Assembly (NCBI GenBank): GCA_021648085.1
Contig: JAKITS010000001.1
Span: 541,671-605,670, forward strand
Source of the DNA: Candidatus Magasanikiibacteriota bacterium
GTDB lineage: Bacteria; Patescibacteriota; Patescibacteriia; Magasanikbacterales; UBA922
DNA: 64,000 nt
Direction of reading: 5' to 3'
Below the pieces are notes generated by a model, which was given only the letters and a program-made list of their open reading frames with translations, was not told the DNA's origin and searched no databases. The translations under genes and the position numbers were made by a program. This document shows positions 1 to 64,000 of the stretch, in pieces. The number at the start of each line of letters is the position of its first letter. Position 1 is the stretch's first letter.

Positions 1-1090
1 CTTTTGGAACTAAAACTTTTACATAACTTAAGTACCTACTAGTCCTCCAATCAAACGACCCATTATGGGTATACTCCATATTGACATTTGCCACAAATCT
101 TCCATCTTCTTGTGGAGTTATTGAATATTTCACAATTCTTTCTATAGCATGGTCTGTTTTCAAAGCTCCTAAATTTGCATCTACCCACATTACGTAATCA
201 TCTGATGTGTCTTGCACTCTACCAGCCCAATTCAATCGCTCAATCTGGTCTTGCAATACATCATCACGAGCATAAATTAAGATTTGTTTTTCGTTTGATA
301 ATTTTACCGCTGTATCCAGATATTCTTGCCAATTTAGTATTGCCGTTAATCCCATTTTTTTGAATAATTCTTTCATAAAAATACCAACTATAACCTTTCT
401 ATCTTCCACAGCTATATCTCTATCTTTGTATGCATACTCCACCTCATATTCTAGCTTTCTAGTCACATTTTCACTATCAAAAGTCATCCCATCTACACTT
501 ATAGGGCCTATTATTTTTAATAACTCTTCCAAAACTGTAGGTGTTACACCTATTACACCATCTATTTCCCCTGCTTTATAACCTTGCTCCAACATATAAA
601 GTTCCAATGTTTTTTTAGAGCTTTCCATAAAATCTGGAGACCAATTACTGTCCCTAAACCACCACCTATCTACACCCAAATGATCTGAAAGTGGTTTTGG
701 TGGAACTGGTTTTGGTGTGCTTGGCGCAGAGTGATCTAAATTTTCACTTCCTTCTACTTTTTCTATTTTTACCTTTCCGCCGTCTATAGTCACAACCCCG
801 TAAACTCCTATAAATCCTCCACCGGGACGCAACTCTGTGTTATTTAAAAACAAAAATAAATAAGTTTTTTCCTCACCAAAACCAAGAAGTATTGGTAACA
901 ACCTTGTAAACGAATCTCTGTCTTCTTGTGTCATTATAGTAGCCCCTTCTTTACTTATAAGTTCATTTAAAATTAAATTGTTTATTCTATTATTCACATA
1001 AAAAAATACCACAACAAGAGCCAAAATAATTGCAATAATAACAGCTAAGGTAATTAATAATATTTTTTTTGCTCTTGTTTTTTTAAACAT
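1..1090 (-). CDS. DUF4012-like membrane-anchored protein, partial (C-terminus beyond window edge). It is not in the supplied ORF track because it runs off the window.
   Basis: Own translation of the minus strand from ATG at 1090-1088 runs open to position 1. N-terminal TM helix, then motif ELRPGGGFIGVYG typical of DUF4012. ATG overlaps the stop of the upstream GT2 gene (ATGTTTAA coupling). Confidence 0.55.
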   Translation of the reverse strand, partial: MFKKTRAKKILLITLAVIIAIILALVVVFFYVNNRINNLILNELISKEGATIMTQEDRDSFTRLLPILLGFGEEKTYLFLFLNNTELRPGGGFIGVYGVVTIDGGKVKIEKVEGSENLDHSAPSTPKPVPPKPLSDHLGVDRWWFRDSNWSPDFMESSKKTLELYMLEQGYKAGEIDGVIGVTPTVLEELLKIIGPISVDGMTFDSENVTRKLEYEVEYAYKDRDIAVEDRKVIVGIFMKELFKKMGLTAILNWQEYLDTAVKLSNEKQILIYARDDVLQDQIERLNWAGRVQDTSDDYVMWVDANLGALKTDHAIERIVKYSITPQEDGRFVANVNMEYTHNGSFDWRTSRYLSYVKVLVPK

Positions 1091-2597
1091 ATTTTTTATT
1101 ATTTTTTTTAGCTCTTGTTTTTTGTGAGACATTAAATCCTAGATATTTTCCAAACATAAGATGTGTCACAGCATCTATCGCTGGAATTGCACTCACAAAA
1201 ATTAATGAGAGGGGTAAAAGTCCCCACTGTAAGAGCATTATAAGATACTTATATTTAGGTTCACTTTTTGGTTTTTTTGGTAAAAGTGGAAAGCTTAAAA
1301 CAGCAGAAATCAAAAGCCCAGCCATTGCCATAATCATTAACCTCTCCAACAAATGAGGTGCGTTGAAAAACAAGGCACTTTGTTGAACAGACTCTGGCGC
1401 TACCCACATTGGCAAACGCCCCAAAACCGTAATCATAACAGCAACAACACTCCAAGACCATTTACCCTCCCATTCCACAAAAATCCACTTTACTTTTTTC
1501 CACAAAGTTATTTTTTTTCCTTTTTTCTTGAAATTCCAAAGTAAATAAGGAATATGTTCTGTTCCCCAAGCCCAGCGACGCTGTTGTTTATACAAATTCT
1601 TTATACTTGTCCACCATTTTACATCTCGCACAGTGTCCATTGAAACTGGAATATACATTGGAACAACACGGTAGTCACCATTATAATACAAAAAACATTG
1701 GTAAAAAATTCTAGAATCCTCACTAACAATCTCTTTACTGTGAAATCCAGCGTCTACAAGTGCGCTAAAACTCATAGAATGAGATGAGAAAGTTACGAGT
1801 GTATCTTGTTTTGCAAGAGAAGTGAGTGTCCAAAAAGTTGTACCAAAAGCCATAATTCTTAAAATAGAAGGAGACTCCCATATATTATTATTATAAAGCG
1901 CAACTGGTTGATAAGAGCTTCTAGTAGCCTTTGGATTCGTACAATAAAGATAAGTTAAATAAGTAAAATAGTGTTGATGACAGATTGTATCAATATCAAA
2001 AATAGTTACAATCACATTATTATAATTCCACTTTTTTTTGTCTATATATTTTTTAATTTCTTTTTCAGAATAGTTTAAATTTGAACCTTTTCCAGGAATT
2101 TCATCTTGTAGATCTTTTGGGTGAAGTGTACCAATTATATCTCCAAAACAAGATGCAAAATGTTTTTTTGTCTTTTCAAAAATATCCTCAAAATGCAACC
2201 CTTCTCTCTCTTCGCCAGCTATTACAACAGTAAAAAGCTCTGGCGAATGTTTTGAAGCTTTACACAGACTAGTTAGTGCACTTTTTATAACATCCCATTC
2301 CTCATTGTAAACTGTTAAAAAAACCACATGTTTTTTTTCTCTCCAGTTCTCTACTTCATGGTTTAACTTGTCTAGCCAGTCTATTTTTCTAGCAGCTCTA
2401 AAACGAGCCCAAGCAACTGTAAGATAAAATACAAAATGAGCAACTTTTAACACCCAATAAATATCAAATAAAATAATAAAATAAACCATCCAAAGTGGTT
2501 TTGTAAATGACAAAGTAACTCCCAAAATTAAGGTAAGCCAAATAGAGAGTCCTGGCAAAATTTCATACATTCTGTAGCGTTGGTAGTCGCTAAGCAT
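1083..2597 (-). CDS. Membrane glycosyltransferase family 2, processive type (cellulose/chitin/PNAG-synthase-like)
   Basis: 504 aa, multiple TM helices, conserved QQRRW (QxxRW) motif and D-rich GT-A core. Partnered with a DUF4012 gene, a common pairing. Confidence 0.75.
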   Translation of the reverse strand: MLSDYQRYRMYEILPGLSIWLTLILGVTLSFTKPLWMVYFIILFDIYWVLKVAHFVFYLTVAWARFRAARKIDWLDKLNHEVENWREKKHVVFLTVYNEEWDVIKSALTSLCKASKHSPELFTVVIAGEEREGLHFEDIFEKTKKHFASCFGDIIGTLHPKDLQDEIPGKGSNLNYSEKEIKKYIDKKKWNYNNVIVTIFDIDTICHQHYFTYLTYLYCTNPKATRSSYQPVALYNNNIWESPSILRIMAFGTTFWTLTSLAKQDTLVTFSSHSMSFSALVDAGFHSKEIVSEDSRIFYQCFLYYNGDYRVVPMYIPVSMDTVRDVKWWTSIKNLYKQQRRWAWGTEHIPYLLWNFKKKGKKITLWKKVKWIFVEWEGKWSWSVVAVMITVLGRLPMWVAPESVQQSALFFNAPHLLERLMIMAMAGLLISAVLSFPLLPKKPKSEPKYKYLIMLLQWGLLPLSLIFVSAIPAIDAVTHLMFGKYLGFNVSQKTRAKKNNKKYV

Positions 2598-2609
2598 ATT
2601 TTTTATTTA

Positions 2610-3032
2610 CTATTTCCACAATTTAATCTTTAAAATTTTTCTCCAAAATGACTTTTTTCCAATACTAGGTTTTCCACTATAACTAGCAAAAATAAAATCT
2701 CCTTTGTTTTGTTTTTTTAACTTTTTAATAAGTTTTTTTGGTTCTAGACTTTGTTTTTTAGTGATAGCAAGTCCTGGAATGTCTAATACATACAAAAAAC
2801 TGTTTACAACTGTTGTAGCAACACGAGTACTAGTAAAACCGCCAGACCCAACAACTACCATAATACCTTTTAGAGTTTCCTTTTCAATCTTATTATTTTT
2901 AAAAAACTTATCTACAGCTTCTGGAAGTCCGTCTGTATTTCTTTTGTACTCAGTAGAAATCTCTTTTTTCTTTTCATTAAATAACACAAGTTTATTTTTT
3001 TTTCTGTCTGATGGATCAATTAGTAAATACAT
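2610..3032 (-). CDS. tsaB: TsaB-like protein (short YeaZ/TsaB N-terminal domain)
   Basis: 140 aa; MYLLIDPS...LVLF and VVVGSGGFTSTRVATTVVNSF match the TsaB/YeaZ pattern (IDTS...GPGSFTGxRig). Confidence 0.6.
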   Translation of the reverse strand: MYLLIDPSDRKKNKLVLFNEKKKEISTEYKRNTDGLPEAVDKFFKNNKIEKETLKGIMVVVGSGGFTSTRVATTVVNSFLYVLDIPGLAITKKQSLEPKKLIKKLKKQNKGDFIFASYSGKPSIGKKSFWRKILKIKLWK

Positions 3033-3053
3033 AGTATTATTTAATAAATATAT

Positions 3054-3644
3054 TTACACATTAAGCTCATTCAAAACTTTCATATTTTTTCCTTCTAAAA
3101 TAGAATACAAAAACCTATCCATCACATACCTTCTGTCAAAAAACTCCTCTTCGGACATTAAAGTATAACGAATTTCTGCACTAGTACTTTTTTCATATTT
3201 TGCTATAATTTTTGCCAACACCTGTTCTTTTGCTTTTCCAACCAAAAGTAAGTCTGTATCAGAATCTTCATTTCCAACAAATCTACCAGCTATCACAATA
3301 AGCTTAAACTTTCCTGCTTTTGCTTTTATTTGTTTTACTAAATCTTGTTCACCAGCAATATGTGCCTTTCCAAGTAAAGCATGCATTTCTGGGTAAAAAA
3401 CACAACTTTTATCTATTTGATAATACTTACGCAAACTAGAAGCACTTCCAGTTTTTTGCTGTGTATTTGCAACTTCCTCTATAAGGCCAACTTTAATAAG
3501 AAGATTTATCTCTCTTCTCACTGCATTTATATGTGATTCTATCTCTCTCGTAAGCTCTCGAATAAAAAATATCTTATCGGGCTCACGAAAAAAAGTTTTC
3601 AAAAGTTTTAATCTGGTCTTTGAACCAAAAAGATGTTCAAGCAT
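3054..3644 (-). CDS. Hypothetical protein with N-terminal winged-helix DNA-binding-like region
   Basis: 196 aa; N-terminal segment KTRLKLLKTF...FIRELTREIESHINAVRREINLLIKVGLIEE resembles an ArsR/MarR-type wHTH. Same strand and tight spacing with tsaB and GT2. Confidence 0.45.
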   Translation of the reverse strand: MLEHLFGSKTRLKLLKTFFREPDKIFFIRELTREIESHINAVRREINLLIKVGLIEEVANTQQKTGSASSLRKYYQIDKSCVFYPEMHALLGKAHIAGEQDLVKQIKAKAGKFKLIVIAGRFVGNEDSDTDLLLVGKAKEQVLAKIIAKYEKSTSAEIRYTLMSEEEFFDRRYVMDRFLYSILEGKNMKVLNELNV

Positions 3645-3722
3645 AGTTTTCTTTCACTGTTTTATTAAATATAGTATAATATGGTTGTGCTAAGTAGTCA
3701 AAGATAATTTTTATATTCCATT

Positions 3723-5897
3723 ATGATTAGTTCCGTTGAACTGCGTGAATTTTTTGTTTGTGGAACTTATTCAGAGACACAACACTCACTCTTACATATA
3801 AGTGAGCCTGAAAGCCCTGAGGAAAAAGACAAAGGGTATTTTTTTGCTATTGCAGAAATTAGAGAATCTACAAAAAAAGAAATAGAAAAAATTCAAGAAT
3901 TAATAAATGAAATAGAAATACTTTACTATAAAAGTGATGTTGGAAGTCATAGAGAAAACTTTGAAAAAATACTACAAAAAATAAACGAAGACGAAAAATT
4001 TGAAAAATTAAAAAAATCAAATATGGATCTTTTTGTGGCTGTTATGCGTGGGCACAGTATTTCTTTTGCACACAGAGGAACACCAAATGTTTTACTTTTT
4101 CATAATTCACACAACTCACTTCACCGAAAAAAACTTATTGAAAAAGATTTAGAGCAAAACTCAGACAAAATATTTTCCACAGTTGTAGAAGGAAAAGTAC
4201 ACTCTAAAAATTATTTTTATATATCAACCCCAAATGTAAGTGAAGTTTTTTCAAACGATAGAATACAAAAACTTCTCACATCTAGAACTGTAGAACAAAC
4301 AATAAAACACATTCAAAAAGTTTTAGAATCTATGTCAGATGGCTCATCTTACGGTGGAATTATTTGCAAAGTTCTAAACAGTGAAAACCAAATAGAGGAT
4401 GAACACAAAAAAACAGGATCAATCGAATCTATCGAACAGATGATAGACCACGAAAAAAACACACAAGAAACATTATCACCATCTTTTTTCTCAAACAGTA
4501 TAAACGAACTCAAAAAAATATTTTCACCACCTCATTTCAAACAAGACGATGAAAATATAAATTCCCCAAAAGCGAGACATCAAAATCAAAACACATCTAC
4601 AATAAATATGGTTTTGGTTACCACAGGAAAAGCCTTAGTTATAACATTTTTAGCAATATTTAGGATTATAAAATTTATAGCATTATTTACTTATAGACTA
4701 TTTTCTACTATATTTTTTCTTATCACAAAACCAAGTAAGAGAAACGAAACAAAAGAAAAGTGGAGAAAATATATTAACCATAAAAAACACTATTTCAAAA
4801 CAATGTCGATTCTGCACAAAATACTTCTTACACTTTTAATTATTCTTACAGCTACATTCATTGGAAGTATTGTTTTTATGAGAGTACAGACACAGCAAGA
4901 GCTAGAAAGGCAAATTTATGTTGGTCAAATACAAGAAATTATAAATAAACAAATAGAAGCTGAATCCAGTATTATTTATAAAGATGAAAAAACAGCTTTC
5001 AATTTATTAAAAGAAGCTGAAGAAATAATAAATAATCTGCCAAGTGAAAATAAAATTCAAGAGCAGAAAAAAGAAGAGTTAATAGCAGATTTAGATGTAA
5101 TATTTAGAAAACTTCGTAAAATAGAAATTGTAAAAGCAGATATTTTTGCAGAGCTTCCAGACGCTCGCATAAACAAACTAGAATTTATAGACAATATTTT
5201 AATTGCGTACAACAAAGATATTAAAACTTTATACAAAATAAATCTCGGAACAAAACAAATAGAAACACAGGAATACAATGAAACTTTTGATTTTACCCAA
5301 AGCACAGTACCAAAAGAAAATGATAAGATATTATTTTTAGATGATAACAACTCCATAATAGAATACGACAGAAAAACATCTTCCATCATATCTCAAGATA
5401 TTTCTTACCAAAAAGATAATCCCAACATAAGTAATATATTTATTTATAATCAAAGATTATATTCAATAGATATAAATTCTAGTGAAATTTATAAACACAA
5501 CGAGACACAAACAGGCTACGACAAAGGTGCACTTTGGCTAAAGCAAGATGTAGACTTGAGTGACGCTGTAGACTTGGCGATTGATTCTAGTCTTTATGTT
5601 CTAAAGTTAAATGGAGAATTGTTGAAATTTTCTAGCGGAGTTCAAGAGGAATTTTCCATAAATATGATAGATCCAGCGATGGAAGAGCCAACTCAAATGT
5701 GGACATATTCAGATGTGGATGAGATATTTATCCTAGAACCAAAACAAAAAAGAATTGTGATAATAGACAAAGGTGGGGTGCTGTTAAAACAATACACTTC
5801 TCTAGATTGGCAAAATCCAACCAGCATGAGCGTGGACATAGACAATAAGAAATTATATGTGATTGATAGTGGTAAGGTTTATAAGATTAATTTGTAA
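3723..5897 (+). CDS. Large hypothetical membrane protein (N-terminal cytoplasmic domain, two central TM helices, ~350-aa C-terminal extracytoplasmic domain)
   Basis: 724-aa intact ORF; hydrophobic segments around residues 295-375. No family recognised. Confidence 0.55.
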   Translation: MISSVELREFFVCGTYSETQHSLLHISEPESPEEKDKGYFFAIAEIRESTKKEIEKIQELINEIEILYYKSDVGSHRENFEKILQKINEDEKFEKLKKSNMDLFVAVMRGHSISFAHRGTPNVLLFHNSHNSLHRKKLIEKDLEQNSDKIFSTVVEGKVHSKNYFYISTPNVSEVFSNDRIQKLLTSRTVEQTIKHIQKVLESMSDGSSYGGIICKVLNSENQIEDEHKKTGSIESIEQMIDHEKNTQETLSPSFFSNSINELKKIFSPPHFKQDDENINSPKARHQNQNTSTINMVLVTTGKALVITFLAIFRIIKFIALFTYRLFSTIFFLITKPSKRNETKEKWRKYINHKKHYFKTMSILHKILLTLLIILTATFIGSIVFMRVQTQQELERQIYVGQIQEIINKQIEAESSIIYKDEKTAFNLLKEAEEIINNLPSENKIQEQKKEELIADLDVIFRKLRKIEIVKADIFAELPDARINKLEFIDNILIAYNKDIKTLYKINLGTKQIETQEYNETFDFTQSTVPKENDKILFLDDNNSIIEYDRKTSSIISQDISYQKDNPNISNIFIYNQRLYSIDINSSEIYKHNETQTGYDKGALWLKQDVDLSDAVDLAIDSSLYVLKLNGELLKFSSGVQEEFSINMIDPAMEEPTQMWTYSDVDEIFILEPKQKRIVIIDKGGVLLKQYTSLDWQNPTSMSVDIDNKKLYVIDSGKVYKINL

Positions 5898-5947
5898 AAA
5901 AAATAAATTAAAAAAAGAGATGAAAAATAAATCACCTCTTTTTGTTT

Positions 5948-6631
5948 TTATACTTGCAGTTTCGAAAGATCATCGTCGACAAGAGGAAATATATTATAAA
6001 CATAATCCAATTCCCTATCACTCAAATTTTCTTCCAATAGAATATTTACTGCCCACCGTTTCAACTCTTTACTATAATGACCACAACGAACAATTGTAAT
6101 TAGTTCAAATTTTCCAGTTCCAGTTAATTTACCATCTCTAAAAAATCTTTGTTCCAATTCTTTTGTCACTTTTCTAATAAACTTTGGAAAATCACTAGCA
6201 ATGAGACAAAGTAGTCGCAAATAAACATCTTCTGGTTTCTTCATTTTTCTATTTGCAATTCGCTTGCGAAACTCTGGAACACAAGTATAAATAGAAATTA
6301 AATCATAATAAATACTAATATTCTTTTTTGCCTCATTCATAAACACGCGCCAAGCAGATTCACGAATTTCTGGTCTTCTCATATAAAAAACCATATGGTC
6401 AATCCAATACTGATATTCTTTTCCATCTCTTTCTTTGCGTTTAAGAATTTCTTTCCATACAAGCCTTATAAATAAAATATGATCTTGTGCATCTCTAATC
6501 TCTCGATTAAGAGCGCAAATATCAGGTCTTCTTATCAAATAATTTCCATATTTTTCTTCAGAAAACTGACATTGTGTATCCTCTGTATGCATTTTAAATT
6601 CTCCTCTTTGGCTGTAAATGAACGAATACAT
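5948..6631 (-). CDS. Hypothetical protein
   Basis: 227-aa ORF, basic, no recognisable motifs. Convergent with the upstream membrane protein gene. Confidence 0.5.
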   Translation of the reverse strand: MYSFIYSQRGEFKMHTEDTQCQFSEEKYGNYLIRRPDICALNREIRDAQDHILFIRLVWKEILKRKERDGKEYQYWIDHMVFYMRRPEIRESAWRVFMNEAKKNISIYYDLISIYTCVPEFRKRIANRKMKKPEDVYLRLLCLIASDFPKFIRKVTKELEQRFFRDGKLTGTGKFELITIVRCGHYSKELKRWAVNILLEENLSDRELDYVYNIFPLVDDDLSKLQV

Positions 6632-6696
6632 CTTAGCACATAATTAAACAAAAAACAATCCCAAAAGGGATTGTTTTTTGTTTATTTGAAAAAAGT

Positions 6697-7161
6697 TTAC
6701 TTAAGTTCAACTTTTCCACCAGCTTCTTCAATTTGTGCTTTCATTGCTTCGGCCTCTTCTTTTTTAACATTTTCTTTGATTACAGATGGAGCATTATCTA
6801 CCAACCCTTTTGCATCTGCAAGTCCAAGACCTGTGATAACTTTAACCGCTTTAATTACTGCAATTTTAGTTGCACCAAAATCAGTTAATTCTACATTAAA
6901 TTCAGACTTTTCCTCTACTGCAGGTGCTTCAGCACCACCAAGTGCAGGACCAGCCATCATCATTGCAGGAGCAGCTGCGCTTACTCCAAATTTGTCTTCC
7001 AAAACTTTTACAAGTTCTGATAACTCAATTACAGACAATGTTTCGATAGTTTTTACCAAGTCTGCAAATTTTGCAGGAACTTCTACTGAAGTTTCCTCAA
7101 CTTTTGTCTCTTCTACAGGAGTTACCTCTACTGTTTCTTCTACTTTTTTTTCTTCTGTCAT
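6697..7161 (-). CDS. rplL: 50S ribosomal protein L7/L12 with ~30-aa acidic N-terminal extension
   Basis: Canonical L7/L12 NTD ([19 protein letters not shown]), Ala/Gly hinge and CTD ([24 protein letters not shown]). Confidence 0.95.
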
Positions 7162-7233
7162 ATTATTTATTTAGAAATTATCACCGAACACACCTCCATT
7201 TCTGAAATTATGTTTGGTTTATAATTTCAATAT

Positions 7234-7761
7234 TTAAGCTTCGCTTTTTGAATCTTTAATCGCATTTAGAACGTTAACAACTGAGCGTAAATTTCCTGCA
7301 AGCACATTTACGAATCCAGAAATTGGAGCGTTAATTGTACCAACCAACTGAGCATAAAGCTGTTGTTTGCTAGGTAATTTAGCAAGTGCCTCTACTTGGA
7401 GTGCTTCAATGAATTTTCCCTCCAAAACTCCACCGAAAACTTTAACAATTTCATAATCTTTTGCAAAATTTGAAACTATTTGTGCAGGTGCAACTTCGTC
7501 GTTTGTTCCAAAAAATACTGCCACACCACCGTCGAAAATCTTTGAATCGATTTCCAAGCCAGCTTCAGCTGCAGCTTTTTTGACTAAAGTTTTTTTACTA
7601 ATTAAACATTTAACACCCTCTACTCTACACTTGTCTCGCAATTCATCTGTCTGACCCACTGTCAAACCTTGAAAATTTGCAAAAACAACTGATTTAGAGT
7701 TTTTAATTCCGTCTGTCAAACGTTCCATTGTACTTTCTTTTTGTTGTCTAGTTTTTGCCAT
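7234..7761 (-). CDS. rplJ: 50S ribosomal protein L10
   Basis: 175 aa; L10-like sequence directly upstream of rplL on the same strand. Confidence 0.9.
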   Translation of the reverse strand: MAKTRQQKESTMERLTDGIKNSKSVVFANFQGLTVGQTDELRDKCRVEGVKCLISKKTLVKKAAAEAGLEIDSKIFDGGVAVFFGTNDEVAPAQIVSNFAKDYEIVKVFGGVLEGKFIEALQVEALAKLPSKQQLYAQLVGTINAPISGFVNVLAGNLRSVVNVLNAIKDSKSEA

Positions 7762-7883
7762 ATTTTATAATAAAAAAACTGTGACAAACTTTGCCACAGA
7801 CATATGGAATTTTATTCCCTATAAAGTATTCGACCTAATAAAGCTAAAATTAGCTTTCAATACCTCGGTAGCGTGTTTAATTC

Positions 7884-8068
7884 CGAACAAGAACTTATTT
7901 GAAATCTTTTTTTGAATCAATTTTATTATATTTTGAGCGAAAATCTTATAAAAAAGTGAAATATAACGGGGCTATATTGAGCTTTTTTAGAAGATTTGTA
8001 GCCAGAATAGAATGAATTGAACAAAAAAAGATTTCAAATAAGTTCTTAAGCCAGAAAGCTACTGTCTA
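7884..8068. repeat. ~35-bp near-perfect inverted repeat (arms 7884-7918 and 8036-8068) flanking ~117 bp in the rplJ 5-prime leader
   Basis: Arm 1 GAACAAGAACTTATTTGAAATCTTTTTTTGAATCAAT; arm 2 ATTGAACAAAAAAAGATTTCAAATAAGTTCTTAAG, its reverse complement with two mismatches. Confidence 0.55.
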
Positions 8069-8127
8069 TGGTTAAGTTTTGTTTGACTCCATATTACCTT
8101 ATTAAAAAAATAAAGTCAAGGAGTTTG

Positions 8128-8199
8128 TACCGCCAAGGGGAATCGAACCCCTGTTACCGGGATGAAAACCCGGCGTCCTAACCACTAGACGATGGCGGC
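8128..8199 (-). tRNA. tRNA-Glu (anticodon UUC)
   Basis: Minus-strand cloverleaf GCCGCCA-TC-GTCT-AGTGGTTA-GGAC-G-CCGGG-TTTTCAT-CCCGG-TAAC-AGGGG-TTCGATT-CCCCT-TGGCGGT-A. Close to E. coli tRNA-Glu. G1-U72 wobble, no encoded CCA. Confidence 0.85.
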
Positions 8200-8331
8200 A
8201 TTAAAATTTACATACAAACTTTAAATACACGAAAATTATACTATATTTCACTACTTTTGTCAAGATTATACAATAAAACCCTTTATTTTTTGCTTATTTT
8301 AAGTTATTATAAAAATAAAGATATTACATAA

Positions 8332-9342
8332 ATGAAAATTTTAGCAATAGAAACATCTTGCGATGAAACATCAGTCGCTTTGGTTGAGTTTAAAAACTCA
8401 AAAATAAATGTGCTTGCAGAAAAAACTGCAAGCCAGATTGATATACACAAAAAATATGGTGGAGTTGTGCCAGAGGTTGCAGGTCGCAAACATGCTGAAT
8501 TTATTTTACCAACCGTAAAAGAAGTTTTAGGCGGGCAACCAAAACCAGATGTAATAGTTTCTGCAAATGGCCCAGGGCTTATTACAGGACTTATCATTGG
8601 GGTAGAAACCGCAAAAATGCTTTCTATACTTTTAAAAATTCCAATAGTTTCTACAAACCATATGGAAGGTCATATTTATTCTGCACTTTTGGAGGAAAAA
8701 GATTTGGATGCAATCAAATTCCCTGCACTTGCACTAATAGCTTCTGGTGGGCATTCTGAATTGATAATTATGAAGGACAATCTGTCTTATGAAAAAATTG
8801 GTAAAACTCGTGACGACGCTGCAGGAGAATGTTTTGATAAGGTTGGAACACTTCTAGGTTTTGAATATCCAGGTGGCCCAAAGGTCTCTAAATCAGCTTT
8901 AAAAGGAGATCCGACAGCGATAGACCTACCAAGACCAATGATAAAAAGTGATAACTTTGATTTTAGTTTTGCAGGACTCAAGACTGCATCTTTATATTAT
9001 TTGCAAAAAAATAAAAGAGTAAATAAAGCAGATTTTGCTGCAAGTTTTGAGCAGGCTGTGGTAGATGTGCTAGTTTCCAAAACAATGCGTGCAGCTATAA
9101 AATACAAACCAAAAACTATTATTTTGGCAGGTGGAGTGAGTGCAAACCAAAAACTTAGAGATACTTTAAAAAAAGAAATAGAAACAAATTTTCCAAAAAC
9201 AAAATTCCTACTTCCACCACAAGAATACACCACCGACAATGCCGTAATGGTCGCAGTCGCAGGATATTTTAAAGCAAAAAACAAACAATATACTCCTTGG
9301 AAAAAACTGAAAGCTGAACCAAATTGGGAATTGGGAGAATAG
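8332..9342 (+). CDS. tsaD: tRNA N6-adenosine threonylcarbamoyltransferase TsaD (Kae1/Gcp family)
   Basis: 336 aa; MKILAIETSCDETSVALVE start and HMEGH metal-binding motif. Confidence 0.9.
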   Translation: MKILAIETSCDETSVALVEFKNSKINVLAEKTASQIDIHKKYGGVVPEVAGRKHAEFILPTVKEVLGGQPKPDVIVSANGPGLITGLIIGVETAKMLSILLKIPIVSTNHMEGHIYSALLEEKDLDAIKFPALALIASGGHSELIIMKDNLSYEKIGKTRDDAAGECFDKVGTLLGFEYPGGPKVSKSALKGDPTAIDLPRPMIKSDNFDFSFAGLKTASLYYLQKNKRVNKADFAASFEQAVVDVLVSKTMRAAIKYKPKTIILAGGVSANQKLRDTLKKEIETNFPKTKFLLPPQEYTTDNAVMVAVAGYFKAKNKQYTPWKKLKAEPNWELGE

Positions 9343-9396
9343 AAGCGTTCTAATTGTTCAATCACTTCGCTCGTTCGAAATGTTCTAGTCGTAAAA

Positions 9397-9428
9397 ACAA
9401 AAAAACCAGTAGAAATACTGGTTTTTTT
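9397..9428. terminator. Rho-independent terminator hairpin AAAAAACCAGTAGAAATACTGGTTTTTTT (one of five near-identical copies)
   Basis: Perfect 6-7-bp stem CCAGTA/TACTGG between A-run and T-run, between convergent tsaD and dnaE. Confidence 0.6.
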
Positions 9429-9446
9429 AATATTAAATTTAAAACA

Positions 9447-12400
9447 TTATTTACTAATCTGAATCCTATTCTCACCGACCAATTCTTTTAGTTTATTTTT
9501 TGTATCATCGTCCACTGTAATATATAAAAACTTAATTGTTTGGGTTCCAATTTGAACATAAACTGTATATTCACCACCTTTTTTTCTAAACAGTTTTTTT
9601 AGCTCTGCGCCCTTTTCTTTTGCTTCGTCCATTGTTAGAAAAACCTTTATCCATTTTTGCTTTTTTTCTTGAATATCAAAACCACTAGATTTTATTCCAT
9701 ATGCAATTTCTTTGTAAGCATTGCGAAAATTTTCTTTGTTTATTAAAATCATAGATTCTACAAACAACTTATTGTCCCCAGATTCGCGTGGAGTTTTTCC
9801 TTTTATCAAAACCACTGCATTTTCCACCCACAAGTCTCTTGTTTTTTCATAAGTTTTTGGGAAAACCAAAAGCTCAATAGAACCACTTGGATCTTGAACA
9901 CTTGCAAAAAGCATCTGACTTCCTTTTTTTGTAATCAACTTTTTGAAACCACCAATCACTCCACCAATCAAAATCGTCTTATCTCTATCCGCTTCTTCTA
10001 TAGAACTTACCGATTCCAATCCTCCTCCTAATTCTTTTTGAAAATATTTAAAAGGATGAGAAGAAATATAAACCCCAAGCAGACTTTTTTCCCAATCCAA
10101 CAACTGCTCTTCTGTCACAGGCTCGGCTGATTTCATTGGAACTTTTGTACCGATATCAATTTTTGTATTCAAAAACAAAGAATCCTGATTTCGCACTTCT
10201 TTTTCTCTATGTTCACGAGTAAAAAACAACATGCTTTCCATATTTACAAGAAGAACTCCTCTATCATATCCAAAACAATCCATAGCTCCAGAACGACTTA
10301 GCGCGTCCAAAGATTTTTTATTTAAATCCTTATCTGTAATTCTTTCCAAAAATTCTTCCAAAGTTTTATACGGTCCATTGTCTTTTTTTTCTCTATAAAC
10401 AACTTCAGAAATATGCTGACCCAAACCTTTGATAGCATTCAAACCAAAACGAATTCTACCAGGTTCACCGTGTTTTGAAACCATCGCAAAGTTTCTAAAA
10501 CTTTCATTTATATCTGGTGGTAAAACCTTTATTCCCATTCTTTCACATTCATATACAATTGCTGCAACTTTTTCTGCATCACCAAATTCAGCCTGCAAAA
10601 TAGCCGTCATAAATTGAACAGGATAATGCGATTTCATATAAGCTGTCTGGTATGCAACCATTCCATAACTCGCTGCGTGCGCTTTATTAAATCCATACGC
10701 CGCAAAAGGTTTAATACGATTCCACAAATCCTCTACAACATCTTCTGAAATGTTATTTTTAATACAACCTGCCTTAAACTGATTTCCCTGTTCAACCATA
10801 AGCTCTGGGATTTTCTTTCCCATTGCTTTTCGAAATTTATCAGCTTCCAACCAATCATAACCAGCCAATTTTATAGCCGTAAGCATCACATCATCCTGAT
10901 AAATAAGAAGTCCTAAAGATTTTTCCAAAATCTCCTCCAAATCTGGATGTGGATAATCTATTGTTTCTGGATTGTGTTTTCTCTTGATATATTCTGGAAT
11001 AAATTCCATAGGACCAGGACGATAAAGTGCTACCATCGCCATAATATCGTCTATATTCGTAGGTTTCAATTCTTTGAGCCAGCGAGTCATACCAGAACCA
11101 GAAAGTTGGAAAACTCCCATTGTTTCTCCACGCGCAAGCATTTTAAAAACATTTACATCTTCCAGTGGTAAATTATAAATATCTACTTTATCACCAACTG
11201 TTTTTTCTACAATTTTCACAGCATTTCCCAAAATAGAAAGATTACGAATTCCCAGAAAATCATTTTTCAAAACTCCAGCAGATTCCACAGATTTCATCTC
11301 ATATTGTGTAATAATCCTATCCCCACCAGTCTCACGCTGAACTGGTGAAAAGTCAGTAAGTGGAGTTGGTGAGATTACAACTCCAGCTGCATGAATAGAG
11401 GTATGACGCGCGCAACCTTCTACTTGTTGTGCCAAATTCAAAAGTCTTTCCACATCATCATTTGTATCATACAAACTTTTCAACTCTGGCTCCTCGTCCA
11501 AAGCTCTCTGAATTGTCATTGGAAACCCTTGGGCGCCCGTTGGAATTAGTTTTGCAACTTGATCACAAAAAGAATAAGAAAGCCCAAGCGCACGACCAAC
11601 ATCTCGCACACTAGCGCGAGCTGCCATTGTTCCAAAAGTTATAATCTGTGCAACTTTATCCTTACCATATTTTTCTGTCACATATTCAATCATCTCTCCA
11701 CGCCTATCATCGGCAAAGTCCGTATCAACATCGGGAGCACTAGGACGAAATGGATTTAAAAAACGCTCAAATGGAATTTTGAACCGAATTGGATCTACAG
11801 TTGTAATCCCCAAAATATAAGAGACAAGTGAACCAGCAGCAGATCCACGAGTAGTCTCTACAATTCCATTTCTTTTTGCGTAATTTACATAATCTGCAAC
11901 ACAAATAAAATAAGGTGCATAACCTTTTGTTTTTATGATATCCAATTCATACTCAATCCTCTCTTTTAAAAAATCTGTAAGCTCGTCATAAAAACCAGGA
12001 AAACCTTTGTAGGCCATATCTTTCAAATGTTCATTTGCTGTTTTTCCTTTTGGTAGATCTACTGGCGCAAAATGCCACTTATCTAGTTCAATTTCCAAGT
12101 TTACTCTATCTGCAATTTTTACAGTATTTTCAATTGCTTCTGGCACATGTCGGAAGCGTGAAATTATATCTTCCGCAGAATTATAAGATCTGTCCACATG
12201 TCTATAGTCTGTACGGTTTGGCAAATCTACTCGCCAACCATTTCCAATACAAAGTAAAATATCTTGTGCATCTTTTTCATCTGGATTCATATAGTGCACA
12301 TCACGCGTTACCACCATTGGAATTCCGGTTTTTTTGGAAAGCTCAATAAGTTGTGTGTTTACTTTTACCTGACCTTCTATTGCCGGATGATCTTGTAATT

Positions 12401-12914
12401 CTAAATAAAAATTATCTTGCCCAAAAATTTCATTATACTCCAAAGCAGATTTTTCTGCTTGTTCTGTTTTTCCTCTTTTTAAAAATTGCGGAACTTCACC
12501 CTCAATTGGTCCTGACAGAGCTATAATCCCCTTACTATATTTTCTTAATAATTCTTTATCTATCCTTGGTTTATCATTTTTGAAACCATCCAAATGACCT
12601 TTAGACGAAAGCACCATCAAATTTCTATAACCCTCATAATTTTCTGCGAGCAATATCATTTGGTACGGAGCATTTTCATCCTCCTCGTCCATTTTTGTCT
12701 CTGCAATATATGCTTCAAACCCAATAATTGGCTTTATACCTTCTTTTTTACAAGTTTTATAAAATTCTATGGCACCATAAAGAGAGCCATAATCTGTAAG
12801 TGAAATAGTCTTAAAACCACGCTCTTTGGCGATTTTTACAAGTTCTTTTACTTTTGGCAACCCATTCAAAAGTGAATAATGAGTATGAGTATGAAGGTGT
12901 ACAAAATCTGACAT
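9447..12914 (-). CDS. dnaE: DNA polymerase III alpha subunit
   Basis: 1155 aa; N-terminal PHP domain (HLHTHTHYSLLNG), polymerase core, OB fold. Confidence 0.95.
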   Translation of the reverse strand: MSDFVHLHTHTHYSLLNGLPKVKELVKIAKERGFKTISLTDYGSLYGAIEFYKTCKKEGIKPIIGFEAYIAETKMDEEDENAPYQMILLAENYEGYRNLMVLSSKGHLDGFKNDKPRIDKELLRKYSKGIIALSGPIEGEVPQFLKRGKTEQAEKSALEYNEIFGQDNFYLELQDHPAIEGQVKVNTQLIELSKKTGIPMVVTRDVHYMNPDEKDAQDILLCIGNGWRVDLPNRTDYRHVDRSYNSAEDIISRFRHVPEAIENTVKIADRVNLEIELDKWHFAPVDLPKGKTANEHLKDMAYKGFPGFYDELTDFLKERIEYELDIIKTKGYAPYFICVADYVNYAKRNGIVETTRGSAAGSLVSYILGITTVDPIRFKIPFERFLNPFRPSAPDVDTDFADDRRGEMIEYVTEKYGKDKVAQIITFGTMAARASVRDVGRALGLSYSFCDQVAKLIPTGAQGFPMTIQRALDEEPELKSLYDTNDDVERLLNLAQQVEGCARHTSIHAAGVVISPTPLTDFSPVQRETGGDRIITQYEMKSVESAGVLKNDFLGIRNLSILGNAVKIVEKTVGDKVDIYNLPLEDVNVFKMLARGETMGVFQLSGSGMTRWLKELKPTNIDDIMAMVALYRPGPMEFIPEYIKRKHNPETIDYPHPDLEEILEKSLGLLIYQDDVMLTAIKLAGYDWLEADKFRKAMGKKIPELMVEQGNQFKAGCIKNNISEDVVEDLWNRIKPFAAYGFNKAHAASYGMVAYQTAYMKSHYPVQFMTAILQAEFGDAEKVAAIVYECERMGIKVLPPDINESFRNFAMVSKHGEPGRIRFGLNAIKGLGQHISEVVYREKKDNGPYKTLEEFLERITDKDLNKKSLDALSRSGAMDCFGYDRGVLLVNMESMLFFTREHREKEVRNQDSLFLNTKIDIGTKVPMKSAEPVTEEQLLDWEKSLLGVYISSHPFKYFQKELGGGLESVSSIEEADRDKTILIGGVIGGFKKLITKKGSQMLFASVQDPSGSIELLVFPKTYEKTRDLWVENAVVLIKGKTPRESGDNKLFVESMILINKENFRNAYKEIAYGIKSSGFDIQEKKQKWIKVFLTMDEAKEKGAELKKLFRKKGGEYTVYVQIGTQTIKFLYITVDDDTKNKLKELVGENRIQISK

Positions 12915-13042
12915 TTGAGAATTCTTTATAATATCTTGTATTTTAATCTTTTATTATTTAAATATCAAGGGTCAATAAAAAACATAAAAAGAACTAATAT
13001 TTTATTATAATTATTTAAATTTTGGTTATATTACATTGGGAT

Positions 13043-13140
13043 ATTTCGACTTCGCTTTGCTCCGCTCAATATGACGTAAAATACTCACGTCATCCTGAGC
13101 GAAATGGAGTAAAGTGGAATGCAGTCGAATGGATCTCAAG
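13043..13140. repeat. Inverted pair of REP-like units (family core CGTCATCCTGAGCGAAG)
   Basis: Left arm ...CGACTTCGCTTTGCTCCGCTCAATATGACGT; right arm ACGTCATCCTGAGCGAAATGGAGTAAAGTGGAATGCAGTCGAATGGATCTC; spacer AAAATACTC. Confidence 0.6.
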
Positions 13141-13253
13141 AAAGTATCATAAAATTATAAATAATAATTAAATTTTTATTCAAATAAACCTTAAACTATT
13201 TTGAATTAAAAAAACACCTTAATTAAAAGGTATTTTTTATTTAAAATTATTTT

Positions 13254-13580
13254 CTACTTTTTCTTTTTTGCTCTACCTTTTTTTGATTTTACAACTTTGC
13301 TAAATTTTTCTGTTATTTTTCCTATTACAAACTTTTCTACAAGTTTTGTTAAAGTTCCACTCACAACCCCCATATTTTTAGATAATCCATCTACCCTATC
13401 TTTTATCATATTTATTGCATCTGTCATCAATTCCACTTTTTCTGTGATACTCTCTATTATTCTATTTGCATTTTTCAAAACTCTAGCAGCTTGGTAAAGC
13501 AACCAGCACAAAAATACTGTAAACCACAAAATACTAAGCGACAAAACAATATATAAAAAATCTTGACTAGATTCAAACAT
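13254..13580 (-). CDS. Small membrane protein (N-terminal TM helix, coiled-coil, basic C-terminal tail)
   Basis: 108 aa. Followed on the minus strand by a hairpin plus T tract at about 13205-13240. Confidence 0.5.
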   Translation of the reverse strand: MFESSQDFLYIVLSLSILWFTVFLCWLLYQAARVLKNANRIIESITEKVELMTDAINMIKDRVDGLSKNMGVVSGTLTKLVEKFVIGKITEKFSKVVKSKKGRAKKKK

Positions 13581-13642
13581 ATTTTTAAAAATTAAGAATT
13601 AAGAATTAAACCTATTATAACACAAATATAAATTAAATATTA

Positions 13643-13672
13643 AAAAAACCAGTATTTCTACTGGTTTTTTTG
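13643..13672. terminator. Terminator hairpin AAAAAAACCAGTATTTCTACTGGTTTTTTT (family copy, opposite orientation)
   Basis: Same palindrome as at 9397, between ORF 13254-13580 and pheT. Confidence 0.6.
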
Positions 13673-13685
13673 TTTTTATATTTTA

Positions 13686-16148
13686 CTAACTTCTCACATC
13701 AGCATCAAAATCTTTTTTTAGAACTTTTACTAATTCTTTGTGAATACTATTTATATCTTCTCTTTTTAATGTTTTTGTATTTGATTGATACACAATGTGA
13801 TATGCCATACTCTTTTTTGTCTTTCCTATTTTATCCCCCTCAAAAACATCAAAAAGTTCAACTGAAGTTATTAAATCATCTACATTTTTCATCTTTTCTA
13901 CCAAATCTTTGTATAAAACACTTTTTTCTACCACCAAAGCAATATCTCGTTCTATTGCCGGATAATCTGAAACAGAGCTGGAAACTTCTTTTTCGCGCAA
14001 AAATGGTAACAGCTTTACCAAATTCAATTCACAAATAGCCACCCTATTTGGAATTCCAAATTTTTGCTGTACAGCTGGGTGAACCTCGCCAATTATTCCA
14101 ACTACATCCCCAAATACTACAACTTTTGCAGATCTGGTTGGGTGTATAAATTCAAACCCTTCTTTTATACCTTCTTGCAATTCATACTCAACCCCCAATT
14201 CTTGCAAACAACTATTTAGAACACTGGAAACATTGTAAAAAGGAGTATCTAAATCTTTTTCAGATAGAGCAAAGCTCAAAAGTAAATCTTGCCTTGGTAA
14301 AAGCGCTCCACTGTTTGGTTGAACTCGCGCGCCAGACTCTTCCAAAATATAAGTTTTCCCAAATTCATACAACGCCAAACTTTTTTCATTGTGAGAGTTT
14401 TTCTCAACATTTTCTAGCAAGTTTGTAAGTAAACTTCTTCGCAAAAACGGTTTATCTTTTGCAAGTGGGTTATCCAATTCTATATGTTTATCTGTTTTCA
14501 ATCCCAACTTTTTCAATGAATTTGGAGCAACAAAAGAATAATTATAAACTTCTGTAAAACCATTTTCCAAAGTCATTTTATCTTGTAAAATTCTTTTTAT
14601 TTTAAATAAACTACTTTGAACAGGTGGAACAATATTAAACATTGGCAATTTTCCTTCTACCGCACCATAACCATAAATTCTCATCACTTCTTCTGCCAAA
14701 TCTTCTTTTATTGAAACATCTTTTGTAGCGCGCCAAGTAGGAATTGTAACGGAAAAATTATTACGCTTTTCTTTTACTTCAAAACCCAAACTATCTAAAA
14801 TTTCCACAACAGACTTCTCCTCAATTTCAAAACCAGCATATTTACTTATAAAATCTTTTTTAAATTCAATTGGACCAACATTTAATTTGAACTTTGAAAT
14901 GTCTGTGACCGAACTTACAACTTTTGATTTTGGACATATTTCTAATATAAGCTGAACAGCTCTGCGCAAGGCAATTTCTGCCAAATTTGGATCCACACTC
15001 TTTTCAAATCTAGAAGATGATTCTGTTCTTACATTTAATTTTGTGCTAGTTTTACGAATTGCACTAGCATTAAAATTTGCAGATTCTAAAACTATATTTT
15101 TTGTATTTTCACTAACAGCACTACTCTGTCCTCCTATCACACCAGCCAAAGCCAAAATATTTTTCTTGTTTGTTATCAATAAATCCCCACTATTTACCTC
15201 TCTTTCTTCTCCATCCAAAAACACAGCTTTTTCACCACCTTTAGCCTGCTTTACATAAATTTCTATTTCACCTTCTTTATTTTTCAGTTTATCTGCATCG
15301 AAAGCGTGCATTGGCTGACCAATATCAAACATTACATAATTTGTAACATCTACCAAAACATTTTTTGGTATCACACCAATTGCGACTAATCTCTTCTTTA
15401 GCCAATCTGGAGATTCAATAGTGGAAACACCGCTTACTGCCACAGCCATATAGCGTGGACACAAATTTATATCCTTTACTTTTATTTTCAAATTCAACTC
15501 ATTTTCTTTTATTTTTGGAATTTCTGGCGGATTATAATCGCTAAGTTGTTTTTTGTACAAAACTGCAACTTCCCGTGCCATTCCATAATGCCCCCACAAA
15601 TCTGGCCTATTTGAAAGTGATTTGTTATCAATGTCCAAAATCACATCTCCAACTTTTAGAGCTTCTGAAATTGGAGTTCCAATTGCAACATTTAGAGAAG
15701 TTACATCCATTATTTCTTTTTCATTTTTGGCAGGAAATAATTCTCCCAAACCAATTTCGTCTGCTGCACAAATCATTCCACTTGAGTCTACTCCACGCAA
15801 TTTTACATCTTTTATCTCTACCAACTCACCTTCACCGTGCCAACGCACTTTTGAGCCAGACTTTGCAACAACAACCTTCAATCCTTTTTTTACATTTGAA
15901 CCTCCACATACAATTTGCAAAACTTCTTCTCCACCAACATTTACCATACAAACTTTCAACTTGTCTGCGTCTGAATGTTTACTACATTTTGTAATTTCAC
16001 CAACCACAATATTATCAAGAATAAATTTTTTATCCTCAACACCTTCAACCTCAACAGTACTCAAAGTCAATTTACTAGCCAAATCTTCTGCACTCACAGA
16101 TTCTAGCAAAAAAACATAATCTTGAAGCCACTCCTTACTTATAAACAT
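13686..16148 (-). CDS. pheT: Phenylalanine--tRNA ligase beta subunit
   Basis: 820 aa; tRNA-binding, B3/B4, B5 and class-II-like domains; directly downstream of pheS. Confidence 0.95.
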   Translation of the reverse strand: MFISKEWLQDYVFLLESVSAEDLASKLTLSTVEVEGVEDKKFILDNIVVGEITKCSKHSDADKLKVCMVNVGGEEVLQIVCGGSNVKKGLKVVVAKSGSKVRWHGEGELVEIKDVKLRGVDSSGMICAADEIGLGELFPAKNEKEIMDVTSLNVAIGTPISEALKVGDVILDIDNKSLSNRPDLWGHYGMAREVAVLYKKQLSDYNPPEIPKIKENELNLKIKVKDINLCPRYMAVAVSGVSTIESPDWLKKRLVAIGVIPKNVLVDVTNYVMFDIGQPMHAFDADKLKNKEGEIEIYVKQAKGGEKAVFLDGEEREVNSGDLLITNKKNILALAGVIGGQSSAVSENTKNIVLESANFNASAIRKTSTKLNVRTESSSRFEKSVDPNLAEIALRRAVQLILEICPKSKVVSSVTDISKFKLNVGPIEFKKDFISKYAGFEIEEKSVVEILDSLGFEVKEKRNNFSVTIPTWRATKDVSIKEDLAEEVMRIYGYGAVEGKLPMFNIVPPVQSSLFKIKRILQDKMTLENGFTEVYNYSFVAPNSLKKLGLKTDKHIELDNPLAKDKPFLRRSLLTNLLENVEKNSHNEKSLALYEFGKTYILEESGARVQPNSGALLPRQDLLLSFALSEKDLDTPFYNVSSVLNSCLQELGVEYELQEGIKEGFEFIHPTRSAKVVVFGDVVGIIGEVHPAVQQKFGIPNRVAICELNLVKLLPFLREKEVSSSVSDYPAIERDIALVVEKSVLYKDLVEKMKNVDDLITSVELFDVFEGDKIGKTKKSMAYHIVYQSNTKTLKREDINSIHKELVKVLKKDFDADVRS

Positions 16149-16149
16149 A

Positions 16150-17181
16150 TTAAAATTGCTTTAAAAATTTCAAATTTCCAGAAGAAAACGCACGGACATC
16201 TTCTATCATATATTTGAGCATTACAAGTCTATAAAGTCCAAAACCAAATGCAAAACCACTGTAAACTTCTGGGTCTATTCCGCCAGCTTTGAGTACATTT
16301 GGATGAACCATTCCAGCCCCAAAAACCTCTAGCCAGCCAGTTTTTTTACAAACCCTACAACCCTCTCCTTTACACAAAAAACAACTCACCTCCCCATTTA
16401 CACCCGGCTCCACAAAAGGATAAAATTTTGGACGAAGCCTAACCTGAGTTTCATCTCCATACAAATGTTTTGCAACAACCTCCAAAGTTCCTTTTAAATT
16501 GCTAAAATTTATGTCTTTACCTACAACCAAACCTTCTAGCTGATAAAAACTGTGTTCGTGTCTTGCGTCTGTTGCCTCGTTTCTAAAACAAATCCCAGGA
16601 GCAATCATACGAAGTGGTGCTCCATATTTTTGCATTGCGCGAACCTGCACAGAAGAAGTTTGTGTTCGCATTACCCAATTTAAATTGTCTTTTATATAAA
16701 AAGTATCCTGCATATCTCTCGCTGGGTGATCTGCTGGAACATTCAATGCTTCAAAATTATAATATTCACTTTCCAATTCTGGACCATCCAAAACCATAAA
16801 ACCCATAGAGATAAAAAGATCTTCCAAACTTTTCTGAACTATAGTATTTGGATTCAAATGACCTTTTCTCTTTTTTCCTAAAAATGGTTGCGTCACATCT
16901 ATTCTTTCTTTTTCTGCGACTTTATCCATTTGTAATTTTTGAAGTTCATCTTTTTTTTCTACAAATATTTCCATCAATTCTTTTTTTGCCAAATTTGCCA
17001 ATTGTCCAAATTCTTTTCTCTCAACCAGTTCCATATCTTTCATCTTTTTCATTAAGTTTGTAAATTCCCCAGCTTTTCTACCAAAAAAATTAATCTCAAA
17101 TTCTTTTAGAGATTCTTTGTCTTTTATAGACTTAATTTTACTTATAAATTTCTCTTTCAAACTTTCTAAAACTTTTTTCAT
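16150..17181 (-). CDS. pheS: Phenylalanine--tRNA ligase alpha subunit
   Basis: 343 aa; class II aaRS motifs (FRNEATDARHEHSFYQLEG, GAGMVHP). Confidence 0.95.
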   Translation of the reverse strand: MKKVLESLKEKFISKIKSIKDKESLKEFEINFFGRKAGEFTNLMKKMKDMELVERKEFGQLANLAKKELMEIFVEKKDELQKLQMDKVAEKERIDVTQPFLGKKRKGHLNPNTIVQKSLEDLFISMGFMVLDGPELESEYYNFEALNVPADHPARDMQDTFYIKDNLNWVMRTQTSSVQVRAMQKYGAPLRMIAPGICFRNEATDARHEHSFYQLEGLVVGKDINFSNLKGTLEVVAKHLYGDETQVRLRPKFYPFVEPGVNGEVSCFLCKGEGCRVCKKTGWLEVFGAGMVHPNVLKAGGIDPEVYSGFAFGFGLYRLVMLKYMIEDVRAFSSGNLKFLKQF

Positions 17182-17205
17182 AATAAAGTAATTTTACGAT
17201 ATTAA

Positions 17206-17236
17206 AAAGCATACCATTTCTGGTATGCTTTTTTCA
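17206..17236. terminator. Hairpin terminator AAAAAGCATACCATTTCTGGTATGCTTTTTT
   Basis: 9-bp perfect stem GCATACCA/TGGTATGC flanked by A and T runs, between ORF 17248-17835 and pheS. Confidence 0.5.
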
Positions 17237-17247
17237 AGTGCTTATTC

Positions 17248-17835
17248 CTATTTTATTACAATACTATCTGCAATTTCCCTAAGCTCATCTCGAGTAGTAG
17301 TATCTCCATCGCTATAAAAAAAACGAACAACATAAGAATCATTTTCGTTGTATCCAATGTGCAACCTATCTTTTGCCAACAACGAATCAGCTTCTTTTTG
17401 TGTAGTTTTTGGACCAAAACCCATTGGATTTTCTTTATAATCTTTAGATTTATAGATTTCTATTTTTGCAACCTTATTACCAGTTCCTGTTATGACAATT
17501 GGTTTCAACACACCACTTGATTTTTTGACAGTATAACCTTCAAAATATTTCAAGTTTAAAGAAAGTGGCAGTGTATCAGTAAAATTTAACAACTTTTTAG
17601 CTATCATAATAGGTTCTATTGGTTTCATACCTCCATTTTCTTCTTCCATCATTTCTGGAATTTTATCATTCATTATTTCATACATTCCTATCATATCACT
17701 CTCCATCTCAGCTCTTTGAGAATTCATAAAGATAGAGAAAGCAAGAAAAAATCCTAGTAATACAACTATTATTATAGATAAAATAAGTATTGGTAGCTCT
17801 AGTCCACCAGACTTTTGTTCAAATTCTTCATTCAT
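17248..17835 (-). CDS. Hypothetical membrane-anchored protein
   Basis: 195 aa; one N-terminal TM helix. Same strand as rseP upstream. Confidence 0.5.
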   Translation of the reverse strand: MNEEFEQKSGGLELPILILSIIIVVLLGFFLAFSIFMNSQRAEMESDMIGMYEIMNDKIPEMMEEENGGMKPIEPIMIAKKLLNFTDTLPLSLNLKYFEGYTVKKSSGVLKPIVITGTGNKVAKIEIYKSKDYKENPMGFGPKTTQKEADSLLAKDRLHIGYNENDSYVVRFFYSDGDTTTRDELREIADSIVIK

Positions 17836-17873
17836 ATTTTTATATTATTTTTATATATAAATTATACCATAAA

Positions 17874-19040
17874 TTAGAAAAAATTTAAAATATCCCTTCC
17901 TGTCACCACAATTATCAAAACCATCAAAAGTGCAAAACCAATTGTGTGTGCGATTTGTTCATATTTCACTGGAACCGGCTTGCGAATTATTTTCTCTATT
18001 CCCAAAAATAATATTCTACCACCATCCAAAGCTGGAATTGGTAAAATATTTATTGCCGCCAAACTAAGCGAAATCATTGCAGTCGCATTTATTAAATAAC
18101 TAATTCCAAGTCTGGCACTTTGACCCAAAACAACCGCAATTCCCACAGGTCCAGAAACTTCAAAAGCCAATCCTTTACCAACAACCAAATTTCCTATTAA
18201 AATACCAAACGCTACAAATATATTTACCAAAGCAATTCCACTAGCTACAAACCCTTTGTAAATTGCAATGTACCATGGGTAACGAACTATTGCAGCATCT
18301 GCCATCATTATTCCAATTTGTTTTTTTCCGTCGTCTTTTAACTCTGGCACTACCTCAAGCGAAACTTCTTGTCCAGATCTATCAACTTTCATATCAATTA
18401 CACCCTCTTCATAAGTTTGTATAGCATCAATCAACTCATTTGAAGAATTGATTTCTATTCCATACAAAGATACAATTTTGTCACCAAACATTAAACCTGC
18501 TTTATCTGCTGGAGAATTTTTTTCTACCATTTGAACTATTACTTGAGGTTGATCGACTATGATAATCTTGTCATCATCTAAGCCAGAAATATCTGCTGGC
18601 AAACCAACTATAAAACCTACAGAAAAAAGTACAGCCGCCAAAAGTATATTCATAACAACTCCAGCTAGTAAAACCACAAATCTTTTCCATATTTTTTGAT
18701 GACCAAAACTATCTGTATCATTTGAATTTTCACCATTTTCACCTTTTATATTGCAAAATCCACCAAGTGGCAAAAGATGTAAAGAATACAAAGTTGAAGG
18801 AAATTCCTGACGCAAATCTGGAATATCATCCACAGGTTTTTTACTTTTTTTTCCTCTTCTCCAAACCCAAACAAATTTTCCAGTTTTTGGATCTTTATAA
18901 ACTCCAAACATTCTAGGCGGATAGCCTATCGCAAATTCATAAACTTTCATCCCAGTAAGTCGAGCAGCTATAAAATGTCCAAATTCGTGAACAAAAACTA
19001 GCAATCCTAAAATCAGAATAAATACAACCAATGTGAACAT
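17874..19040 (-). CDS. rseP: Site-2 zinc metalloprotease (M50 family) with PDZ domain
   Basis: 388 aa; HEFGHF (HExxH) in first TM helix, central PDZ-like segment, C-terminal LDGG motif. Confidence 0.85.
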   Translation of the reverse strand: MFTLVVFILILGLLVFVHEFGHFIAARLTGMKVYEFAIGYPPRMFGVYKDPKTGKFVWVWRRGKKSKKPVDDIPDLRQEFPSTLYSLHLLPLGGFCNIKGENGENSNDTDSFGHQKIWKRFVVLLAGVVMNILLAAVLFSVGFIVGLPADISGLDDDKIIIVDQPQVIVQMVEKNSPADKAGLMFGDKIVSLYGIEINSSNELIDAIQTYEEGVIDMKVDRSGQEVSLEVVPELKDDGKKQIGIMMADAAIVRYPWYIAIYKGFVASGIALVNIFVAFGILIGNLVVGKGLAFEVSGPVGIAVVLGQSARLGISYLINATAMISLSLAAINILPIPALDGGRILFLGIEKIIRKPVPVKYEQIAHTIGFALLMVLIIVVTGRDILNFF

Positions 19041-19139
19041 AAAAAATTAAATTTTATAACTAAATTTATCTTACTAATTATCACATACAAAAGTTTGATT
19101 TGCAAATTGAAAATTTGTGTATTAAAAAACCCGACTATT

Positions 19140-19166
19140 TAAAGCCGGGCTATATTTTTATTAAAT
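19140..19166 (-). terminator. Hairpin (CCCGGC...GTCGGG) plus T tract downstream of ORF 19167-19571
   Basis: Minus-strand sequence AGCCCGGCTTTAAATAGTCGGGTTTTTT. Confidence 0.45.
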
Positions 19167-19571
19167 TTAAAATATATAAGTAAAACCCATCTGTAATGAA
19201 CTCATCCACTGTCGTACAGAATTCAACTCCACACAACACTCTTTTTCTGTATTCTCAACACAGATATCTTTTAATTTATCATCTAATAATCCAATAATTT
19301 CAGAACAAGTCTCAAACAATTCATAATCAATCAAAACTTCCAAAACATCACGAATTTTTTGAATTTCTCTAATAAAGACCACTCTTCCTTGGGTACCTAA
19401 TCTAATACTCATCTCTTCTGTTTGTATTTCACACTCAACATTTTCATGACCATACAAAATTTTTGAAATAGGACACTCTAGAATTTCTTTCAAAAAAGCG
19501 ATGTCTTCTTCTCTTCTGGTAACCATGTAAAACCTCCTTGGTTTTGTAGAGAACTTAGTATCACCCCACAA
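19167..19571 (-). CDS. Hypothetical small protein
   Basis: 134-aa ORF (probable true start at the internal Met, MVTRREED). No family recognised. Confidence 0.45.
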   Translation of the reverse strand: MWGDTKFSTKPRRFYMVTRREEDIAFLKEILECPISKILYGHENVECEIQTEEMSIRLGTQGRVVFIREIQKIRDVLEVLIDYELFETCSEIIGLLDDKLKDICVENTEKECCVELNSVRQWMSSLQMGFTYIF

Positions 19572-19633
19572 TTGCTTTTAGTTAAATTTTATAAATTATG
19601 GGCTAAAATGAGTTGTGGGGTTATACTAAATTG

Positions 19634-19707
<74 letters not shown>

Positions 19708-19782
19708 ATCTAAAGAAACTATTTGGCAATAGTTCCTTAAAACATTAAACCATATTTTAATGATTTTGTCAACGATTAAGAT

Positions 19783-20145
19783 GTTCTAATTGTCCGAAAT
19801 TTCTAACCTCCCGAACATTTGAAATTTCCTGCTTGCGGGACAGGCTAATTAAACTAATTTATTATTACAAATTAACAATTAACAAAAATAATCTTACATC
19901 ATCCTGAGCGATAGTCGAAGGATCTCGAGATAAAATAACTAAAACATAAATAATTATAATAAAACATTAGCTCGTCTTTCTTTTTGTTCTTTGTTAATTG
20001 TTAGTTATTAATTAAACATCCTCTTAGTGACAAAAGATAAAGTGAGAACATTTTGATGTTATCGTTAAAAAAGAATATTTTTAAATCAATGTTTAAAGGA
20101 TTCCTGCTGGCAGGTAGGTCTCGCTTTGGTTCAACATGATAGAGA
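19783..20145 (+). repeat. Structured long intergenic repeat (SLR family), copy 1, carrying a nested REP unit and a long internal hairpin
   Basis: Shares 5-prime module TTCTAACCTCCCGAACATTTGAAATTTCCTGC, central GTGAGAACATTTTGATGTTATCG and 3-prime GCAGG...CTTTGGTTC with copies at 24286, 25015, 33309, 41427. The central ACCTTTTGG/CAAAAGGT hairpin of copy 41427 is replaced by AATTAACAATTAACAAA...TTTGTTAATTGTTAGTT. Confidence 0.7.
19897..19931 (-). repeat. REP-like unit nested inside SLR copy 1
   Basis: ACATCATCCTGAGCGATAGTCGAAGGATCTCGAGAT. Confidence 0.6.
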
Positions 20146-20188
20146 AGCCAATGTTTTAATATAAATTTATATTTTGTGATTTAAATTG

Positions 20189-20282
20189 GGGTATCCATTC
20201 GACTCCACTTCGTTTCGCTCAGGATGACGTGTGGGAAAGTGATACTATCTCGAGATCCTTCGGCTTCGCTCAGGATGACGTA
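20189..20282 (+). repeat. Two tandem REP-like units (long variant with CCAC insert, then short variant)
   Basis: GGGTATCCATTCGACTCCACTTCGTTTCGCTCAGGATGACGTG ... CTCGAGATCCTTCGGCTTCGCTCAGGATGACGT, immediately downstream (minus sense) of the phosphohexomutase gene. Confidence 0.65.
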
Positions 20283-20288
20283 AAAAAA

Positions 20289-21656
20289 TTAAGATAAAAA
20301 TACTTTCAACTCCTCAACCTTATCTTTAACTTCTTCTTTGTTTCTCGCCTCCAAATTCAATCTTAATACCGGCTCTGTGTTTGATTTTCGTAAACTAAGC
20401 CAACCCCAATCAAATCTCATCCACAACCCATCCAAATATGAAGTCTCCAAAGCAGAATCTTTAAAACTCTCTTCTACTTTTTTCATTACACCATCTTTAT
20501 CTTCTACTTCAAAATTTATCTCGTCTGAATGAACATATCTTTTGAATGGTTTTATCAATTCACTAAGTTTTTTACCTTCACGAGACATAATATGTAAAAA
20601 GTAAAGCAAAGATAAATCTGTAGATTCTAAATCATAAACATCACTATAATAAAGATGTAAGGATAACTCACCAGCAAAAACAGCTCCTGTTTTTTTCATT
20701 AGATCCTTAATTAGAGCATGACCTACCATACACATTTGAGTCTTTGCACCATTCTCCTCCCAAATTTCTTTTACAGATTGGCTTAGGCGCAAGTCATAAA
20801 GCATTACAGAATTTGGATGTTTCGCTAAAACTTCCAAACCAACCAAACCACCAACAAAAGATGCTGGTACCACTTCCCCGTTTTCATCCACCAAACCAAT
20901 CCTATCTGCATCACCATCAAAAGCAAAGCCAAAGTCCGCTCCAACTTCTACCACTTTTTTCTGTAAATCTTTTAATGTTTCTACTTTCAAAGGATTAGCC
21001 TCGTGATTTGGAAAAGTTCCATCTGGCTCCATATACATATACTCCACTTCTATTGGCAACTCTGCCAAAACTTTTGGAATAGAAACATCTGCCATCCCAT
21101 TTCCCCCATCCACCACAATTTTAAGTGGCTTAATACTTTCTTTTGGAACAAGTGAAAAAATTAAATTTTTATAATCTTCAAAAATACTTTTATCCTCTAC
21201 CCCTCCTTTTTCTTCCGCATCTTTAAATTCATAATTTAAAACTAAATCTTTTATTTCATCCATTCCAGTCACCTTTCCAACCGGCAAACCATTTTCTTGT
21301 GTAATTTTGAAACCATTGTATTCTGAAGGGTTATGACTTGCTGTCACCATAATTCCACCAACATGCTCCGAATAATGCGCGCATGCAAAGTTAAAAAGTG
21401 GTGTACTCGTTAGGCCAATTTTTACCACATCAATACCTTCGTAATTTATTCCTTTTATCACCGCATTTGCAAACTCTTCGCTTGTCTCACGCATATCTTT
21501 TCCAACCACTATTTTTTTACCAGAAAAATCTATATTTTTATTTTTCAAAAAAACGACAAAAGCTCTCCCAACCCTATACGCAAACTCGGCAGACAAATCA
21601 CCATTTACCAACCCACGAATATCATATGCTTTGAAAATTTTGTTATTGAACCTCAT
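20289..21656 (-). CDS. Phosphohexomutase (phosphoglucomutase/phosphomannomutase/GlmM family)
   Basis: 455 aa; active-site TASHNPSEYNGFK, Mg site DGDADR, sugar-binding GELSLH-like motif. Confidence 0.85.
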   Translation of the reverse strand: MRFNNKIFKAYDIRGLVNGDLSAEFAYRVGRAFVVFLKNKNIDFSGKKIVVGKDMRETSEEFANAVIKGINYEGIDVVKIGLTSTPLFNFACAHYSEHVGGIMVTASHNPSEYNGFKITQENGLPVGKVTGMDEIKDLVLNYEFKDAEEKGGVEDKSIFEDYKNLIFSLVPKESIKPLKIVVDGGNGMADVSIPKVLAELPIEVEYMYMEPDGTFPNHEANPLKVETLKDLQKKVVEVGADFGFAFDGDADRIGLVDENGEVVPASFVGGLVGLEVLAKHPNSVMLYDLRLSQSVKEIWEENGAKTQMCMVGHALIKDLMKKTGAVFAGELSLHLYYSDVYDLESTDLSLLYFLHIMSREGKKLSELIKPFKRYVHSDEINFEVEDKDGVMKKVEESFKDSALETSYLDGLWMRFDWGWLSLRKSNTEPVLRLNLEARNKEEVKDKVEELKVFLS

Positions 21657-21767
21657 ACTTCTAAATTTACTTGAATTATATAGTGAATTTTGTTATATTT
21701 TATATATAAATCTCTTAAAGACTATATTTTTAATATTAAACAATAACATTATTGTATCACACTTACT

Positions 21768-24281
21768 ATGATTGAATCTGAACAATTTTTGGAAAATCTG
21801 TCAACACACCTCCGAAACACGATTACTGGCGGATTGACTCTCGCCACCACTTTAAACCATTGTGAGGTTAGTCCAGCTCACCTTCTTTTTGCGCTTGCAG
21901 AAGAGAAAGGTTCTGTTGGGATAGAAATTCTCAAAAAATTAAAAGTTGATAAAAAATTAATTTTTAATCTTCTTTCCATAACTCCAAAAACAGAAAAAGA
22001 TAAAGAAACAAAAAAACCAAAAATTCCAGAACTAAGTGAGACAGCAAAAAGAGCTTTGGAAAAAGCAATGCTTTTGGCTTATGAAGAAGAGCATGTTTAT
22101 GTTGGCACAGAACACCTACTATTTGGACTTGTAAACTGTGAAGATGTAAATATTGAATCCATTCTAAAGCAAGCTGGAGTAAGTATTGAAACAGCTGAAG
22201 AACAAATTGATATAGTTTTGGAAAGTACAAACAAATTTCCAAATTTGGACGATGTAAAAAATACTTTAGAGCAAATTAGTCGTCTTGCAAATTCTAGAGA
22301 TTTTAATAAAAATAAAACAAAAAAAGGAAAAAATAAAAAAAGGAAAAATTCTATACTAGGAGAATTTACAACAGATCTTACTCATAAAAATTCTCAAAAA
22401 AATCTAGATCCTGTAGTTGGTCGCGAACAAGAAATAACTAGAATTATTCACATACTTTCTCGTAGAACAAAAAATAATCCGGTTTTAGTTGGAGAGCCTG
22501 GGGTTGGAAAAACAGCAATTATTGAAGGTCTTGCGAGACGAATTGCAGATGGAGATGTGCCATACAATTTGCGAGGTAAAAAATTACTCTCACTCGATCT
22601 TACACTATTAATTTCTGGAACAATTTACAGAGGAGAGTTTGAGGCAAGACTAAAACAGGTAATAGACGAAATTTCTGCAAATTCAAAATATATTCTTTTT
22701 ATAGATGAGCTCCACAATATAATAGGAACTGGCTCAAACCAAGGAACAATGGATGCAGCAAACATTTTAAAACCAGCACTCGCTCGCGGAAAATTGCGCT
22801 GTATCGGTGCTACCACATTAGATGAATACAAAAAATACATATCTACAGATCCTGCACTAGAACGCAGATTTCAATCTATAGAAATAGATGAGCCAAGTAT
22901 CGAGGAAGCTAAAACAATTCTACACGGAATAAAACCTCATTACGAAAAATTTCATGATGTGGACATTACAGACTCTGCGATAGAAAAAGCTGTGGAATTT
23001 TCAACAAGATTTATTCACGAAAACTTCCTACCAGACAAAGCAATAGACCTAATAGACGAGGCTTGTGCTTTTGTTCGCACAAAATTGAAAAATCCAATAG
23101 ACGAAAAAATTCATAATTTTAAAAAAGAACTTAGTGATTTGAAAGAAGAAAAAAGTAAAGCAATATCACAAGAAAAATTTAAACTTGCCGGAGAATTGAA
23201 AAAATCGGAAAAAGATATTAAAGTAAAAATTAAAAAACTAAAAAAACAAAAATTTAACAAAAAAACTGGAAATCTTCCAAAAGTTGAAGTTGGGCATATT
23301 GCAGAAGTTTTAAGCGCAAGATTAAATATAGAAAAAGAGAATTTACTTGCAGACGACTGGCAAAGAGTAGAAAAAACTTCAAAACAATTGAACCAACACA
23401 TAAAAGGACAGACTCATGTTGTAGAAGAAATAAAGCAAAAACTTAGTCAAAGTTATCTAGGACTTGGAAATAAAAACAAACCACTTGCGTCATTTTTGTT
23501 TGTGGGACCAAGCGGAGTTGGTAAAACTTACACAGCAAAAATACTTGCACAAACACTTTATAACAACAAAAAATCTCTTATCAAACTAGATATGAGTGAA
23601 TTTTCAGAATCACACAGCATTTCAAAAATCCTAGGCTCTCCTGCTGGATATGTTGGGCACGACAGTAGAAATAAATTTACAGAAGCTATCAAAAAAAGAC
23701 CTTATTCTGTAGTACTTTTCGATGAGTTTGACAAAGCTCATCCAGATGTTCGTAAACTACTACTTCAAATTTTGGACGAAGGAGAAATCACAGACAGCTC
23801 CGGAAAAAAAGTAAAATTCAATCATTCTATAATAATTCTAACTTCAAATGTGGGAGCAGAATTATACAAAAACACAGAAATTGGTTTTGGTAAAAATGTA
23901 TCTAAAACACTAGACGAAGAAAAAAGAAGACGAATTCACAATAAAGTAAAAAAATCTTTTGGTGGAGATGTTTTGAGTCGTTTAAATTCTGTTTGTATTT
24001 TCAACCAGCTAAGTCAAAAAAACATAGAGCAGATAATTGAAAAACAAATAATAGACATCAATAAAAAATTGCAAGATAAACGAAAAATAAATTTGGTAGT
24101 AAGTCGTGGTGCTTTAAAAGAATTAGCAAAAAATAAATATTCAGAAGATTTTGGAGCAAGAGATATTGAACGCAAAGTCACTCAGACAATTCAAGAATTA
24201 CTAATAAATGCTCTAAATAAAAAAACAGAACAGGATACATATTCACTACAAATCTCAGAAGGAAAATACGAACTTGTGTAA
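21768..24281 (+). CDS. clpC: ClpC-like AAA+ chaperone ATPase (two AAA modules, Clp_N repeats, IGF ClpP-docking tripeptide)
   Basis: 837 aa; Clp N-domain repeats, Walker A GEPGVGKT and GPSGVGKT, short middle domain, IGFG loop in AAA2. Confidence 0.88.
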   Translation: MIESEQFLENLSTHLRNTITGGLTLATTLNHCEVSPAHLLFALAEEKGSVGIEILKKLKVDKKLIFNLLSITPKTEKDKETKKPKIPELSETAKRALEKAMLLAYEEEHVYVGTEHLLFGLVNCEDVNIESILKQAGVSIETAEEQIDIVLESTNKFPNLDDVKNTLEQISRLANSRDFNKNKTKKGKNKKRKNSILGEFTTDLTHKNSQKNLDPVVGREQEITRIIHILSRRTKNNPVLVGEPGVGKTAIIEGLARRIADGDVPYNLRGKKLLSLDLTLLISGTIYRGEFEARLKQVIDEISANSKYILFIDELHNIIGTGSNQGTMDAANILKPALARGKLRCIGATTLDEYKKYISTDPALERRFQSIEIDEPSIEEAKTILHGIKPHYEKFHDVDITDSAIEKAVEFSTRFIHENFLPDKAIDLIDEACAFVRTKLKNPIDEKIHNFKKELSDLKEEKSKAISQEKFKLAGELKKSEKDIKVKIKKLKKQKFNKKTGNLPKVEVGHIAEVLSARLNIEKENLLADDWQRVEKTSKQLNQHIKGQTHVVEEIKQKLSQSYLGLGNKNKPLASFLFVGPSGVGKTYTAKILAQTLYNNKKSLIKLDMSEFSESHSISKILGSPAGYVGHDSRNKFTEAIKKRPYSVVLFDEFDKAHPDVRKLLLQILDEGEITDSSGKKVKFNHSIIILTSNVGAELYKNTEIGFGKNVSKTLDEEKRRRIHNKVKKSFGGDVLSRLNSVCIFNQLSQKNIEQIIEKQIIDINKKLQDKRKINLVVSRGALKELAKNKYSEDFGARDIERKVTQTIQELLINALNKKTEQDTYSLQISEGKYELV

Positions 24282-24285
24282 AAAA

Positions 24286-24545
24286 TTCTGTCCTTTTCTA
24301 ACTCCCAACCTCCTGAACATTTGAAATTTATGGACTAATTTTTTATAAATATTTATGGTTTTCTGAGAATACAGAAAATAACGAATTTAGCGAACTGCGG
24401 TGAGTTAAATAAATATTTAGAAAAAATTAAGCCATAAATTGTCAACCGTTCGGCACTTTTGGTTACCTTTTGGTGACAAAAGGTAAAGTGAGAAGGATTG
24501 GGTTTTAAATTTAAAGATTTTGTGAGTCGAAGATAAAATTTTTAA
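24286..24545 (+). repeat. SLR family copy A (long form), starts 5 bp after the clpC stop
   Basis: CCTCCTGAACATTTGAAATTTATGGACTAATTTTTTATAAATATTTATGG...GTTCGGCACTTTTGGTTACCTTTTGGTGACAAAAGGTAAAGTGAGAAGG; ends in a degenerate REP remnant GTGAGTCGAAGATAAAAT. Confidence 0.7.
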
Positions 24546-24621
24546 ATTAAACATTAGGATTACATAAAAAAAGTTTTTAATTATTATTTAAAATAATAAT
24601 TAAAAGTACTTCATAATTAGC

Positions 24622-24981
24622 TTGTCGGTTAAAATGGATAATACTTCACAAAATTGGGCAGTAGAACTGCAAAAACAAAAAACAAAACTCCAAAATAGTG
24701 GTGCTGATATTCAGGTTGAAAAAGAAAATAATGACTATGAGTTGAATAAAGTAAAAATAGATTTAATAAAATCCGCAGAAGAAAAAGATTTTAACAAAAT
24801 TGCAGAAAATTATAATAAATTGGTAGAGCTTTTTGCAAAAGAAACAGCCTTAAATCTACTAAATTTGGAAAAAAGATTTGGAACTGTAAATGAAATTGTG
24901 ATAAAAAACCAAGCGAAACTATTTACACAGGAATGTTTGGATGTAGCGCAAGCAGTTGATTCAATTTTAGATAGCAGCTAG
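24622..24981 (+). CDS. Hypothetical small protein (probable true start ATG at 24634), bracketed by SLR copies A and B
   Basis: 119-aa ORF (the track start is TTG); coiled-coil-like, no recognisable family. Confidence 0.45.
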   Translation: MSVKMDNTSQNWAVELQKQKTKLQNSGADIQVEKENNDYELNKVKIDLIKSAEEKDFNKIAENYNKLVELFAKETALNLLNLEKRFGTVNEIVIKNQAKLFTQECLDVAQAVDSILDSS

Positions 24982-25014
24982 ACTCCAGGCTTCCGACTTC
25001 AGTTTTTTATCATA

Positions 25015-25335
25015 TTGTTCTCTTCCTATCCTAAACCTCTCGAACATTTGAAATTTTTGGACTAATTTTTTATAAATATTTATGGTCCTTTTGAGAATAC
25101 AAAAGGATAGTGAGTGTAGCGAATTGCGGCGAGCCAAATAAATATTTATAAGAAATTAAGCCTAAAATTGTCATTAGTTCGGCGGTTTTAACTACCTTTT
25201 GGCAGCAAAAGGTAAGGTGAGAAAAACTTAGTTTTGAATTTAAATAAAAGTTTTACTCATATATCACGCTTAAGAGATTCTCGTCTGCCGGCGCGCAGGT
25301 CTCACTTTAGTTCGAAATGACAGAAAAAATAAATT
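25015..25335 (+). repeat. SLR family copy B (long form); its 3-prime module abuts the start of gene 25347
   Basis: About 85% identical to copy A over the shared 5-prime and central modules. 3-prime module CTGCCGGCGCGCAGGTCTCACTTTAGTTCGAAATGACAGAAA matches copy 41427. Confidence 0.7.
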
Positions 25336-25346
25336 AAACACAAAGT

Positions 25347-26405
25347 ATGGCAACTGCCGTAACAGCAGGACAACTTAAAAAAAGTGGGAGTCTTACGCGT
25401 TCTATTTTTGATAGTGGTGAATTTTTGCCAATTGTTGCTGTAGCTTTGAGGAGTATGGGTGCTGGTGGAGCAATTGCAGATGTGTTATCGAATATGAAAG
25501 GTTTTAGCATGAAAGATTTACTCGGAACAACAAAAACAATTGCAAAACAATATACTCCTGCGATGGCACAAAAAAAAATAATGAATGCTGGAAATAAAAT
25601 AAAGGATACTGGCAAAAAAATTAGTGATTCTGGAGCTTTCAAAGCCATAAAACAAAAAGCTGGTTTTGGAGACCACAGACCAAAACAAACAACTGATCCT
25701 GATTTTGCAACAGATGAACAACTTAGTCCAGAATTTGGAGGTGGAGACGAAAAAGAAGAAGAACAAGAAGAATCATCTTTTACAGAAGAACCGGATGAAA
25801 ATGAGGAAGATGAAGAAGATACTCCAGGAGAAAAACCATACCAGCCATTTTCTAAGCCAAAACCAGAAGAAGAAAAAGAAGAGCTAGACAAAAAAAAGAA
25901 AGAAAAACAAGAAAAAGAAAAAACTCCAAAAGAGAGCGATCAGGAAAGATCTAAAAAATTTCAACAAAGTAAAAACCAACAAAGATTAAGATCTAAAAAA
26001 GGAAATGGAAAAGAAGATGTTAAAAAGAGGAAAGGAGGAAAAGAAAAGAAGGAAAAGAAAGAGAAAGAAGGAAAAAAAGAATTTACAAATATAGAATTAA
26101 TAGTTTGGCTACCTTGTGCTATTGCAGCAGACATAGCATCTATTATTCCTTATGTTGGATTAGTTATTAGCTGGCCTTTTGGTATATCCTTTTTTATATT
26201 TAAATGGGTAAAAAAATTTAATAAATCTACCACAGTAATGGTTAGTGGTTTAGATGTAATTTTAGAAGGCTTTTTCTCTACTATTCCAGCGAATACAGCC
26301 GATGTGCTTATAACTTATTCTATTTCAAAAGCTAAAAAATATGGAGTTAAAATCCCTGATGCAGAAAAAAAACTAAAAAAAGTTACAGGCGCAAAACCAA
26401 AATAA
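25347..26405 (+). CDS. Hypothetical membrane protein with basic N-domain, highly acidic then lysine-rich low-complexity linker, and two C-terminal TM helices
   Basis: 352 aa; EEEQEESSFTEEPDENEEDEED followed by KKKEKQEKEK...KEKKEKKEKEGKK, then hydrophobic IELIVWLPCAIAADIASIIPYVGLVISWPFGISFFIF. First gene of a same-strand cluster. Confidence 0.6.
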   Translation: MATAVTAGQLKKSGSLTRSIFDSGEFLPIVAVALRSMGAGGAIADVLSNMKGFSMKDLLGTTKTIAKQYTPAMAQKKIMNAGNKIKDTGKKISDSGAFKAIKQKAGFGDHRPKQTTDPDFATDEQLSPEFGGGDEKEEEQEESSFTEEPDENEEDEEDTPGEKPYQPFSKPKPEEEKEELDKKKKEKQEKEKTPKESDQERSKKFQQSKNQQRLRSKKGNGKEDVKKRKGGKEKKEKKEKEGKKEFTNIELIVWLPCAIAADIASIIPYVGLVISWPFGISFFIFKWVKKFNKSTTVMVSGLDVILEGFFSTIPANTADVLITYSISKAKKYGVKIPDAEKKLKKVTGAKPK

Positions 26406-26471
26406 TAAAATTTAAAAAATAAGACTAAAGAGTGTGTTATAATTTAATTACTACATATCACAAATAAAAAT

Positions 26472-27689
26472 ATGGACAAAAAGCGTATAATTTTCATAGC
26501 GATATTTTCAGTAGCTGTAATAGGAATAGGATATCTTATGTATTCTATTTTTTGGAAATCTTCTGAACCAACAATAATACCACCAGATAAAACTGTCACC
26601 GATACCACAAAATTACCGTCTGGAGGATCTTTTGCACAAAGCGATGACAAGGAAATAAATGACACAACCACACCTGAAGTTGGAGGTGCAATAGTAATAA
26701 GACCTACAGAATTGCCAGATTCTGGAATAAGAGAGGTTACAAGAGTTGTTGCAGAAAATCTCATAAACCCAAAGATAAACTCAAATGGCGATGTAAATTT
26801 TTATAATACAATAGACGGAAAATTTTACACTTCACAAAATGGAGAAACAGTAGAAATGAGTGAACAAGTATTTTTTAATGTAGAAAATGTCGTATGGTCT
26901 GGAGTAAACAACGAATCCATCATCGAATATCCGGACGGCTCAAATATTTACTATAACTTTGATACAGAAGTACAAAGAACACTTCCAAAACATTGGGAAG
27001 ACTTTTCTTTTTCCAAACAAGGTGACCAAATAGTTGCAAAAAGTATAGGAATTTCACCAGAAAATAGATGGCTCGTGAGTAGCGATGCTGATGGAAATAA
27101 TGTAACTTTAATAGAATCACTCGGAGAAAATGCTGATAAAGTAACCGTAGACTGGTCACCAAACAAACAAATAATAGGAGTAAGTTTAGCTGGTGGAGTC
27201 GCAGGTGCAAACAGACAAGAAGTATTTTTTGTTGGTCAAAATGGAGAAAATTTTAAATCCATGATTGTAGAAGGAAGAGGTTTTGAATCTATTTGGTCGC
27301 CAAGTGGAGATAAGCTTTTATACAGTGTTTACAGTACACGAAGCCAGTACAAACCAGAATTATGGGTAGTGAGTAGTAAGGTTGGTAATATAGGCTCAAA
27401 CAGAAAAATGCTCGGCATAAATACTTGGGCAGACAAATGTGCATTTGGAGACGAAAGAAACCTTTACTGTGCAGTTCCAAACAACCTTCCAGTTGGTAGT
27501 GGTTTTAGTTCAGATTTAGCAAACACTGCCACATACACATTGATAAGAATAGATACACAAACAACACTTCAAACACCACTCCAAATGGATGAAATCCACA
27601 GCATCGACAAAATATTTTTATCCAATGATGGTGGTACGCTTTATTTTACAGACAAATTTGAATCAGGTTTATTTAGTATTTCAATATGA
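26472..27689 (+). CDS. Membrane-anchored TolB-like / PD40-type beta-propeller protein
   Basis: 405 aa; N-terminal TM helix; repeated WSPxxxxI/L blades (VDWSPNKQIIGVSL, IWSPSGDKLLYSV). Confidence 0.7.
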   Translation: MDKKRIIFIAIFSVAVIGIGYLMYSIFWKSSEPTIIPPDKTVTDTTKLPSGGSFAQSDDKEINDTTTPEVGGAIVIRPTELPDSGIREVTRVVAENLINPKINSNGDVNFYNTIDGKFYTSQNGETVEMSEQVFFNVENVVWSGVNNESIIEYPDGSNIYYNFDTEVQRTLPKHWEDFSFSKQGDQIVAKSIGISPENRWLVSSDADGNNVTLIESLGENADKVTVDWSPNKQIIGVSLAGGVAGANRQEVFFVGQNGENFKSMIVEGRGFESIWSPSGDKLLYSVYSTRSQYKPELWVVSSKVGNIGSNRKMLGINTWADKCAFGDERNLYCAVPNNLPVGSGFSSDLANTATYTLIRIDTQTTLQTPLQMDEIHSIDKIFLSNDGGTLYFTDKFESGLFSISI

Positions 27690-28309
27690 TAAAAACTAGA
27701 CATCTTTTTTTAGTTTTCATTCCAGCAATTGCTGTAGTTTCTTTTGCTTTATTTGTGCGAATAGTGCAATACGAACCAGTTTATGACAGAAATAAACCGC
27801 TAGACATTCCTCGACAAATGGCACAACTTTTCCCAGAAGATCCAATTTTAGGAAATAAGAAATCCCCAATTACATTAGTTGCTTTTGAAGATTTTAGCTG
27901 TCCTGCTTGCAGCACCCAATCAAAAATGCTAGATGATATATTGCTACAATACCCAAACAGTATAAAAATTATTTGGAAAAGTATAAGTACACATAAAAGT
28001 GAATTGGCAAATAATTATGCATATTGTGCAAACAAACAAAGAAAGTTTGCTGAATTCAAAAATCTTGCTTTTGCAAATCAAAACAATTTAAATATAGATA
28101 TTTTAAATATAATTTCTGAAACAATAGAATTAAACGAAACTAAATTAAACAAATGTTTAGCTTCTGGCGAAGCTGAAATTTATAATCAAAAAAATAGAGA
28201 CTTGGCAACTATTTTGCATGTGCAAGCTGTACCAACTTTTTTCTTGAACGATGTGCAACTTCAAACACCAAAATCTAGAGATGAATGGAAAAATGTTTTA
28301 GGACTATAA
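27686..28309 (+). CDS. DsbA-like thiol:disulfide oxidoreductase (thioredoxin fold, CPAC active site), membrane-anchored
   Basis: 207 aa; N-terminal TM helix; FEDFSCPACSTQ CxxC motif; start overlaps the upstream stop (ATGA). Confidence 0.75.
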   Translation: MIKTRHLFLVFIPAIAVVSFALFVRIVQYEPVYDRNKPLDIPRQMAQLFPEDPILGNKKSPITLVAFEDFSCPACSTQSKMLDDILLQYPNSIKIIWKSISTHKSELANNYAYCANKQRKFAEFKNLAFANQNNLNIDILNIISETIELNETKLNKCLASGEAEIYNQKNRDLATILHVQAVPTFFLNDVQLQTPKSRDEWKNVLGL

Positions 28310-28310
28310 T

Positions 28311-30392
28311 ATGAAAAATATTTCAAAAAATTATTTAATTTTTTCTTTTGTAATAGGATTAATTTTATTATTTTTTTCTTTTGGAATTGCGAAAGCTAGT
28401 TTAGATTATGAAGTTTATAGAATAAATCCAGATTTCCGAATTACACAAACAGCTAATACTGAAGCTCCCATAAAACAACTAGGTATTGTTAGTGTTGCGG
28501 ATAGTATAAGAAATACACTACCCGCACAATTTTGTGCTTGTAATGTAGAAGGAGCCAGTGGCCGATACACAATCACCGAACTTTCACAAAAAAGAGAAGA
28601 TTGTAGAACAGCAACTGTTTTTGAACCGCCAACAAGTGGAGGACTTTTGACAAATTGTAGTGCAAATAGTGATAGGAGCTCTTGTTTGTGTGATACAAAC
28701 ATAATATCCCCACTTACAAATTCTGAATCTCGTGCAGAAGTAGAACTAACAAGATTAAGAGATAAGAGTAAAGGAGGGGCATTACTACCACTTACAGACT
28801 CTAGATGTTCTACAAAATTAAATAATACACAATTTAGCTCTTGTCGTAATTCAAGTGCTATTATTAATACATGCACGTGTACTAGTTCTGAAACAAATAG
28901 AGTTTTAGAAAGCATCACTGAAGATATAACTTTATTAGGTTTTTCACCTGGATCATCGAGTTGTAATGATACTTATATTTTAAAAGATAAACCAAAAGTT
29001 TCAGTAAATAATTGTGAATGGATTGGTTTAGATGTGTCGCCAAAAACATCCACACAATCTTTTATTCAAAATAATCTTAGCGAAATAGAAGCAATTTTAA
29101 ACAAACCACAACTTCAAATAAAAATACCTGGATTGAGTTTTTCTGGAGAAGGTTTGAAAGCAGTTGAAGACGATGACGGTTCAAAATATTTTGTAGTTCC
29201 ATTTTTGGGAGAATATATTTCCGCAGTTTACAAATTTGCGGTTGCAGCTGGAAGTATTTTTGCTGTAATTATGATTATTGTGGCAGGGCTTCAGTGGATG
29301 ATACCTGGAAATATAACATCTTCTGGAGGTGGAGATAGTAAGGAAACAATAAATAAAGCTAAAAAAAGAATAGCCGGAGCTGTAACTGGTTTAATATTAC
29401 TAGTTGGTTCTTATACACTACTTTACACAATTAACCCAAACTTAGTTGAATTTAATGGATTGAAGGTTCAATTTGTAAATCCTGAGCCGTTTCCAGCTTG
29501 GATACCATTAGGTGATCATTTGGATTTAGACTCATTAGGTCTTGATGGTAAATTTACAGGATCTATAGGTGCCCCTCCAAAATTAAGTGGTGATATAGCA
29601 CAATGTATTTATAAAAACTTTTTAGATGGAAAAAACATTGGTGATGAACCAGATATAAAAAGAATTGACATACTTAATGGATTAGGAACCTCTAAAATTA
29701 ATATCAACGCTATAAGTGCGTGGGAAAAGGTTTCCAAAGAAATTTTAGCTAGTACAGATGTCGAGATACAAGGTTATTTGAGATATATGCGCGATTATAA
29801 AGATGGGAAAGTGCCTGACTTAACAGGTAATAATGATGGTAGAGGAATTATTTCGTCAGTAACTGGACGTATAGGTGTAAAAAGAAAAACAGGTGAAGTT
29901 ACTGAAAATATACTCCAAGATACTCATGTTTTAGGTTTAACTATTGATATAATGACTAGAAGTAATTGGGATATAAGATTAAAAGAATATACAGGTAGTA
30001 GAAAAATAAACCATACGGATTACTGTAATAAATATCAAAAAACTTTAGATAAATTTAAAAATGGAGATTTTAATACTGATGCTGGATTTGACTTAACTAC
30101 TGATCCATATAAAATGTATGATAGAATACAAAATAAAATAAATGGATGTTTTAATGTTTTTAATTTAAACTTAACTACAGGCCATCACGAACCTTTTACT
30201 TCATTTCCTGATGAATGGATTAGAATTTTCGAAACAAACAATTTTTATTGGGGAGGATGGGCCTGGGGAGACCCATTCCGAACAGATTCAATGCATTTTG
30301 AATATTATGGACCGGAATGTATTAAATATAGAAAAGAGAGAGATTTGCAAATTTTAGAAAAAAAATTAAGACAATTTACAAACTCTAGATAA
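28311..30392 (+). CDS. Multidomain envelope protein: signal/TM anchor, 12-Cys extracytoplasmic domain, two-TM hairpin, C-terminal M15/LAS-family zinc peptidase domain
   Basis: 693 aa; Cys-rich residues ~70-230; hydrophobic hairpin AVYKFAVAAGSIFAVIMIIVAGLQWMI...IAGAVTGLILLVGSYTLLYTI; QDTHVLGLTIDI matches the VanY/M15 SxHxxGxAxD motif and WGGWAWGDPFRTDSMHFEY matches the C-terminal metal-ligand motif. Starts 2 bp after the DsbA gene. Confidence 0.7.
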   Translation: MKNISKNYLIFSFVIGLILLFFSFGIAKASLDYEVYRINPDFRITQTANTEAPIKQLGIVSVADSIRNTLPAQFCACNVEGASGRYTITELSQKREDCRTATVFEPPTSGGLLTNCSANSDRSSCLCDTNIISPLTNSESRAEVELTRLRDKSKGGALLPLTDSRCSTKLNNTQFSSCRNSSAIINTCTCTSSETNRVLESITEDITLLGFSPGSSSCNDTYILKDKPKVSVNNCEWIGLDVSPKTSTQSFIQNNLSEIEAILNKPQLQIKIPGLSFSGEGLKAVEDDDGSKYFVVPFLGEYISAVYKFAVAAGSIFAVIMIIVAGLQWMIPGNITSSGGGDSKETINKAKKRIAGAVTGLILLVGSYTLLYTINPNLVEFNGLKVQFVNPEPFPAWIPLGDHLDLDSLGLDGKFTGSIGAPPKLSGDIAQCIYKNFLDGKNIGDEPDIKRIDILNGLGTSKININAISAWEKVSKEILASTDVEIQGYLRYMRDYKDGKVPDLTGNNDGRGIISSVTGRIGVKRKTGEVTENILQDTHVLGLTIDIMTRSNWDIRLKEYTGSRKINHTDYCNKYQKTLDKFKNGDFNTDAGFDLTTDPYKMYDRIQNKINGCFNVFNLNLTTGHHEPFTSFPDEWIRIFETNNFYWGGWAWGDPFRTDSMHFEYYGPECIKYRKERDLQILEKKLRQFTNSR

Positions 30393-30412
30393 TATAAAAA
30401 GGATTTTTACAA

Positions 30413-31744
30413 ATGAAAATAAAAACTTTATTCACATGCTCGCATTGCGACGCCCAGTACCAGAAATGGACTGGGCGTTGTTTGGAATGTGGTAAATGGG
30501 GTTCTGTAGAACAAAAAACCACAAACTCAGTGCAAGAGCAAAAAAATAAAATCACAGCAGTCCCAACAAAAACCACAAAATTGTCAGAAATAAAAGGAAC
30601 ATCAATTCAAAGATTTAGCACAACCATCTCTGAAGTTGATCGTGTACTTGGAGGCGGAATTGTACCAGGAGTTTTGATTTTGCTTGGCGGAGAGCCAGGA
30701 ATTGGTAAATCCACCCTATCCATTCAGCTGGCAAACATTGTTCCAAATACAATTTATTTTTCTGGAGAAGAATCTATTGGACAGATTAAATTGCGTGCAG
30801 ACAGACTTGGGATAACTTCCAGCACTTTGGAATTAGCAAATGAAACAAGTGTAGAAATAATCTGTGCAACCATAAAAAATAAAAAACCAAAACTTGCTGT
30901 AATAGATTCTATACAAACAATTTATTCAAGCGAATCACAGAGTGAACTTGGGAGTGTAAACCAAATAAAAGCTTGCACAACAAAATTGCTGGAAGTGGCA
31001 AAAAGCACAAACACAGCAATCTGCATTATTGGGCATGTCACAAAAGATGGAAATGTTGCCGGACCAAAAACTTTGGAACATTTGGTGGATACAGTTTTGT
31101 ATTTGGAAGGAGACAGATACCACGCATATAGAATTTTACGAACAATCAAAAATAGATTTGGATCTACAAATGAAATTGGAATTTTTGAAATGAAAAACGA
31201 AGGTTTGTGCGAGGTAAAAAATGCTTCTGCAACTTTTATAGAAGATCGCGGTGAATCCACTTCTGGAAGTGTAATCACCTGCCTTCTCGAAGGCACACGA
31301 CCAATTTTGGTAGAAGTTCAAGCACTTGTAAACAAAACATCTTTTGGATATCCAGTCCGCAAATCTAGTGGTTTCGATTTAAACAGACTTCATGTTTTGA
31401 TAGCGGTTTTACAAAAAAGAGCAGGTTTAAATTTGTCTGAATATGATGTTCACTTGAATATTGTAGGTGGTGTTCAAGCCAAAGAACCAGCAGTAGACCT
31501 TGCAGTCTGCCTTGCGATTGCAAGCTCGTTTAAAGACAAAGAATTGGGAAGTGATTTGGTAGCTTTTGGCGAAGTTGGACTGGGCGGAGAAATAAGAAAT
31601 ATAAGCCAAACCGAAAAAAGAATAAAAGAATGCGAAAATCTCGGCATGAAAAGAGCTATAATAGCAAAGAGCAAAAAAAGTGTTCAAGGAGGTGTGAAAT
31701 TAATAGAGGTCAAAAATATTCAGGAATTGATAAGGCATACTTGA
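30413..31744 (+). CDS. radA: DNA repair protein RadA (Sms)
   Basis: 443 aa; N-terminal C4 zinc finger (CSHCDAQYQKWTGRCLECGKW), RecA-like Walker A GGEPGIGKSTL, KNRFG motif, Lon-like C-domain. Confidence 0.95.
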   Translation: MKIKTLFTCSHCDAQYQKWTGRCLECGKWGSVEQKTTNSVQEQKNKITAVPTKTTKLSEIKGTSIQRFSTTISEVDRVLGGGIVPGVLILLGGEPGIGKSTLSIQLANIVPNTIYFSGEESIGQIKLRADRLGITSSTLELANETSVEIICATIKNKKPKLAVIDSIQTIYSSESQSELGSVNQIKACTTKLLEVAKSTNTAICIIGHVTKDGNVAGPKTLEHLVDTVLYLEGDRYHAYRILRTIKNRFGSTNEIGIFEMKNEGLCEVKNASATFIEDRGESTSGSVITCLLEGTRPILVEVQALVNKTSFGYPVRKSSGFDLNRLHVLIAVLQKRAGLNLSEYDVHLNIVGGVQAKEPAVDLAVCLAIASSFKDKELGSDLVAFGEVGLGGEIRNISQTEKRIKECENLGMKRAIIAKSKKSVQGGVKLIEVKNIQELIRHT

Positions 31745-31776
31745 GGTAGCAAATTAAGCAGATTAAGTAAAAAACA

Positions 31777-31806
31777 AAAAACAGACCAATTAGTCTGTTT
31801 TTTGTT
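31777..31806. terminator. Bidirectional terminator AAAACAGACCAATTAGTCTGTTTTTT between convergent radA and guaB
   Basis: 5-bp stem CAGAC/GTCTG plus flanking A/T runs. Confidence 0.6.
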
Positions 31807-31841
31807 TAAATAATTAAATAAAAATATTAATTAATACTTTT

Positions 31842-33281
31842 TTATTTCACATCAATCAAATCATGTGCACCACTTTCTCTCAATCCTGCGTTTGTGACTC
31901 TTACAAATTCTGCGTTATTTTGTAGCTCACCCACAGTTCTAGAATTTGTATAGCTCATTCCAGAGCGAAGTCCGCCAACAAGCTGACCAATTATATCTCC
32001 CACAGGACCTTTGAATGGTACGACAGCTTCCACTCCTTCTGGTACCACATCGCCCAATTTTTTACTTTCCTGATTCACTTTTTTTCTTCTTTGTGCCACC
32101 GCAAAACTCGCGCTTCCTCGACAAACTTTGAACTTCTTCCCTGCTCTAGACATTACAACTCCAGGGCTTTCTTTTGTACCTGCCAGCATTCCACCAAGCA
32201 TCACAGTGTCTGCTCCAGCTCCAAGTGCTTTTACTATATCCCCAGATTTTTGGATTCCACCATCTGCAATTACCGGCACACCATATTCTTTGGCAACTCT
32301 GGCGCATTCTGCCACAGCGGTAAACTGCGGAACTCCACAACCAGCCACAAGACGAGTAATACAAATAGTTCCTGGGCCAACACCAACCTTAATTCCATCT
32401 ACTCCTGCTTCACACAATTCTCGTGCACCTTTAGCGCTCGCTGTATTTCCTGCAATTATCTGAACATCACCAAACTGCTCGCGCAATTTACGAACTGCAC
32501 TAAACATCAATTCAGAATGACCATGTGCAATATCTACCACCAAAACATCAACACCCACATTTATCAAAGCACTCGCTCTTTCAAGGTAATCTCCGTGAAC
32601 ACCAATAGAACCACCCACAATCAACCTACCTTTTTTGTCCACATTTGCATAAGGATAATCAATCAAATTTTTTATATCACAACTTGTAATCAACCCAACG
32701 ATAGAATTATTCATATCTACCAACGGCAACTTCTCCACTCTGTGTTGAGCTAGTAATCTTTTTGCTTCATTTAGATTTGTAGATGCATCCCCTACCACAA
32801 GTCTATCTCGAGGTGTCATCACGTCTCGCACAAGCAAACCATCATCTTCTGCAAACAAAATATCGCGCTTGGACAAAACACCCAAAAGTCGTCCATCGCC
32901 ATTTGAGACAAGAAGTCCTGTCACACCATTGTTCGCCATAACCTGTTTTGCAATACTTACTGTCTTATTTGGATCAATAGTATAAGGCTCATAAATTACA
33001 AAATTCTGTGCACGTTTTACCCTTTTTACCTCTTCTGCATTTTCTTCTATCGTCATAAACCTATGTAAAATTCCAATTCCACCAAGCCGTGCCATGCTTA
33101 TAGCCATCTCGGACTCAGTCACAGTATCCATATTTGAACTTATTATCGGTGCACTCAGTGAGATTTGTTTTGTAAGCCAAGTTGAGGTGTCAGCTTCACT
33201 TCTAGATCTCATAGAAGATCTCTGCGGAACAATCAAGACATCATCATAAGTTAATGCGATCGGAATATTGTTTACATCCAT
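31842..33281 (-). CDS. guaB: Inosine-5-prime-monophosphate dehydrogenase
   Basis: 479 aa; TIM barrel with tandem CBS insert; catalytic loop VGVGPGTICITR. Confidence 0.95.
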   Translation of the reverse strand: MDVNNIPIALTYDDVLIVPQRSSMRSRSEADTSTWLTKQISLSAPIISSNMDTVTESEMAISMARLGGIGILHRFMTIEENAEEVKRVKRAQNFVIYEPYTIDPNKTVSIAKQVMANNGVTGLLVSNGDGRLLGVLSKRDILFAEDDGLLVRDVMTPRDRLVVGDASTNLNEAKRLLAQHRVEKLPLVDMNNSIVGLITSCDIKNLIDYPYANVDKKGRLIVGGSIGVHGDYLERASALINVGVDVLVVDIAHGHSELMFSAVRKLREQFGDVQIIAGNTASAKGARELCEAGVDGIKVGVGPGTICITRLVAGCGVPQFTAVAECARVAKEYGVPVIADGGIQKSGDIVKALGAGADTVMLGGMLAGTKESPGVVMSRAGKKFKVCRGSASFAVAQRRKKVNQESKKLGDVVPEGVEAVVPFKGPVGDIIGQLVGGLRSGMSYTNSRTVGELQNNAEFVRVTNAGLRESGAHDLIDVK

Positions 33282-33308
33282 ATGGTTTAATTTAAAATAT
33301 TTTTATTT

Positions 33309-33456
33309 TTTTAACCTCCAGAACATTTGAAATTTCCTGCATGCCAGACAGGAGATTATCATTGGTTCAGCACTTTTAGTTATCTTTTAATGTCAAAAGG
33401 TAAGGTTAGAACATTTTTATGTTATCGTCAAAAAAGAATGTTTAGATGAAATAAAG
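33309..33456 (+). repeat. SLR family copy (short form) fused to a REP unit
   Basis: TTAACCTCCAGAACATTTGAAATTTCCTGCATGCCAGACAGGAG...GGTTCAGCACTTTTAGTTATCTTTTAATGTCAAAAGGTAAGGTTAGAACATTTTTATGTTATCG. Confidence 0.65.
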
Positions 33457-33489
33457 ACGAGATCCTTCGACTTCGCTCAGGATGACGTG
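33457..33489 (+). repeat. REP-like unit (short variant)
   Basis: CGAGATCCTTCGACTTCGCTCAGGATGACGTG followed by AAAATACTCAC, as in the 13043 copy. Confidence 0.65.
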
Positions 33490-33496
33490 AAAATAC

Positions 33497-35566
33497 TCAC
33501 TCCAAATGGACCCCTCTTTCCCATTCTTTTAATTTTTCAACTAATGTTGGATAATTTAAAATTTCTAAATCCTCCACCAAACTTTTAGACAAATTTATAA
33601 TTCTTGTATCAGTCAAAGAAGCAAATTTAAAATCTAGCTGACCGCTTTGAATTTTACCATAAACTTGTCCAGGTCCACGAGTTTGCAAATCGAACTCTGC
33701 AATCATCAAACCGTCTCTATTTTTTTCAAAAAAATCCAACCTCTCCCAAGATTTCTCAGATTTACTATTTGTAAATACAAAACAATAAGATTGATGGGAA
33801 CTTCGCCCAACTCTACCACGAAATTGATGAAGCTGTGCAAGCCCAAACCTGTCTGCATCTTCTATCATCATAACGCTCGCATTTGGGATATCCACACCCA
33901 CTTCTACCACAGATGTAGAGACCAAAATATCCAAATCTCCGCTCGAAAACTTTTTCATTACCTTGTCTTTTTCACCGGCTTTTAGTTTACCATGAAGGTA
34001 TCCAATTTTTAAATCAGGGAAAACTTTTTTTGACAACCTTTCATATTCATTTAGTACAGATTTTTTCTCATCTCCTTCGCCATCTTTGTTTTCTATCAAC
34101 GGACAAATCACAAAAACTTGCCTTCCGCCCACCACTTGCGCGCGAATAAAATCATAAGCTTTATGCCTGTTTTGTTCGCTCACTACTCTAGATTTCACCG
34201 GTTTTCTACCACTTGGCATTTGCGTAATTGTAGAAATATCCAAATCCCCACAAAGCACCAAAGCCAAAGACCTGGGAATTGGTGTTGCAGACATGGTTAG
34301 AAAATGTGGCATTCTATCTTTCAATCCAGATTTTTCCTTCAAAGTTTTTCTCTGCTCTACTCCAAATCTATGTTGTTCATCTATTATTATCAACCCAAGT
34401 TTTTTGAATTCCACCTTATCCCCCAAAAGTGTATGGGTTCCAATTATAATATCCGCCTCACCATTTTTTATAAGTTTTATCATTTTTGCTTTGGAAAAAA
34501 CGGCTTCGCCCTCACTATTTTTCAAAATTCTATTTGTTCTCGTAAACAAAGCAATATTCACATCTCCCAAAAATTTCTGAAAAGAATTGAAATGCTGTTT
34601 TGCCAAAATTTCTGTTGGTGCCAAAATAGCGGTCTGGTGTTTGTTCAAAATTGTATTATAACCAGCAATTGCCGCAACCACGGTTTTTCCACTTCCTACA
34701 TCTCCCTGAAGCATTCTGTTCATTGGAGAGTCTTTTTGCAAATCTTTCAAAATCTCCCAAGAAACCACTCGTTGATCCTCAGTCAGTTCAAACGGTAATG
34801 ACTTTACAAACTTTTTCATCTTTTCTTCTTTAAATAAAATCTTTGGCGCTTGAAAACTTTTATTTTGATCACGAATAAATTTTGCACGAAGTTGCAGTAA
34901 AAATAATTCATCGAATTTTAACCTTTCTCTTGCACTTGTCAAATTTTCATTATTTTCTGGAAAATGAATACCTTTTACAGCTTCGCTTGTGGAAAATAAA
35001 TTTAACTTATCAAAAATTTCCTGCGGTAACCACTCTTCAATTTTCTCTGCCAATTTTATAACCTGCCCCACAAAATAACGGATCTGCTTTTGAGTCAATC
35101 CAAAAGTAGAAGGATAAATTGGAATTATTCTAGCAGTATGTTTTGTCTGCTCCTCACTCGCCTTTTCATAAATAGGCCCAGCAAACAAAATTCCAAGTCT
35201 ATCCAAACTTGGAGTTCCAGAAAAATAAACTTCATCACCTACATTTAAAGTTTTTGCGATAAAAGGCTGACCAAACCACAAAATCCTCATTCGCCCACTA
35301 TCGTCCGAAATCAAAGCCTCGGTCAAAAAAGTGTGCTTCCTTTTACTCCTCTTATTTTTTATCAATTCTATTTTTGCTTTTACCGTCACTGCCTCCCCTA
35401 CTTTTGCATCTTTTATTTCTACGATTTTACTATAATCCTCATAACGAAATGGAAAATGGCGCAACAAATCACGGACATTTTTTATGCCCAATTTATCAAA
35501 TCTTTTCCTCAACTTATCCCCAATTTTATTCAAAGATTGTATTGGTGTTTCTAAAGTTATATTCAC
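33497..35566 (-). CDS. recG: ATP-dependent DNA helicase RecG
   Basis: 689 aa; wedge domain, helicase motifs GDVGSGKT and DEQHRFG. Confidence 0.95.
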   Translation of the reverse strand: MNITLETPIQSLNKIGDKLRKRFDKLGIKNVRDLLRHFPFRYEDYSKIVEIKDAKVGEAVTVKAKIELIKNKRSKRKHTFLTEALISDDSGRMRILWFGQPFIAKTLNVGDEVYFSGTPSLDRLGILFAGPIYEKASEEQTKHTARIIPIYPSTFGLTQKQIRYFVGQVIKLAEKIEEWLPQEIFDKLNLFSTSEAVKGIHFPENNENLTSARERLKFDELFLLQLRAKFIRDQNKSFQAPKILFKEEKMKKFVKSLPFELTEDQRVVSWEILKDLQKDSPMNRMLQGDVGSGKTVVAAIAGYNTILNKHQTAILAPTEILAKQHFNSFQKFLGDVNIALFTRTNRILKNSEGEAVFSKAKMIKLIKNGEADIIIGTHTLLGDKVEFKKLGLIIIDEQHRFGVEQRKTLKEKSGLKDRMPHFLTMSATPIPRSLALVLCGDLDISTITQMPSGRKPVKSRVVSEQNRHKAYDFIRAQVVGGRQVFVICPLIENKDGEGDEKKSVLNEYERLSKKVFPDLKIGYLHGKLKAGEKDKVMKKFSSGDLDILVSTSVVEVGVDIPNASVMMIEDADRFGLAQLHQFRGRVGRSSHQSYCFVFTNSKSEKSWERLDFFEKNRDGLMIAEFDLQTRGPGQVYGKIQSGQLDFKFASLTDTRIINLSKSLVEDLEILNYPTLVEKLKEWERGVHLE

Positions 35567-35766
35567 AAGATTTATTGTTAAATAATTTTTTGATGAAAAT
35601 TTTTATATTTCGAGCGAAACGAAGATAAAAATTATGAGGTATTGCCATAGCACTATTGAATAATTTTTATCAAGTTATAGCCGAAATATAGAAATTTTGG
35701 CGAAAAATTATCCAACAATAGATCTGTCGCTTATATATTTTAACATCTGCAAAAAATTTTACAAAT

Positions 35767-35794
35767 AAAAAAACCAGTATTTCTACTGGTTTTA
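35767..35794. terminator. Terminator hairpin AAAAAAACCAGTATTTCTACTGGTTTT (family copy)
   Basis: Identical palindrome to 13643 and 37458 copies; just downstream of ORF 35792-36139. Confidence 0.6.
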
Positions 35795-36139
35795 AACCTT
35801 GTTAGACAAAGATTTAAAAAATATTTTACTATTTTTAATAACATAAATAAAAGATTTAAAAAATATCTTTTTAGTAAAAGAGTTATTCAAAAAATAAATA
35901 TCAACAAACAAAACAGACATACAAAAAACAAAAAAGAAAGAAGCTGGAATATAAGTATTAATTACATTAGATATATAATAAAATCTTGAATTAAGTAAAC
36001 ATAACTCATAAAAATAAGTATTAACATTAAAAATAGGTAATAATAAATAAACTAAAGATAACACTCCAAACAAAATCCCACTTTTAACTACCATTTTTCT
36101 ATGTAATCTTTCACTAATTAATAAAAAAGATTTTTCCAC
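35792..36139 (-). CDS. Small polytopic membrane protein (GTG start)
   Basis: 115 aa; 3-4 TM helices; GGAGG Shine-Dalgarno 7 nt upstream of GTG. Confidence 0.5.
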   Translation of the reverse strand: MEKSFLLISERLHRKMVVKSGILFGVLSLVYLLLPIFNVNTYFYELCLLNSRFYYISNVINTYIPASFFFVFCMSVLFVDIYFLNNSFTKKIFFKSFIYVIKNSKIFFKSLSNKV

Positions 36140-36250
36140 TCTTACCTCCTTTTTGTAATTTTATAAATTGTAAAGAACTTTAAATAAATCTACCATTTTA
36201 TTCCAATTTTGTCAACAAAAAAAACCAGTATTCTTACTAATTTATTTATT
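36140..36250 (-). promoter_or_regulatory. Duplicated ~100-bp promoter/leader module (copy 1), about 80% identical to 37381-37490, including TTGACA, TACAAT-like box, AAAGGAGG RBS, GTG start and an upstream family terminator hairpin
   Basis: Minus-strand ...TTGACAAAATTGGAATAAAATGGTAGATTTATTTAAAGTTCTTTACAATTTATAAAATTACAAAAAGGAGGTAAGAGTG matches the 37381-37490 copy. Confidence 0.5.
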
Positions 36251-36252
36251 AT

Positions 36253-37380
36253 TTAAACACTAAACTCTTCTAATTCAACATCAACCAATTCTTCTAAAAC
36301 AGAGCCTAATTCATCCAACCCTAATCCTTCAGAAAAATCAGAAACAGTTAATGCCAGTTTAATATCAACTTGTCTTACAATATCTTCACTTTCTTGGCGT
36401 ATCTTTTCTAATTCACCTGCTATTTCTCCTGACATTTTTTCCAATATTTTATCAACTTCATCACTAATTTCTTGAATATCTCCAACCAACTTTCGTACAT
36501 CTTCCATAATTTTCAAATCTGGCAAAGTAGTTTGCTGAAAAACCTCTAAAGATACTCTTGTTTTACTAATATACTCTTCTTTGTCAATTTTAAAACCTCT
36601 TAAAATAACCTGCTCTCTTAAAAGATGTTCATTATATTTATTAACCGCATAAATAGCCAAATTTATATGTTTAGGAATCTTTCTGTTTAAGCGTTGGTAT
36701 TCATTTTTCCGCACCGAAAGAACTTCATTCAAACGAACAACCTCACTTAAATTAAACTCAATTCTTTTATATTGTTTTTGATAGTCGCTATCATTACCAA
36801 ACAAATCACTCTCTAACTCATTAAGTCTTTTTTTATTATGCTCAATAGCAAAATCATAATAATTTTTATCAAACTCATCTTTAAATTTATTTGGATTAAA
36901 TGATACCGCACAAAAAACTCCATTTGGTTTAAATTCTTTATATTCAAAATTATTTTCACATGACACATGTACAAACTTTTGTATATTTTCTTTGTTATAA
37001 AAGTTTAACAAAATAAAAAAAATAAAAACCAACAAAACAAAAGATAAGACAAAAGATAAAATACTTTGAAAAATTACAAGAAAAATAGGTAGATAAAAAC
37101 AAAAAAAAGGAATTATAGATAAAATCAATATCTTATTTCTAATATCATTTTTGTTTAAAATTAAAAACATATTATTTTTTTTAGATTGTTTTTCTATTTT
37201 TTTTAATATTTCCAATCTTTGATTTTCTTGTCTTACTATTTTTAATTCATAAGAAGCTTTTTCTTCTTTTACTTGATCTTCATATTTCTTTTTTGCCTTT
37301 TCAAACTCTTCATCATAAATATTACGGCGTATAGATACAAAATCTAACCACAATCTTTTTTTTAATGTATCGATTTTCAC
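36253..37380 (-). CDS. Hypothetical membrane protein with central TM hairpin and coiled-coil flanks (GTG start)
   Basis: 375 aa; hydrophobic ILILSIIPFFCFYLPIFLVIFQSILSFVLSFVLLVFIFFILLNF. Confidence 0.55.
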   Translation of the reverse strand: MKIDTLKKRLWLDFVSIRRNIYDEEFEKAKKKYEDQVKEEKASYELKIVRQENQRLEILKKIEKQSKKNNMFLILNKNDIRNKILILSIIPFFCFYLPIFLVIFQSILSFVLSFVLLVFIFFILLNFYNKENIQKFVHVSCENNFEYKEFKPNGVFCAVSFNPNKFKDEFDKNYYDFAIEHNKKRLNELESDLFGNDSDYQKQYKRIEFNLSEVVRLNEVLSVRKNEYQRLNRKIPKHINLAIYAVNKYNEHLLREQVILRGFKIDKEEYISKTRVSLEVFQQTTLPDLKIMEDVRKLVGDIQEISDEVDKILEKMSGEIAGELEKIRQESEDIVRQVDIKLALTVSDFSEGLGLDELGSVLEELVDVELEEFSV

Positions 37381-37490
37381 TGTGCACCTCCTTTTTGCAG
37401 TTTCATAAATTGTAAAGAACTTTAAATAAACTTATCATTTTTTCTAGATTTTGTCAACAAAAAAACCAGTATTTCTACTAGTTTTTTGTC
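37381..37490 (-). promoter_or_regulatory. Duplicated promoter/leader module (copy 2) with family terminator hairpin AAAAAAACCAGTATTTCTACTAGTTTTTT at 37458-37487
   Basis: See copy 1; drives ORF 36253-37380. Confidence 0.5.
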
Positions 37491-37541
37491 TCTTACTCAA
37501 TCTGCCTAATCTGCTTATTTCTTATATTTTCTATTCTATTG

Positions 37542-37613
37542 TGCTCTCGGCAGGAATCGAACCTACATCCCCAGTTCCGCAAACTAGTGTCCTATCCGTT
37601 GAACGACGAGAGC
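37542..37613 (-). tRNA. tRNA-Arg (anticodon GCG; anticodon parse less certain than the tRNA call)
   Basis: GCTCTCG-TC-GTTC-AACGGATA-GGAC-A-CTAGT-TTGCGGA-ACTGG-GGAT-GTAGG-TTCGATT-CCTGC-CGAGAGC-A; U33, G37, 4-nt variable loop. Confidence 0.7.
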
Positions 37614-37880
37614 AAATTATATCTGGAACAGTCCAATTATACCTCAAAACCATGACAAAGTCAACCATAAGAACCTATTCAACATCTTTTTCCTATTTAA
37701 TCTCACTCTATTTTGACTACAAATTTTATAAACAAGTTCGGTATAAAAATATTATTCCTTACTTTTTTATAAAATTTTCGCTCAAAATATAATAAAACTG
37801 ACTTAGAAAAAAGATATTAAATATGTTCTAGAAACAAAAAATACAAGTTTCCTTGTGTTTTTTGTTTAGTGTTTTTAAAA

Positions 37881-37922
37881 CGAGATCCGTTCGACTCCAC
37901 TTCGTTTTGCTCAGGATGACGT
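37881..37922 (+). repeat. REP-like unit (long variant)
   Basis: CGAGATCCGTTCGACTCCACTTCGTTTTGCTCAGGATGACGTG. Confidence 0.65.
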
Positions 37923-37974
37923 GAATATTTTTTCTTTTTTAGTTTAAACTACTTACTCTTCCTATTTTACTGTT

Positions 37975-38478
37975 TTACAAAAGTCTCCAGTTTCTAGCCA
38001 ACCTATCGGACAAAGGTTCTTCTTTTTCTATATCTTCTGCCAAATACTGACTCAAGATTTGTTTTATCTCCAGTGGATTTTCATCTAAAAGTGGAATTCT
38101 TAAAATTGGACGCAATGCACTTTCTGTTTCTATAAACAAAGTCTTCACATCTTCCAAAGGGTTGTAAACAATAAAAAATTCTGTCAACTCTGAGTATGAA
38201 TAAAATCTTGTACCAAGAATAATACCCAACTCTGAAATTTTAAACTCAATTTGTGGAGCCTGTTGGTGAGCCTGAAGAAACAAAATAATAGAAAATAAAA
38301 TAATAATCAAAGAAAAAAGAAAATTACCCGTAATAACACCGACGACAACCATTCCTAAACCAGATGAAATAATTAAAATAAACCAAAGCCTGCTCCTGCT
38401 TTGTTGCTCGTATTCTTGGATAGTCCACTCTTGGTGAATATCTCCCAATAAAGTTTTTCCTGTTATTTGTTCTGGCAT
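37975..38478 (-). CDS. Hypothetical membrane protein (two N-terminal TM helices plus a soluble domain)
   Basis: 167-aa intact ORF. Confidence 0.5.
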   Translation of the reverse strand: MPEQITGKTLLGDIHQEWTIQEYEQQSRSRLWFILIISSGLGMVVVGVITGNFLFSLIIILFSIILFLQAHQQAPQIEFKISELGIILGTRFYSYSELTEFFIVYNPLEDVKTLFIETESALRPILRIPLLDENPLEIKQILSQYLAEDIEKEEPLSDRLARNWRLL

Positions 38479-38567
38479 ATAAAGACATTATACAACAAAA
38501 CAATAAAATAATAAAATACAGAGCTAAATATTGCCAAACACCATTTTTTCCCATATAATAAGCTTAT

Positions 38568-40004
38568 ATGCAGAGAACTGACATTAATTTTGTTTTACAA
38601 GGAGAGGATCAAGAGTCAAATCAACAAGAACCTGGCAAAAAACGTTCCAAGTTTTTTTTATTTTTGATTGTTTTTGTATTACTACTTTTGGGTGGCTATA
38701 CAGCACGCGCAATAACTTCAAACAGCTCAAACAATCCAGACGATTATGATCCTATAACACTAGAGCCTGTTCGACCTGAAGGAATCTTTCAAAGACTAAA
38801 ATATTTTGTATTTAACAAAGAGGTAAAACTAGAAGGGGAAAAAGATGACAGAATAAACATCCTGCTTTTGGGTATGGGAGGTTTAGGACACGACGGACCA
38901 TTTCTTACAGACACTATTATTATTGCAAGTATAAAACCATCCACAGGAGAAGTTGCAATGATTTCAATACCTAGGGATTTGGGAGTATATATAAAAGGTG
39001 AAGGTTGGTGGAAGATAAACCACGCAAACCACTTTGGAGAAAAACAAAAATCTAACCAAGGCGGAGCTTTTGCAACAGAAGTTATTTCTGACACTTTCAA
39101 CATAGATATTCCATATTATATTCGAGTAGACTTTAAAGCTTTTGAAAAGATTGTAGATGATGTTGGAGGCGTAAATGTCTTCGTTGAAAATGCTTTCAAA
39201 GATAGTCAATATCCAGCAGAAGACGATTTATATAAAACAATTTCATTTGCTCAAGGTGAACAAGAAATGAACGGAGAAACTGCACTTGAATATTCAAGAT
39301 CTAGACACGGAAACAACGGCGAAGGATCAGATTTTGCTAGAGCAAGAAGACAACAACAAGTTATACTAGCTTTAAAAGAAAAAGTATTTTCTTTTTCTAC
39401 ACTCGCGAACCCACTCAAAATTTACAACATTATAAAAACATTAGACAGACATATCACCACAAACATGGAGTTTGCTGATATCGTAACATTTATGAAAGTT
39501 ATAAAAGAAGATTTGGACACAAAAAATATAAAAACTTTTGTGTTAGACAATAGCCCAAACGGATACTTAAAAAATATAGTCGGCGCAAACGGTGCTTATA
39601 TGCTTCAGCCAAAAACTGGAGATTTCGGTGAAATAAATTATCTAATTGCAAATATTTTTGAAGCTCAGCCACAAAAACCACAAATAGTAGCAGAGCAAAA
39701 TTCACCAAAATATTACAGCGATGCTAAAATAGAAATACAAAATGGAACTTGGATAGCAGGAATGGCAGCAAGACTAGAAAACAAATTAGAAAAGAAAGGT
39801 TTTGATGTCGGTGAACTTGGAAATACTGCAGAGAGACCACAACAATTAAGTGGTATATATATAATAGGATCTGACCAAAAAACAGATACAGCAAAGGCGT
39901 TAAAAGAAGAACTAGGAATATCCATAAGAAAACTACCAAATAACTTGACTTTTACCTCCAGTAGTGATATTCTTATCATCTTAGGAACAGACTTTGAATT
40001 ATAG
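38568..40004 (+). CDS. LytR-CpsA-Psr (LCP) family cell-envelope phosphotransferase with C-terminal LytR_C-like domain
   Basis: 478 aa; N-terminal TM; LCP core INILLLGMGG...DTIIIASIKPSTGEVAMISIPRDL. Confidence 0.85.
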   Translation: MQRTDINFVLQGEDQESNQQEPGKKRSKFFLFLIVFVLLLLGGYTARAITSNSSNNPDDYDPITLEPVRPEGIFQRLKYFVFNKEVKLEGEKDDRINILLLGMGGLGHDGPFLTDTIIIASIKPSTGEVAMISIPRDLGVYIKGEGWWKINHANHFGEKQKSNQGGAFATEVISDTFNIDIPYYIRVDFKAFEKIVDDVGGVNVFVENAFKDSQYPAEDDLYKTISFAQGEQEMNGETALEYSRSRHGNNGEGSDFARARRQQQVILALKEKVFSFSTLANPLKIYNIIKTLDRHITTNMEFADIVTFMKVIKEDLDTKNIKTFVLDNSPNGYLKNIVGANGAYMLQPKTGDFGEINYLIANIFEAQPQKPQIVAEQNSPKYYSDAKIEIQNGTWIAGMAARLENKLEKKGFDVGELGNTAERPQQLSGIYIIGSDQKTDTAKALKEELGISIRKLPNNLTFTSSSDILIILGTDFEL

Positions 40005-40009
40005 AAAAT

Positions 40010-41410
40010 ATGCCAACACCCGCACAAATTATAGACGAACAATTACCAACCATTGCCCTTGTTGGTCGTGTTAATGTTGGTAAATCTACTCTTTTCAATA
40101 AACTAATAGAACAAGAAAAAGCACTTGTATCCAAAATTCCAGGAACAACAAGAACTAGAAATGAAGGGGAAATGCTTTGGCGCGGACAAAGAATTAAACT
40201 TGTAGATACTGGTGGTCTAACTTTTACAGATGATGTTTTACTAGAAGAAGAAATAATTGAACAATCTGAAAAAGCATTAAAAGAAGCTGATGTGATACTT
40301 TTTATTACAGACGCACACACAGGAATTTTGCCACAAGAAAAAGAATTGGCAAAACTACTTTTAAGAAATTACAAAGACAAGCCAATAATGCTTTTGGCAA
40401 ACAAGGTAGACAGCACAAAAATAGAAAGAGATTTAAGAGCTGACAAAGACTGGTTTAAACTTGGTTTTGGTGCTCCATTCCCTGTTTCTGCTGTAAGTGG
40501 TAGAAATGTTGGAGACTTTTTAGATAAACTTTACAACATACTAGACGCAATAGACATAAAACCAAAAGATTATAATGAAATAGAAAATATTATAAATATT
40601 TCTGTTATAGGAAAACCAAATGTTGGAAAATCTTCACTTTTCAATAAAATTATCGGGGAAGACAAGGTAATTATAAGTGATATGGCACATACAACCCGTG
40701 AACCATTTGACACACTTGTCACATACACACAAAAAGTAGGAGACGAAGACAAAATATACAACTTAAATTTTATAGATACAGCAGGAATTCGTAGAAAAGC
40801 AAGGGTAAAAGGATTTTTAGAAAGAAAAGGTATTATAAAAAGTATAGATTATATAGATAAATCAGACCTAGTTTTATTTGTACTAGACGGCTCTGAACCC
40901 ATATCTTCCCAAGATAGACAACTAGGTGGACTCTTAGAAAGAAGAGCAAAAAGTGTTATTATAATAGTAAATAAGTGGGATCTTGCAGAAGACAATAGCC
41001 AAACAAATCAAATCAATGTAAAGAAAATGGTTTATTCTCACTTTCCTCACCTAAATTTTGCACCTATTGTTTTTACAAGTGGTTTGAGTGGAGAGAAAAC
41101 TCACAAACTCTTTCCAGAACTTATCAAAATTTGGGACGCAAGACACACCTTCATATCAAGAGGTGCTCTAAAAGTATTTATTGAAAGTGTGACGAGACAA
41201 CACAAACCATCTCGCGGAAAAGGAACAAGACAGCCAAAGATTTTAGGTTTCAGACAAATAGCCGAAAATCCTCCTGTTTTTGAGCTTGCTATAAAACACA
41301 AGACCTCACTACACCGTTCTTATATGAACTTTATAGAAAACAGACTTCGTGAACAATTTAATTTTATTGGAACACCCATTATAATTAAATTGCGTAAAGC
41401 AAAAATGTAA
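40010..41410 (+). CDS. der: Ribosome-biogenesis GTPase Der (EngA)
   Basis: 466 aa; tandem G domains (GRVNVGKSTLFN, GKPNVGKSSLFN) and C-terminal KH-like domain. Confidence 0.95.
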   Translation: MPTPAQIIDEQLPTIALVGRVNVGKSTLFNKLIEQEKALVSKIPGTTRTRNEGEMLWRGQRIKLVDTGGLTFTDDVLLEEEIIEQSEKALKEADVILFITDAHTGILPQEKELAKLLLRNYKDKPIMLLANKVDSTKIERDLRADKDWFKLGFGAPFPVSAVSGRNVGDFLDKLYNILDAIDIKPKDYNEIENIINISVIGKPNVGKSSLFNKIIGEDKVIISDMAHTTREPFDTLVTYTQKVGDEDKIYNLNFIDTAGIRRKARVKGFLERKGIIKSIDYIDKSDLVLFVLDGSEPISSQDRQLGGLLERRAKSVIIIVNKWDLAEDNSQTNQINVKKMVYSHFPHLNFAPIVFTSGLSGEKTHKLFPELIKIWDARHTFISRGALKVFIESVTRQHKPSRGKGTRQPKILGFRQIAENPPVFELAIKHKTSLHRSYMNFIENRLREQFNFIGTPIIIKLRKAKM

Positions 41411-41426
41411 TTGAACATATGATAAA

Positions 41427-41660
41427 TTTCTGTTCTTTTCTAAATTTCTAACCTCCAGAATATTTGAAATTTCCCGCTAGCAGACAGGGAATTATCATTA
41501 GTTCGGCACTTTTGATTACCTTTTGGTGTCAAAAGGTAAAGTGAGAACATTTTGATGTTATCGCTAAAAGAGAATGTTTTTAAATCAATGTTTAAGGGAT
41601 TCCCGCCTGCCGGCAGGTAAGCCCCACTTTGGTTCGAAATGACAGAAAGGAAATAAATAT
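41427..41660 (+). repeat. SLR family copy (canonical medium form) between der and pth
   Basis: TTTCTGTTCTTTTCTAAATTTCTAACCTCCAGAATATTTGAAATTTCCCGCTAGCAGACAGGG...TTACCTTTTGGTGTCAAAAGGTAAAGTGAGAACATTTTGATGTTATCG...CCTGCCGGCAGG...TTTGGTTCGAAATGACAGAAAGG. Confidence 0.7.
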
Positions 41661-41691
41661 TTTAAAAGATTATTTTATATAATTAAAAATT

Positions 41692-42237
41692 ATGAAACTT
41701 ATTGTGGGACTGGGCAACCCAGGAAAAAAATATAAAAAAACACGACATAATGTGGGTTTTATGGTTTTAGATAGTTTGTTTGAAAAAATGGCAGAACTTC
41801 ATAGTTTAAATAAGTGGGAATTGAGTAAAAAATTCAACGCAGAAATAGCAGGTTTTACAGAAAATCACGAAAAAATTATATTAGCAAAGCCAATGACTTT
41901 TATGAATCTTTCTGGGCAATCTGTGCAACTATTAGCACACTATTATAAGATACCTCCACGAGATATTATTGTGGTTCACGACGACAAGGATTTGTTTTTG
42001 GGTGATACTAGAATTCAACAAAATCGTGGACACGCAGGACACAACGGAATCAAGTCTATTATAAACTCAATCGGTACAGAAAATTTTCAAAGAGTAAGAG
42101 TTGGTATTGCAGTAAAAAATGAAAGGAAAATGCAAAATACGCCAAAATTTGTTTTAGGCAGGTTCAACATATTAGAAAAAAATAAACTTTCAAAAACAAT
42201 AGAAGATGTTGTAGCGAAAGTGGAAAATTTATTTTAA
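41692..42237 (+). CDS. pth: Peptidyl-tRNA hydrolase
   Basis: 181 aa; MKLIVGLGNPG...TRHNVGF signature. Confidence 0.95.
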   Translation: MKLIVGLGNPGKKYKKTRHNVGFMVLDSLFEKMAELHSLNKWELSKKFNAEIAGFTENHEKIILAKPMTFMNLSGQSVQLLAHYYKIPPRDIIVVHDDKDLFLGDTRIQQNRGHAGHNGIKSIINSIGTENFQRVRVGIAVKNERKMQNTPKFVLGRFNILEKNKLSKTIEDVVAKVENLF

Positions 42238-42239
42238 AA

Positions 42240-43304
42240 ATGCAAATAGAAATTTTACTGGCTCATTGCCCCAGCTTTAGCCTAAAAAAATACAACGATA
42301 TTTTAAGAGTTTTTGGTTCTACCAAAAATTTTTGGGATTCTGGAGATATTAAACTTTTAGGTTGGACGCCAAAATTTATTGAAGTTTTTTCAAATTGGCA
42401 AAAAAAATTAGATGAAGACAAATTGAACAAAATTCTTGTTCAAGAAGACATTCGTGTTATAATTTTTAATGACCTAGAATATCCAGTCGAACTTTCAAAA
42501 GTTTTCGATCCACCTTTTGCACTTTTTGTACGCGGAAATCTAAAAAATAATTTACCAAACTTAGCAGTAGTTGGAACTAGAAAATATACACAATACGGAA
42601 GGCAGGTTGTGCACAGAATAATTCCAGAGATAGCACACGAAATGACAATTGTAAGTGGACTTGCTTTTGGAATAGATAAAGAAGTACACACAGCTACTTT
42701 ACAAATAAACGGACATACAATCGCAGTTTTGGGTGGTGGAATAGACAATAAAACCATTTATCCACAATCTCATGTTGGATTGGCAAAAAATATTTTGGAA
42801 TGTGGTGGAGCTTTAGTTTCAGAATATCCTCCACTCACAAAACCTACTAAATTTTCATTCCCCAAACGCAACAGAATTGTCGCTGGAATGTCTTTGGGGA
42901 CTTTAGTAATAGAAGCACCCATCAAATCTGGTTCGCTCATCACAGCTCAATATGCACTAGATTCTGCGAGAGAAGTTTTTGCGATCCCTCAAAATATAAC
43001 TTCTATCACAGCAGAAGGTCCAAATTATTTAATAAAAAATGGCGCACATCCTGTAACATCACCGCGGGATATTTTTGAAATTTTACAAATCACAAAAAAA
43101 GAAAAAATAGAAAAAGAAAAACCAAAAGCAGAATCCCCAGAAGAAGGGCAAATTATAAACTGCTTAACAGAAGAACCAAAGCATTTGGATATAATAATTC
43201 GCGAAACAGAACTTCCAAATTCAACTGTAAGTAGCACACTTATAATGATGGAAATCCGCGGAGTTGTCCAAAATCTAGGCAATATGAATTATGTATTAAG
43301 GTAA
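42240..43304 (+). CDS. dprA: DNA processing protein A (DprA/Smf)
   Basis: 354 aa; Rossmann-like DprA core (VVGTRKYT...SGLAFGID...VLGGGID) plus C-terminal winged-helix-like domain. Confidence 0.9.
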   Translation: MQIEILLAHCPSFSLKKYNDILRVFGSTKNFWDSGDIKLLGWTPKFIEVFSNWQKKLDEDKLNKILVQEDIRVIIFNDLEYPVELSKVFDPPFALFVRGNLKNNLPNLAVVGTRKYTQYGRQVVHRIIPEIAHEMTIVSGLAFGIDKEVHTATLQINGHTIAVLGGGIDNKTIYPQSHVGLAKNILECGGALVSEYPPLTKPTKFSFPKRNRIVAGMSLGTLVIEAPIKSGSLITAQYALDSAREVFAIPQNITSITAEGPNYLIKNGAHPVTSPRDIFEILQITKKEKIEKEKPKAESPEEGQIINCLTEEPKHLDIIIRETELPNSTVSSTLIMMEIRGVVQNLGNMNYVLR

Positions 43305-43347
43305 AACCCTTGACAAAATCCTCATTTTTAATTATCCTGTACTTTAT

Positions 43348-45540
43348 ATGAGTTCAAAACTAGTAATCGTAGAGTCGCCAACAAAGGCGAAAACAATCAA
43401 AAAATATTTAGGAGTTGGTTATAAGGTCACCTCTTCTTTTGGTCATGTTCGAGATCTGCCAAAAAGTAGAATGGGAATAGATATTAAGGGTGATACTTTT
43501 GAACCAGAATACGAAGTATCTGAAGACAAGGCAAAAGTAGTGGCAACTTTAAAAAAATACGCAAAAGATAGCAGTGAAATTATATTTGCAACTGATGGAG
43601 ATAGAGAAGGCGAAGCTATTTCTTGGCATTTGGCACAAATTTTAAAAATAAAACCAGCAAAAGCAAAACGGATTGTTTTTCACGAAATCACAAAACATGC
43701 TATTGAAGAAGCTCTAAAAAAATCTAGATTTATAAACCAAGATTTAGTAGACGCCCAACAAGCTCGTAGAGTTTTGGATAGATTGGTGGGATACGAACTT
43801 TCTCCATTTTTATGGAAAAAAGTTGTGCGTGGACTAAGTGCTGGACGCGTACAATCTGTAGCAGTTCGTTTAGTTGTAGAAAGAGAAAGAGAAATCAAAG
43901 CATTCAATCCAGAAGAATATTGGAGTGTCACAGGACTTTTTTCAAAAGACAAAAGTCAAGAATTTCCAGGTAAACTTGCCACAATAAGTGGAAAGCGTGT
44001 TGGAAAAATGGATCTAAAAACCAAAAAACAAGTAGATAAAATTGTCACCGATTTAAAAAAAGAAAAATATGTAGTTTCATCTGTAAAGATGAAAAAAGCA
44101 AAAAAGTCTCCACCACCTCCATTTACAACTTCTACACTTCAGCAAAAAGCAAACCAAACTTTAGGTTTTTCTGCAAAACAAACAATGCGTACAGCACAAA
44201 AACTTTATGAGGGTGTAAAACTTGGAAGTCAGGGAATGACTGGTCTTATTACCTATATGCGTACAGACTCTATGGCAATGTCTGAAAAGTTCATAAAAGA
44301 AACTGACACTTTTTTGACAAAAGAATATGGAAAAGAATATGCAAGCGGAGGAAGAAGGTATAAAACAAAAGCAAAAGGCGCACAAGAAGCTCACGAAGCA
44401 ATTCGTCCAACAAATGCAAAATACACACCAGAATCACTAAAGAAAATTTTAAACCCTCAACAGTACAGACTGTACAACTTAATATGGAAAAGAGCTATTG
44501 CAACACAAATGAGTGAAGCTATTTTAGATAAAACCGTAATTGATATTTCAGCAGGAAAATACACTTTTCGCGTAAACGGACAAATTATTGTTTTCAATGG
44601 TTGGCTCAAACTTTATCCAAAACTTACAAAAGAAGACTCACTTCCAAAAATAGAAGAAGGTGAAAAACTAAAATGCTCAAAGATAAATCCTTTGCAACAT
44701 TTTACAGAACCACCAGCTAGATATTCTGATGCTACACTTGTAAAAGCCTTAGAAGAACATGAAATTGGTAGACCTTCTACATATGCTCCAACTATAAACA
44801 CAATTGAAAGTCGTGGCTATGTTTTTCGAAATGAAAATAAAAGATTACAACCAAAAGATATTGCTTTCACAGTAAATGATTTACTTGTAAAACACTTTCC
44901 AAATATCGTGAATTTATCTTTTACAGCTCAAATGGAAAATGATTTGGACAAAATTGCAGAAGGAAAAAAAGAATGGATCCCACTAATAAAAAAATTCTAC
45001 AAACCTTTTCATAAAAATCTAGAAAAGAAAACCAAAGAAGTAGATAAAAAAGATATTACTGAAGAAAAATCCAAAGAAAAATGTCCAAAATGTAAAAGTC
45101 CAATGGTAATTAAGCTTGGGCGATTTGGAAAATTCCTAGCTTGTACAGATTATCCAGAATGTAAAACCACACAACCAATAGACGGCGAAGAGAAAAAAGA
45201 AGCCAAAATGGTACACGAAAAATGTGAAAAATGTGGCGAGCCAATGGCTTTGAAACACGGAAGATTTGGACCTTTCCTAGGGTGTTCTGGTTATCCAGAT
45301 TGTAAAAACATAAAATCTTTTGCAAAGTCAACCGGTGTAAAATGCAACAAATGTAAAACTGGAGAAATTGTAGAAAAGAAAAGTAAAAAAGGAAGGACAT
45401 TTTTTGCTTGCAACCAATATCCAAAATGTGAAAATGCTCTCTGGAGCAAACCAACTGGAAAAAAATGTACAAAGTGTAAACAGCTAATAGTAGAAGCTGG
45501 AAAAGATAAAGTGAAATGTTCAAATAAGGAGTGTAAGTAA
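43348..45540 (+). CDS. topA: DNA topoisomerase I with C-terminal zinc-ribbon repeats
   Basis: 730 aa; TOPRIM (LVIVESPTKAKTI), catalytic Tyr region (GLITYMRTDS), three C4 zinc ribbons. Confidence 0.95.
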   Translation: MSSKLVIVESPTKAKTIKKYLGVGYKVTSSFGHVRDLPKSRMGIDIKGDTFEPEYEVSEDKAKVVATLKKYAKDSSEIIFATDGDREGEAISWHLAQILKIKPAKAKRIVFHEITKHAIEEALKKSRFINQDLVDAQQARRVLDRLVGYELSPFLWKKVVRGLSAGRVQSVAVRLVVEREREIKAFNPEEYWSVTGLFSKDKSQEFPGKLATISGKRVGKMDLKTKKQVDKIVTDLKKEKYVVSSVKMKKAKKSPPPPFTTSTLQQKANQTLGFSAKQTMRTAQKLYEGVKLGSQGMTGLITYMRTDSMAMSEKFIKETDTFLTKEYGKEYASGGRRYKTKAKGAQEAHEAIRPTNAKYTPESLKKILNPQQYRLYNLIWKRAIATQMSEAILDKTVIDISAGKYTFRVNGQIIVFNGWLKLYPKLTKEDSLPKIEEGEKLKCSKINPLQHFTEPPARYSDATLVKALEEHEIGRPSTYAPTINTIESRGYVFRNENKRLQPKDIAFTVNDLLVKHFPNIVNLSFTAQMENDLDKIAEGKKEWIPLIKKFYKPFHKNLEKKTKEVDKKDITEEKSKEKCPKCKSPMVIKLGRFGKFLACTDYPECKTTQPIDGEEKKEAKMVHEKCEKCGEPMALKHGRFGPFLGCSGYPDCKNIKSFAKSTGVKCNKCKTGEIVEKKSKKGRTFFACNQYPKCENALWSKPTGKKCTKCKQLIVEAGKDKVKCSNKECK

Positions 45541-45554
45541 AATATATTATATTA

Positions 45555-45585
45555 AAAAAGTAGATTGTTTCAAATCTACTTTTTA
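45555..45585. terminator. Bidirectional terminator AAAAAGTAGATTGTTTCAAATCTACTTTTT
   Basis: 7-bp stem GTAGATT/AATCTAC with flanking A/T runs, after topA. Confidence 0.6.
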
Positions 45586-45589
45586 CTTA

Positions 45590-45856
45590 CTATATATTTT
45601 TAATAATTGCAAGCCAATTATAATATAATTTTCTGCATTTAATAGCATGCTCTGCAGCTTTTTTTACCAACTGCTCTTTATTATCATCAAAAAAAGATAC
45701 AACTTCTTCAGGAGTTAGTCCTATTTTTTTATGCATATTTAACCAATAATATCCAACCTCCATACTATTTATTTTTAATAGGCTGTGAATAATATGATTA
45801 TCATCAAACTCAGCTCTTACCTCTTCCACGAATTCTTTTGGATATATTTTATTCAC
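45590..45856 (-). CDS. Hypothetical small protein
   Basis: 88-aa ORF; no family recognised. Confidence 0.4.
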   Translation of the reverse strand: MNKIYPKEFVEEVRAEFDDNHIIHSLLKINSMEVGYYWLNMHKKIGLTPEEVVSFFDDNKEQLVKKAAEHAIKCRKLYYNWLAIIKNI

Positions 45857-46003
45857 ATCTCACTCCTTTTTTTTAGCTTTCCAACAAAGAACACCTTAAA
45901 AATATTATAATAAAATTTTATTCAACTGTCAAGCTAAAACACTCAAAATCCTTGCAAAAATACCTAAAATAATGCTACAGTTAAAAGATATTGAGAAAAT
46001 TTT

Positions 46004-47485
46004 ATGGCAAAAAGAAAACAGACAATTGAAGGGTTGCTTGATAAAATAAAATCCTATATACCAAATGCTGACTTAGAAATAATTCAGCTAGCTTATGATT
46101 TTGCAAAAAATGCTCACAAAGGTCAAACCAGAAAATCTGGTGAGCCATATATTATCCACCCACTTGCTGCTGCACACATTTTGGCAGATATGAGGATTGA
46201 TCCTGTTGTAATCACAGCTACAATACTTCACGATGTGCCAGAAGACACAGACATAACACTAGAAGAGGTTGAACAAAATTTTGGTAAAGAAATAGCAGGG
46301 CTTGTGCGAGGAATTACAAAACTTGGAAAACTAAAATATCGTGGAATTGAACGCTATATAGAAAACCTACGAAAAATGTTTATTGCGATGGCAGAAGATG
46401 TACGAGTTATGATTATTAAATTTGCAGACAGAATTCACAATTTGGAAACTTTGGAAGCACTTCCTCCACAAAAAAGATACAGAATTGCACTAGAAAGTTT
46501 GGAAATTTACGCGCCAATTGCAGGCAGACTTGGAATGGACGAGATGAAAGGTAGGTTAGAAGATTTAGCTTTTAAATTTGTATACCCACAAGAATATAGG
46601 CGTGTAAAACAAATTCGAGACGATAGATTGAAAGGTAAAGAAGAATACTTTACAAAAATTCAAAAGAAAGCAAAAGAAAGCTTAAAAAATGCAAATATAC
46701 CAATAATTTATGTAAGTGGAAGGAATAAAAAATTATATAGTTTTTATAAAAAATTAGTTCGCAAAGACAATCAAATTACAAAAATTTATGATTTAGTTGC
46801 AATTAGAATTGTCGTACCAACTATTGCAGATTGTTATGCAACACTTGGAATACTACACAATGTTTGGAAACCTATGAAAGGAAGAATAAAAGATTATATT
46901 TCACAACCAAAGCCAAATGGTTACAAATCTTTACACACTACAGTTTTTGGTGATGATGGCGAAATGGTAGAGTTCCAAATTCGCACACTAGAAATTCACG
47001 AAGAGGCTCAATACGGCGTTGCGGCTCACTGGCATTACGACGAACACGGCTCCAGACTTCCCAAAAAAGAGATTATGTGGGCAAAAGAATTAGCAGAAAT
47101 TCAAAAAGATATGTTGAAAAAACTATCCGATTTAGAAGAAATAAAAGTAGATTTCTTGCAAACTAGAATTTTTGTTTTTACACCAAAAGGTGATGTGATA
47201 GATCTGCCAGAATGTGCCACTCCAGTGGACTTTGCTTATCATATACACACAGATATAGGCAACAAGTGTAATTCTGCAACAGTTAACGATAAAATAGTAA
47301 GCCTAGACGCAGAACTAAAAAATGGTGATGTTGTGGAAATAACAACAAATAAAAACAGAAAAGGACCAAATCCAGATTGGCTTAGTTTTGTAAAAACAAC
47401 AACAGCAAAAAATCATATAAAAAATGCAAGAAAATCTAAAATCCCAAGCTGGATAAAATCTGTGTTCGACTCTAAGAAAAAATAA
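46004..47485 (+). CDS. rel: Bifunctional (p)ppGpp synthetase/hydrolase Rel (HD, synthetase and TGS domains; no ACT domain)
   Basis: 493 aa; HD motif HPLAAAHILADM...HDVPEDT; synthetase motif RIVVPTIADCYATLG...KDYISQPKPNGYKSLHTTV; TGS-like C-terminus. Confidence 0.9.
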   Translation: MAKRKQTIEGLLDKIKSYIPNADLEIIQLAYDFAKNAHKGQTRKSGEPYIIHPLAAAHILADMRIDPVVITATILHDVPEDTDITLEEVEQNFGKEIAGLVRGITKLGKLKYRGIERYIENLRKMFIAMAEDVRVMIIKFADRIHNLETLEALPPQKRYRIALESLEIYAPIAGRLGMDEMKGRLEDLAFKFVYPQEYRRVKQIRDDRLKGKEEYFTKIQKKAKESLKNANIPIIYVSGRNKKLYSFYKKLVRKDNQITKIYDLVAIRIVVPTIADCYATLGILHNVWKPMKGRIKDYISQPKPNGYKSLHTTVFGDDGEMVEFQIRTLEIHEEAQYGVAAHWHYDEHGSRLPKKEIMWAKELAEIQKDMLKKLSDLEEIKVDFLQTRIFVFTPKGDVIDLPECATPVDFAYHIHTDIGNKCNSATVNDKIVSLDAELKNGDVVEITTNKNRKGPNPDWLSFVKTTTAKNHIKNARKSKIPSWIKSVFDSKKK

Positions 47486-47510
47486 ATTCAAAATACTAGA
47501 TTTTACAAAA

Positions 47511-47545
47511 TAAAAAATGACCAATGTGGTCATTTTTTATTTTAT
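47511..47545. terminator. Bidirectional terminator AAAAAATGACCAATGTGGTCATTTTTTATTTT between rel and parB
   Basis: 7-bp stem ATGACCA/TGGTCAT. Confidence 0.6.
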
Positions 47546-48435
47546 ATTTTTGATAATTTTTCAACCAATTCCCTAAACTCATCCTTAGAATAATATTCTA
47601 TAAGAATTGTACCCCTCTCACCTCTTTGAGTTATGCGAACTTTTGTATTTAAAACCTCTTCTATTTTCTCTTCTATTGCTGATAAATTAGGATCGCGTCT
47701 TACAGAACCTTTTCTAGATTTCTGCCCTTTACGCACAATAGCCTGCTCTACATCTCTTACCGTAATATTCTTTCCAAGCATACTCTGATACATGTTCCAC
47801 TGGTCTTTTTCACTTTTCAAACTTAAAAGAGCTCTTGCTTTTCCCATACTTATTTTTCCATCTATCAAAGCTTTTTGTATTTCTCCTGGTAAACCAAGCA
47901 ATCGTATTGTGTTTGCAATTGTTGGTCGTTTTTTACCCACTTTCTGTGCAACCTCACTTTGAGTTAGCCCAAACCTATCTATAAGCCTCTTAAAAGCAAA
48001 AGCCTCTTCAATAGAATTCAAATTTTGACGCTGTATATTCTCAATTAGAGCCAATTCCAACTTTTCTTGCCCGTCTTCAACTTTACGAACCAAAGCAGGA
48101 ACAGTTGCAAAACCAGCAATTTCAGATGCCCGCATTCTCCTCTCTCCAGCTATCAACTCATACTCACCATCTTTTTTCTCATTTACTGTTATCGGTTGTA
48201 AGACCCCATGCTGTTTTATAGAATTTACTAAGTTTTCCAACTCTTGATGTGAAAAATTTTTTCTTGGCTGTTCTTCATTTGGTTTTATTTCTGAAATTGG
48301 AATTTGCCAAACACGCTCATCAGACTTCAGATTATTTTCAGTAATATTTGCTTTTTTTGCAGACTCAACAATAGCAGATTTTGCCAACGGTTTACTTTGC
48401 GGAATAAGTGATCCAAGTCCTTTTCCAAGAGCCAT
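47542..48435 (-). CDS. parB: Chromosome partitioning protein ParB
   Basis: 297 aa; ParB box GERRMRA, HTH, C-terminal dimerisation region. Confidence 0.9.
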   Translation of the reverse strand: MALGKGLGSLIPQSKPLAKSAIVESAKKANITENNLKSDERVWQIPISEIKPNEEQPRKNFSHQELENLVNSIKQHGVLQPITVNEKKDGEYELIAGERRMRASEIAGFATVPALVRKVEDGQEKLELALIENIQRQNLNSIEEAFAFKRLIDRFGLTQSEVAQKVGKKRPTIANTIRLLGLPGEIQKALIDGKISMGKARALLSLKSEKDQWNMYQSMLGKNITVRDVEQAIVRKGQKSRKGSVRRDPNLSAIEEKIEEVLNTKVRITQRGERGTILIEYYSKDEFRELVEKLSKI

Positions 48436-48463
48436 ATAAAATTATTTAAATATTTATTTTTAT

Positions 48464-49228
48464 TTAAGTGTGTTTTCGTAAAATTTCTTTTGCTAATTTT
48501 TGGTAAGATCTTGATCCTTTTCCCCACGGATCATATTGTAAAATTGTCTTACCAAAACTTGGAGCCTCCGCCAAACGAACAGTTCTAGGAATTACAGTTC
48601 TAAATATATTATTTGGGAAATGCTTATACAATTCATTTAGAACTTCCGACGAAAGTCTTGTCCTTTTGTCGTACATTGTAATTACAGCTCCTAAAATTTC
48701 CAAATCTGGCTTTATATTATCCTGCACAAGCTTTACAGTCTCCAAAAGCTGACCAAGACCTTCCAAAGCATAATACTCAGCCTGAACAGGAATTAAAACC
48801 TCTTGTGAAGCTAATAAACTATTCAAAGTCAACAACCCTAAAGCTGGCGGACAATCTACCAATACATAATCATAATTATCAGAAATAGGTTCCAATAAAT
48901 CTGTAAGTCTGTATTCACGCCTATCTTCATTTACAAGTTCCACATTTGCACCTGCCAAATCTGGCGTAGCTGGGGCCAAATGCAAATTTTCATGCTCTGT
49001 TTCCAAAACAATATCCACCATCCTAGCCTCATTGGATAGTGCATGATAAATATGCTTTTCTAAAGATTTCTTCTCAAATCCAAGCCCACTAGTTGCATTT
49101 CCTTGCGGATCCATATCTATAATTAAAACAGTTTTATCCATTTCAGCCAAAAATACAGCCAAGTTTATTGCTGTTGTTGTCTTACCTACTCCTCCTTTTT
49201 GATTTACAATCGAAATTACTTTTGCCAT
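48464..49228 (-). CDS. parA: Chromosome partitioning ATPase ParA/Soj (true start at internal Met; the track ORF has a spurious 40-aa N-extension)
   Basis: MAKVISIVNQKGGVGKTTTAINLA deviant Walker A directly after Met41. A TATAAT box on the minus strand lies ~20 bp upstream of this ATG. Confidence 0.88.
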   Translation of the reverse strand: MAKVISIVNQKGGVGKTTTAINLAVFLAEMDKTVLIIDMDPQGNATSGLGFEKKSLEKHIYHALSNEARMVDIVLETEHENLHLAPATPDLAGANVELVNEDRREYRLTDLLEPISDNYDYVLVDCPPALGLLTLNSLLASQEVLIPVQAEYYALEGLGQLLETVKLVQDNIKPDLEILGAVITMYDKRTRLSSEVLNELYKHFPNNIFRTVIPRTVRLAEAPSFGKTILQYDPWGKGSRSYQKLAKEILRKHT

Positions 49229-49259
49229 AACATAAAACTTAATGATATTATACAGTATA

Positions 49260-49288
49260 TTGACAAAACAGCAAAGAATGTGTATAAT
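49260..49288 (+). promoter_or_regulatory. Consensus sigma70-type promoter (TTGACA, 17 nt, TATAAT) driving tRNA-Leu, divergent from parA
   Basis: TTGACAAAACAGCAAAGAATGTGTATAAT, ~30 bp upstream of the tRNA 5-prime end. Confidence 0.6.
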
Positions 49289-49318
49289 AGTCCTAAATAT
49301 AAAAGATATTTCAAATAA

Positions 49319-49400
49319 GCCGAAGTGGCGGAACTGGTAGACGCGCACGACTCAAAATCGTGTTCCTTCGGGAGTGAGGGTTCGATTCCCTCCTTCGGCA
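49319..49400 (+). tRNA. tRNA-Leu (anticodon CAA), class II with long variable arm
   Basis: GCCGAAG-TG-GCGGAACTGGTAGACGC-GCACGA-CTCAAAA-TCGTG-TTCCTTCGGGAGT-GAGGG-TTCGATT-CCCTC-CTTCGGC-A. Confidence 0.85.
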
Positions 49401-49412
49401 CAGCACAGAATA
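49384..49412 (+). repeat. 29-bp direct repeat copy 1 (last 17 nt of tRNA-Leu plus 12 nt downstream)
   Basis: GATTCCCTCCTTCGGCACAGCACAGAATA; perfect match to 49543-49571. Confidence 0.75.
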
Positions 49413-49542
49413 ATGACACAATAGTTTGTGTCATGTGTGGGAATCGAAAATCGGAGCGATGTCTGAGTTTGCCCAAAGAGGTAAGGCGATGACCGCGAGG
49501 TGGGGTCGCGGAAAATTTACGTCAGTAAATTTATCTGTGATA

Positions 49543-49571
49543 GATTCCCTCCTTCGGCACAGCACAGAATA
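49543..49571 (+). repeat. 29-bp direct repeat copy 2 (partial duplicate of the tRNA-Leu 3-prime end)
   Basis: Identical 29-mer, 159 bp downstream of copy 1. Not part of a second tRNA: no matching 5-prime T-stem or acceptor stem. Confidence 0.75.
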
Positions 49572-49604
49572 TAAAATTCTTAAAACACAAACGGAGGTGT
49601 TGAA

Positions 49605-49790
49605 ATGAAACTTATTGAAAAGTTAATAGGATATTCAATAATATTATTTACTGTTTTTGCACTACCAAAACTATTTGGAATACAAGATAACACCACAACT
49701 CTTTTTTATGGAGGATTTTGTTTAATGGTTGGTGCAAGTTATATGACATATTATATGATTCGAAAACTCAAAGAATTAGATAAAAAGTAA
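49605..49790 (+). CDS. Small membrane protein (two TM helices)
   Basis: 61 aa; GGAGG RBS 6 nt upstream of ATG; hydrophobic. Confidence 0.4.
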   Translation: MKLIEKLIGYSIILFTVFALPKLFGIQDNTTTLFYGGFCLMVGASYMTYYMIRKLKELDKK

Positions 49791-49843
49791 TAAACCTTGT
49801 AAAAGGGTTTATTTTTTTTACAAAAAAGGCTATTATTAATATT

Positions 49844-50809
49844 ATGAAACTATATTTTGACATTTTAATTTTTACATCAATTATAGCAGTCGTACTACCT
49901 GCTTTTATTTTGATGCGCAACAAAATAAAATTGAAAAATTCTTGGGAACAGAAACATCCAAAATCTACAATTACAATCTCATCAATACTTTTGTTTTTTG
50001 CACTTTGTATTATTTATGGAAGTTTTATTGAACCAAAATTATTAACAGTAAATCACAAAATTATAGATATAGAAGGAATAGAAAATGAAATAAAAATAGC
50101 TTTTATTGCAGATTTTCAAGTTGGTCCATACAAACAAGAAGCTCATCTAAAAAAACTAATCGGAAAAATAGAAGAACTAAACCCAGACTTAGTATTAATT
50201 GGAGGAGATCAGATTATGAATGACGGCAGCTCGTTATCAGAATTTATACTTTTGACCCCACTTAGAGACTTAGCAAAAAAATACCCAACATACGCAGTTC
50301 ACGGAAATCATGAATATGGCGTTGGTAGAAACACAATAGAAGAAGATTGGGTTTGGTTACCAGATTTAAGTGAAAATACCAAGTGGTACGCACAATATTT
50401 GGGTATAAATTATTTAACAAACGATTTAGAGAAAATAAATATAAAAAATGAGAATTTTTACCTTTTTGGTGGAGATTCACTTTTAGCAAATAAGTTAGAT
50501 ACAGAAGTTTTAAACGAAAGAACAGAAGAAATTCCAACAATCGCACTTATCCATCATCCACTTGCTGTAAAAGAATTAGCGAACAAAAAAGTTGACCTCT
50601 TACTTTCCGGTCATACTCATGGAGGACAGCTTCGCCTACCTTTTATAGGACCTTTTGGAAAAATTGAAGCCAAAATTCCTATAAAATGGTACCAAGGATT
50701 TTCTAAATATAAAGATGTACGAATGTTTATCACAAGCGGAACCGGCGAAACCGGTGCTCGCTCTAGATTTTTAAACCCACCAGAAATAGTACTCTTAACT
50801 ATAAAATAA
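49844..50809 (+). CDS. Membrane-anchored calcineurin-like metallophosphoesterase
   Basis: 321 aa; N-terminal TM helices; phosphoesterase motifs GDQ...GNHEY...GHTHGGQ. Confidence 0.8.
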   Translation: MKLYFDILIFTSIIAVVLPAFILMRNKIKLKNSWEQKHPKSTITISSILLFFALCIIYGSFIEPKLLTVNHKIIDIEGIENEIKIAFIADFQVGPYKQEAHLKKLIGKIEELNPDLVLIGGDQIMNDGSSLSEFILLTPLRDLAKKYPTYAVHGNHEYGVGRNTIEEDWVWLPDLSENTKWYAQYLGINYLTNDLEKINIKNENFYLFGGDSLLANKLDTEVLNERTEEIPTIALIHHPLAVKELANKKVDLLLSGHTHGGQLRLPFIGPFGKIEAKIPIKWYQGFSKYKDVRMFITSGTGETGARSRFLNPPEIVLLTIK

Positions 50810-50845
50810 TTGACAGAAGTGCTAAAAAATGGTTAAGTAGGTGTA

Positions 50846-51328
50846 GTGTTCTTTACCAAAACTAAGGAGGTAGAAATGAGCGACCACAGAGAAAAAATTA
50901 GTTTTTTACTTGCTTTGCTAGGAGTGACTAGTAAGCTATCAGCTCGTTTTTCTGGAGTCATACAACTAACCGAAGAGTTAGCAAAAAAAGGATTAATCAG
51001 CGGTGGTTTTGAACTAACCGCTTTGGAAGAAATTTCAGACAGAACAATCTCAAACTACAAACACCTAACTGAAGAGTTTCTTATTGATGCTTTTGTAGAA
51101 ATTTGGGATGAAGATGAGATAGATAATATTACAGCTATTATCTTAAGTAATCCCCCCATTCAAAAGTTATTTTTGTCTGTCGGGAAGATGGCAAAAAAAG
51201 CCCATAAAAATGCAATAAAAAAAGTAAGTCAGCAAATTACTGCCATCGGGATTAAACTTGACCAAGAATCTAAACCTCTCGGGTTCAATGATCCTAAAAG
51301 AAAGTTAACAAAAAAACCACTAAACTGA
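50846..51328 (+). CDS. DUF2059-like small protein (FTEEEL-type motif), paralog 1
   Basis: 160 aa; NYKHLTEEFLIDAFVEI resembles the DUF2059 motif. Own terminator 51336-51368 (AAACCACCTTTAAAAGGTGGTTTTTTT). Confidence 0.5.
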   Translation: MFFTKTKEVEMSDHREKISFLLALLGVTSKLSARFSGVIQLTEELAKKGLISGGFELTALEEISDRTISNYKHLTEEFLIDAFVEIWDEDEIDNITAIILSNPPIQKLFLSVGKMAKKAHKNAIKKVSQQITAIGIKLDQESKPLGFNDPKRKLTKKPLN

Positions 51329-51422
51329 GAATGTAAACCACCTTTAAAAGGTGGTTTTTTTATTTTTAATATAAAGTGTGTTATATTAAATTAGTAGTTC
51401 ATTACAACAATAAGAGGTAAAA

Positions 51423-51851
51423 ATGTCAGACAGCGATACAAGAAAAATAGAACTCGCAGAAGAAATTTTAGTACTAAGTTTTGTAAGTCCAAGCTTCTTA
51501 CTAGAATCTATGTTTTTGTTTGCAGGGATTTTGATGAAATTTTCAGAAACAGAAGAATCAGAAAATATAGATGAGCAAAAAATAGTAGCTTTACAAAAGT
51601 CTGCTTCTGATTTATCGATAAGTCATGATAAAAAATTAATTAAATTATTTGCAGATAATTTTACAGAAGAAGAATTAGAAACTTTATTTGAATTAATAAA
51701 TGAACCACTCATATTAAGACTATTACTCTTAATAGGTACTGGCGGTAAAATTAAAGTAGAGATACAGAATATGCACATTGAATTAATTGAGTTCATTAGA
51801 ACAAAGTTAAAAGATATATTAATTAAGATAGACCTGTCCAAAATGAACTAA
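51423..51851 (+). CDS. DUF2059-like small protein, paralog 2
   Basis: 142 aa; FADNFTEEELETLFELINEP. Own near-identical terminator 51858-51892 (AAACCACCTTTTCAAAAGGTGGTTTT). Confidence 0.5.
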   Translation: MSDSDTRKIELAEEILVLSFVSPSFLLESMFLFAGILMKFSETEESENIDEQKIVALQKSASDLSISHDKKLIKLFADNFTEEELETLFELINEPLILRLLLLIGTGGKIKVEIQNMHIELIEFIRTKLKDILIKIDLSKMN

Positions 51852-51902
51852 CAAAACAAAACCACCTTTTCAAAAGGTGGTTTTATTTTTTCTTAATAAT
51901 AT

Positions 51903-52406
51903 CTAAATAAACCAACGAAGTATTCCACCTGCAAAAAGAGTCAAAAAGGTTACGATAGTTGCTGCTACACAAACACCAATCAAAATAAGTGGAAAAGACT
52001 TTCTAAAAGGAATATTAAAAACAAAAGATGCTAAAGATCCAGTCCAAGAACCTGTAAACGGAAGTGGTATCCCAACAAAAATTATTAAAGCGAGTGATCC
52101 GTATTTTTCATATTTTCCAGAAAACTTTTTCTCTGCTTTTTCTAGCTCATAGGTTAAAAATTTTCCAAAAATTCTATATTTTACTGCCAGTTTGTGAGCA
52201 TAAGGCATCAAAAGTAAAATAAATATTGCAGGTACCGTGTCCCCAACTACAGCAATAACCCAAACCTTCCAAATTGCCAAATTATAAACCTCTATTCCTA
52301 TTGGAATAGATGCTCTCAGCTCAGTTATTGGAATCATTGAAAGCAGAAAAATAGCCACTTCTGGTGGCATACTTAAAAACCAAGTTGCTGGATTCAAATT
52401 TAACAT
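51903..52406 (-). CDS. Small polytopic membrane protein, possibly of the small multidrug-export family (COG2426-like)
   Basis: 167 aa; 4 TM helices; N-terminal SMIPITELRASIPIG motif, recalled as similar to that family. Confidence 0.45.
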   Translation of the reverse strand: MLNLNPATWFLSMPPEVAIFLLSMIPITELRASIPIGIEVYNLAIWKVWVIAVVGDTVPAIFILLLMPYAHKLAVKYRIFGKFLTYELEKAEKKFSGKYEKYGSLALIIFVGIPLPFTGSWTGSLASFVFNIPFRKSFPLILIGVCVAATIVTFLTLFAGGILRWFI

Positions 52407-52435
52407 TTTTATTTAAATTATTTTTTATAATTTAT

Positions 52436-53470
52436 TTATTTTACACCTTCTTCTGGCCACTCATAATTTTCAAAAGTCCAATACGCGATATCTCGCGCTT
52501 CTGTAAACCTATCCTCATGAACTTCTGCACCAAGTACTGCTATACTTAATATTTTACCATTTTTTCCTTTAACTTGCATAGTAAAGTTGTATCCAGACAA
52601 AGGAATATAACCTGTCTTACCACCAATAAATTCACCAAAATCACTTGGAATCCAGCCAAGTAAAAGCCAATTTGTATTCCACATTTTATGTTTTTTTGCA
52701 TTTTTACCTCGACTACTTACTATAAATTCTGTTTCCAAAAGTGTTTTTCTAATCTTTTTATGAAGCATAGCTTCCTCTAAAACATGTATTATATCAGACG
52801 CTGTAGAGATATTCCCACCATCTAATCCTGTAGGTTCCACAAAAAAAGTTTCAAACATCCCAAGTTCTTGTGCTTTTTCATTCATTTTTTCTACAAAATT
52901 TTCTCTTTCATCTACTAAATCCACCAATGTCAAAATTGCTCTATTCGATGATCCAACCAAAGACAAACTCCAAAGCTCTTCTGCGGTAAAAACCTCTCCA
53001 CCTAAAATATGGCTGTCAAAAATATCATCATATATTACAGATGTTGTAGTGGAAAAATCGATATTATAATCCAACAAAACAAGTGCACTCATCAATTTCG
53101 TAATACTTGCCAAAGAATGAAAACTATACTCATTTTTTCCAAACAAAACCTTACCAGTCTCAACATCTTTTACAATAATACTCTCTGCTGTAAAATCCTC
53201 TGGATCAGCCATATCACCAACCAGTTCTGGTAATTTTGGCAACACAACGACAGGTTCTACAGGAAAATCGCCACCTTCCAATTTTTCATCTATTTTTGTA
53301 TTTGCAGTCTCAACAGCACTCATTAAAAAAGAAAATTCTACCATATCCAAAGAACGTACAACAACAGGTGGTGCAAATAAAAAAAGCACAACAGCAACAA
53401 CTGAAACCACCCCAATTATATCTCTAATTTTATTTGGCCAATCTTTTTGTGATTTTTCTGGATTAAACAT
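52436..53470 (-). CDS. dacA: D-alanyl-D-alanine carboxypeptidase (S11 penicillin-binding protein)
   Basis: 344 aa; N-terminal TM; SxxK (SITK), SxN (SSN) and KTG (KTGY) motifs. Confidence 0.8.
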   Translation of the reverse strand: MFNPEKSQKDWPNKIRDIIGVVSVVAVVLFLFAPPVVVRSLDMVEFSFLMSAVETANTKIDEKLEGGDFPVEPVVVLPKLPELVGDMADPEDFTAESIIVKDVETGKVLFGKNEYSFHSLASITKLMSALVLLDYNIDFSTTTSVIYDDIFDSHILGGEVFTAEELWSLSLVGSSNRAILTLVDLVDERENFVEKMNEKAQELGMFETFFVEPTGLDGGNISTASDIIHVLEEAMLHKKIRKTLLETEFIVSSRGKNAKKHKMWNTNWLLLGWIPSDFGEFIGGKTGYIPLSGYNFTMQVKGKNGKILSIAVLGAEVHEDRFTEARDIAYWTFENYEWPEEGVK

Positions 53471-53520
53471 AATTACTCAATAAACCTATTTTAAAATAAT
53501 ATTTCAATAAAAATCTTAAA

Positions 53521-54066
53521 TTAAAGTAGCTTTAAATTATTTAAAGTATTCTTAATATTATCATGTTCTCGAAGATTTGTATAGTCCGGAAGCTCTTCTA
53601 CAGAACTAATCCCCAAATATCCAAGTGCTTCTGTGGATAAAACATACAACGAAAATAAACCTCCCTCCTCTTCTTTTTCTGAAACCAAACCTCTCATCAT
53701 CAAATTTTTTAAAATAATTCCACAACTTACACCGCGAAGTTCCTCTAACTCAGATTTTGTAATTGGACCCAAATATCCAATTATAGTCAAAGTTTCGAGT
53801 TGTGGTTTTGTGAGTTCACTAGAAAGATCAATAGAAATAAATTTTTCAATTGCATCTAAGTTTTCTGGTTTTGAAGACATTTTATACAAAAAACCATCAG
53901 TAATTAAATGTAGTCCCGATCCATCATCTTTATACCTTGAATTTAAATCTTCCAATACAATTATAACTTCACTTTCTTCCACATCTAAAACTTTCATAAT
54001 TTCTTGGACAGAAACCCCTCTTCCAACCACAAACAATATAGACTCTATTTTTGATCCCAAATTCAT
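53521..54066 (-). CDS. scpB: Segregation and condensation protein B
   Basis: 181 aa; tandem winged-helix ScpB pattern; immediately downstream of scpA. Confidence 0.85.
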   Translation of the reverse strand: MNLGSKIESILFVVGRGVSVQEIMKVLDVEESEVIIVLEDLNSRYKDDGSGLHLITDGFLYKMSSKPENLDAIEKFISIDLSSELTKPQLETLTIIGYLGPITKSELEELRGVSCGIILKNLMMRGLVSEKEEEGGLFSLYVLSTEALGYLGISSVEELPDYTNLREHDNIKNTLNNLKLL

Positions 54067-54082
54067 ATTTTTTACTAGTAAA

Positions 54083-54784
54083 TTATTTGTTCTTAATCAT
54101 AATTTCACCAAATGCTACATTCTGTTTTATATTCAAAGTATTACTTTTTACCAACTCAAGTAAAGCTAAAAAAGTTATTACAATCTCTGCCTTTTCTTTT
54201 TTTGATGAAAAAAAATCACGAAATTTTATTTTTGTATTTTTCTTAAAAAAAAGCCTTAGATGACGAATACGCTCTCGCAAAGAAACTATTTTGAATAATT
54301 TTGCCTTTGGAATAGGTTTTGGTGGTTCCAATTTTTGAACCAACCTAACCATAAGTTTACTCAAGTTCATTAAATGCAATTTTTTTGGCATTATACCTGT
54401 TTTTTTAACTATTTTTTCTCCTTTTCTTCCTATAGAATATAACCTGCTTTCCCACATTTTTTGCACTTTTTTACTTTTTTCTAGAAACAACCTATAAATT
54501 TCCAGTTGACTCTCCAAACTCTGCACATCTTCTTCCTCAAAAACAAGACCCGGCAAAAGAGCTCTAGATTTCAACAAAAGTAAACGAGATGCAACCATTA
54601 AAAAGTTAGCAATTTCTTCTGCTGATTTTTCTTTTTCTAATAATTCTACAAAATCCAAATATTGTTCTGTCACAGAAGAAAGTGAAACCTCGTTTATGTC
54701 TAATTTTTGCTTCTCTATCAGTTGAAGTAGTAAATCTATTGGACCTTCAAACTGATCTAATTTAAAATGAATAGATACCTGCAT
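54083..54784 (-). CDS. scpA: Segregation and condensation protein A
   Basis: 233 aa; FEGPIDLLLQLIEKQKLDINEVSL N-terminal ScpA signature. Confidence 0.85.
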   Translation of the reverse strand: MQVSIHFKLDQFEGPIDLLLQLIEKQKLDINEVSLSSVTEQYLDFVELLEKEKSAEEIANFLMVASRLLLLKSRALLPGLVFEEEDVQSLESQLEIYRLFLEKSKKVQKMWESRLYSIGRKGEKIVKKTGIMPKKLHLMNLSKLMVRLVQKLEPPKPIPKAKLFKIVSLRERIRHLRLFFKKNTKIKFRDFFSSKKEKAEIVITFLALLELVKSNTLNIKQNVAFGEIMIKNK

Positions 54785-54791
54785 AATACAA

Positions 54792-56558
54792 CTAAACTTC
54801 CTCCTCTATCTTTTTTAAACCAAGATTTTTCAACTGCTCTTCGCTAATTTCTGCAGGAGAGCCTAGCATCACCTCTTGTGCTTTTTGATTTTTTGGAAAT
54901 GCTATCACACCACGCAAATTCTTCTCACCAAGTAAAAGCATAGCCATACGCTCAATTCCAGGAGCAAAACCACAATGAGGAGGTGCTCCATATTCAAACG
55001 CATTTATCATATGACCAAATTTTTTATTCACTTCTTCTTGTGAATAACCAGCAACCTCAAAAGCTTTATACATAATTTGTGTATCCTTATTTCGTACAGC
55101 GCCAGAAGAAAGCTCCAAACCATTTGCAACAATATCATACTGATAAGCTAAAACATCCAGTGGTTTTTCTGTTTCTAAAACTTCCATACCACCTTGTGGC
55201 ATAGAAAATGGATTGTGACCAAAATCAATTTTCTGATTTTTCTCGTCCCATTCATACATTGGAAAATCTACTATCCAAGCCCACGCAATCACATTTTTAT
55301 CTGCCAATTCCAACTTTTCTGCTGTTAAACTTCGAACAGCACCAAGTGCTTCACAAGATATTTTCCATTTGTCTGCCACAAAAAATACAATAGAATCTTT
55401 TTCCAATTTTAATTCTTTTTTCAATTCTTCCAACTCACCTTCTTTGAAAAACTTTACGACAGAACCCTCAAAAACACCCTCCACAAATTTCATCCAAGCT
55501 AGTCCTTTTGCGTGACTTCGTTTTGCAACATCTGTAAATTCTTCATCAATCTCTTTTCTTGTAAATTTATTTCCACCTCCAATCACTAAAGCTTTTACAC
55601 TTTCTGTATTTGAAAAAACATTAAATCCTGTTTTACTTCCCCACTCTGTGACATCTTGAATTTCCAAACCATAACGCAAATCAGGCCTATCACTTCCAAA
55701 TTTATTCATTGCATCTTTATACGCAATTCTTGGAAACTTCTTATCTTTTACTTTTTTACCAGCCAACTGCGTAAGCTCAGAAAATAAAGGTTCCATTATT
55801 TCAAAAAATTCATCTTGGGAGGTAAAACTCATCTCCACATCAAGCTGATAAAATTCTCCAGGTGAACGGTCTGCGCGCGGATCTTCGTCTCGCATACACG
55901 GAGCAATTTGATAATATTTATCAAAACCTGCAACCATTAGAAGTTGTTTATACTGTTGTGGTGCTTGTGGAAGTGCATAAAATTTACCTGGATGAATTCT
56001 ACTTGGTACCAAAAAATCTCTAGCTCCTTCCGGCGAAGAAACAGTAAGAATTGGAGTTGCAATATTTATAAAATCACGTGATTCCATATAATCACGAATG
56101 TGCTTTTCCATTTTTGCACGAAACAAAATATTATTTTTCAATTTTTCACGACGCAATTCTAAAAATCTATATCTCAAACGAAGCTCTTCATCTTCTTCTT
56201 GCTTTCTAGCATCAAAAATTTCAAATGGCATTGTTTTTGCCTCACTCAAAATTTCCAAATTTATAGCATTTACCTCTATCTCTCCTGTTTTTAAATTTTT
56301 ATTTACATTTTTCTCATCACGCAGCATCACATCACCTACGACTTTTATCACAAATTCATATTTCAATTTTTCAACCAATTCAAAATTTTCAACTCTTTCT
56401 GGATTGAACACAATTTGTGTAATCCCATATCTATCGCGAAGATCCACAAAAATTAAACCGCCCAAATCTCGGCGTTTGTGCACCCAACCAGAAAGCGTAA
56501 CATTTTTATTAGCCTCGTCTTTTGTAAGTTCACCGCATGTGTGTGTTCTGTATTCCAT
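54792..56558 (-). CDS. aspS: Aspartate--tRNA ligase (bacterial type, with GAD insertion)
   Basis: 588 aa; N-terminal OB fold, class II motifs (FRDE..PEFYQLD, GGMERM-like), ~120-aa insertion. Confidence 0.95.
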   Translation of the reverse strand: MEYRTHTCGELTKDEANKNVTLSGWVHKRRDLGGLIFVDLRDRYGITQIVFNPERVENFELVEKLKYEFVIKVVGDVMLRDEKNVNKNLKTGEIEVNAINLEILSEAKTMPFEIFDARKQEEDEELRLRYRFLELRREKLKNNILFRAKMEKHIRDYMESRDFINIATPILTVSSPEGARDFLVPSRIHPGKFYALPQAPQQYKQLLMVAGFDKYYQIAPCMRDEDPRADRSPGEFYQLDVEMSFTSQDEFFEIMEPLFSELTQLAGKKVKDKKFPRIAYKDAMNKFGSDRPDLRYGLEIQDVTEWGSKTGFNVFSNTESVKALVIGGGNKFTRKEIDEEFTDVAKRSHAKGLAWMKFVEGVFEGSVVKFFKEGELEELKKELKLEKDSIVFFVADKWKISCEALGAVRSLTAEKLELADKNVIAWAWIVDFPMYEWDEKNQKIDFGHNPFSMPQGGMEVLETEKPLDVLAYQYDIVANGLELSSGAVRNKDTQIMYKAFEVAGYSQEEVNKKFGHMINAFEYGAPPHCGFAPGIERMAMLLLGEKNLRGVIAFPKNQKAQEVMLGSPAEISEEQLKNLGLKKIEEEV

Positions 56559-56664
56559 ATTTTTAGTTCAATAAAAGTATTCAGTTTATTTCTATATTTT
56601 ACTTCATACCAAGGATAAAGGCAAGAAAAAAACTGGCTTTTTAAACCAGTTTTAATAATCTACT

Positions 56665-56898
56665 CTAAAAAGAAAAAATAAAATTTTCAACATCAGAATA
56701 TTCTTTTTTTGTAACTCCTATCTCACCAAATCTAATACTGAAAAGATTAACCAACAATATCATATCATTATAATTAGATAAAATCTTTTTTTTATTAAAA
56801 CTAACACAATAACCACTTCCCATACTACGAAAAGTATACAAAATATCCTTAAATTCAACCTCAACAATTTTTACAGCACCATCTCTTACATCACTCAT
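56665..56898 (-). CDS. Hypothetical small protein (77 aa from internal Met), translationally coupled to the upstream small gene
   Basis: GGAGGTGG 5 nt upstream of ATG 56898; this ATG overlaps the TGA stop of ORF 56891-57175 (ATGAGTGA). Confidence 0.45.
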   Translation of the reverse strand: MSDVRDGAVKIVEVEFKDILYTFRSMGSGYCVSFNKKKILSNYNDMILLVNLFSIRFGEIGVTKKEYSDVENFIFSF

Positions 56899-57175
56899 TT
56901 CCACCTCCATCTTTCTTTATGTTTCTCTCTATCATTTCTGCAAACATTTTAACTGTTACAAAATCTTCATAATCAACATTTAGATCTCTTATATTAAAAT
57001 CCCCTATAATCATGAGTCTTTTTATTGAGTCCATAACAATCACAAAAGCTATTAAACGCTCCGTTTTTTCAAAAAAGAATTTCTGTCCTTTAGTTTTATA
57101 ATATAAGATTGCTCCACAAAGCATAAGACATATTTTGTGTCTTAGCTCCTCTCTCTTATCTTGTGTAAGCATCAT
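56891..57175 (-). CDS. Hypothetical small protein (94 aa), first gene of a two-gene module
   Basis: Intact ORF between asnS and aspS; no family recognised. Confidence 0.45.
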   Translation of the reverse strand: MMLTQDKREELRHKICLMLCGAILYYKTKGQKFFFEKTERLIAFVIVMDSIKRLMIIGDFNIRDLNVDYEDFVTVKMFAEMIERNIKKDGGGNE

Positions 57176-57210
57176 ACCTCCTTTTTGGTTTTTGTTAAAA
57201 GAACTTTATT

Positions 57211-58563
57211 TTATGGTTTCACTCTATTCAAGACCCTTGGAAATGGAATGCACTCGCGCACATGTTGCACTCCAGAAAGCCAGCGAACAATTCGCTCCAA
57301 ACCAAATCCAAAACCAGAATGTGGCACACTTCCATACTTCCTTAAGTCCAAATACCAAGCAAAATCTTCTTCAGACAATCCAGATTCTTTTATCCTTTTC
57401 AACAATTCACCATAATTATCCTCACGCTGTGAACCTCCTGCAATTTCTCCACCACCTTCAGTTGCTATCAAATCATTATTCAAGGCAATTTTTCCAGTCT
57501 CATCGCGTTTCATATAAAATGGCTTTATTTCTGCTGGCCATTTTTCCACAAAAACAGGCACATTACTATCTTTTGTAAGCATTCCTTCGTCATCATTCCC
57601 CAAGTCTTCTCCATATTTTATATCAGACCCAAGTTTATTCAATTTTTGTATAGCTTCAGTATAAGTATATCTTGTAAAAGGATTGTCTACTATTTTTTGC
57701 AAAGCTTCTGTATTACGCCCCAAAATTTCCAATTCTTTTTTACATTCATTCAAAACTTTCCCCACAATATGTTTTACCAATCCTTCTTGAATATCCATAT
57801 TTTCATTATGCTCTACAAAAGCTCCTTCTGCATCCATCATCCAAAATTCTGTAAGATGTCTTTTTGTTTTTGATTTTTCTGCACGAAATACTGGCCCAAA
57901 ATCATAACAACGCCCAACAGAGGCAATAGCAGCCTCTGCATAAAGCTGACCAGATTGTGTTAGATAAACCTCACCAAGATCAAAATATGGAACAGGAAAA
58001 AGAGTGGTGGTTCCTTCACAAGCATTTGGTGTAAAAATTGGCGAATCTACACGAATAAACCTCTCTTTGTGCAGATATTCCGAAATAGCAAGTATTACAA
58101 CATCACGCATCCTGAGAATAGCCCACTGTTTTTTACTACGAAGCCACAAATGCCTATTATCCAACAAAAAGTCTGGTCCGTGATCTTTTAGACTAATTGG
58201 GTACTCTTCAGACTTACCCACCAACTCAAACCCTTCGACCTGCATTTCAAAAACATTGTCTTTTTTTGGATGTTTTGTAATTTTTCCAGTTAATTTTACT
58301 GAAGACTCTTGTGTTAAATTTTCTACAATATTCCAAACACTTTCATCAACCTCACTTTTTGAAACCACAGCCTGAATAAACCCACTTCCATCACGAATCT
58401 GCAAAAAAGCAATAGACCCAGAAGAACGTGTATTATAAATCCATCCTTTTAATGTAACTGTTTTTTCTATAAATTCTGACACCTGGTCAATAAAAATATT
58501 CATACTTTTATATATAAAGGAGAAGATTTTTATGTCTTCTCCTTGAGTTTTAAAAAATTTCAC
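57211..58563 (-). CDS. asnS: Asparagine--tRNA ligase (class IIb; an archaeal-type AspRS cannot be excluded)
   Basis: 450 aa; N-terminal OB anticodon-binding domain, class II motifs (FRAE, GGGEIAGGSQRE). The length fits AsnRS, and a bacterial AspRS is adjacent. Confidence 0.78.
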   Translation of the reverse strand: MKFFKTQGEDIKIFSFIYKSMNIFIDQVSEFIEKTVTLKGWIYNTRSSGSIAFLQIRDGSGFIQAVVSKSEVDESVWNIVENLTQESSVKLTGKITKHPKKDNVFEMQVEGFELVGKSEEYPISLKDHGPDFLLDNRHLWLRSKKQWAILRMRDVVILAISEYLHKERFIRVDSPIFTPNACEGTTTLFPVPYFDLGEVYLTQSGQLYAEAAIASVGRCYDFGPVFRAEKSKTKRHLTEFWMMDAEGAFVEHNENMDIQEGLVKHIVGKVLNECKKELEILGRNTEALQKIVDNPFTRYTYTEAIQKLNKLGSDIKYGEDLGNDDEGMLTKDSNVPVFVEKWPAEIKPFYMKRDETGKIALNNDLIATEGGGEIAGGSQREDNYGELLKRIKESGLSEEDFAWYLDLRKYGSVPHSGFGFGLERIVRWLSGVQHVRECIPFPRVLNRVKP

Positions 58564-58565
58564 TA

Positions 58566-59090
58566 TTAGTAGACTTCTGTACTTGTACCCTTACATTTTT
58601 TATAAACACTGCCCATTACCTGCTCTCCATTCTTGTCATATACAACCCACCAACCAATTCTACAACCTACATCATAGGTTCCCATCATTCTGATAACACC
58701 ACGCTCATCATAAAAAACCCAATCCCCATCTAGTTCATCATTTACAATAAAACCTTCTTCGGCAACCACACCATTTTTATGATAAACCTTTTCCAAACCA
58801 TTTCTAATATTATTTTCGTAATGTCGCTGCACTTGTACTTTACCATTTAAATAAAGTTTTTTCCAGACACCGTGTTTTGTGCCATCCGATTTTCTACAAA
58901 ACAATACTAAATTCTCAAAATCTAGCAAATACCAATCTGAGTAAGTGCCCTTTTCACACTCCATTTCCAGACTTTCAGTATAATTTTCTGGCCATTCCCA
59001 CATTTGATTTTCCAGAAAGAAAACCGCAGGATCAGGGGTAGAAAATATTATAAGTCCTGTACAAATAATAATTGTAGAGTCAAGTGCCAT
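58566..59090 (-). CDS. MORN-variant repeat protein (YwqK-like family)
   Basis: 174 aa; repeated G-x-W-x-x-Y-Y/D-x-x-G units (HGVWKKLYLNGK, DGDWVFYDERG). Confidence 0.7.
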   Translation of the reverse strand: MALDSTIIICTGLIIFSTPDPAVFFLENQMWEWPENYTESLEMECEKGTYSDWYLLDFENLVLFCRKSDGTKHGVWKKLYLNGKVQVQRHYENNIRNGLEKVYHKNGVVAEEGFIVNDELDGDWVFYDERGVIRMMGTYDVGCRIGWWVVYDKNGEQVMGSVYKKCKGTSTEVY

Positions 59091-59626
59091 TATAAACCCC
59101 TTTCATATTTTTCAACAACTTCAGATCTACAAGTCTTAGCATCTGCAAAAATTTTTACAATCTTATTTTCATTTTCATCGTAAAAATACCAAATCCCATC
59201 CTTGCACCCATCTCTAAATTTTCCACTTGAAAATTTATTTCCATTTTTATAATATGTAGTCCATATTCCGTTTGGTTTACCTTTTTTATATAACCCATCA
59301 CTTTTCAACATACCACTCTCATAATAAGTCTTCCAAATTCTGCAAAGTTTACCCTCACAAAAAGTAGAGTCTATATAGAGCTGGCCGTTCAAATAATAAA
59401 CCCTTCTTTTACCATGCCAAATATTATTTTTACGCTCGCATCTATTTTCCAAAAATACTTTATTCTCAGAAAATTTTTGTTCTGTGCCTTCACCGCAAAC
59501 AAGCTCAAACCCTTGAACTTTCATTTTTGGTGTTTCTATTTTTAATTCTGAAACCACAACCTCAAGCCCAGCACCACAAGATGTAAGTAAAAATAATGAC
59601 ACAAAAAGTTTCACCAAAACACACAT
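59090..59626 (-). CDS. MORN-variant repeat lipoprotein (YwqK-like), paralog of the downstream gene
   Basis: 178 aa; signal peptide with lipobox LLTSC; repeats GKPNGIWTTYYKNG, DGCKDGIWYFYDEN. Stop overlaps the next start. Confidence 0.7.
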   Translation of the reverse strand: MCVLVKLFVSLFLLTSCGAGLEVVVSELKIETPKMKVQGFELVCGEGTEQKFSENKVFLENRCERKNNIWHGKRRVYYLNGQLYIDSTFCEGKLCRIWKTYYESGMLKSDGLYKKGKPNGIWTTYYKNGNKFSSGKFRDGCKDGIWYFYDENENKIVKIFADAKTCRSEVVEKYERGL

Positions 59627-59704
59627 ACCCCCTCCTAATCTATAGTTGTATATTTAAAAGAACATTTATATCTCACCACGAATACCACAAAGTGTCAAGT
59701 AAAA

Positions 59705-60451
59705 TTAAACAAAAAAACTCAAATTCACCCTACTTACTTCTTTTTCGTTGAAACTTTCCAAATAGCGAATTATAAATTTATATACTTTTTCTGGATTTTC
59801 TGTATTTTCAATACTACCAACTTCACTAAATTTACTAATTATTAAAGTTATCATATCATTTCTAATTCCTCCTAAAAATGCTAGATCTTTTGACTGTATA
59901 AAGTGTTTAATCTTACAATTTTCACATAAAACCCCACCTCCAGAAAAATGAAAAAACCATGAATTTCCACCATCATAACACCTTCTAGGACAATGAACAC
60001 AAAAATTTAACTGTGGTAAAAAACCAAGCAAAGCAGACATTTTTAAAGTAAAAGAATTTAAAAGTGTAATATAATTTACAACACAACTAAGCTCATTTAA
60101 AAAATTCAACCAACTGTATAAAAAAATAAAAACCTTATTGTCTGGAAGATTTTCCTGTGTCAATTCGCTCAACATTTTTACGGTAAACTGTGCCAATAAA
60201 ATTTTTTTAAAATCTTGTCGTAAATTAGAAAAAGAATTTATAGACTGAACACTACCTAAAATTCTCATTTCTTTTCCTTGCAAAATTTCCGCATCCACAA
60301 AACAAAACGGCTCCAAATTGGCCGAATTTTTACTTACAATTTTCTTAACTCCACGCGCCAAAACATCAACCTTTCCACTATCTTTTGTATAAAAAGTTAT
60401 CAACTGGTCATTTTCACGAAAATCTCTTCGCTCCAAAACAATTGCATACAT
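59705..60451 (-). CDS. recO: DNA repair protein RecO
   Basis: 248 aa; N-terminal OB fold, C-terminal C4 zinc motif (CVHC...CENC). Confidence 0.85.
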   Translation of the reverse strand: MYAIVLERRDFRENDQLITFYTKDSGKVDVLARGVKKIVSKNSANLEPFCFVDAEILQGKEMRILGSVQSINSFSNLRQDFKKILLAQFTVKMLSELTQENLPDNKVFIFLYSWLNFLNELSCVVNYITLLNSFTLKMSALLGFLPQLNFCVHCPRRCYDGGNSWFFHFSGGGVLCENCKIKHFIQSKDLAFLGGIRNDMITLIISKFSEVGSIENTENPEKVYKFIIRYLESFNEKEVSRVNLSFFV

Positions 60452-60465
60452 ATATTATATATACT

Positions 60466-60846
60466 CTAATTCTGTAAATACTCCTGCAAAATAACCATTG
60501 CAGCCTTCTCATCGCGATAAGCTTCACCACCCATCTCATCTGCTTCGTGAGAAGAATATCTTTCATCTGCAAACTCAATTGGTGTATCAATTTTCAATTT
60601 TATTTTTTCTGCAAATTCTCGAACTTTTTTTGAATTTTTAGTCTCTTCTCCACTTTCCAAACCAACCGGCAAGCCTATTACAATCTTATCAAAATTTTCT
60701 TTTAAAATTAATTTAGCAAACTCTTGTATTTTCTCATCTTCGCCCTCCCATTCAAAAACACCAAAAGGTAAAACAACATCTACAGCGTCTCTTTTTACAG
60801 CCAAACCAATCCTTTTTGTTCCAAAATCAATACCTAAAATATTCAT
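60466..60846 (-). CDS. ruvX: Holliday-junction resolvase-like RNase YqgF/RuvX
   Basis: 126 aa; MNILGIDFGTKRIGLAV signature. Confidence 0.9.
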   Translation of the reverse strand: MNILGIDFGTKRIGLAVKRDAVDVVLPFGVFEWEGEDEKIQEFAKLILKENFDKIVIGLPVGLESGEETKNSKKVREFAEKIKLKIDTPIEFADERYSSHEADEMGGEAYRDEKAAMVILQEYLQN

Positions 60847-60848
60847 AT

Positions 60849-61664
60849 TTATTTTTCTAAAGGTCTTCTGGTCACTACAATTGGATCGCCTTCTGTAATT
60901 ATAACAGTATGCTCAAAATGTGCACACAAACTTTTGTCTGCAGTTTCTATTGTCCAATCGTCATCTGCTGTCACGATATCACCCCCCCCCATTGTTATCA
61001 TTGGTTCCAATGCCAAAACCATTCCAGCTTTCAAAATAATTCTCTTCAAGCTAGAATCATAAAAATTTGGAACCCTAGGCTCTTCGTGTACATGAAACCC
61101 TACGCCATGTCCTATCAAATCTCGCACAATTCCATACCCTTTTGGATCTACATAATCCTGAATAGCTTCTCCAATATCAGATAGTTTATTTCCAGCTCTA
61201 CATTTATCAATTCCGATTTCCAAAGCTTTTTTTGTCACATTCATCAGACCTTGAGTTTTCTCAGGAATTTTCCCAACAGCCACAGTCAAAGCCGTATCTG
61301 TAAAATATCCATTTTTATTCTCCCCTTCTCCACATTTTCTAGGCCACTGCATTCCAATATCCATACTAAAAATATCCCCCTCTTTCAGAATATCCTTATC
61401 CCTTGCAACCCCATGAACCAACTCATGATTTCTAGCAACACAAACAGTACCAGGAAATCCTTTCCTGTATTTATCTCCACCATAACCTTTAAAAGCTGGC
61501 AATCCACCAGCTTCTTTTATAAGTCTTTCAGCTTCTTTATCTATCTCAGCAGTACTTATTCCATGTACTGCCATTTTGGATATCTTTTCCAAAACCTCAC
61601 CCAAAATTTTTCCACCTTTCACAAGTTTATCTTGAACTTCTTTTGGTTTTATAAAATTCATCAT
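60849..61664 (-). CDS. map: Methionine aminopeptidase type I
   Basis: 271 aa; pita-bread fold with metal ligands D, D, H, E, E in conserved context. Confidence 0.9.
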   Translation of the reverse strand: MMNFIKPKEVQDKLVKGGKILGEVLEKISKMAVHGISTAEIDKEAERLIKEAGGLPAFKGYGGDKYRKGFPGTVCVARNHELVHGVARDKDILKEGDIFSMDIGMQWPRKCGEGENKNGYFTDTALTVAVGKIPEKTQGLMNVTKKALEIGIDKCRAGNKLSDIGEAIQDYVDPKGYGIVRDLIGHGVGFHVHEEPRVPNFYDSSLKRIILKAGMVLALEPMITMGGGDIVTADDDWTIETADKSLCAHFEHTVIITEGDPIVVTRRPLEK

Positions 61665-61666
61665 AA

Positions 61667-62242
61667 TTATTTTAACACTTTATTTATGCTTTTTGTCACT
61701 TCCTCTATATTTTTACTACCGTCCACCACTTTTAATATATCTATTTTTTTATAGTAATTCACAATGGGTCTTATCTTCGCATTTCCCTGATCTTCCATTC
61801 TTTTTAGAATTACATCTTTTTTGTCATCCTCTCTACCTTCATGACGCTTCAAAAGCCTTTCTGTGGCTATTTCATCAGTCAATTCTATTTCTACTGCCAT
61901 TATATCATTTTGCCATCCTTTTTCCTTAAAAAACCTATCATAAGCTTCTGCCTGCTCTAAATTCCTTATAGCGCCGTCCAGTACTACACCGTCACTTTCA
62001 TTCATCTTTTTTTCTATTTCCGCAAAAGCAAGTTTATACACAATCTCGTCTGCAACCATTTTCCCATCTTTAATTCCCTCAACTGCTTTTACTATTTTTC
62101 CGTCCGCATTTTCATCTGCCAAAATAGCACGAAAAAGATTTCCAGTAGAAATATGAGTATAACTATAATTCTCCGCAATCAACTTTGCCTGAGTTCCCTT
62201 ACCACTTCCAGGAATACCAAGTAAAATAATAATTTTTTTCAT
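61667..62242 (-). CDS. adk: Adenylate kinase (short lid, no zinc cysteines)
   Basis: 191 aa; P-loop GIPGSGKGTQ, NMP-binding and lid segments. Confidence 0.9.
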   Translation of the reverse strand: MKKIIILLGIPGSGKGTQAKLIAENYSYTHISTGNLFRAILADENADGKIVKAVEGIKDGKMVADEIVYKLAFAEIEKKMNESDGVVLDGAIRNLEQAEAYDRFFKEKGWQNDIMAVEIELTDEIATERLLKRHEGREDDKKDVILKRMEDQGNAKIRPIVNYYKKIDILKVVDGSKNIEEVTKSINKVLK

Positions 62243-62424
62243 AACTAAATGTTTTTAGTCTCGATTTATTAAATAAAAAAATCTTCTTTTTTGCACTCGC
62301 TCGGTTATAATAAATCTACGCTTCGCTTCGACTTATTACAACTCTCACTCGTTTAAAAAATAAAAAATAGTGGAGTTTCCACATAAATAATTTAACACTT
62401 TTCACTATAAAAATCAAGTAATAA

Positions 62425-62456
62425 AAAACCACCCTCTCGGATGGTTTTTTTAAAGT
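62425..62456. terminator. Hairpin plus T-run terminator after secY
   Basis: AAAAAACCACCCTCTCGGATGGTTTTTTT (imperfect 7-bp stem). Confidence 0.45.
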
Positions 62457-62457
62457 T

Positions 62458-63729
62458 TTAAACTCTATCGTATTCATGCATTGTTATTTGTGCTTCCGTT
62501 TGTTTTGCGGTGTCAATTGCTACTGACACTACAATTAGCAAACTTGTACCACCAATCGCTAGCGATTGTGTCTGGGTTATTCCCTGCACAATCAAAGGAA
62601 GAATTGCAATACCTGCTAGGAATAAAGCTCCAAACAGTACTATCTTATTCATTGTTGATTTCAGATAATTTTCAGTTTCTTTACCAGGACGAATTCCTGG
62701 GATAAATGCACCTTGTCTTTGTAAATTTTCTGCCATCTGGTCTGGATGGAATATAACCTCTGTATAAAAGTAGGTAAATCCAAATACCATCAAGAAATAT
62801 AAAACTCCGTAAATAATCTGATTATTAAAAATATCAACTGTCACTCTCGCAACAGTACCCAAAACTCCTGGATTACTCACAAAGAATTGGGCGACAAGCG
62901 GAGGGAATAGTACAACTGAAATTGCAAAAATAATAGGGATAACTCCAGCCATATTCACACGAAGTGGTAAGTGTGTTTGCTGACCTTGACCTGCTCTACC
63001 TCGAATTTGCCGTGCATATTTAACAGGAATATTCCTTTGTCCCTCACTAATTATAACCACTGCAATTATCGTAATTACAGACACTATTGCAAATAAAACA
63101 TATGTAAACAAGTCTGCTGAGTTATAGTTTATAATTAAGTTTTGAAGAACTCCAGGAACAGCAGATATTATACCAGCAAAGATTAATAAAGATATACCAT
63201 TCCCAACTTTTTTTTCACTAATTAATTCTCCAATCCACATCAAGAACATAGTTCCTGCTGTAATTGTAATCATAATAGAGCTAAGTTGGAAAACAGTTAT
63301 ATCCCCTACAATATCATATTGAGACTGACGCAATATATTTATCATTGCGTAAGATTGTAAAAACGCAAGAGGAACAGTAGCAAGGCGAGTATACATACTT
63401 ATCTTTTGCTGACCTGCCTCGCCTTCTTTTTGCATTTCCTCTATCTTTGGATAGATCATACCCAAAAGCTGAAATATAATTGAAGATGTAATATAAGGTG
63501 CTATTCCAAGCATCACAATAGAGAAGTTCTCCATTGTTCCACCAGAAAACAAGTTCATCATTCCAAATATCTGATTTCCATCCAAAAATCTACCAAGATT
63601 TTCTACATTAATTCCAGGAACTGGAATGTGGGCTGCCAATCTGAAAACAACCAACATTGCCAATACAAACAAAACGTTTTTGCGAATATCTTTTATTTTC
63701 CAGATACGAATAATTTTTTCCCACCACAT
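62458..63729 (-). CDS. secY: Preprotein translocase subunit SecY
   Basis: 423 aa; 10 TM helices, typical SecY N-terminal signature. Confidence 0.95.
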   Translation of the reverse strand: MWWEKIIRIWKIKDIRKNVLFVLAMLVVFRLAAHIPVPGINVENLGRFLDGNQIFGMMNLFSGGTMENFSIVMLGIAPYITSSIIFQLLGMIYPKIEEMQKEGEAGQQKISMYTRLATVPLAFLQSYAMINILRQSQYDIVGDITVFQLSSIMITITAGTMFLMWIGELISEKKVGNGISLLIFAGIISAVPGVLQNLIINYNSADLFTYVLFAIVSVITIIAVVIISEGQRNIPVKYARQIRGRAGQGQQTHLPLRVNMAGVIPIIFAISVVLFPPLVAQFFVSNPGVLGTVARVTVDIFNNQIIYGVLYFLMVFGFTYFYTEVIFHPDQMAENLQRQGAFIPGIRPGKETENYLKSTMNKIVLFGALFLAGIAILPLIVQGITQTQSLAIGGTSLLIVVSVAIDTAKQTEAQITMHEYDRV

Positions 63730-63780
63730 AAAGTAAGTACTATAAAATTGAGTAAAAAGAAACAGGAACTACAAACAGTT

Positions 63781-64000
63781 TTATTCAATAGAGCCACCAG
63801 CTTTTTCAATTGCTTCTCTTGCTTTTGCAGAAACACCACAACCTTTTACTGCTATCTTTTTTGTAAGTTCTCCGTTAGATACTATCTTAACACCATTTCT
63901 AGCTTTTGCAATAATCTTCAACTTTTTTAAAGACTCCGGTGTTACAATTTCCATCTTATCTGCAAATTTTTCAAGCGTAGACAAAGACACAGTCTCCTTT
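63781..64000 (-). CDS. rplO: 50S ribosomal protein L15, C-terminal part (gene continues past window end)
   Basis: C-terminal L15-like sequence GVKIVSNGELTKKIAVKGCGVSAKAREAIEKAGGSIE, immediately upstream of secY. Confidence 0.8.
   Translation of the reverse strand, partial: KETVSLSTLEKFADKMEIVTPESLKKLKIIAKARNGVKIVSNGELTKKIAVKGCGVSAKAREAIEKAGGSIE

Follow-up and report, generated by a model that had tools for sequence, protein, structure and literature searches.

Positions 28311..30392 (+) of a 64-kb window, the whole stretch of DNA analysed here, encode a full T4SS pilin and a zinc cell-wall peptidase in one exported polypeptide, which belongs to a large and so far undescribed family of fusion proteins. 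The open reading frame has an ATG start and specifies 693 aa, its limits being exactly those first assigned to it, and it comprises a signal peptide, an ectodomain of CxC repeats, a VirB2-like pilin module, a linker and an LAS/M15 peptidase. The three-part architecture proposed in the initial annotation (Cys-rich domain, hairpin and M15 peptidase) was borne out. An identical protein is held at NCBI as 'hypothetical protein L3J07_02865 [Candidatus Magasanikbacteria bacterium]', on a 984-kb contig. The protein falls into no NCBIfam family, no paper on such a pilin-hydrolase fusion was found within the searchable library, and a Foldseek search of the full-length model against the PDB was dominated by helical-hairpin matches and was uninformative. 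We propose, with a probability of roughly 45%, that the fusion protein is a pilin-targeted wall hydrolase, in which a VirB1-like activity is fused to VirB2.

The hairpin lies within an extended CPR pilin module (aa 258-393; 29082..29489, +) composed of the KPQLQIKIPGLSFS motif, a short beta element, the two helices and the YTINPNLVEFNGLKVQFV motif. A local HMM search against the pilin module gave 178 bits with the full profile covered, and the hairpin (aa 301-366) matched the Pfam family PF18895, T4SS_pilin, at 28.3 bits (gathering score 26.6; E 1.9e-6), as did 19 of 22 homologues. Since this match exceeds the cut-off and the core is 30-45% identical to that of stand-alone CPR pilins, the VirB2/TrbC pilin resemblance noted earlier reflects real homology. 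The PG motif, hairpin and terminal TINPxL motif recur in the stand-alone CPR pilins, which stop 10-20 aa further on, and the module therefore represents a whole pilin. Helix 1 (TM1, aa ~297-336; 29199..29318, +; hydrophobic segment 302-336) and helix 2 (TM2, aa ~355-376; 29373..29438, +), which ends with a near-invariant INP motif, were modelled by AF2 at 297-330 and 343-374 with a pLDDT of ~90. The inter-helix loop, NITSSGGGDSKETINKAKKR, was found as originally reported, at aa 335-354 (29313..29372, +); it is net positive, is predicted to be cytoplasmic and contains 8 inserted residues that most family members lack and that occur otherwise only in P0008. A search of PDB sequences with the module profile gave no pilin match, similarity to the solved VirB2/TraA pilins being undetectable by sequence, and no second pilin module was found within the window, where a weak match at 62461-63768 is SecY. 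The PF18895 pilins, for example the essential array SEML1_0014-0019 of Southlakia epibionticum, likewise have a signal peptide, a PG motif, two helices, a short basic loop and a terminal TINPxL. In contrast to the fusion protein, which has 693 aa and no VirB4 nearby, they are stand-alone, arrayed proteins of 100-190 aa adjoining VirB4 (PMC12102498). The fusion protein has ~230 aa inserted behind the signal peptide, ~300 aa of enzyme behind the pilin C-terminus and the extra conserved flanks IKIPGLSFS and LVEFxxLKVxYV; with large domains on either side of the module, it falls outside the stand-alone size of roughly 100-200 aa that characterises PF18895.

Hydropathy analysis revealed hydrophobic segments at aa 3-32, 302-336 and 353-374. 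The first contains a signal peptide (aa 1-29; 28311..28397, +) with K2 and K6, a hydrophobic core and A-K-A followed by S, the putative cleavage site being read off the sequence. An equivalent N-terminal hydrophobic segment is present in 119 of 141 family members. Further on lies the Cys-rich N-ectodomain (aa ~69-240; 28515..29030, +), with 12 Cys within aa 75-235 arranged as three tandem CxC-(20-39)-C-(12-21)-C repeats. The AF2 model was poor across this ectodomain; all 12 Cys are kept in P0004 and P0005, the two homologues having the domain, and in 72 of 75 N-extensions across the family the number of Cys is even. Because the protein has a signal peptide and an even number of TM helices, both of its large domains should lie outside, and charge bias and Cys parity agree with this. 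The loop, scored over aa 336-356, contains 5 K/R and 2 D/E, and the family-wide net charge is +1.18 in the loop and -2.08 before TM1. VirB2/TraA have the same topology, with the loop cytoplasmic and the termini external (PMC5018250). The topology had initially been left dependent, with the N-domain predicted on the outer face; signal peptide, TM parity, charge bias and Cys parity settle it, placing both the N-domain and the peptidase outside. The fusion protein is exported by Sec and is anchored in the membrane by its VirB2-type hairpin of two helices, with the basic loop on the cytoplasmic side.

The gene preceding the fusion gene encodes a membrane-anchored DsbA/MdbA-like thiol-disulfide oxidoreductase with a CPAC motif (27686..28309, +; PF13462, 1e-21), and its stop codon is separated from the fusion-gene ATG by a 1-nt gap. 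A DsbA-like gene lies directly upstream of the fusion in 60 of 74 related loci, and the MdbA-like family is enriched in CPR (PMC6744442). This neighbouring enzyme probably oxidises the CxC domain.

The pilin module leads into a Pro/Gly/Asp-rich linker (aa 394-421; 29490..29573, +; pLDDT <50), with a domain-swap boundary at its start, and then into an LAS/M15-type zinc peptidase domain (aa 423-690; 29577..30380, +) with four invariant Cys (432, 572, 613 and 670). The sequence H539-x6-D546 (HVLGLTID; 29925..29948, +) contains predicted zinc ligands and aligns with the HxxGxAxD motif of YodJ (PDB 4ox3), and D659-S-M-H662-F-E664 (30285..30302, +) contains the predicted catalytic Asp and third zinc ligand. 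The domain has the LAS fold and carries the M15/LAS motif H-x(3-6)-D ... (D/E)-x-x-H as H539-x6-D546 and D659-x-x-H662; its C-terminal match to PF13539 covers aa 609-665. The fusion protein itself scores below the PF13539/PF02557 gathering score (21.2 bits vs 25), its orthologues P0002, P0143, P0144 and P0003 have M15 scores of 33.9, 32.6, 27.1 and 25.0 bits, and searching PDB sequences with the C-domain, by phmmer and with profiles, returned only a marginal match to YodJ (M15B; E 0.6). Both predicted motifs are invariant in 6 orthologues. The original assignment of the C-terminal domain as an M15/LAS peptidase was upheld. The domain differs from the MEROPS M15/LAS zinc peptidases VanY, LdcB, VanXY (M15B) and Peptidase_M15_4 (PF13539) in having ~100 aa between the two motifs, extra N-terminal helices and the four invariant Cys. 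This M15 subtype was found only with the pilin module, in 5 of 5 further full-length proteins inspected (P0002, P0003 and P0143-P0145), its 14-member C-domain cluster being drawn from module-bearing proteins.

A resemblance of the hairpin to class II holins had also been suggested, and the gene might accordingly be a phage-derived holin-endolysin fusion or a prophage lysis gene. This origin can practically be dismissed: the hairpin falls in PF18895, holins have neither a signal peptide nor a large N-ectodomain, and the surrounding core-chromosome synteny is conserved and free of phage genes. The holin and phage resemblance found no support in a PHROG scan, which gave no holin or endolysin family and whose best match (E 0.003) lay on the signal peptide, to a family of unknown function. 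A class II holin identity does not fit the protein in size, form or context, such holins being small (~70-100 aa) two-TM lysis-cassette proteins and the fusion protein having 693 aa, a signal peptide and a core-chromosome location.

Homologues of the protein, which the initial annotation proposed to look for in Patescibacteria and phage genomes, proved to form a large family. The full module is matched at E<=1e-30 by 639 clusters (50% identity) and is encoded at 480 loci of GTDB species representatives, mostly Magasanikbacteria. Nearly every single-module protein (139 of 141) has a variable C-terminal extension of at least 100 aa, usually recognisable as a wall hydrolase; extensions with a Pfam name are nearly always wall hydrolases (M15_4, VanY, Amidase_2, C39_2, NlpC/P60, CHAP, SLT, M23 and GH18), and some have no Pfam match at all. 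The earlier remark that neither type of hairpin protein is normally fused to a hydrolase thus holds for classical VirB2 but not in the CPR class ABY1, where fusion is the rule and spans hundreds of clusters. The C-domains fall into 14 clusters, and at the orthologous position amidase, DD/LD-carboxypeptidase, endopeptidase, transglycosylase and GH18 replace one another. Three different C-domains were found behind modules that are 75-82% identical, whereas the N-domain there is only 26-33% identical and the C-domains are unrelated; judged from these alignments, the module is conserved beyond the needs of an anchor.

In polymorphic effectors, exchangeable C-terminal enzymes are attached to a conserved module for trafficking. 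The fusion family resembles these effectors in the abrupt boundary that follows a conserved motif (P0001, P0004 and P0005 cease to be similar directly after ...LKVxF[VI]), in the unrelated catalytic C-domains of close relatives and in its tandem paralogues, present in 22 of 79 loci. Unlike polymorphic effectors, it has no adjacent immunity gene, carries wall hydrolases and not nucleases or deaminases, stays membrane-anchored and occupies a conserved core-genome position. That close relatives swap the catalytic domain, and that tandem paralogues occur, is more suggestive of a system for conflict or host interaction than of a housekeeping VirB1. A somewhat doubtful alternative is a host-directed lysin on the pilus or in the contact zone, where the fusion would polymerise with or cap a VirB2-like filament, the N-domain would bind the host and the enzyme would digest the host wall, leading to attachment, feeding or DNA/protein exchange. 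The option of outward delivery in the initial annotation is the same proposal. Such a lysin would fit the exchange of enzymes right behind a sharply conserved module, the variation of N-domains across the family, the tandem paralogues and the analogy with polymorphic effector logic. The termini of F-type pili face outside (PMC5018250), and CPR epibionts need a T4SS and pilins for growth on their host (PMC10633639; PMC12857230). No immunity-like ORF was found between the fusion gene and radA, which begins 20 nt downstream (30413..31744, +), and this fits a target in another species. The fusion proteins, however, have no release or processing site, their bulky domains on each subunit would crowd a filament, and their locus, conserved in the core genome and apparently single, does not resemble a typical effector island.

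In a pilin-targeted wall hydrolase, the hairpin would be more than a generic anchor, belonging as it does to a CPR T4SS pilin module that is complete and strongly conserved. The module would direct the enzyme to the membrane site at which VirB2-like pilins are handled and the T4SS or pilus is assembled, and the peptidase would there cut peptidoglycan stem peptides locally. Because the linker has only ~30 residues, the membrane-embedded form would reach the producer's own wall only, and the host wall would come within reach only after incorporation into a pilus. The fusion may also join the filament as a decorated minor subunit, since pilin termini lie on the filament's outside. A homopolymer of subunits with two ~30-kDa domains looks sterically implausible by our estimate, and to our knowledge a CPR T4SS pilus has never been observed experimentally. 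A bolder and decidedly unlikely conjecture is that the ABY1 T4SS pilin is a carrier of exchangeable enzymes, whose module polymerises, alone or with short pilins, to give a filament that displays wall hydrolases and Cys-rich binding domains over its surface and bores through the host wall, with cassette swapping tracking host wall chemistry. If true, no conjugative-type pilus before this enzymatic pilus would have had catalytic subunits, and it would offer epibionts a mechanism for gaining access to their hosts. The family also amounts to a natural collection of exported wall hydrolases, stabilised by disulfides and exchangeable on a defined targeting module.

The fusion gene lies in a conserved gene order of clpC, PD40-like, DsbA-like, fusion, radA and recG, with a LytR-CpsA-Psr gene nearby. 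The PD40-like gene (26472..27689, +) encodes a protein of 405 aa, in which an N-terminal TM helix is combined with a PD40/beta-propeller-like region (weak PD40 match), and overlaps the dsbA-like start by 4 nt; it is the most conserved neighbour, upstream in 59 of 68 loci and forming a 62-member cluster. Downstream, radA follows in 49 of 62 loci. The block includes two more genes, of 119 aa and 352 aa (24622..26405, +), that are conserved in part of the clade only, jackhmmer detecting them in 22 and 28 of 79 loci, respectively; in the 352-aa protein a charged region is disordered and TM helices lie at the C-terminus. A promoter and terminator scan of 24-32 kb gave counts equal to the shuffled expectation and was uninformative; it found no terminator between the dsbA-like gene, the fusion gene and radA. 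The position between clpC and radA amid housekeeping genes, the conservation of the locus across the clade, the window without T4SS genes and the envelope-protein neighbours (PD40-like, DsbA-like and, nearby, LytR-CpsA-Psr) would also suit an ordinary membrane-anchored autolysin, whose pilin-like hairpin was co-opted as a two-TM anchor for own-wall remodelling in growth or division with no tie to a T4SS. We think this unlikely, since anchors are not normally 75-82% identical while adjoining domains diverge or are replaced, the module retains pilin motifs outside the TM helices, the interchange of different bond specificities at the orthologous position is ill-suited to a defined housekeeping step, and the block is contiguous with PrgI-VirB4 in some relatives.

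The housekeeping-gene surroundings and the lack of a T4SS core gene in the window count against the VirB1-like reading. VirB4, VirD4, VirB6 and PrgI were not found in the 64 kb, from 28 kb upstream to 34 kb downstream, and of 79 related loci no more than 6 include a VirB4-like ATPase gene within 10 kb, one of them with PrgI. At L078, a single strand carries PrgI, a 225-aa gene, a VirB4-like gene, two genes, a PD40-like gene, a 98-aa ORF, a DsbA-like gene and the fusion, and L081 repeats this arrangement from VirB4 onward. No homology was demonstrable between the genes following VirB4 in these two loci and the 119-aa and 352-aa genes. The VirB4-like gene lies further downstream (within 10 kb) at L038, L054, L066 and L073, past recG in three of the four, and at L038 a ComF-like gene lies in between. 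The fusion gene is encoded beside T4SS core genes, as VirB2/TrbC genes are, at L078 and L081 and near them at the other four loci, but not in the window. It is the sole detected pilin-like gene in 5 of the 6 VirB4-linked loci, the listing for L066 leaving two tandem fusions unresolved. ABY1 T4SS loci commonly contain comF, recG and radA (PMC12102498).

The tether and predicted enzyme of a VirB1-like hydrolase are present here, and membership of a T4SS cluster is seen in some relatives only. Gram-positive VirB1-type hydrolases (PrgK of pCF10, TraG of pIP501, TcpG and CwlT) and SEML1_0006/0007, encoded beside VirB4, are likewise membrane-tethered and extracytoplasmic and work for a secretion machine with modular, variable catalytic domains, typically SLT, CHAP or NlpC/P60 in VirB1-type enzymes; the C-terminal fold of SEML1_0007 is Hedgehog/DD-peptidase (LAS), like that of the fusion protein (PMC12102498). 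VirB1-type hydrolases have a single N-terminal TM helix or signal anchor and a gene separate from the pilin, whereas the anchor of the fusion protein is a pilin homologue. The fusion permits a Rosetta-stone-type argument, which suggests cooperation of pilins with wall hydrolases in CPR T4SSs. These are the sole T4SSs shown to be essential to their bearer and the sole monoderm T4SSs with VirB2-like pilins (PMC12857230, PMC10633639), and in a recent survey VirB2-bearing CPR genomes were mostly without a recognisable VirB1 (PMC12102498). The fusion family is a concrete candidate for this missing wall-opening function and may explain how these ultrasmall bacteria open cell walls for their pilus or secretion machine. 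The essential T4SS cluster of S. epibionticum contains a separate LAS-fold peptidase, SEML1_0007, adjoining VirB4, together with six short PF18895 pilins (PMC10633639); pilin and wall peptidase co-occur there, and the fusion therefore joins two functions already found together.

The ORF at 28311..30392 (+), the coordinates given by the initial annotation, starts with ATG and encodes a protein of 693 aa. The same sequence is in NCBI as a 'hypothetical protein' from a Candidatus Magasanikbacteria MAG (984-kb contig), and an NCBIfam search with it returned no family. By hydropathy, the protein has hydrophobic segments at aa 3-32, 302-336 and 353-374, and the inter-helix loop quoted in the annotation was located at aa 335-354. 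The Cys-rich N-domain described there was also recovered, with 12 Cys within aa 75-235 arranged as three tandem CxC-(20-39)-C-(12-21)-C repeats. Each of the 12 is kept in P0004 and P0005, the only two homologues with this domain. The loop carries an 8-residue insertion, NITSSGGG (aa 335-342; nt 29313-29336), missing in nearly all family members; P0008 alone has a similar one (NIAVIGEG).

Twenty-one homologues have in common one sharply bounded module (aa ~258-393 in the window protein), flanked on both sides by regions that are unrelated from protein to protein. The module opens with KPxLxIKIPGLxFS, continues with a short beta element and two helices joined by a basic loop, and closes with YTINPxLVxFxxLKVxYV. 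AlphaFold placed the hairpin helices at 297-330 and 343-374 with pLDDT ~90. The module profile also found many stand-alone CPR pilins of 110-240 aa that are 30-45% identical, some of them labelled 'VirB2 component (pilin)' in the source records. With this identity to known pilins, the proposed likeness of the hairpin to VirB2/TrbC pilins reflects homology. Because the short pilins align over the signal peptide, P-G motif, hairpin and terminal TINPxL motif, stopping 10-20 residues after, the window protein is, judged by its sequence, a complete pilin with an insertion of ~230 aa behind the signal peptide and ~300 aa added C-terminally. No sequence similarity was detectable between the module and solved pilins (PDB sequences). 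The hairpin had also been compared to a class II holin; a PHROGs scan matched no holin or endolysin family, and a phage holin-endolysin is effectively excluded.

The C-terminus of the window protein matches PF13539 (Peptidase_M15_4) below threshold, and four of five orthologues reach the gathering score, with both motifs spanned in three of these four. This C-domain subtype forms a 14-member cluster among module-bearing proteins, and all five further full-length proteins inspected have the pilin module. Invariant in the alignment are R525, H539-x6-D546 and D659-x-x-H662-x-E664 (window numbering), which make up the metal/catalytic signature of LAS/M15 peptidases. These motifs assign the predicted domain to the LAS/M15 class with its catalytic residues intact, in agreement with the M15 peptidase annotated after the hairpin. 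Foldseek and PDB sequence searches with the C-domain gave nothing significant, so the support for the fold is moderate but consistent. Cys-rich domain, pilin hairpin and peptidase are combined in a single protein.

The initial annotation made the direction of delivery dependent on topology. Given the signal peptide (AKA then S, positions 27-30, the probable cleavage site) and the two TM helices, the topology rule and the family statistics both put the N-domain and the peptidase on the outside of the membrane and the loop on the inside. The loop (aa 336-356) has five K/R versus two D/E. Exactly three hydrophobic segments are present in 104 of 141 family proteins, and across the family the mean loop net charge is +1.18 compared to -2.08 for the 15 residues before TM1. 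The Cys count is even in 72 of 75 N-terminal extensions family-wide, and four Cys are invariant in the C-domain. The out-in-out arrangement matches that established for TraA/VirB2, in which the loop is cytoplasmic in the membrane and lines the lumen in the filament, with both termini outside (PMC5018250). A DsbA/MdbA-like gene stops 1 nt upstream of the fusion ATG and encodes a membrane-anchored thiol oxidoreductase (CPAC motif; PF13462 at 1e-21), of a family described as CPR-enriched (PMC6744442).

The window is ordinary core chromosome, with DnaE, PheST, RseP-like, PGM, ClpC, RadA, IMPDH, RecG, LytR, Der, Pth, DprA, TopA, RelA/SpoT, ParAB, AspS, SecY and others. A Peptidase_S11 DD-carboxypeptidase (52436-53470, -) and a LytR-CpsA-Psr protein (38568-40004, +) indicate ordinary peptidoglycan and wall-polymer machinery beside the fusion. 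For proteins of 724 aa (3723-5897, +) and 375 aa (36253-37380, -), a Pfam scan with a limit as loose as E 0.1 gave no family. Around the fusion the genes follow the order clpC, 119-aa, 352-aa, 405-aa PD40-like, DsbA-like, fusion, radA, IMPDH, recG, and was the same in all seven metagenomic contexts examined. The module is encoded at 480 GTDB species-representative loci; context was counted in the best 79, using for each neighbour only loci with sufficient flanks. Most of these carry the name Magasanikbacteria and a few are Uhr-, Falkow-, Komeili- or Peregrinibacteria; many are TPA records titled 'uncultured Gammaproteobacteria', probably a placeholder. The DsbA-like gene lies directly upstream of the fusion in 60/74 loci, demonstrating a conserved operon with a disulfide oxidoreductase; PD40-like (59/68) and clpC (46/55) lie upstream, and radA (49/62) and recG (35/43) downstream. 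The 405-aa PD40/beta-propeller-like protein (26472-27689) has an N-terminal TM helix, is the most conserved neighbour (62-locus cluster), and its gene shares 4 nt with the beginning of the dsbA-like gene. The 352-aa protein (25347-26405) has a long charged K/E-rich disordered region, C-terminal TM helices and a weak DUF2207_C match. In Firmicutes operons clpC adjoins radA, as in B. subtilis ctsR-mcsA-mcsB-clpC-radA-disA. Since a five-gene envelope block separates clpC (21768-24281) from radA (30413-31744) here, we suggest an ancestral clpC-radA pair that was split when the block inserted.

An exhaustive module-profile search over 1.84 billion cluster representatives gave 64,295 matches at E<=1e-3, the whole pilin family, and 639 at E<=1e-30. 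Among the best 150 matches plus earlier ones, 141 proteins have a single full module. The initial annotation proposed a search for homologues with the same domain order; in this set, 139 of the 141 continue past the module for at least 100 aa at the C-terminus (median 260), and 80 also have an N-terminal extension of at least 100 aa. The C-terminal extensions sort into 14 unrelated clusters, most being wall hydrolases by Pfam (M15_4, Amidase_2, C39_2, VanY, NlpC/P60, CHAP, M15, GH18, SLT, M23), with an occasional GDSL or alpha/beta-hydrolase domain. Across the three CxC proteins (window protein, P0004, P0005), pairwise identity is 26-33% in the N-domain and 75-82% in the pilin module, and the C-domains are unrelated (M15-like, Amidase_2, one without Pfam match), similarity breaking directly after ...LKVxF[VI]. 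At the sequence level, no other region is nearly as constrained as the module. Its strong conservation and the exchange of enzymes that cut different bonds make a plain anchored autolysin unlikely, despite the housekeeping gene context. Tandem fusions, two or three, occur in 22 of the 79 GTDB loci. These paralogues, the cassette-like enzyme swapping and the variable N-domains would suit a pilus-displayed, host-directed lysin, a somewhat stronger contender that we still consider doubtful. There, as at L003:12097-13908 and L004:6163-7923, the tandem fusions carry different enzyme domains, for example SLT plus GDSL lipase beside an M64-like domain in L004. The C-terminal 294 aa of P0005 (L001:8139-10013; orthologous locus, 82%-identical module, same CxC N-domain) have no Pfam match and are a candidate new wall-active domain.

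We tentatively favour (probability roughly 0.45) a role in which the pilin module would direct the enzyme to where the T4SS/pilus is assembled, perhaps also entering a filament, and the enzyme would open peptidoglycan there. Gene annotation and tblastn detected no VirB4, VirD4, VirB6 or PrgI in the 64-kb window. A VirB4-like ATPase (PF19044, AAA_10, DUF87) lies within 10 kb in 6/79 loci, so T4SS adjacency is seen in a minority of relatives. In L078, one strand carries PrgI (PF12666, above cut-off), a 225-aa gene, VirB4-like, two genes, PD40-like, a 98-aa ORF, DsbA-like and the fusion; L081 is the same from VirB4 onward. The 352-aa window gene and the 298-aa gene that follows VirB4 in L078 both match DUF2207_C weakly, and direct homology was not demonstrable. 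The ATPase lies just past recG in L038 (with a ComF-like gene between), L054 and L073, and downstream in L066, where no recG was detected. The fusion is the sole pilin-like gene detected in five of the six loci; the L066 gene listing did not resolve its two tandem fusions. These arrangements agree with published ABY1 T4SS loci, which commonly include comF, recG and radA (PMC12102498). Two named Magasanikbacteria genomes have a VirB4-TrsD core, one with adjoining PrgI/VirB3; VirB2-like genes in these genomes often lie at a distance from the core (PMC12102498). In S. epibionticum, the one system studied by experiment, separate essential hydrolases flank VirB4, one with a C-terminal 'Hedgehog/DD-peptidase' fold, and the cluster also has six short PF18895 pilins (PMC10633639 supplement); the window protein thus joins two functions found side by side elsewhere.

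None of PF18895 pilins, VirB1-like hydrolases and M15 peptidases is new by itself. We found no description of a pilin-hydrolase fusion in the searchable literature, nor in the supplementary tables of a 2025 survey, which give VirB2 matches without lengths or extra domains. For CPR biology, the fusion with its predicted function is of genuine interest. About 20 of the best module matches are single ORFs with 2-17 tandem PF18895-like hairpins (P0146-P0156, P0151, P0153, P0182, P0188, P0211, P0277; 1775 aa in P0153, 1147 aa in P0151), which resemble 'poly-pilin' proteins, an array of pilin genes seemingly merged into one frame.

Follow-up and report, generated by a model that had tools for sequence, protein, structure and literature searches.

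The two perfect 29-bp repeats at the 3' end of tRNA-Leu(CAA) are best read as the ends of one 159-bp unit that belongs to a family absent from Rfam. With a probability of about 0.55, we propose that this is a new family of small, structured, non-autonomous elements, which are or once were mobile, are anchored 3' of Patescibacteria tRNA genes and are co-transcribed with the tRNA. At least about ten loci of the family were recovered. The fold of the family is conserved with many compensatory changes. The same core occurs beside tRNA-Leu, tRNA-Ala and tRNA-Glu, in a divergent form beside tRNA-Met, and as weakly matching tandem units beside another tRNA-Ala, and more distant relatives lack the element at the orthologous site. 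As a whole, the proposed unit would be composed of three parts. The first repeats in antisense the T-loop and T-stem 3' strand of the neighbouring tRNA, and in some members the acceptor 3' strand as well; a hairpin interrupts or precedes it. The second is a conserved three-way-junction core, and the third repeats the tRNA 3' end in sense orientation from T-loop position 57 onwards. The sense and antisense copies are predicted to pair through a closing helix (P1) and a short acceptor-like helix, such that the element would close as an acceptor/T-arm-like helix.

The window, meaning the whole 64,000-nucleotide stretch analysed here, contains the 29-mer GATTCCCTCCTTCGGCACAGCACAGAATA in exactly two copies, as the earlier note had reported. 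No further copy with up to three mismatches is present in the window, and none of 100 dinucleotide-preserving shuffles contained a match. The reported division of the first copy, X1, into 17 nt of tRNA-Leu and 12 nt beyond its end also holds; the tRNA part extends from T-loop G57 to the discriminator base A73. Within the second copy, X2, residues 49543-49560 are identical to the tRNA-Leu 3' end. The earlier note had recognized here the pattern of a tRNA 3'-end integration target, and the duplication does start at the classic T-loop position. In classical tRNA att sites, which fall into sublocation classes, the block of identity likewise runs from the T-loop through the tRNA 3' end. The 12 nt that complete X1 (AGCACAGAATA region) may be what is left of an antisense copy of the acceptor 3' strand; at the same position, three other members (L086, L088 and L090) have an antisense acceptor strand that is clearly recognizable. 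The 130-nt spacer between the repeats has a G+C content of 45%, compared to 33% for the window, and holds no credible ORF. The window contains one copy of the core. The features of the locus are listed in Table 1.

Table 1. Features of the tRNA-Leu(CAA) locus and its element in the window.
Feature	Position	Strand	Basis or remark
Sigma-70-type promoter, TTGACA-17 nt-TATAAT	49260-49288	+	12/12 consensus match
tRNA-Leu(CAA), no encoded CCA	49319-49400/49401	+	ARAGORN; Rfam RF00005, 60.9 bits
Repeat X1: tRNA positions 57-73 (49384-49400) plus 12 nt	49384-49412	+	Exact repeat
hp1: ATGACACAA / TAGT / TTGTGTCAT	49413-49434	+	9/9 pairs with compensatory changes in 5 homologues
Antisense copy of T-loop and T-stem 3' strand, GTGGGAATCGAA	49437-49448	+	Reverse complementarity; P1 predicted in all homologues
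Junction and P2 domain, AAAUCGGAGCGAUGU ... GCGAGGUGGGG, variable inner hairpin	49449-49503	+	Block GGGAATCGAAARTCGGAGCGAT invariant
P3 and hp3, ending in YGUGA just before X2	49504-49542	+	Covariation
Repeat X2; GATTCCC at 49543-49549 is the predicted 3' strand of P1	49543-49571	+	Repeat search; consensus fold
61-aa membrane ORF with RBS	49605-49790	+	Downstream of the element

The flanks of the locus are core chromosome, with topA, relA/spoT, parB and parA on one side and the metallophosphoesterase gene and others on the opposite side. Judged by related loci, the DNA comes from a Candidatus Magasanikbacteria-type member of the Patescibacteria. The consensus promoter described in the earlier note is real as a pattern, and an identical promoter sequence is found in the related contig L089. 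This promoter would drive tRNA-Leu and presumably also the element together with the 61-aa ORF. Co-transcription of the element with the tRNA, as claimed before, is thus plausible: the promoter is present, and a terminator scan found no plus-strand terminator between tRNA-Leu and the 61-aa ORF. A hairpin followed by a T-run at 49793-49820, after the ORF, was seen by eye and was left unflagged in the same scan. The 61-aa ORF is probably on the same transcript as the element, and its membership in the element is uncertain. It accompanies the element in L089/L085 and is missing both from L086, which carries the element, and from L114, which is an empty site. A search of a word-indexed collection of 5.8 billion proteins returned only the ORF itself at E <= 0.001, and missed the diverged 62-aa ORF of L089 as well.

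To place the locus among related genomes, 80 parA loci from species-representative genomes were compared (ParA identity at most 69%). tRNA-Leu(CAA) lies divergent from parA in most of these loci. The element is missing from most orthologous tRNA-Leu loci, and nothing similar to the 130-nt spacer was found in the 80 parA loci. At the empty sites L114, L003 and L013, the ATG of the phosphoesterase gene lies within 1-5 nt of tRNA-Leu. The closest relatives were found by a protein search with the adjacent phosphoesterase (P0002, 74% identity; P0003, 64% identity), and both of these closest recovered relatives, represented by contigs L085 and L086, carry a homologue of the spacer. L085 and the longer L089 represent one and the same sequence. 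With the phosphoesterase protein as query, a metagenome scan gave no match, and look-ups of window proteins for identical database entries likewise returned none. The comparison of related genomes suggested in the earlier note has brought to light both empty sites (L114, L003, L013) and occupied ones (L089, L086). In L089 the order is parA, promoter, tRNA-Leu, element, 62-aa ORF and phosphoesterase. In L086 a promoter-like sequence precedes the element, the 170 nt upstream contain no tRNA, and the small ORF is missing.

Compared to the window, the core is 78% identical in L089 and 82% identical in L086. The corresponding values for third codon positions in the neighbouring gene are 64% (L089) and 54% (L086), and the unstructured spacer before the ORF is 57% identical. 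The spacer between the repeats changes at about half the rate of silent sites next to it. The tRNA-derived part of X2 is identical at 18 of 18 positions in L089, and the trailer there has diverged. On these substitution patterns, the element is under purifying selection in the clade of the window; conservation in three genomes is not proof of a benefit to the host. The perfect identity of the 12-nt trailer in the window may be due to chance retention, with a probability of about 0.8^12, or to gene conversion over a short tract. It may also mean that the locus holds a 159-nt monomer followed by the first 29 nt of a second one, comparable to the tandem array in L117.

These rates bear directly on the first interpretation offered in the earlier note, namely that a full-size integrated element was almost wholly deleted and left attL and attR behind as non-functional remains. 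Direct repeats of a tRNA 3' end and empty sites in relatives are what such a scar would leave. We nevertheless regard it as barely credible, since a spacer with 78-82% identity next to silent sites at 54-64%, 19 pairs with compensatory change and an X2 kept identical in a second species are not the marks of a neutral scar. The earlier note had itself stated that a conserved spacer in relatives, together with a lack of integrase-associated copies, would point to a conserved structured RNA. This is largely what was found, with the addition that empty sites also exist.

The consensus fold was derived with RNAalifold from five homologues, and all pair counts were taken on that structure. It consists of four helical elements, namely hp1, the closing helix P1, the P2 domain and a long P3/hp3 stem. 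In this fold 94.8% of cells are paired, and 19 of the 39 pairs have changed on both sides. None of 500 shuffles reached the observed values, and slid partners were paired in about 43% of cells. The covariation is distributed over several helices. Besides hp1, the P3/hp3 stem has 16 pairs, eight of them with a compensatory change and one an invariant G-U pair, and P2 shows one A-U to G-C covariation. G-U cells outnumber C-A cells by 10 to 2, and this excess, together with the invariant G-U pair, identifies the tRNA-sense strand as the folded one. The YGUGA motif at the end of P3/hp3 also occurs in L080, L117 and L070 and precedes the sense copy in every member except L067.

Of the three hairpins described earlier in the spacer, the first and the third (AAATTTAC/GTAAATTT, inside 49504-49542) are borne out by compensatory changes. 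The second (CCGCGA/TCGCGG) is not retained in the conserved fold, in which TCGCGG pairs with CTGTGA and extends hairpin 3, and CGC pairs with an upstream GCG. The earlier note had missed that the spacer holds the T-loop and T-stem in antisense, in a segment pairing with the second repeat. The spacer segment GGGAATCGAA is the reverse complement of the tRNA segment TTCGATTCCC, which comprises the T-loop and the T-stem 3' strand. In P1, GGGAAUC (49439-49445) pairs with GAUUCCC, the first seven bases of X2. The helix varies with the host tRNA, reading GGGGAUC/GAUCCCC beside a tRNA-Met with the T-loop TTCGATC, and AAGAUUC/GAAUCUU beside a tRNA-Ala. In the modelled fold, the second repeat is thus a structural strand of the element, closing the three-way-junction core.

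Beyond P1, the pairing is less uniform. An acceptor-like GAAG/CUUC helix, with CUUC located in X2, extends P1 in the relatives L089 and L086. L086 retains a nearly complete acceptor-like strand, GACGAAG, and has the best acceptor-like pairing, GACGAAG/CUUCGGC. The window has GAAU at the GAAG position, and the resulting U-C cell leaves one of the four pairs unpaired. The acceptor-like helix is not universal, as the downstream sense copy comprises just 7-8 nt in L088 and L090.

The predicted closing helix invites comparison with the tRNA-like domain of tmRNA, viral 3' tRNA-like structures and mascRNA, with which the element shares an acceptor/T-arm helix. Here, this helix corresponds to the T-stem and part of the acceptor stem of the neighbouring tRNA and ends at the discriminator base. 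Unlike those RNAs, the element has a three-way-junction core in place of the T-loop, and several members have a weak acceptor helix or none. No Rfam model for tmRNA, tRNA or mascRNA matched the element. ARAGORN, run with introns, tmRNA detection and a lowered threshold, made only spurious calls. Across all Rfam 15 families, the element went unmatched, both in the window (E <= 10) and in L085, L086 and L088 (E <= 5). In local alignments, sense or antisense, the cores matched the bodies of their host tRNAs no better than shuffles, and therefore do not derive from them.

Several other identities were considered for the spacer and rejected. A decayed tRNA half is contradicted by an nhmmer profile of 68 tRNA-Leu genes, which matched only the 3' 17-mer in the spacer. 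The single-sequence minimum-free-energy fold, in which CCGCGAGGUGGGG pairs with X2, was set aside because this pairing is lost in L089, and the P1/P2/P3 fold was preferred on covariation. Hairpin 3 is not a parS site, as judged by inspection, the CACGTG centre being missing. A hammerhead ribozyme has a similar junction (CGAAA, CUGUGA); on inspection, however, the invariant A6 is absent and a G stands at the cleavage position, and Rfam is silent.

We observed the same core beside other tRNA genes. A metagenome scan with the invariant block GGGAATCGAAARTCGGAGCGAT recovered L089 and two further contigs. In L088 the element is located 3' of tRNA-Ala(GGC), and in L090 it is located 3' of tRNA-Glu(CTC), where further truncated or partial tandem copies are present. 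In both contigs the left part of the element is the exact reverse complement of the 3' end of its own tRNA, including at least 3-6 nt of trailer, with hp1 interrupting it. The complement tracks the tRNA 3' strand even at G-U pairs, which means that it is not a copy of the tRNA 5' strand. A divergent member, identified by a covariance model match, lies 3' of tRNA-Met in L080. Its antisense segment GGGGATCGAA matches the TTCGATC loop of its own tRNA-Met, and its core is flanked by direct repeats of about 55 nt, which extend from the T-loop to the CCA and include trailer and terminator. L117, found through a neighbour gene of L088, holds two tandem units 3' of tRNA-Ala(TGC). The second of these is a weak model match (20.8 bits) and the first was assigned by eye only. 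Both units start with the same 19-nt antisense segment, which is perfectly reverse-complementary to the tRNA 3' end over 18 nt; the final sense copy is degenerate.

Additional loci were added by a self-copy scan for sense or antisense copies of tRNA 3' ends, covering the 116 tRNAs with at least 80 nt downstream among the 118 tRNAs in the fetched loci. It yielded L067 (tRNA-Met) and L063/L070 (tRNA-Leu), which have the same layout and different cores. When L070 is compared with L063, a 124-nt block comprising core and sense copy is present in one and absent in the other. Their flanks differ at few positions in an alignment by eye, and a shared hairpin shows compensatory change. Further candidates, a weak model match in L023 and motif matches in L049 and L065, were rejected as members, lying within coding sequence or being unconfirmed. 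Across the family, the antisense and sense flanks match each host tRNA (Leu, Ala, Glu and Met). Other members share the left border at the same T-loop position, and the length of the duplication varies, with values of 18, 29 and about 55 nt. No conserved gene lies downstream of the copies beside different tRNAs.

The spread of the core speaks to whether the element is mobile at all. A non-mobile host small RNA or cis-acting processing signal, originating by local duplication and serving as a tRNA-like punctuation that splits tRNA-Leu from the mRNA or defines a small RNA, would explain the purifying selection and covariation and fit the probable co-transcription with the tRNA and the ORF. It would also fit L086, where the element persists behind its promoter-like sequence without a tRNA upstream and with the best acceptor-like pairing of all. 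We consider it distinctly unlikely. The core occurs beside three tRNA species in unrelated contexts and, in divergent form, beside a fourth (tRNA-Met), lacks a conserved downstream gene and is missing from most orthologous tRNA-Leu loci. Spread of this kind, together with tandem and truncated copies and a presence/absence difference between two close relatives, fits a mobile element better than a housekeeping RNA.

A different account holds that the units are functionless by-products of palindrome-driven replication or repair errors at tRNA terminators, with fold-back copying of the tRNA 3' end. It draws on the long palindrome, perfect or decayed, that X1 forms with the antisense segment in L090 (25 bp with terminator), L088, L117 and L070/L063. 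However, neither the conservation of the core sequence between different tRNA loci nor the purifying selection is explained in this way, and we judge the account highly improbable. Gene conversion or palindrome extension, instead of insertion, could still be the source of the sense and antisense match to each tRNA. A terminator-like hairpin separates tRNA and element in L080 and L090, so expression as RNA is not assured at every copy, and the element may act as folded single-stranded DNA as an alternative to RNA.

Among small mobile elements, REP/BIME/REPIN sequences, the Rickettsia palindromic elements and MITEs resemble the unit in being small and non-coding, with inverted-repeat ends and hairpin-rich transcripts, and in being tolerated next to or within the genes of a reduced genome. 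In contrast to these, the unit has inverted ends that match the local tRNA and vary with it, it lacks a short, fixed-length target duplication, and the 64 kb examined contain just one copy.

We searched for an enzyme that might move the element. Among the 20 window ORFs tested with Pfam, none is a recombinase; they are housekeeping genes or have no Pfam match. Pfam searches of the neighbours in L088 and L090 likewise revealed no recombinase, and no integrase, transposase, reverse transcriptase, TnpB/Cas or Tn7-like gene lies beside any examined copy. GIY-YIG genes, which adjoin tRNA-Leu in L005, L011, L017, L045 and L055, were dismissed as partners, since none is found in the window or beside copies of the element. 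A phage or plasmid origin was also rejected, with no blastn match in the phage collection. Three pattern scans of IMG/VR returned only tRNA genes or chance matches, and the covariance model confirmed none.

A DNA-level miniature integrative element, mobilized in trans by a tyrosine integrase with a crossover in the T-loop, would turn the repeats into attL and attR and the spacer into an attP arm region. It would resemble CIMEs, cis-mobilizable elements derived from ICEs. The earlier note had offered a miniature non-autonomous integrative element as its second interpretation, and this comes close to what the data suggest; the integrase that such elements use is what the examined copies do not have beside them. 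Tyrosine-integrase elements at tRNA genes and CIMEs share with the family a directly repeated tRNA 3' end, from the T-loop to the end of the gene, an intact tRNA, empty sites in relatives and tandem copies, such as the units in L117 and the partial ones in L090. One IMG/VR contig carries a tRNA-Leu(CAA) with the same 3' 18-mer followed by a putative integrase-like N-terminus, read by eye, which would also fit. On the other hand, the element differs from them in its covarying structure of about 130 nt, in an antisense target copy that pairs with the distal repeat, and in its long conservation under selection, having persisted under constraint through at least two speciations. Free covariation in the stems and an invariant G-U pair point to a folded single strand and not to double-stranded protein-binding arms. 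For a segment excised as a circular duplex, 130 bp would be very short. Taken together, we regard this form of integration as unlikely.

Insertion of a single strand was considered as well. Elements of the IS200/IS605 and IS91 types have subterminal hairpins, insert 3' of a fixed tetra- or pentanucleotide and generate no target duplication. The unit in the window shows corresponding traits in its subterminal hairpins and in a junction located right after the T-loop GTTC. It differs from this layout in its long duplication and in the unrelated sequences of hp1 and hp3, and a search found no transposase.

A guide RNA would give the core the role of a scaffold, the 17-18 nt 3' tail that of a guide to the tRNA gene, and GGTTC that of the adjacent motif. 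The arrangement of a structured scaffold followed by a 17-18 nt tRNA-identical 3' segment, with a sharp boundary and the conserved YGUGA before the tail, is shared with the crRNAs of type I-F and V-K CASTs and with TnpB omega-RNAs, and CASTs home to tRNA genes by delocalized crRNAs (PMC11656645). Unlike in those systems, the element lies directly beside its supposed target, no TnpB, Cas12 or Tn7-like gene or other effector or transposase is located near any copy, and the tail is partly paired, with the antisense segment tying up the first seven nucleotides of the supposed guide in P1. The match between tail and tRNA spans just 7-8 nt in L088 and L090. An active nuclease would moreover cut its own host, because an intact target with the motif lies about 140 nt upstream. 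A guide function is therefore very unlikely.

Returning to a family of structured, non-autonomous elements beside tRNA genes, we postulate that the unit arrived by T-loop-directed insertion, which would duplicate the tRNA 3' end. The left border would be fixed at position 56/57, and the right border would vary, giving the duplications of 18, 29 and about 55 nt. The element would be non-autonomous and, in the window, transcribed with tRNA-Leu from the consensus promoter. The insertion itself may have been carried out by an integrase acting in trans, by a single-strand enzyme of the HUH type, by a guided system or through target priming. The second repeat may have been kept because, as a structural strand, it would sequester the antisense segment from the tRNA itself; a free antisense segment could pair with the T-arm and acceptor strand of the tRNA. 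The repeat may furthermore provide the RNA with a tRNA-like end for RNase P, RNase Z or the CCA-adding enzyme.

A more specific version of this proposal, which we put forward as tentative and rather unlikely, is a bacterial RNA-structured non-autonomous element whose antisense segment base-pairs with T-arms, whose tRNA-like helix is trimmed by tRNA-maturation enzymes, and which inserts at 56/57 by a guided or target-primed mechanism that duplicates the tRNA end. The retroposition of eukaryotic SINEs offers a parallel, in that both involve a short, structured, tRNA-related non-autonomous unit and a duplication with one fixed and one variable border. The parallel is an analogy only: in contrast to SINEs, the element is bacterial, carries no A-rich tail and has no known reverse transcriptase. 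If such a guided or target-primed element exists, it would be either the equivalent, in prokaryotes, of tRNA-related SINEs or a guided insertion of a new class.

If the broader reading is correct, the reduced genomes of Patescibacteria carry a previously unrecorded family of tiny structured elements that copy the 3' end of the adjoining tRNA in both orientations around a conserved core. A literature search of incomplete coverage found no description of such elements, which is weak evidence of novelty. With an alignment and a covariance model at hand, the RNA motif is searchable across all Patescibacteria genomes. It also presents a tractable case for asking how a gene-less unit of about 130 nt enters a fixed T-loop position, and by which enzyme. 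For annotation, the family serves as a warning that partial tRNA 3' ends downstream of tRNAs in these genomes are not always integrase scars. At the tRNA-Leu locus itself, relatives also harbour other cassettes, namely GIY-YIG genes accompanied by tRNA halves and modules of two hairpins located in tRNA loops, which marks this locus as a hotspot.

The membrane ORF of the window, 61 aa in length, has a 62-aa ORF of L089, the closest relative with the full arrangement, as its sole recovered relative. A word-indexed protein search with the 61-aa ORF returned only the window protein itself and missed the L089 ORF as well, and a match to DUF2304 was weak and sub-threshold. The ORF is missing from L086, which carries the element without an upstream tRNA, and from the empty-site relatives, in which tRNA-Leu directly abuts the phosphoesterase ATG; its acquisition therefore falls in the same small clade as that of the element.

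In L090, where the element lies 3' of tRNA-Glu(CTC), the first copy is followed by a degenerate second core (the conserved three-way junction) and then by a repeat of the left end. This repeat consists of the antisense acceptor, the left hairpin and GGGAATCGAA, and is bordered by GAGTTTAGAAA and GAGTTTGAAA. Several ORFs beyond it gave no Pfam matches. The region may be the border of a larger island.

Features of the window and of related loci.
Locus	Positions	Strand	Feature	Remark
Window	49605-49790		61-aa membrane ORF	strong RBS
L090	880-1085		degenerate second core + second left-end copy	
L005	3364-3825	-	GIY-YIG/tRNA-Leu cassette	
L017	3125-3573	-	GIY-YIG/tRNA-Leu cassette	
L055	3130-3620	-	GIY-YIG ORF + complete tRNA-Leu + displaced 3' halves	
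L045	1355-1509	-	GIY-YIG ORF + complete tRNA-Leu + displaced 3' halves	
L011	3280-3900	-	tRNA-Leu 3' fragment duplication with hairpin	
L015	3620-3890	-	tRNA-Leu 3' fragment duplication with hairpin	
L084	5191-5500		tRNA-Leu(CAA) + integrase-like N-terminus	IMG/VR contig, read by eye
Window	50846-51328		ORF named DUF2059 paralog in the earlier note	
Window	51423-51851		ORF named DUF2059 paralog in the earlier note	
Window	25347-27689 and 36253-37380		three ORFs of 352-405 aa	
Window	37880-37910	+	T-loop-like motif GTTCGACTCC	

Some related loci with tRNA-Leu contain tRNA fragments. In L005 and L017, a promoter is followed by the tRNA-Leu 5' half (positions 1-34), a two-hairpin module of 62-66 nt inserted exactly at 34/35, a further 6-8 nt of tRNA, a GIY-YIG ORF of 80-90 aa and a complete tRNA-Leu. 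The loops of the two hairpins are complementary to each other. This arrangement looks like a homing-endonuclease-type cassette bringing a replacement tRNA part. In L055 and L045, displaced 3' halves beginning with A35 come after the GIY-YIG ORF and the complete tRNA; they do not match the 5' half of the resident tRNA. L055 additionally has a cluster of tRNA fragments in which every anticodon loop and T-loop contains a module of two hairpins, their loops being ACGTAG and CTACGT. The duplicated tRNA-Leu 3' fragment of L011 and L015 has its T-loop split by a hairpin between TTC and GATT; upstream there is also a 10-12 nt tRNA 5' fragment with a hairpin after it. In L011, this upstream hairpin is the reverse complement of the downstream one, and the pair encloses both the GIY-YIG gene and an intact tRNA.

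The tRNA-Leu(CAA) of L084 shares its 3' 18-mer with that of the window and is directly followed by a putative tyrosine-integrase-like N-terminus. The locus looks like an ordinary provirus integrated at tRNA-Leu in a higher-G+C organism.

Within the window, neither of the two ORFs named DUF2059 paralogs gave a Pfam match at E <= 0.001. The three longer ORFs are likewise without Pfam match; one adjoins tRNA-Arg. The T-loop-like motif, called neither as tRNA nor as tmRNA, is situated ~280 nt from tRNA-Arg, on the other strand.
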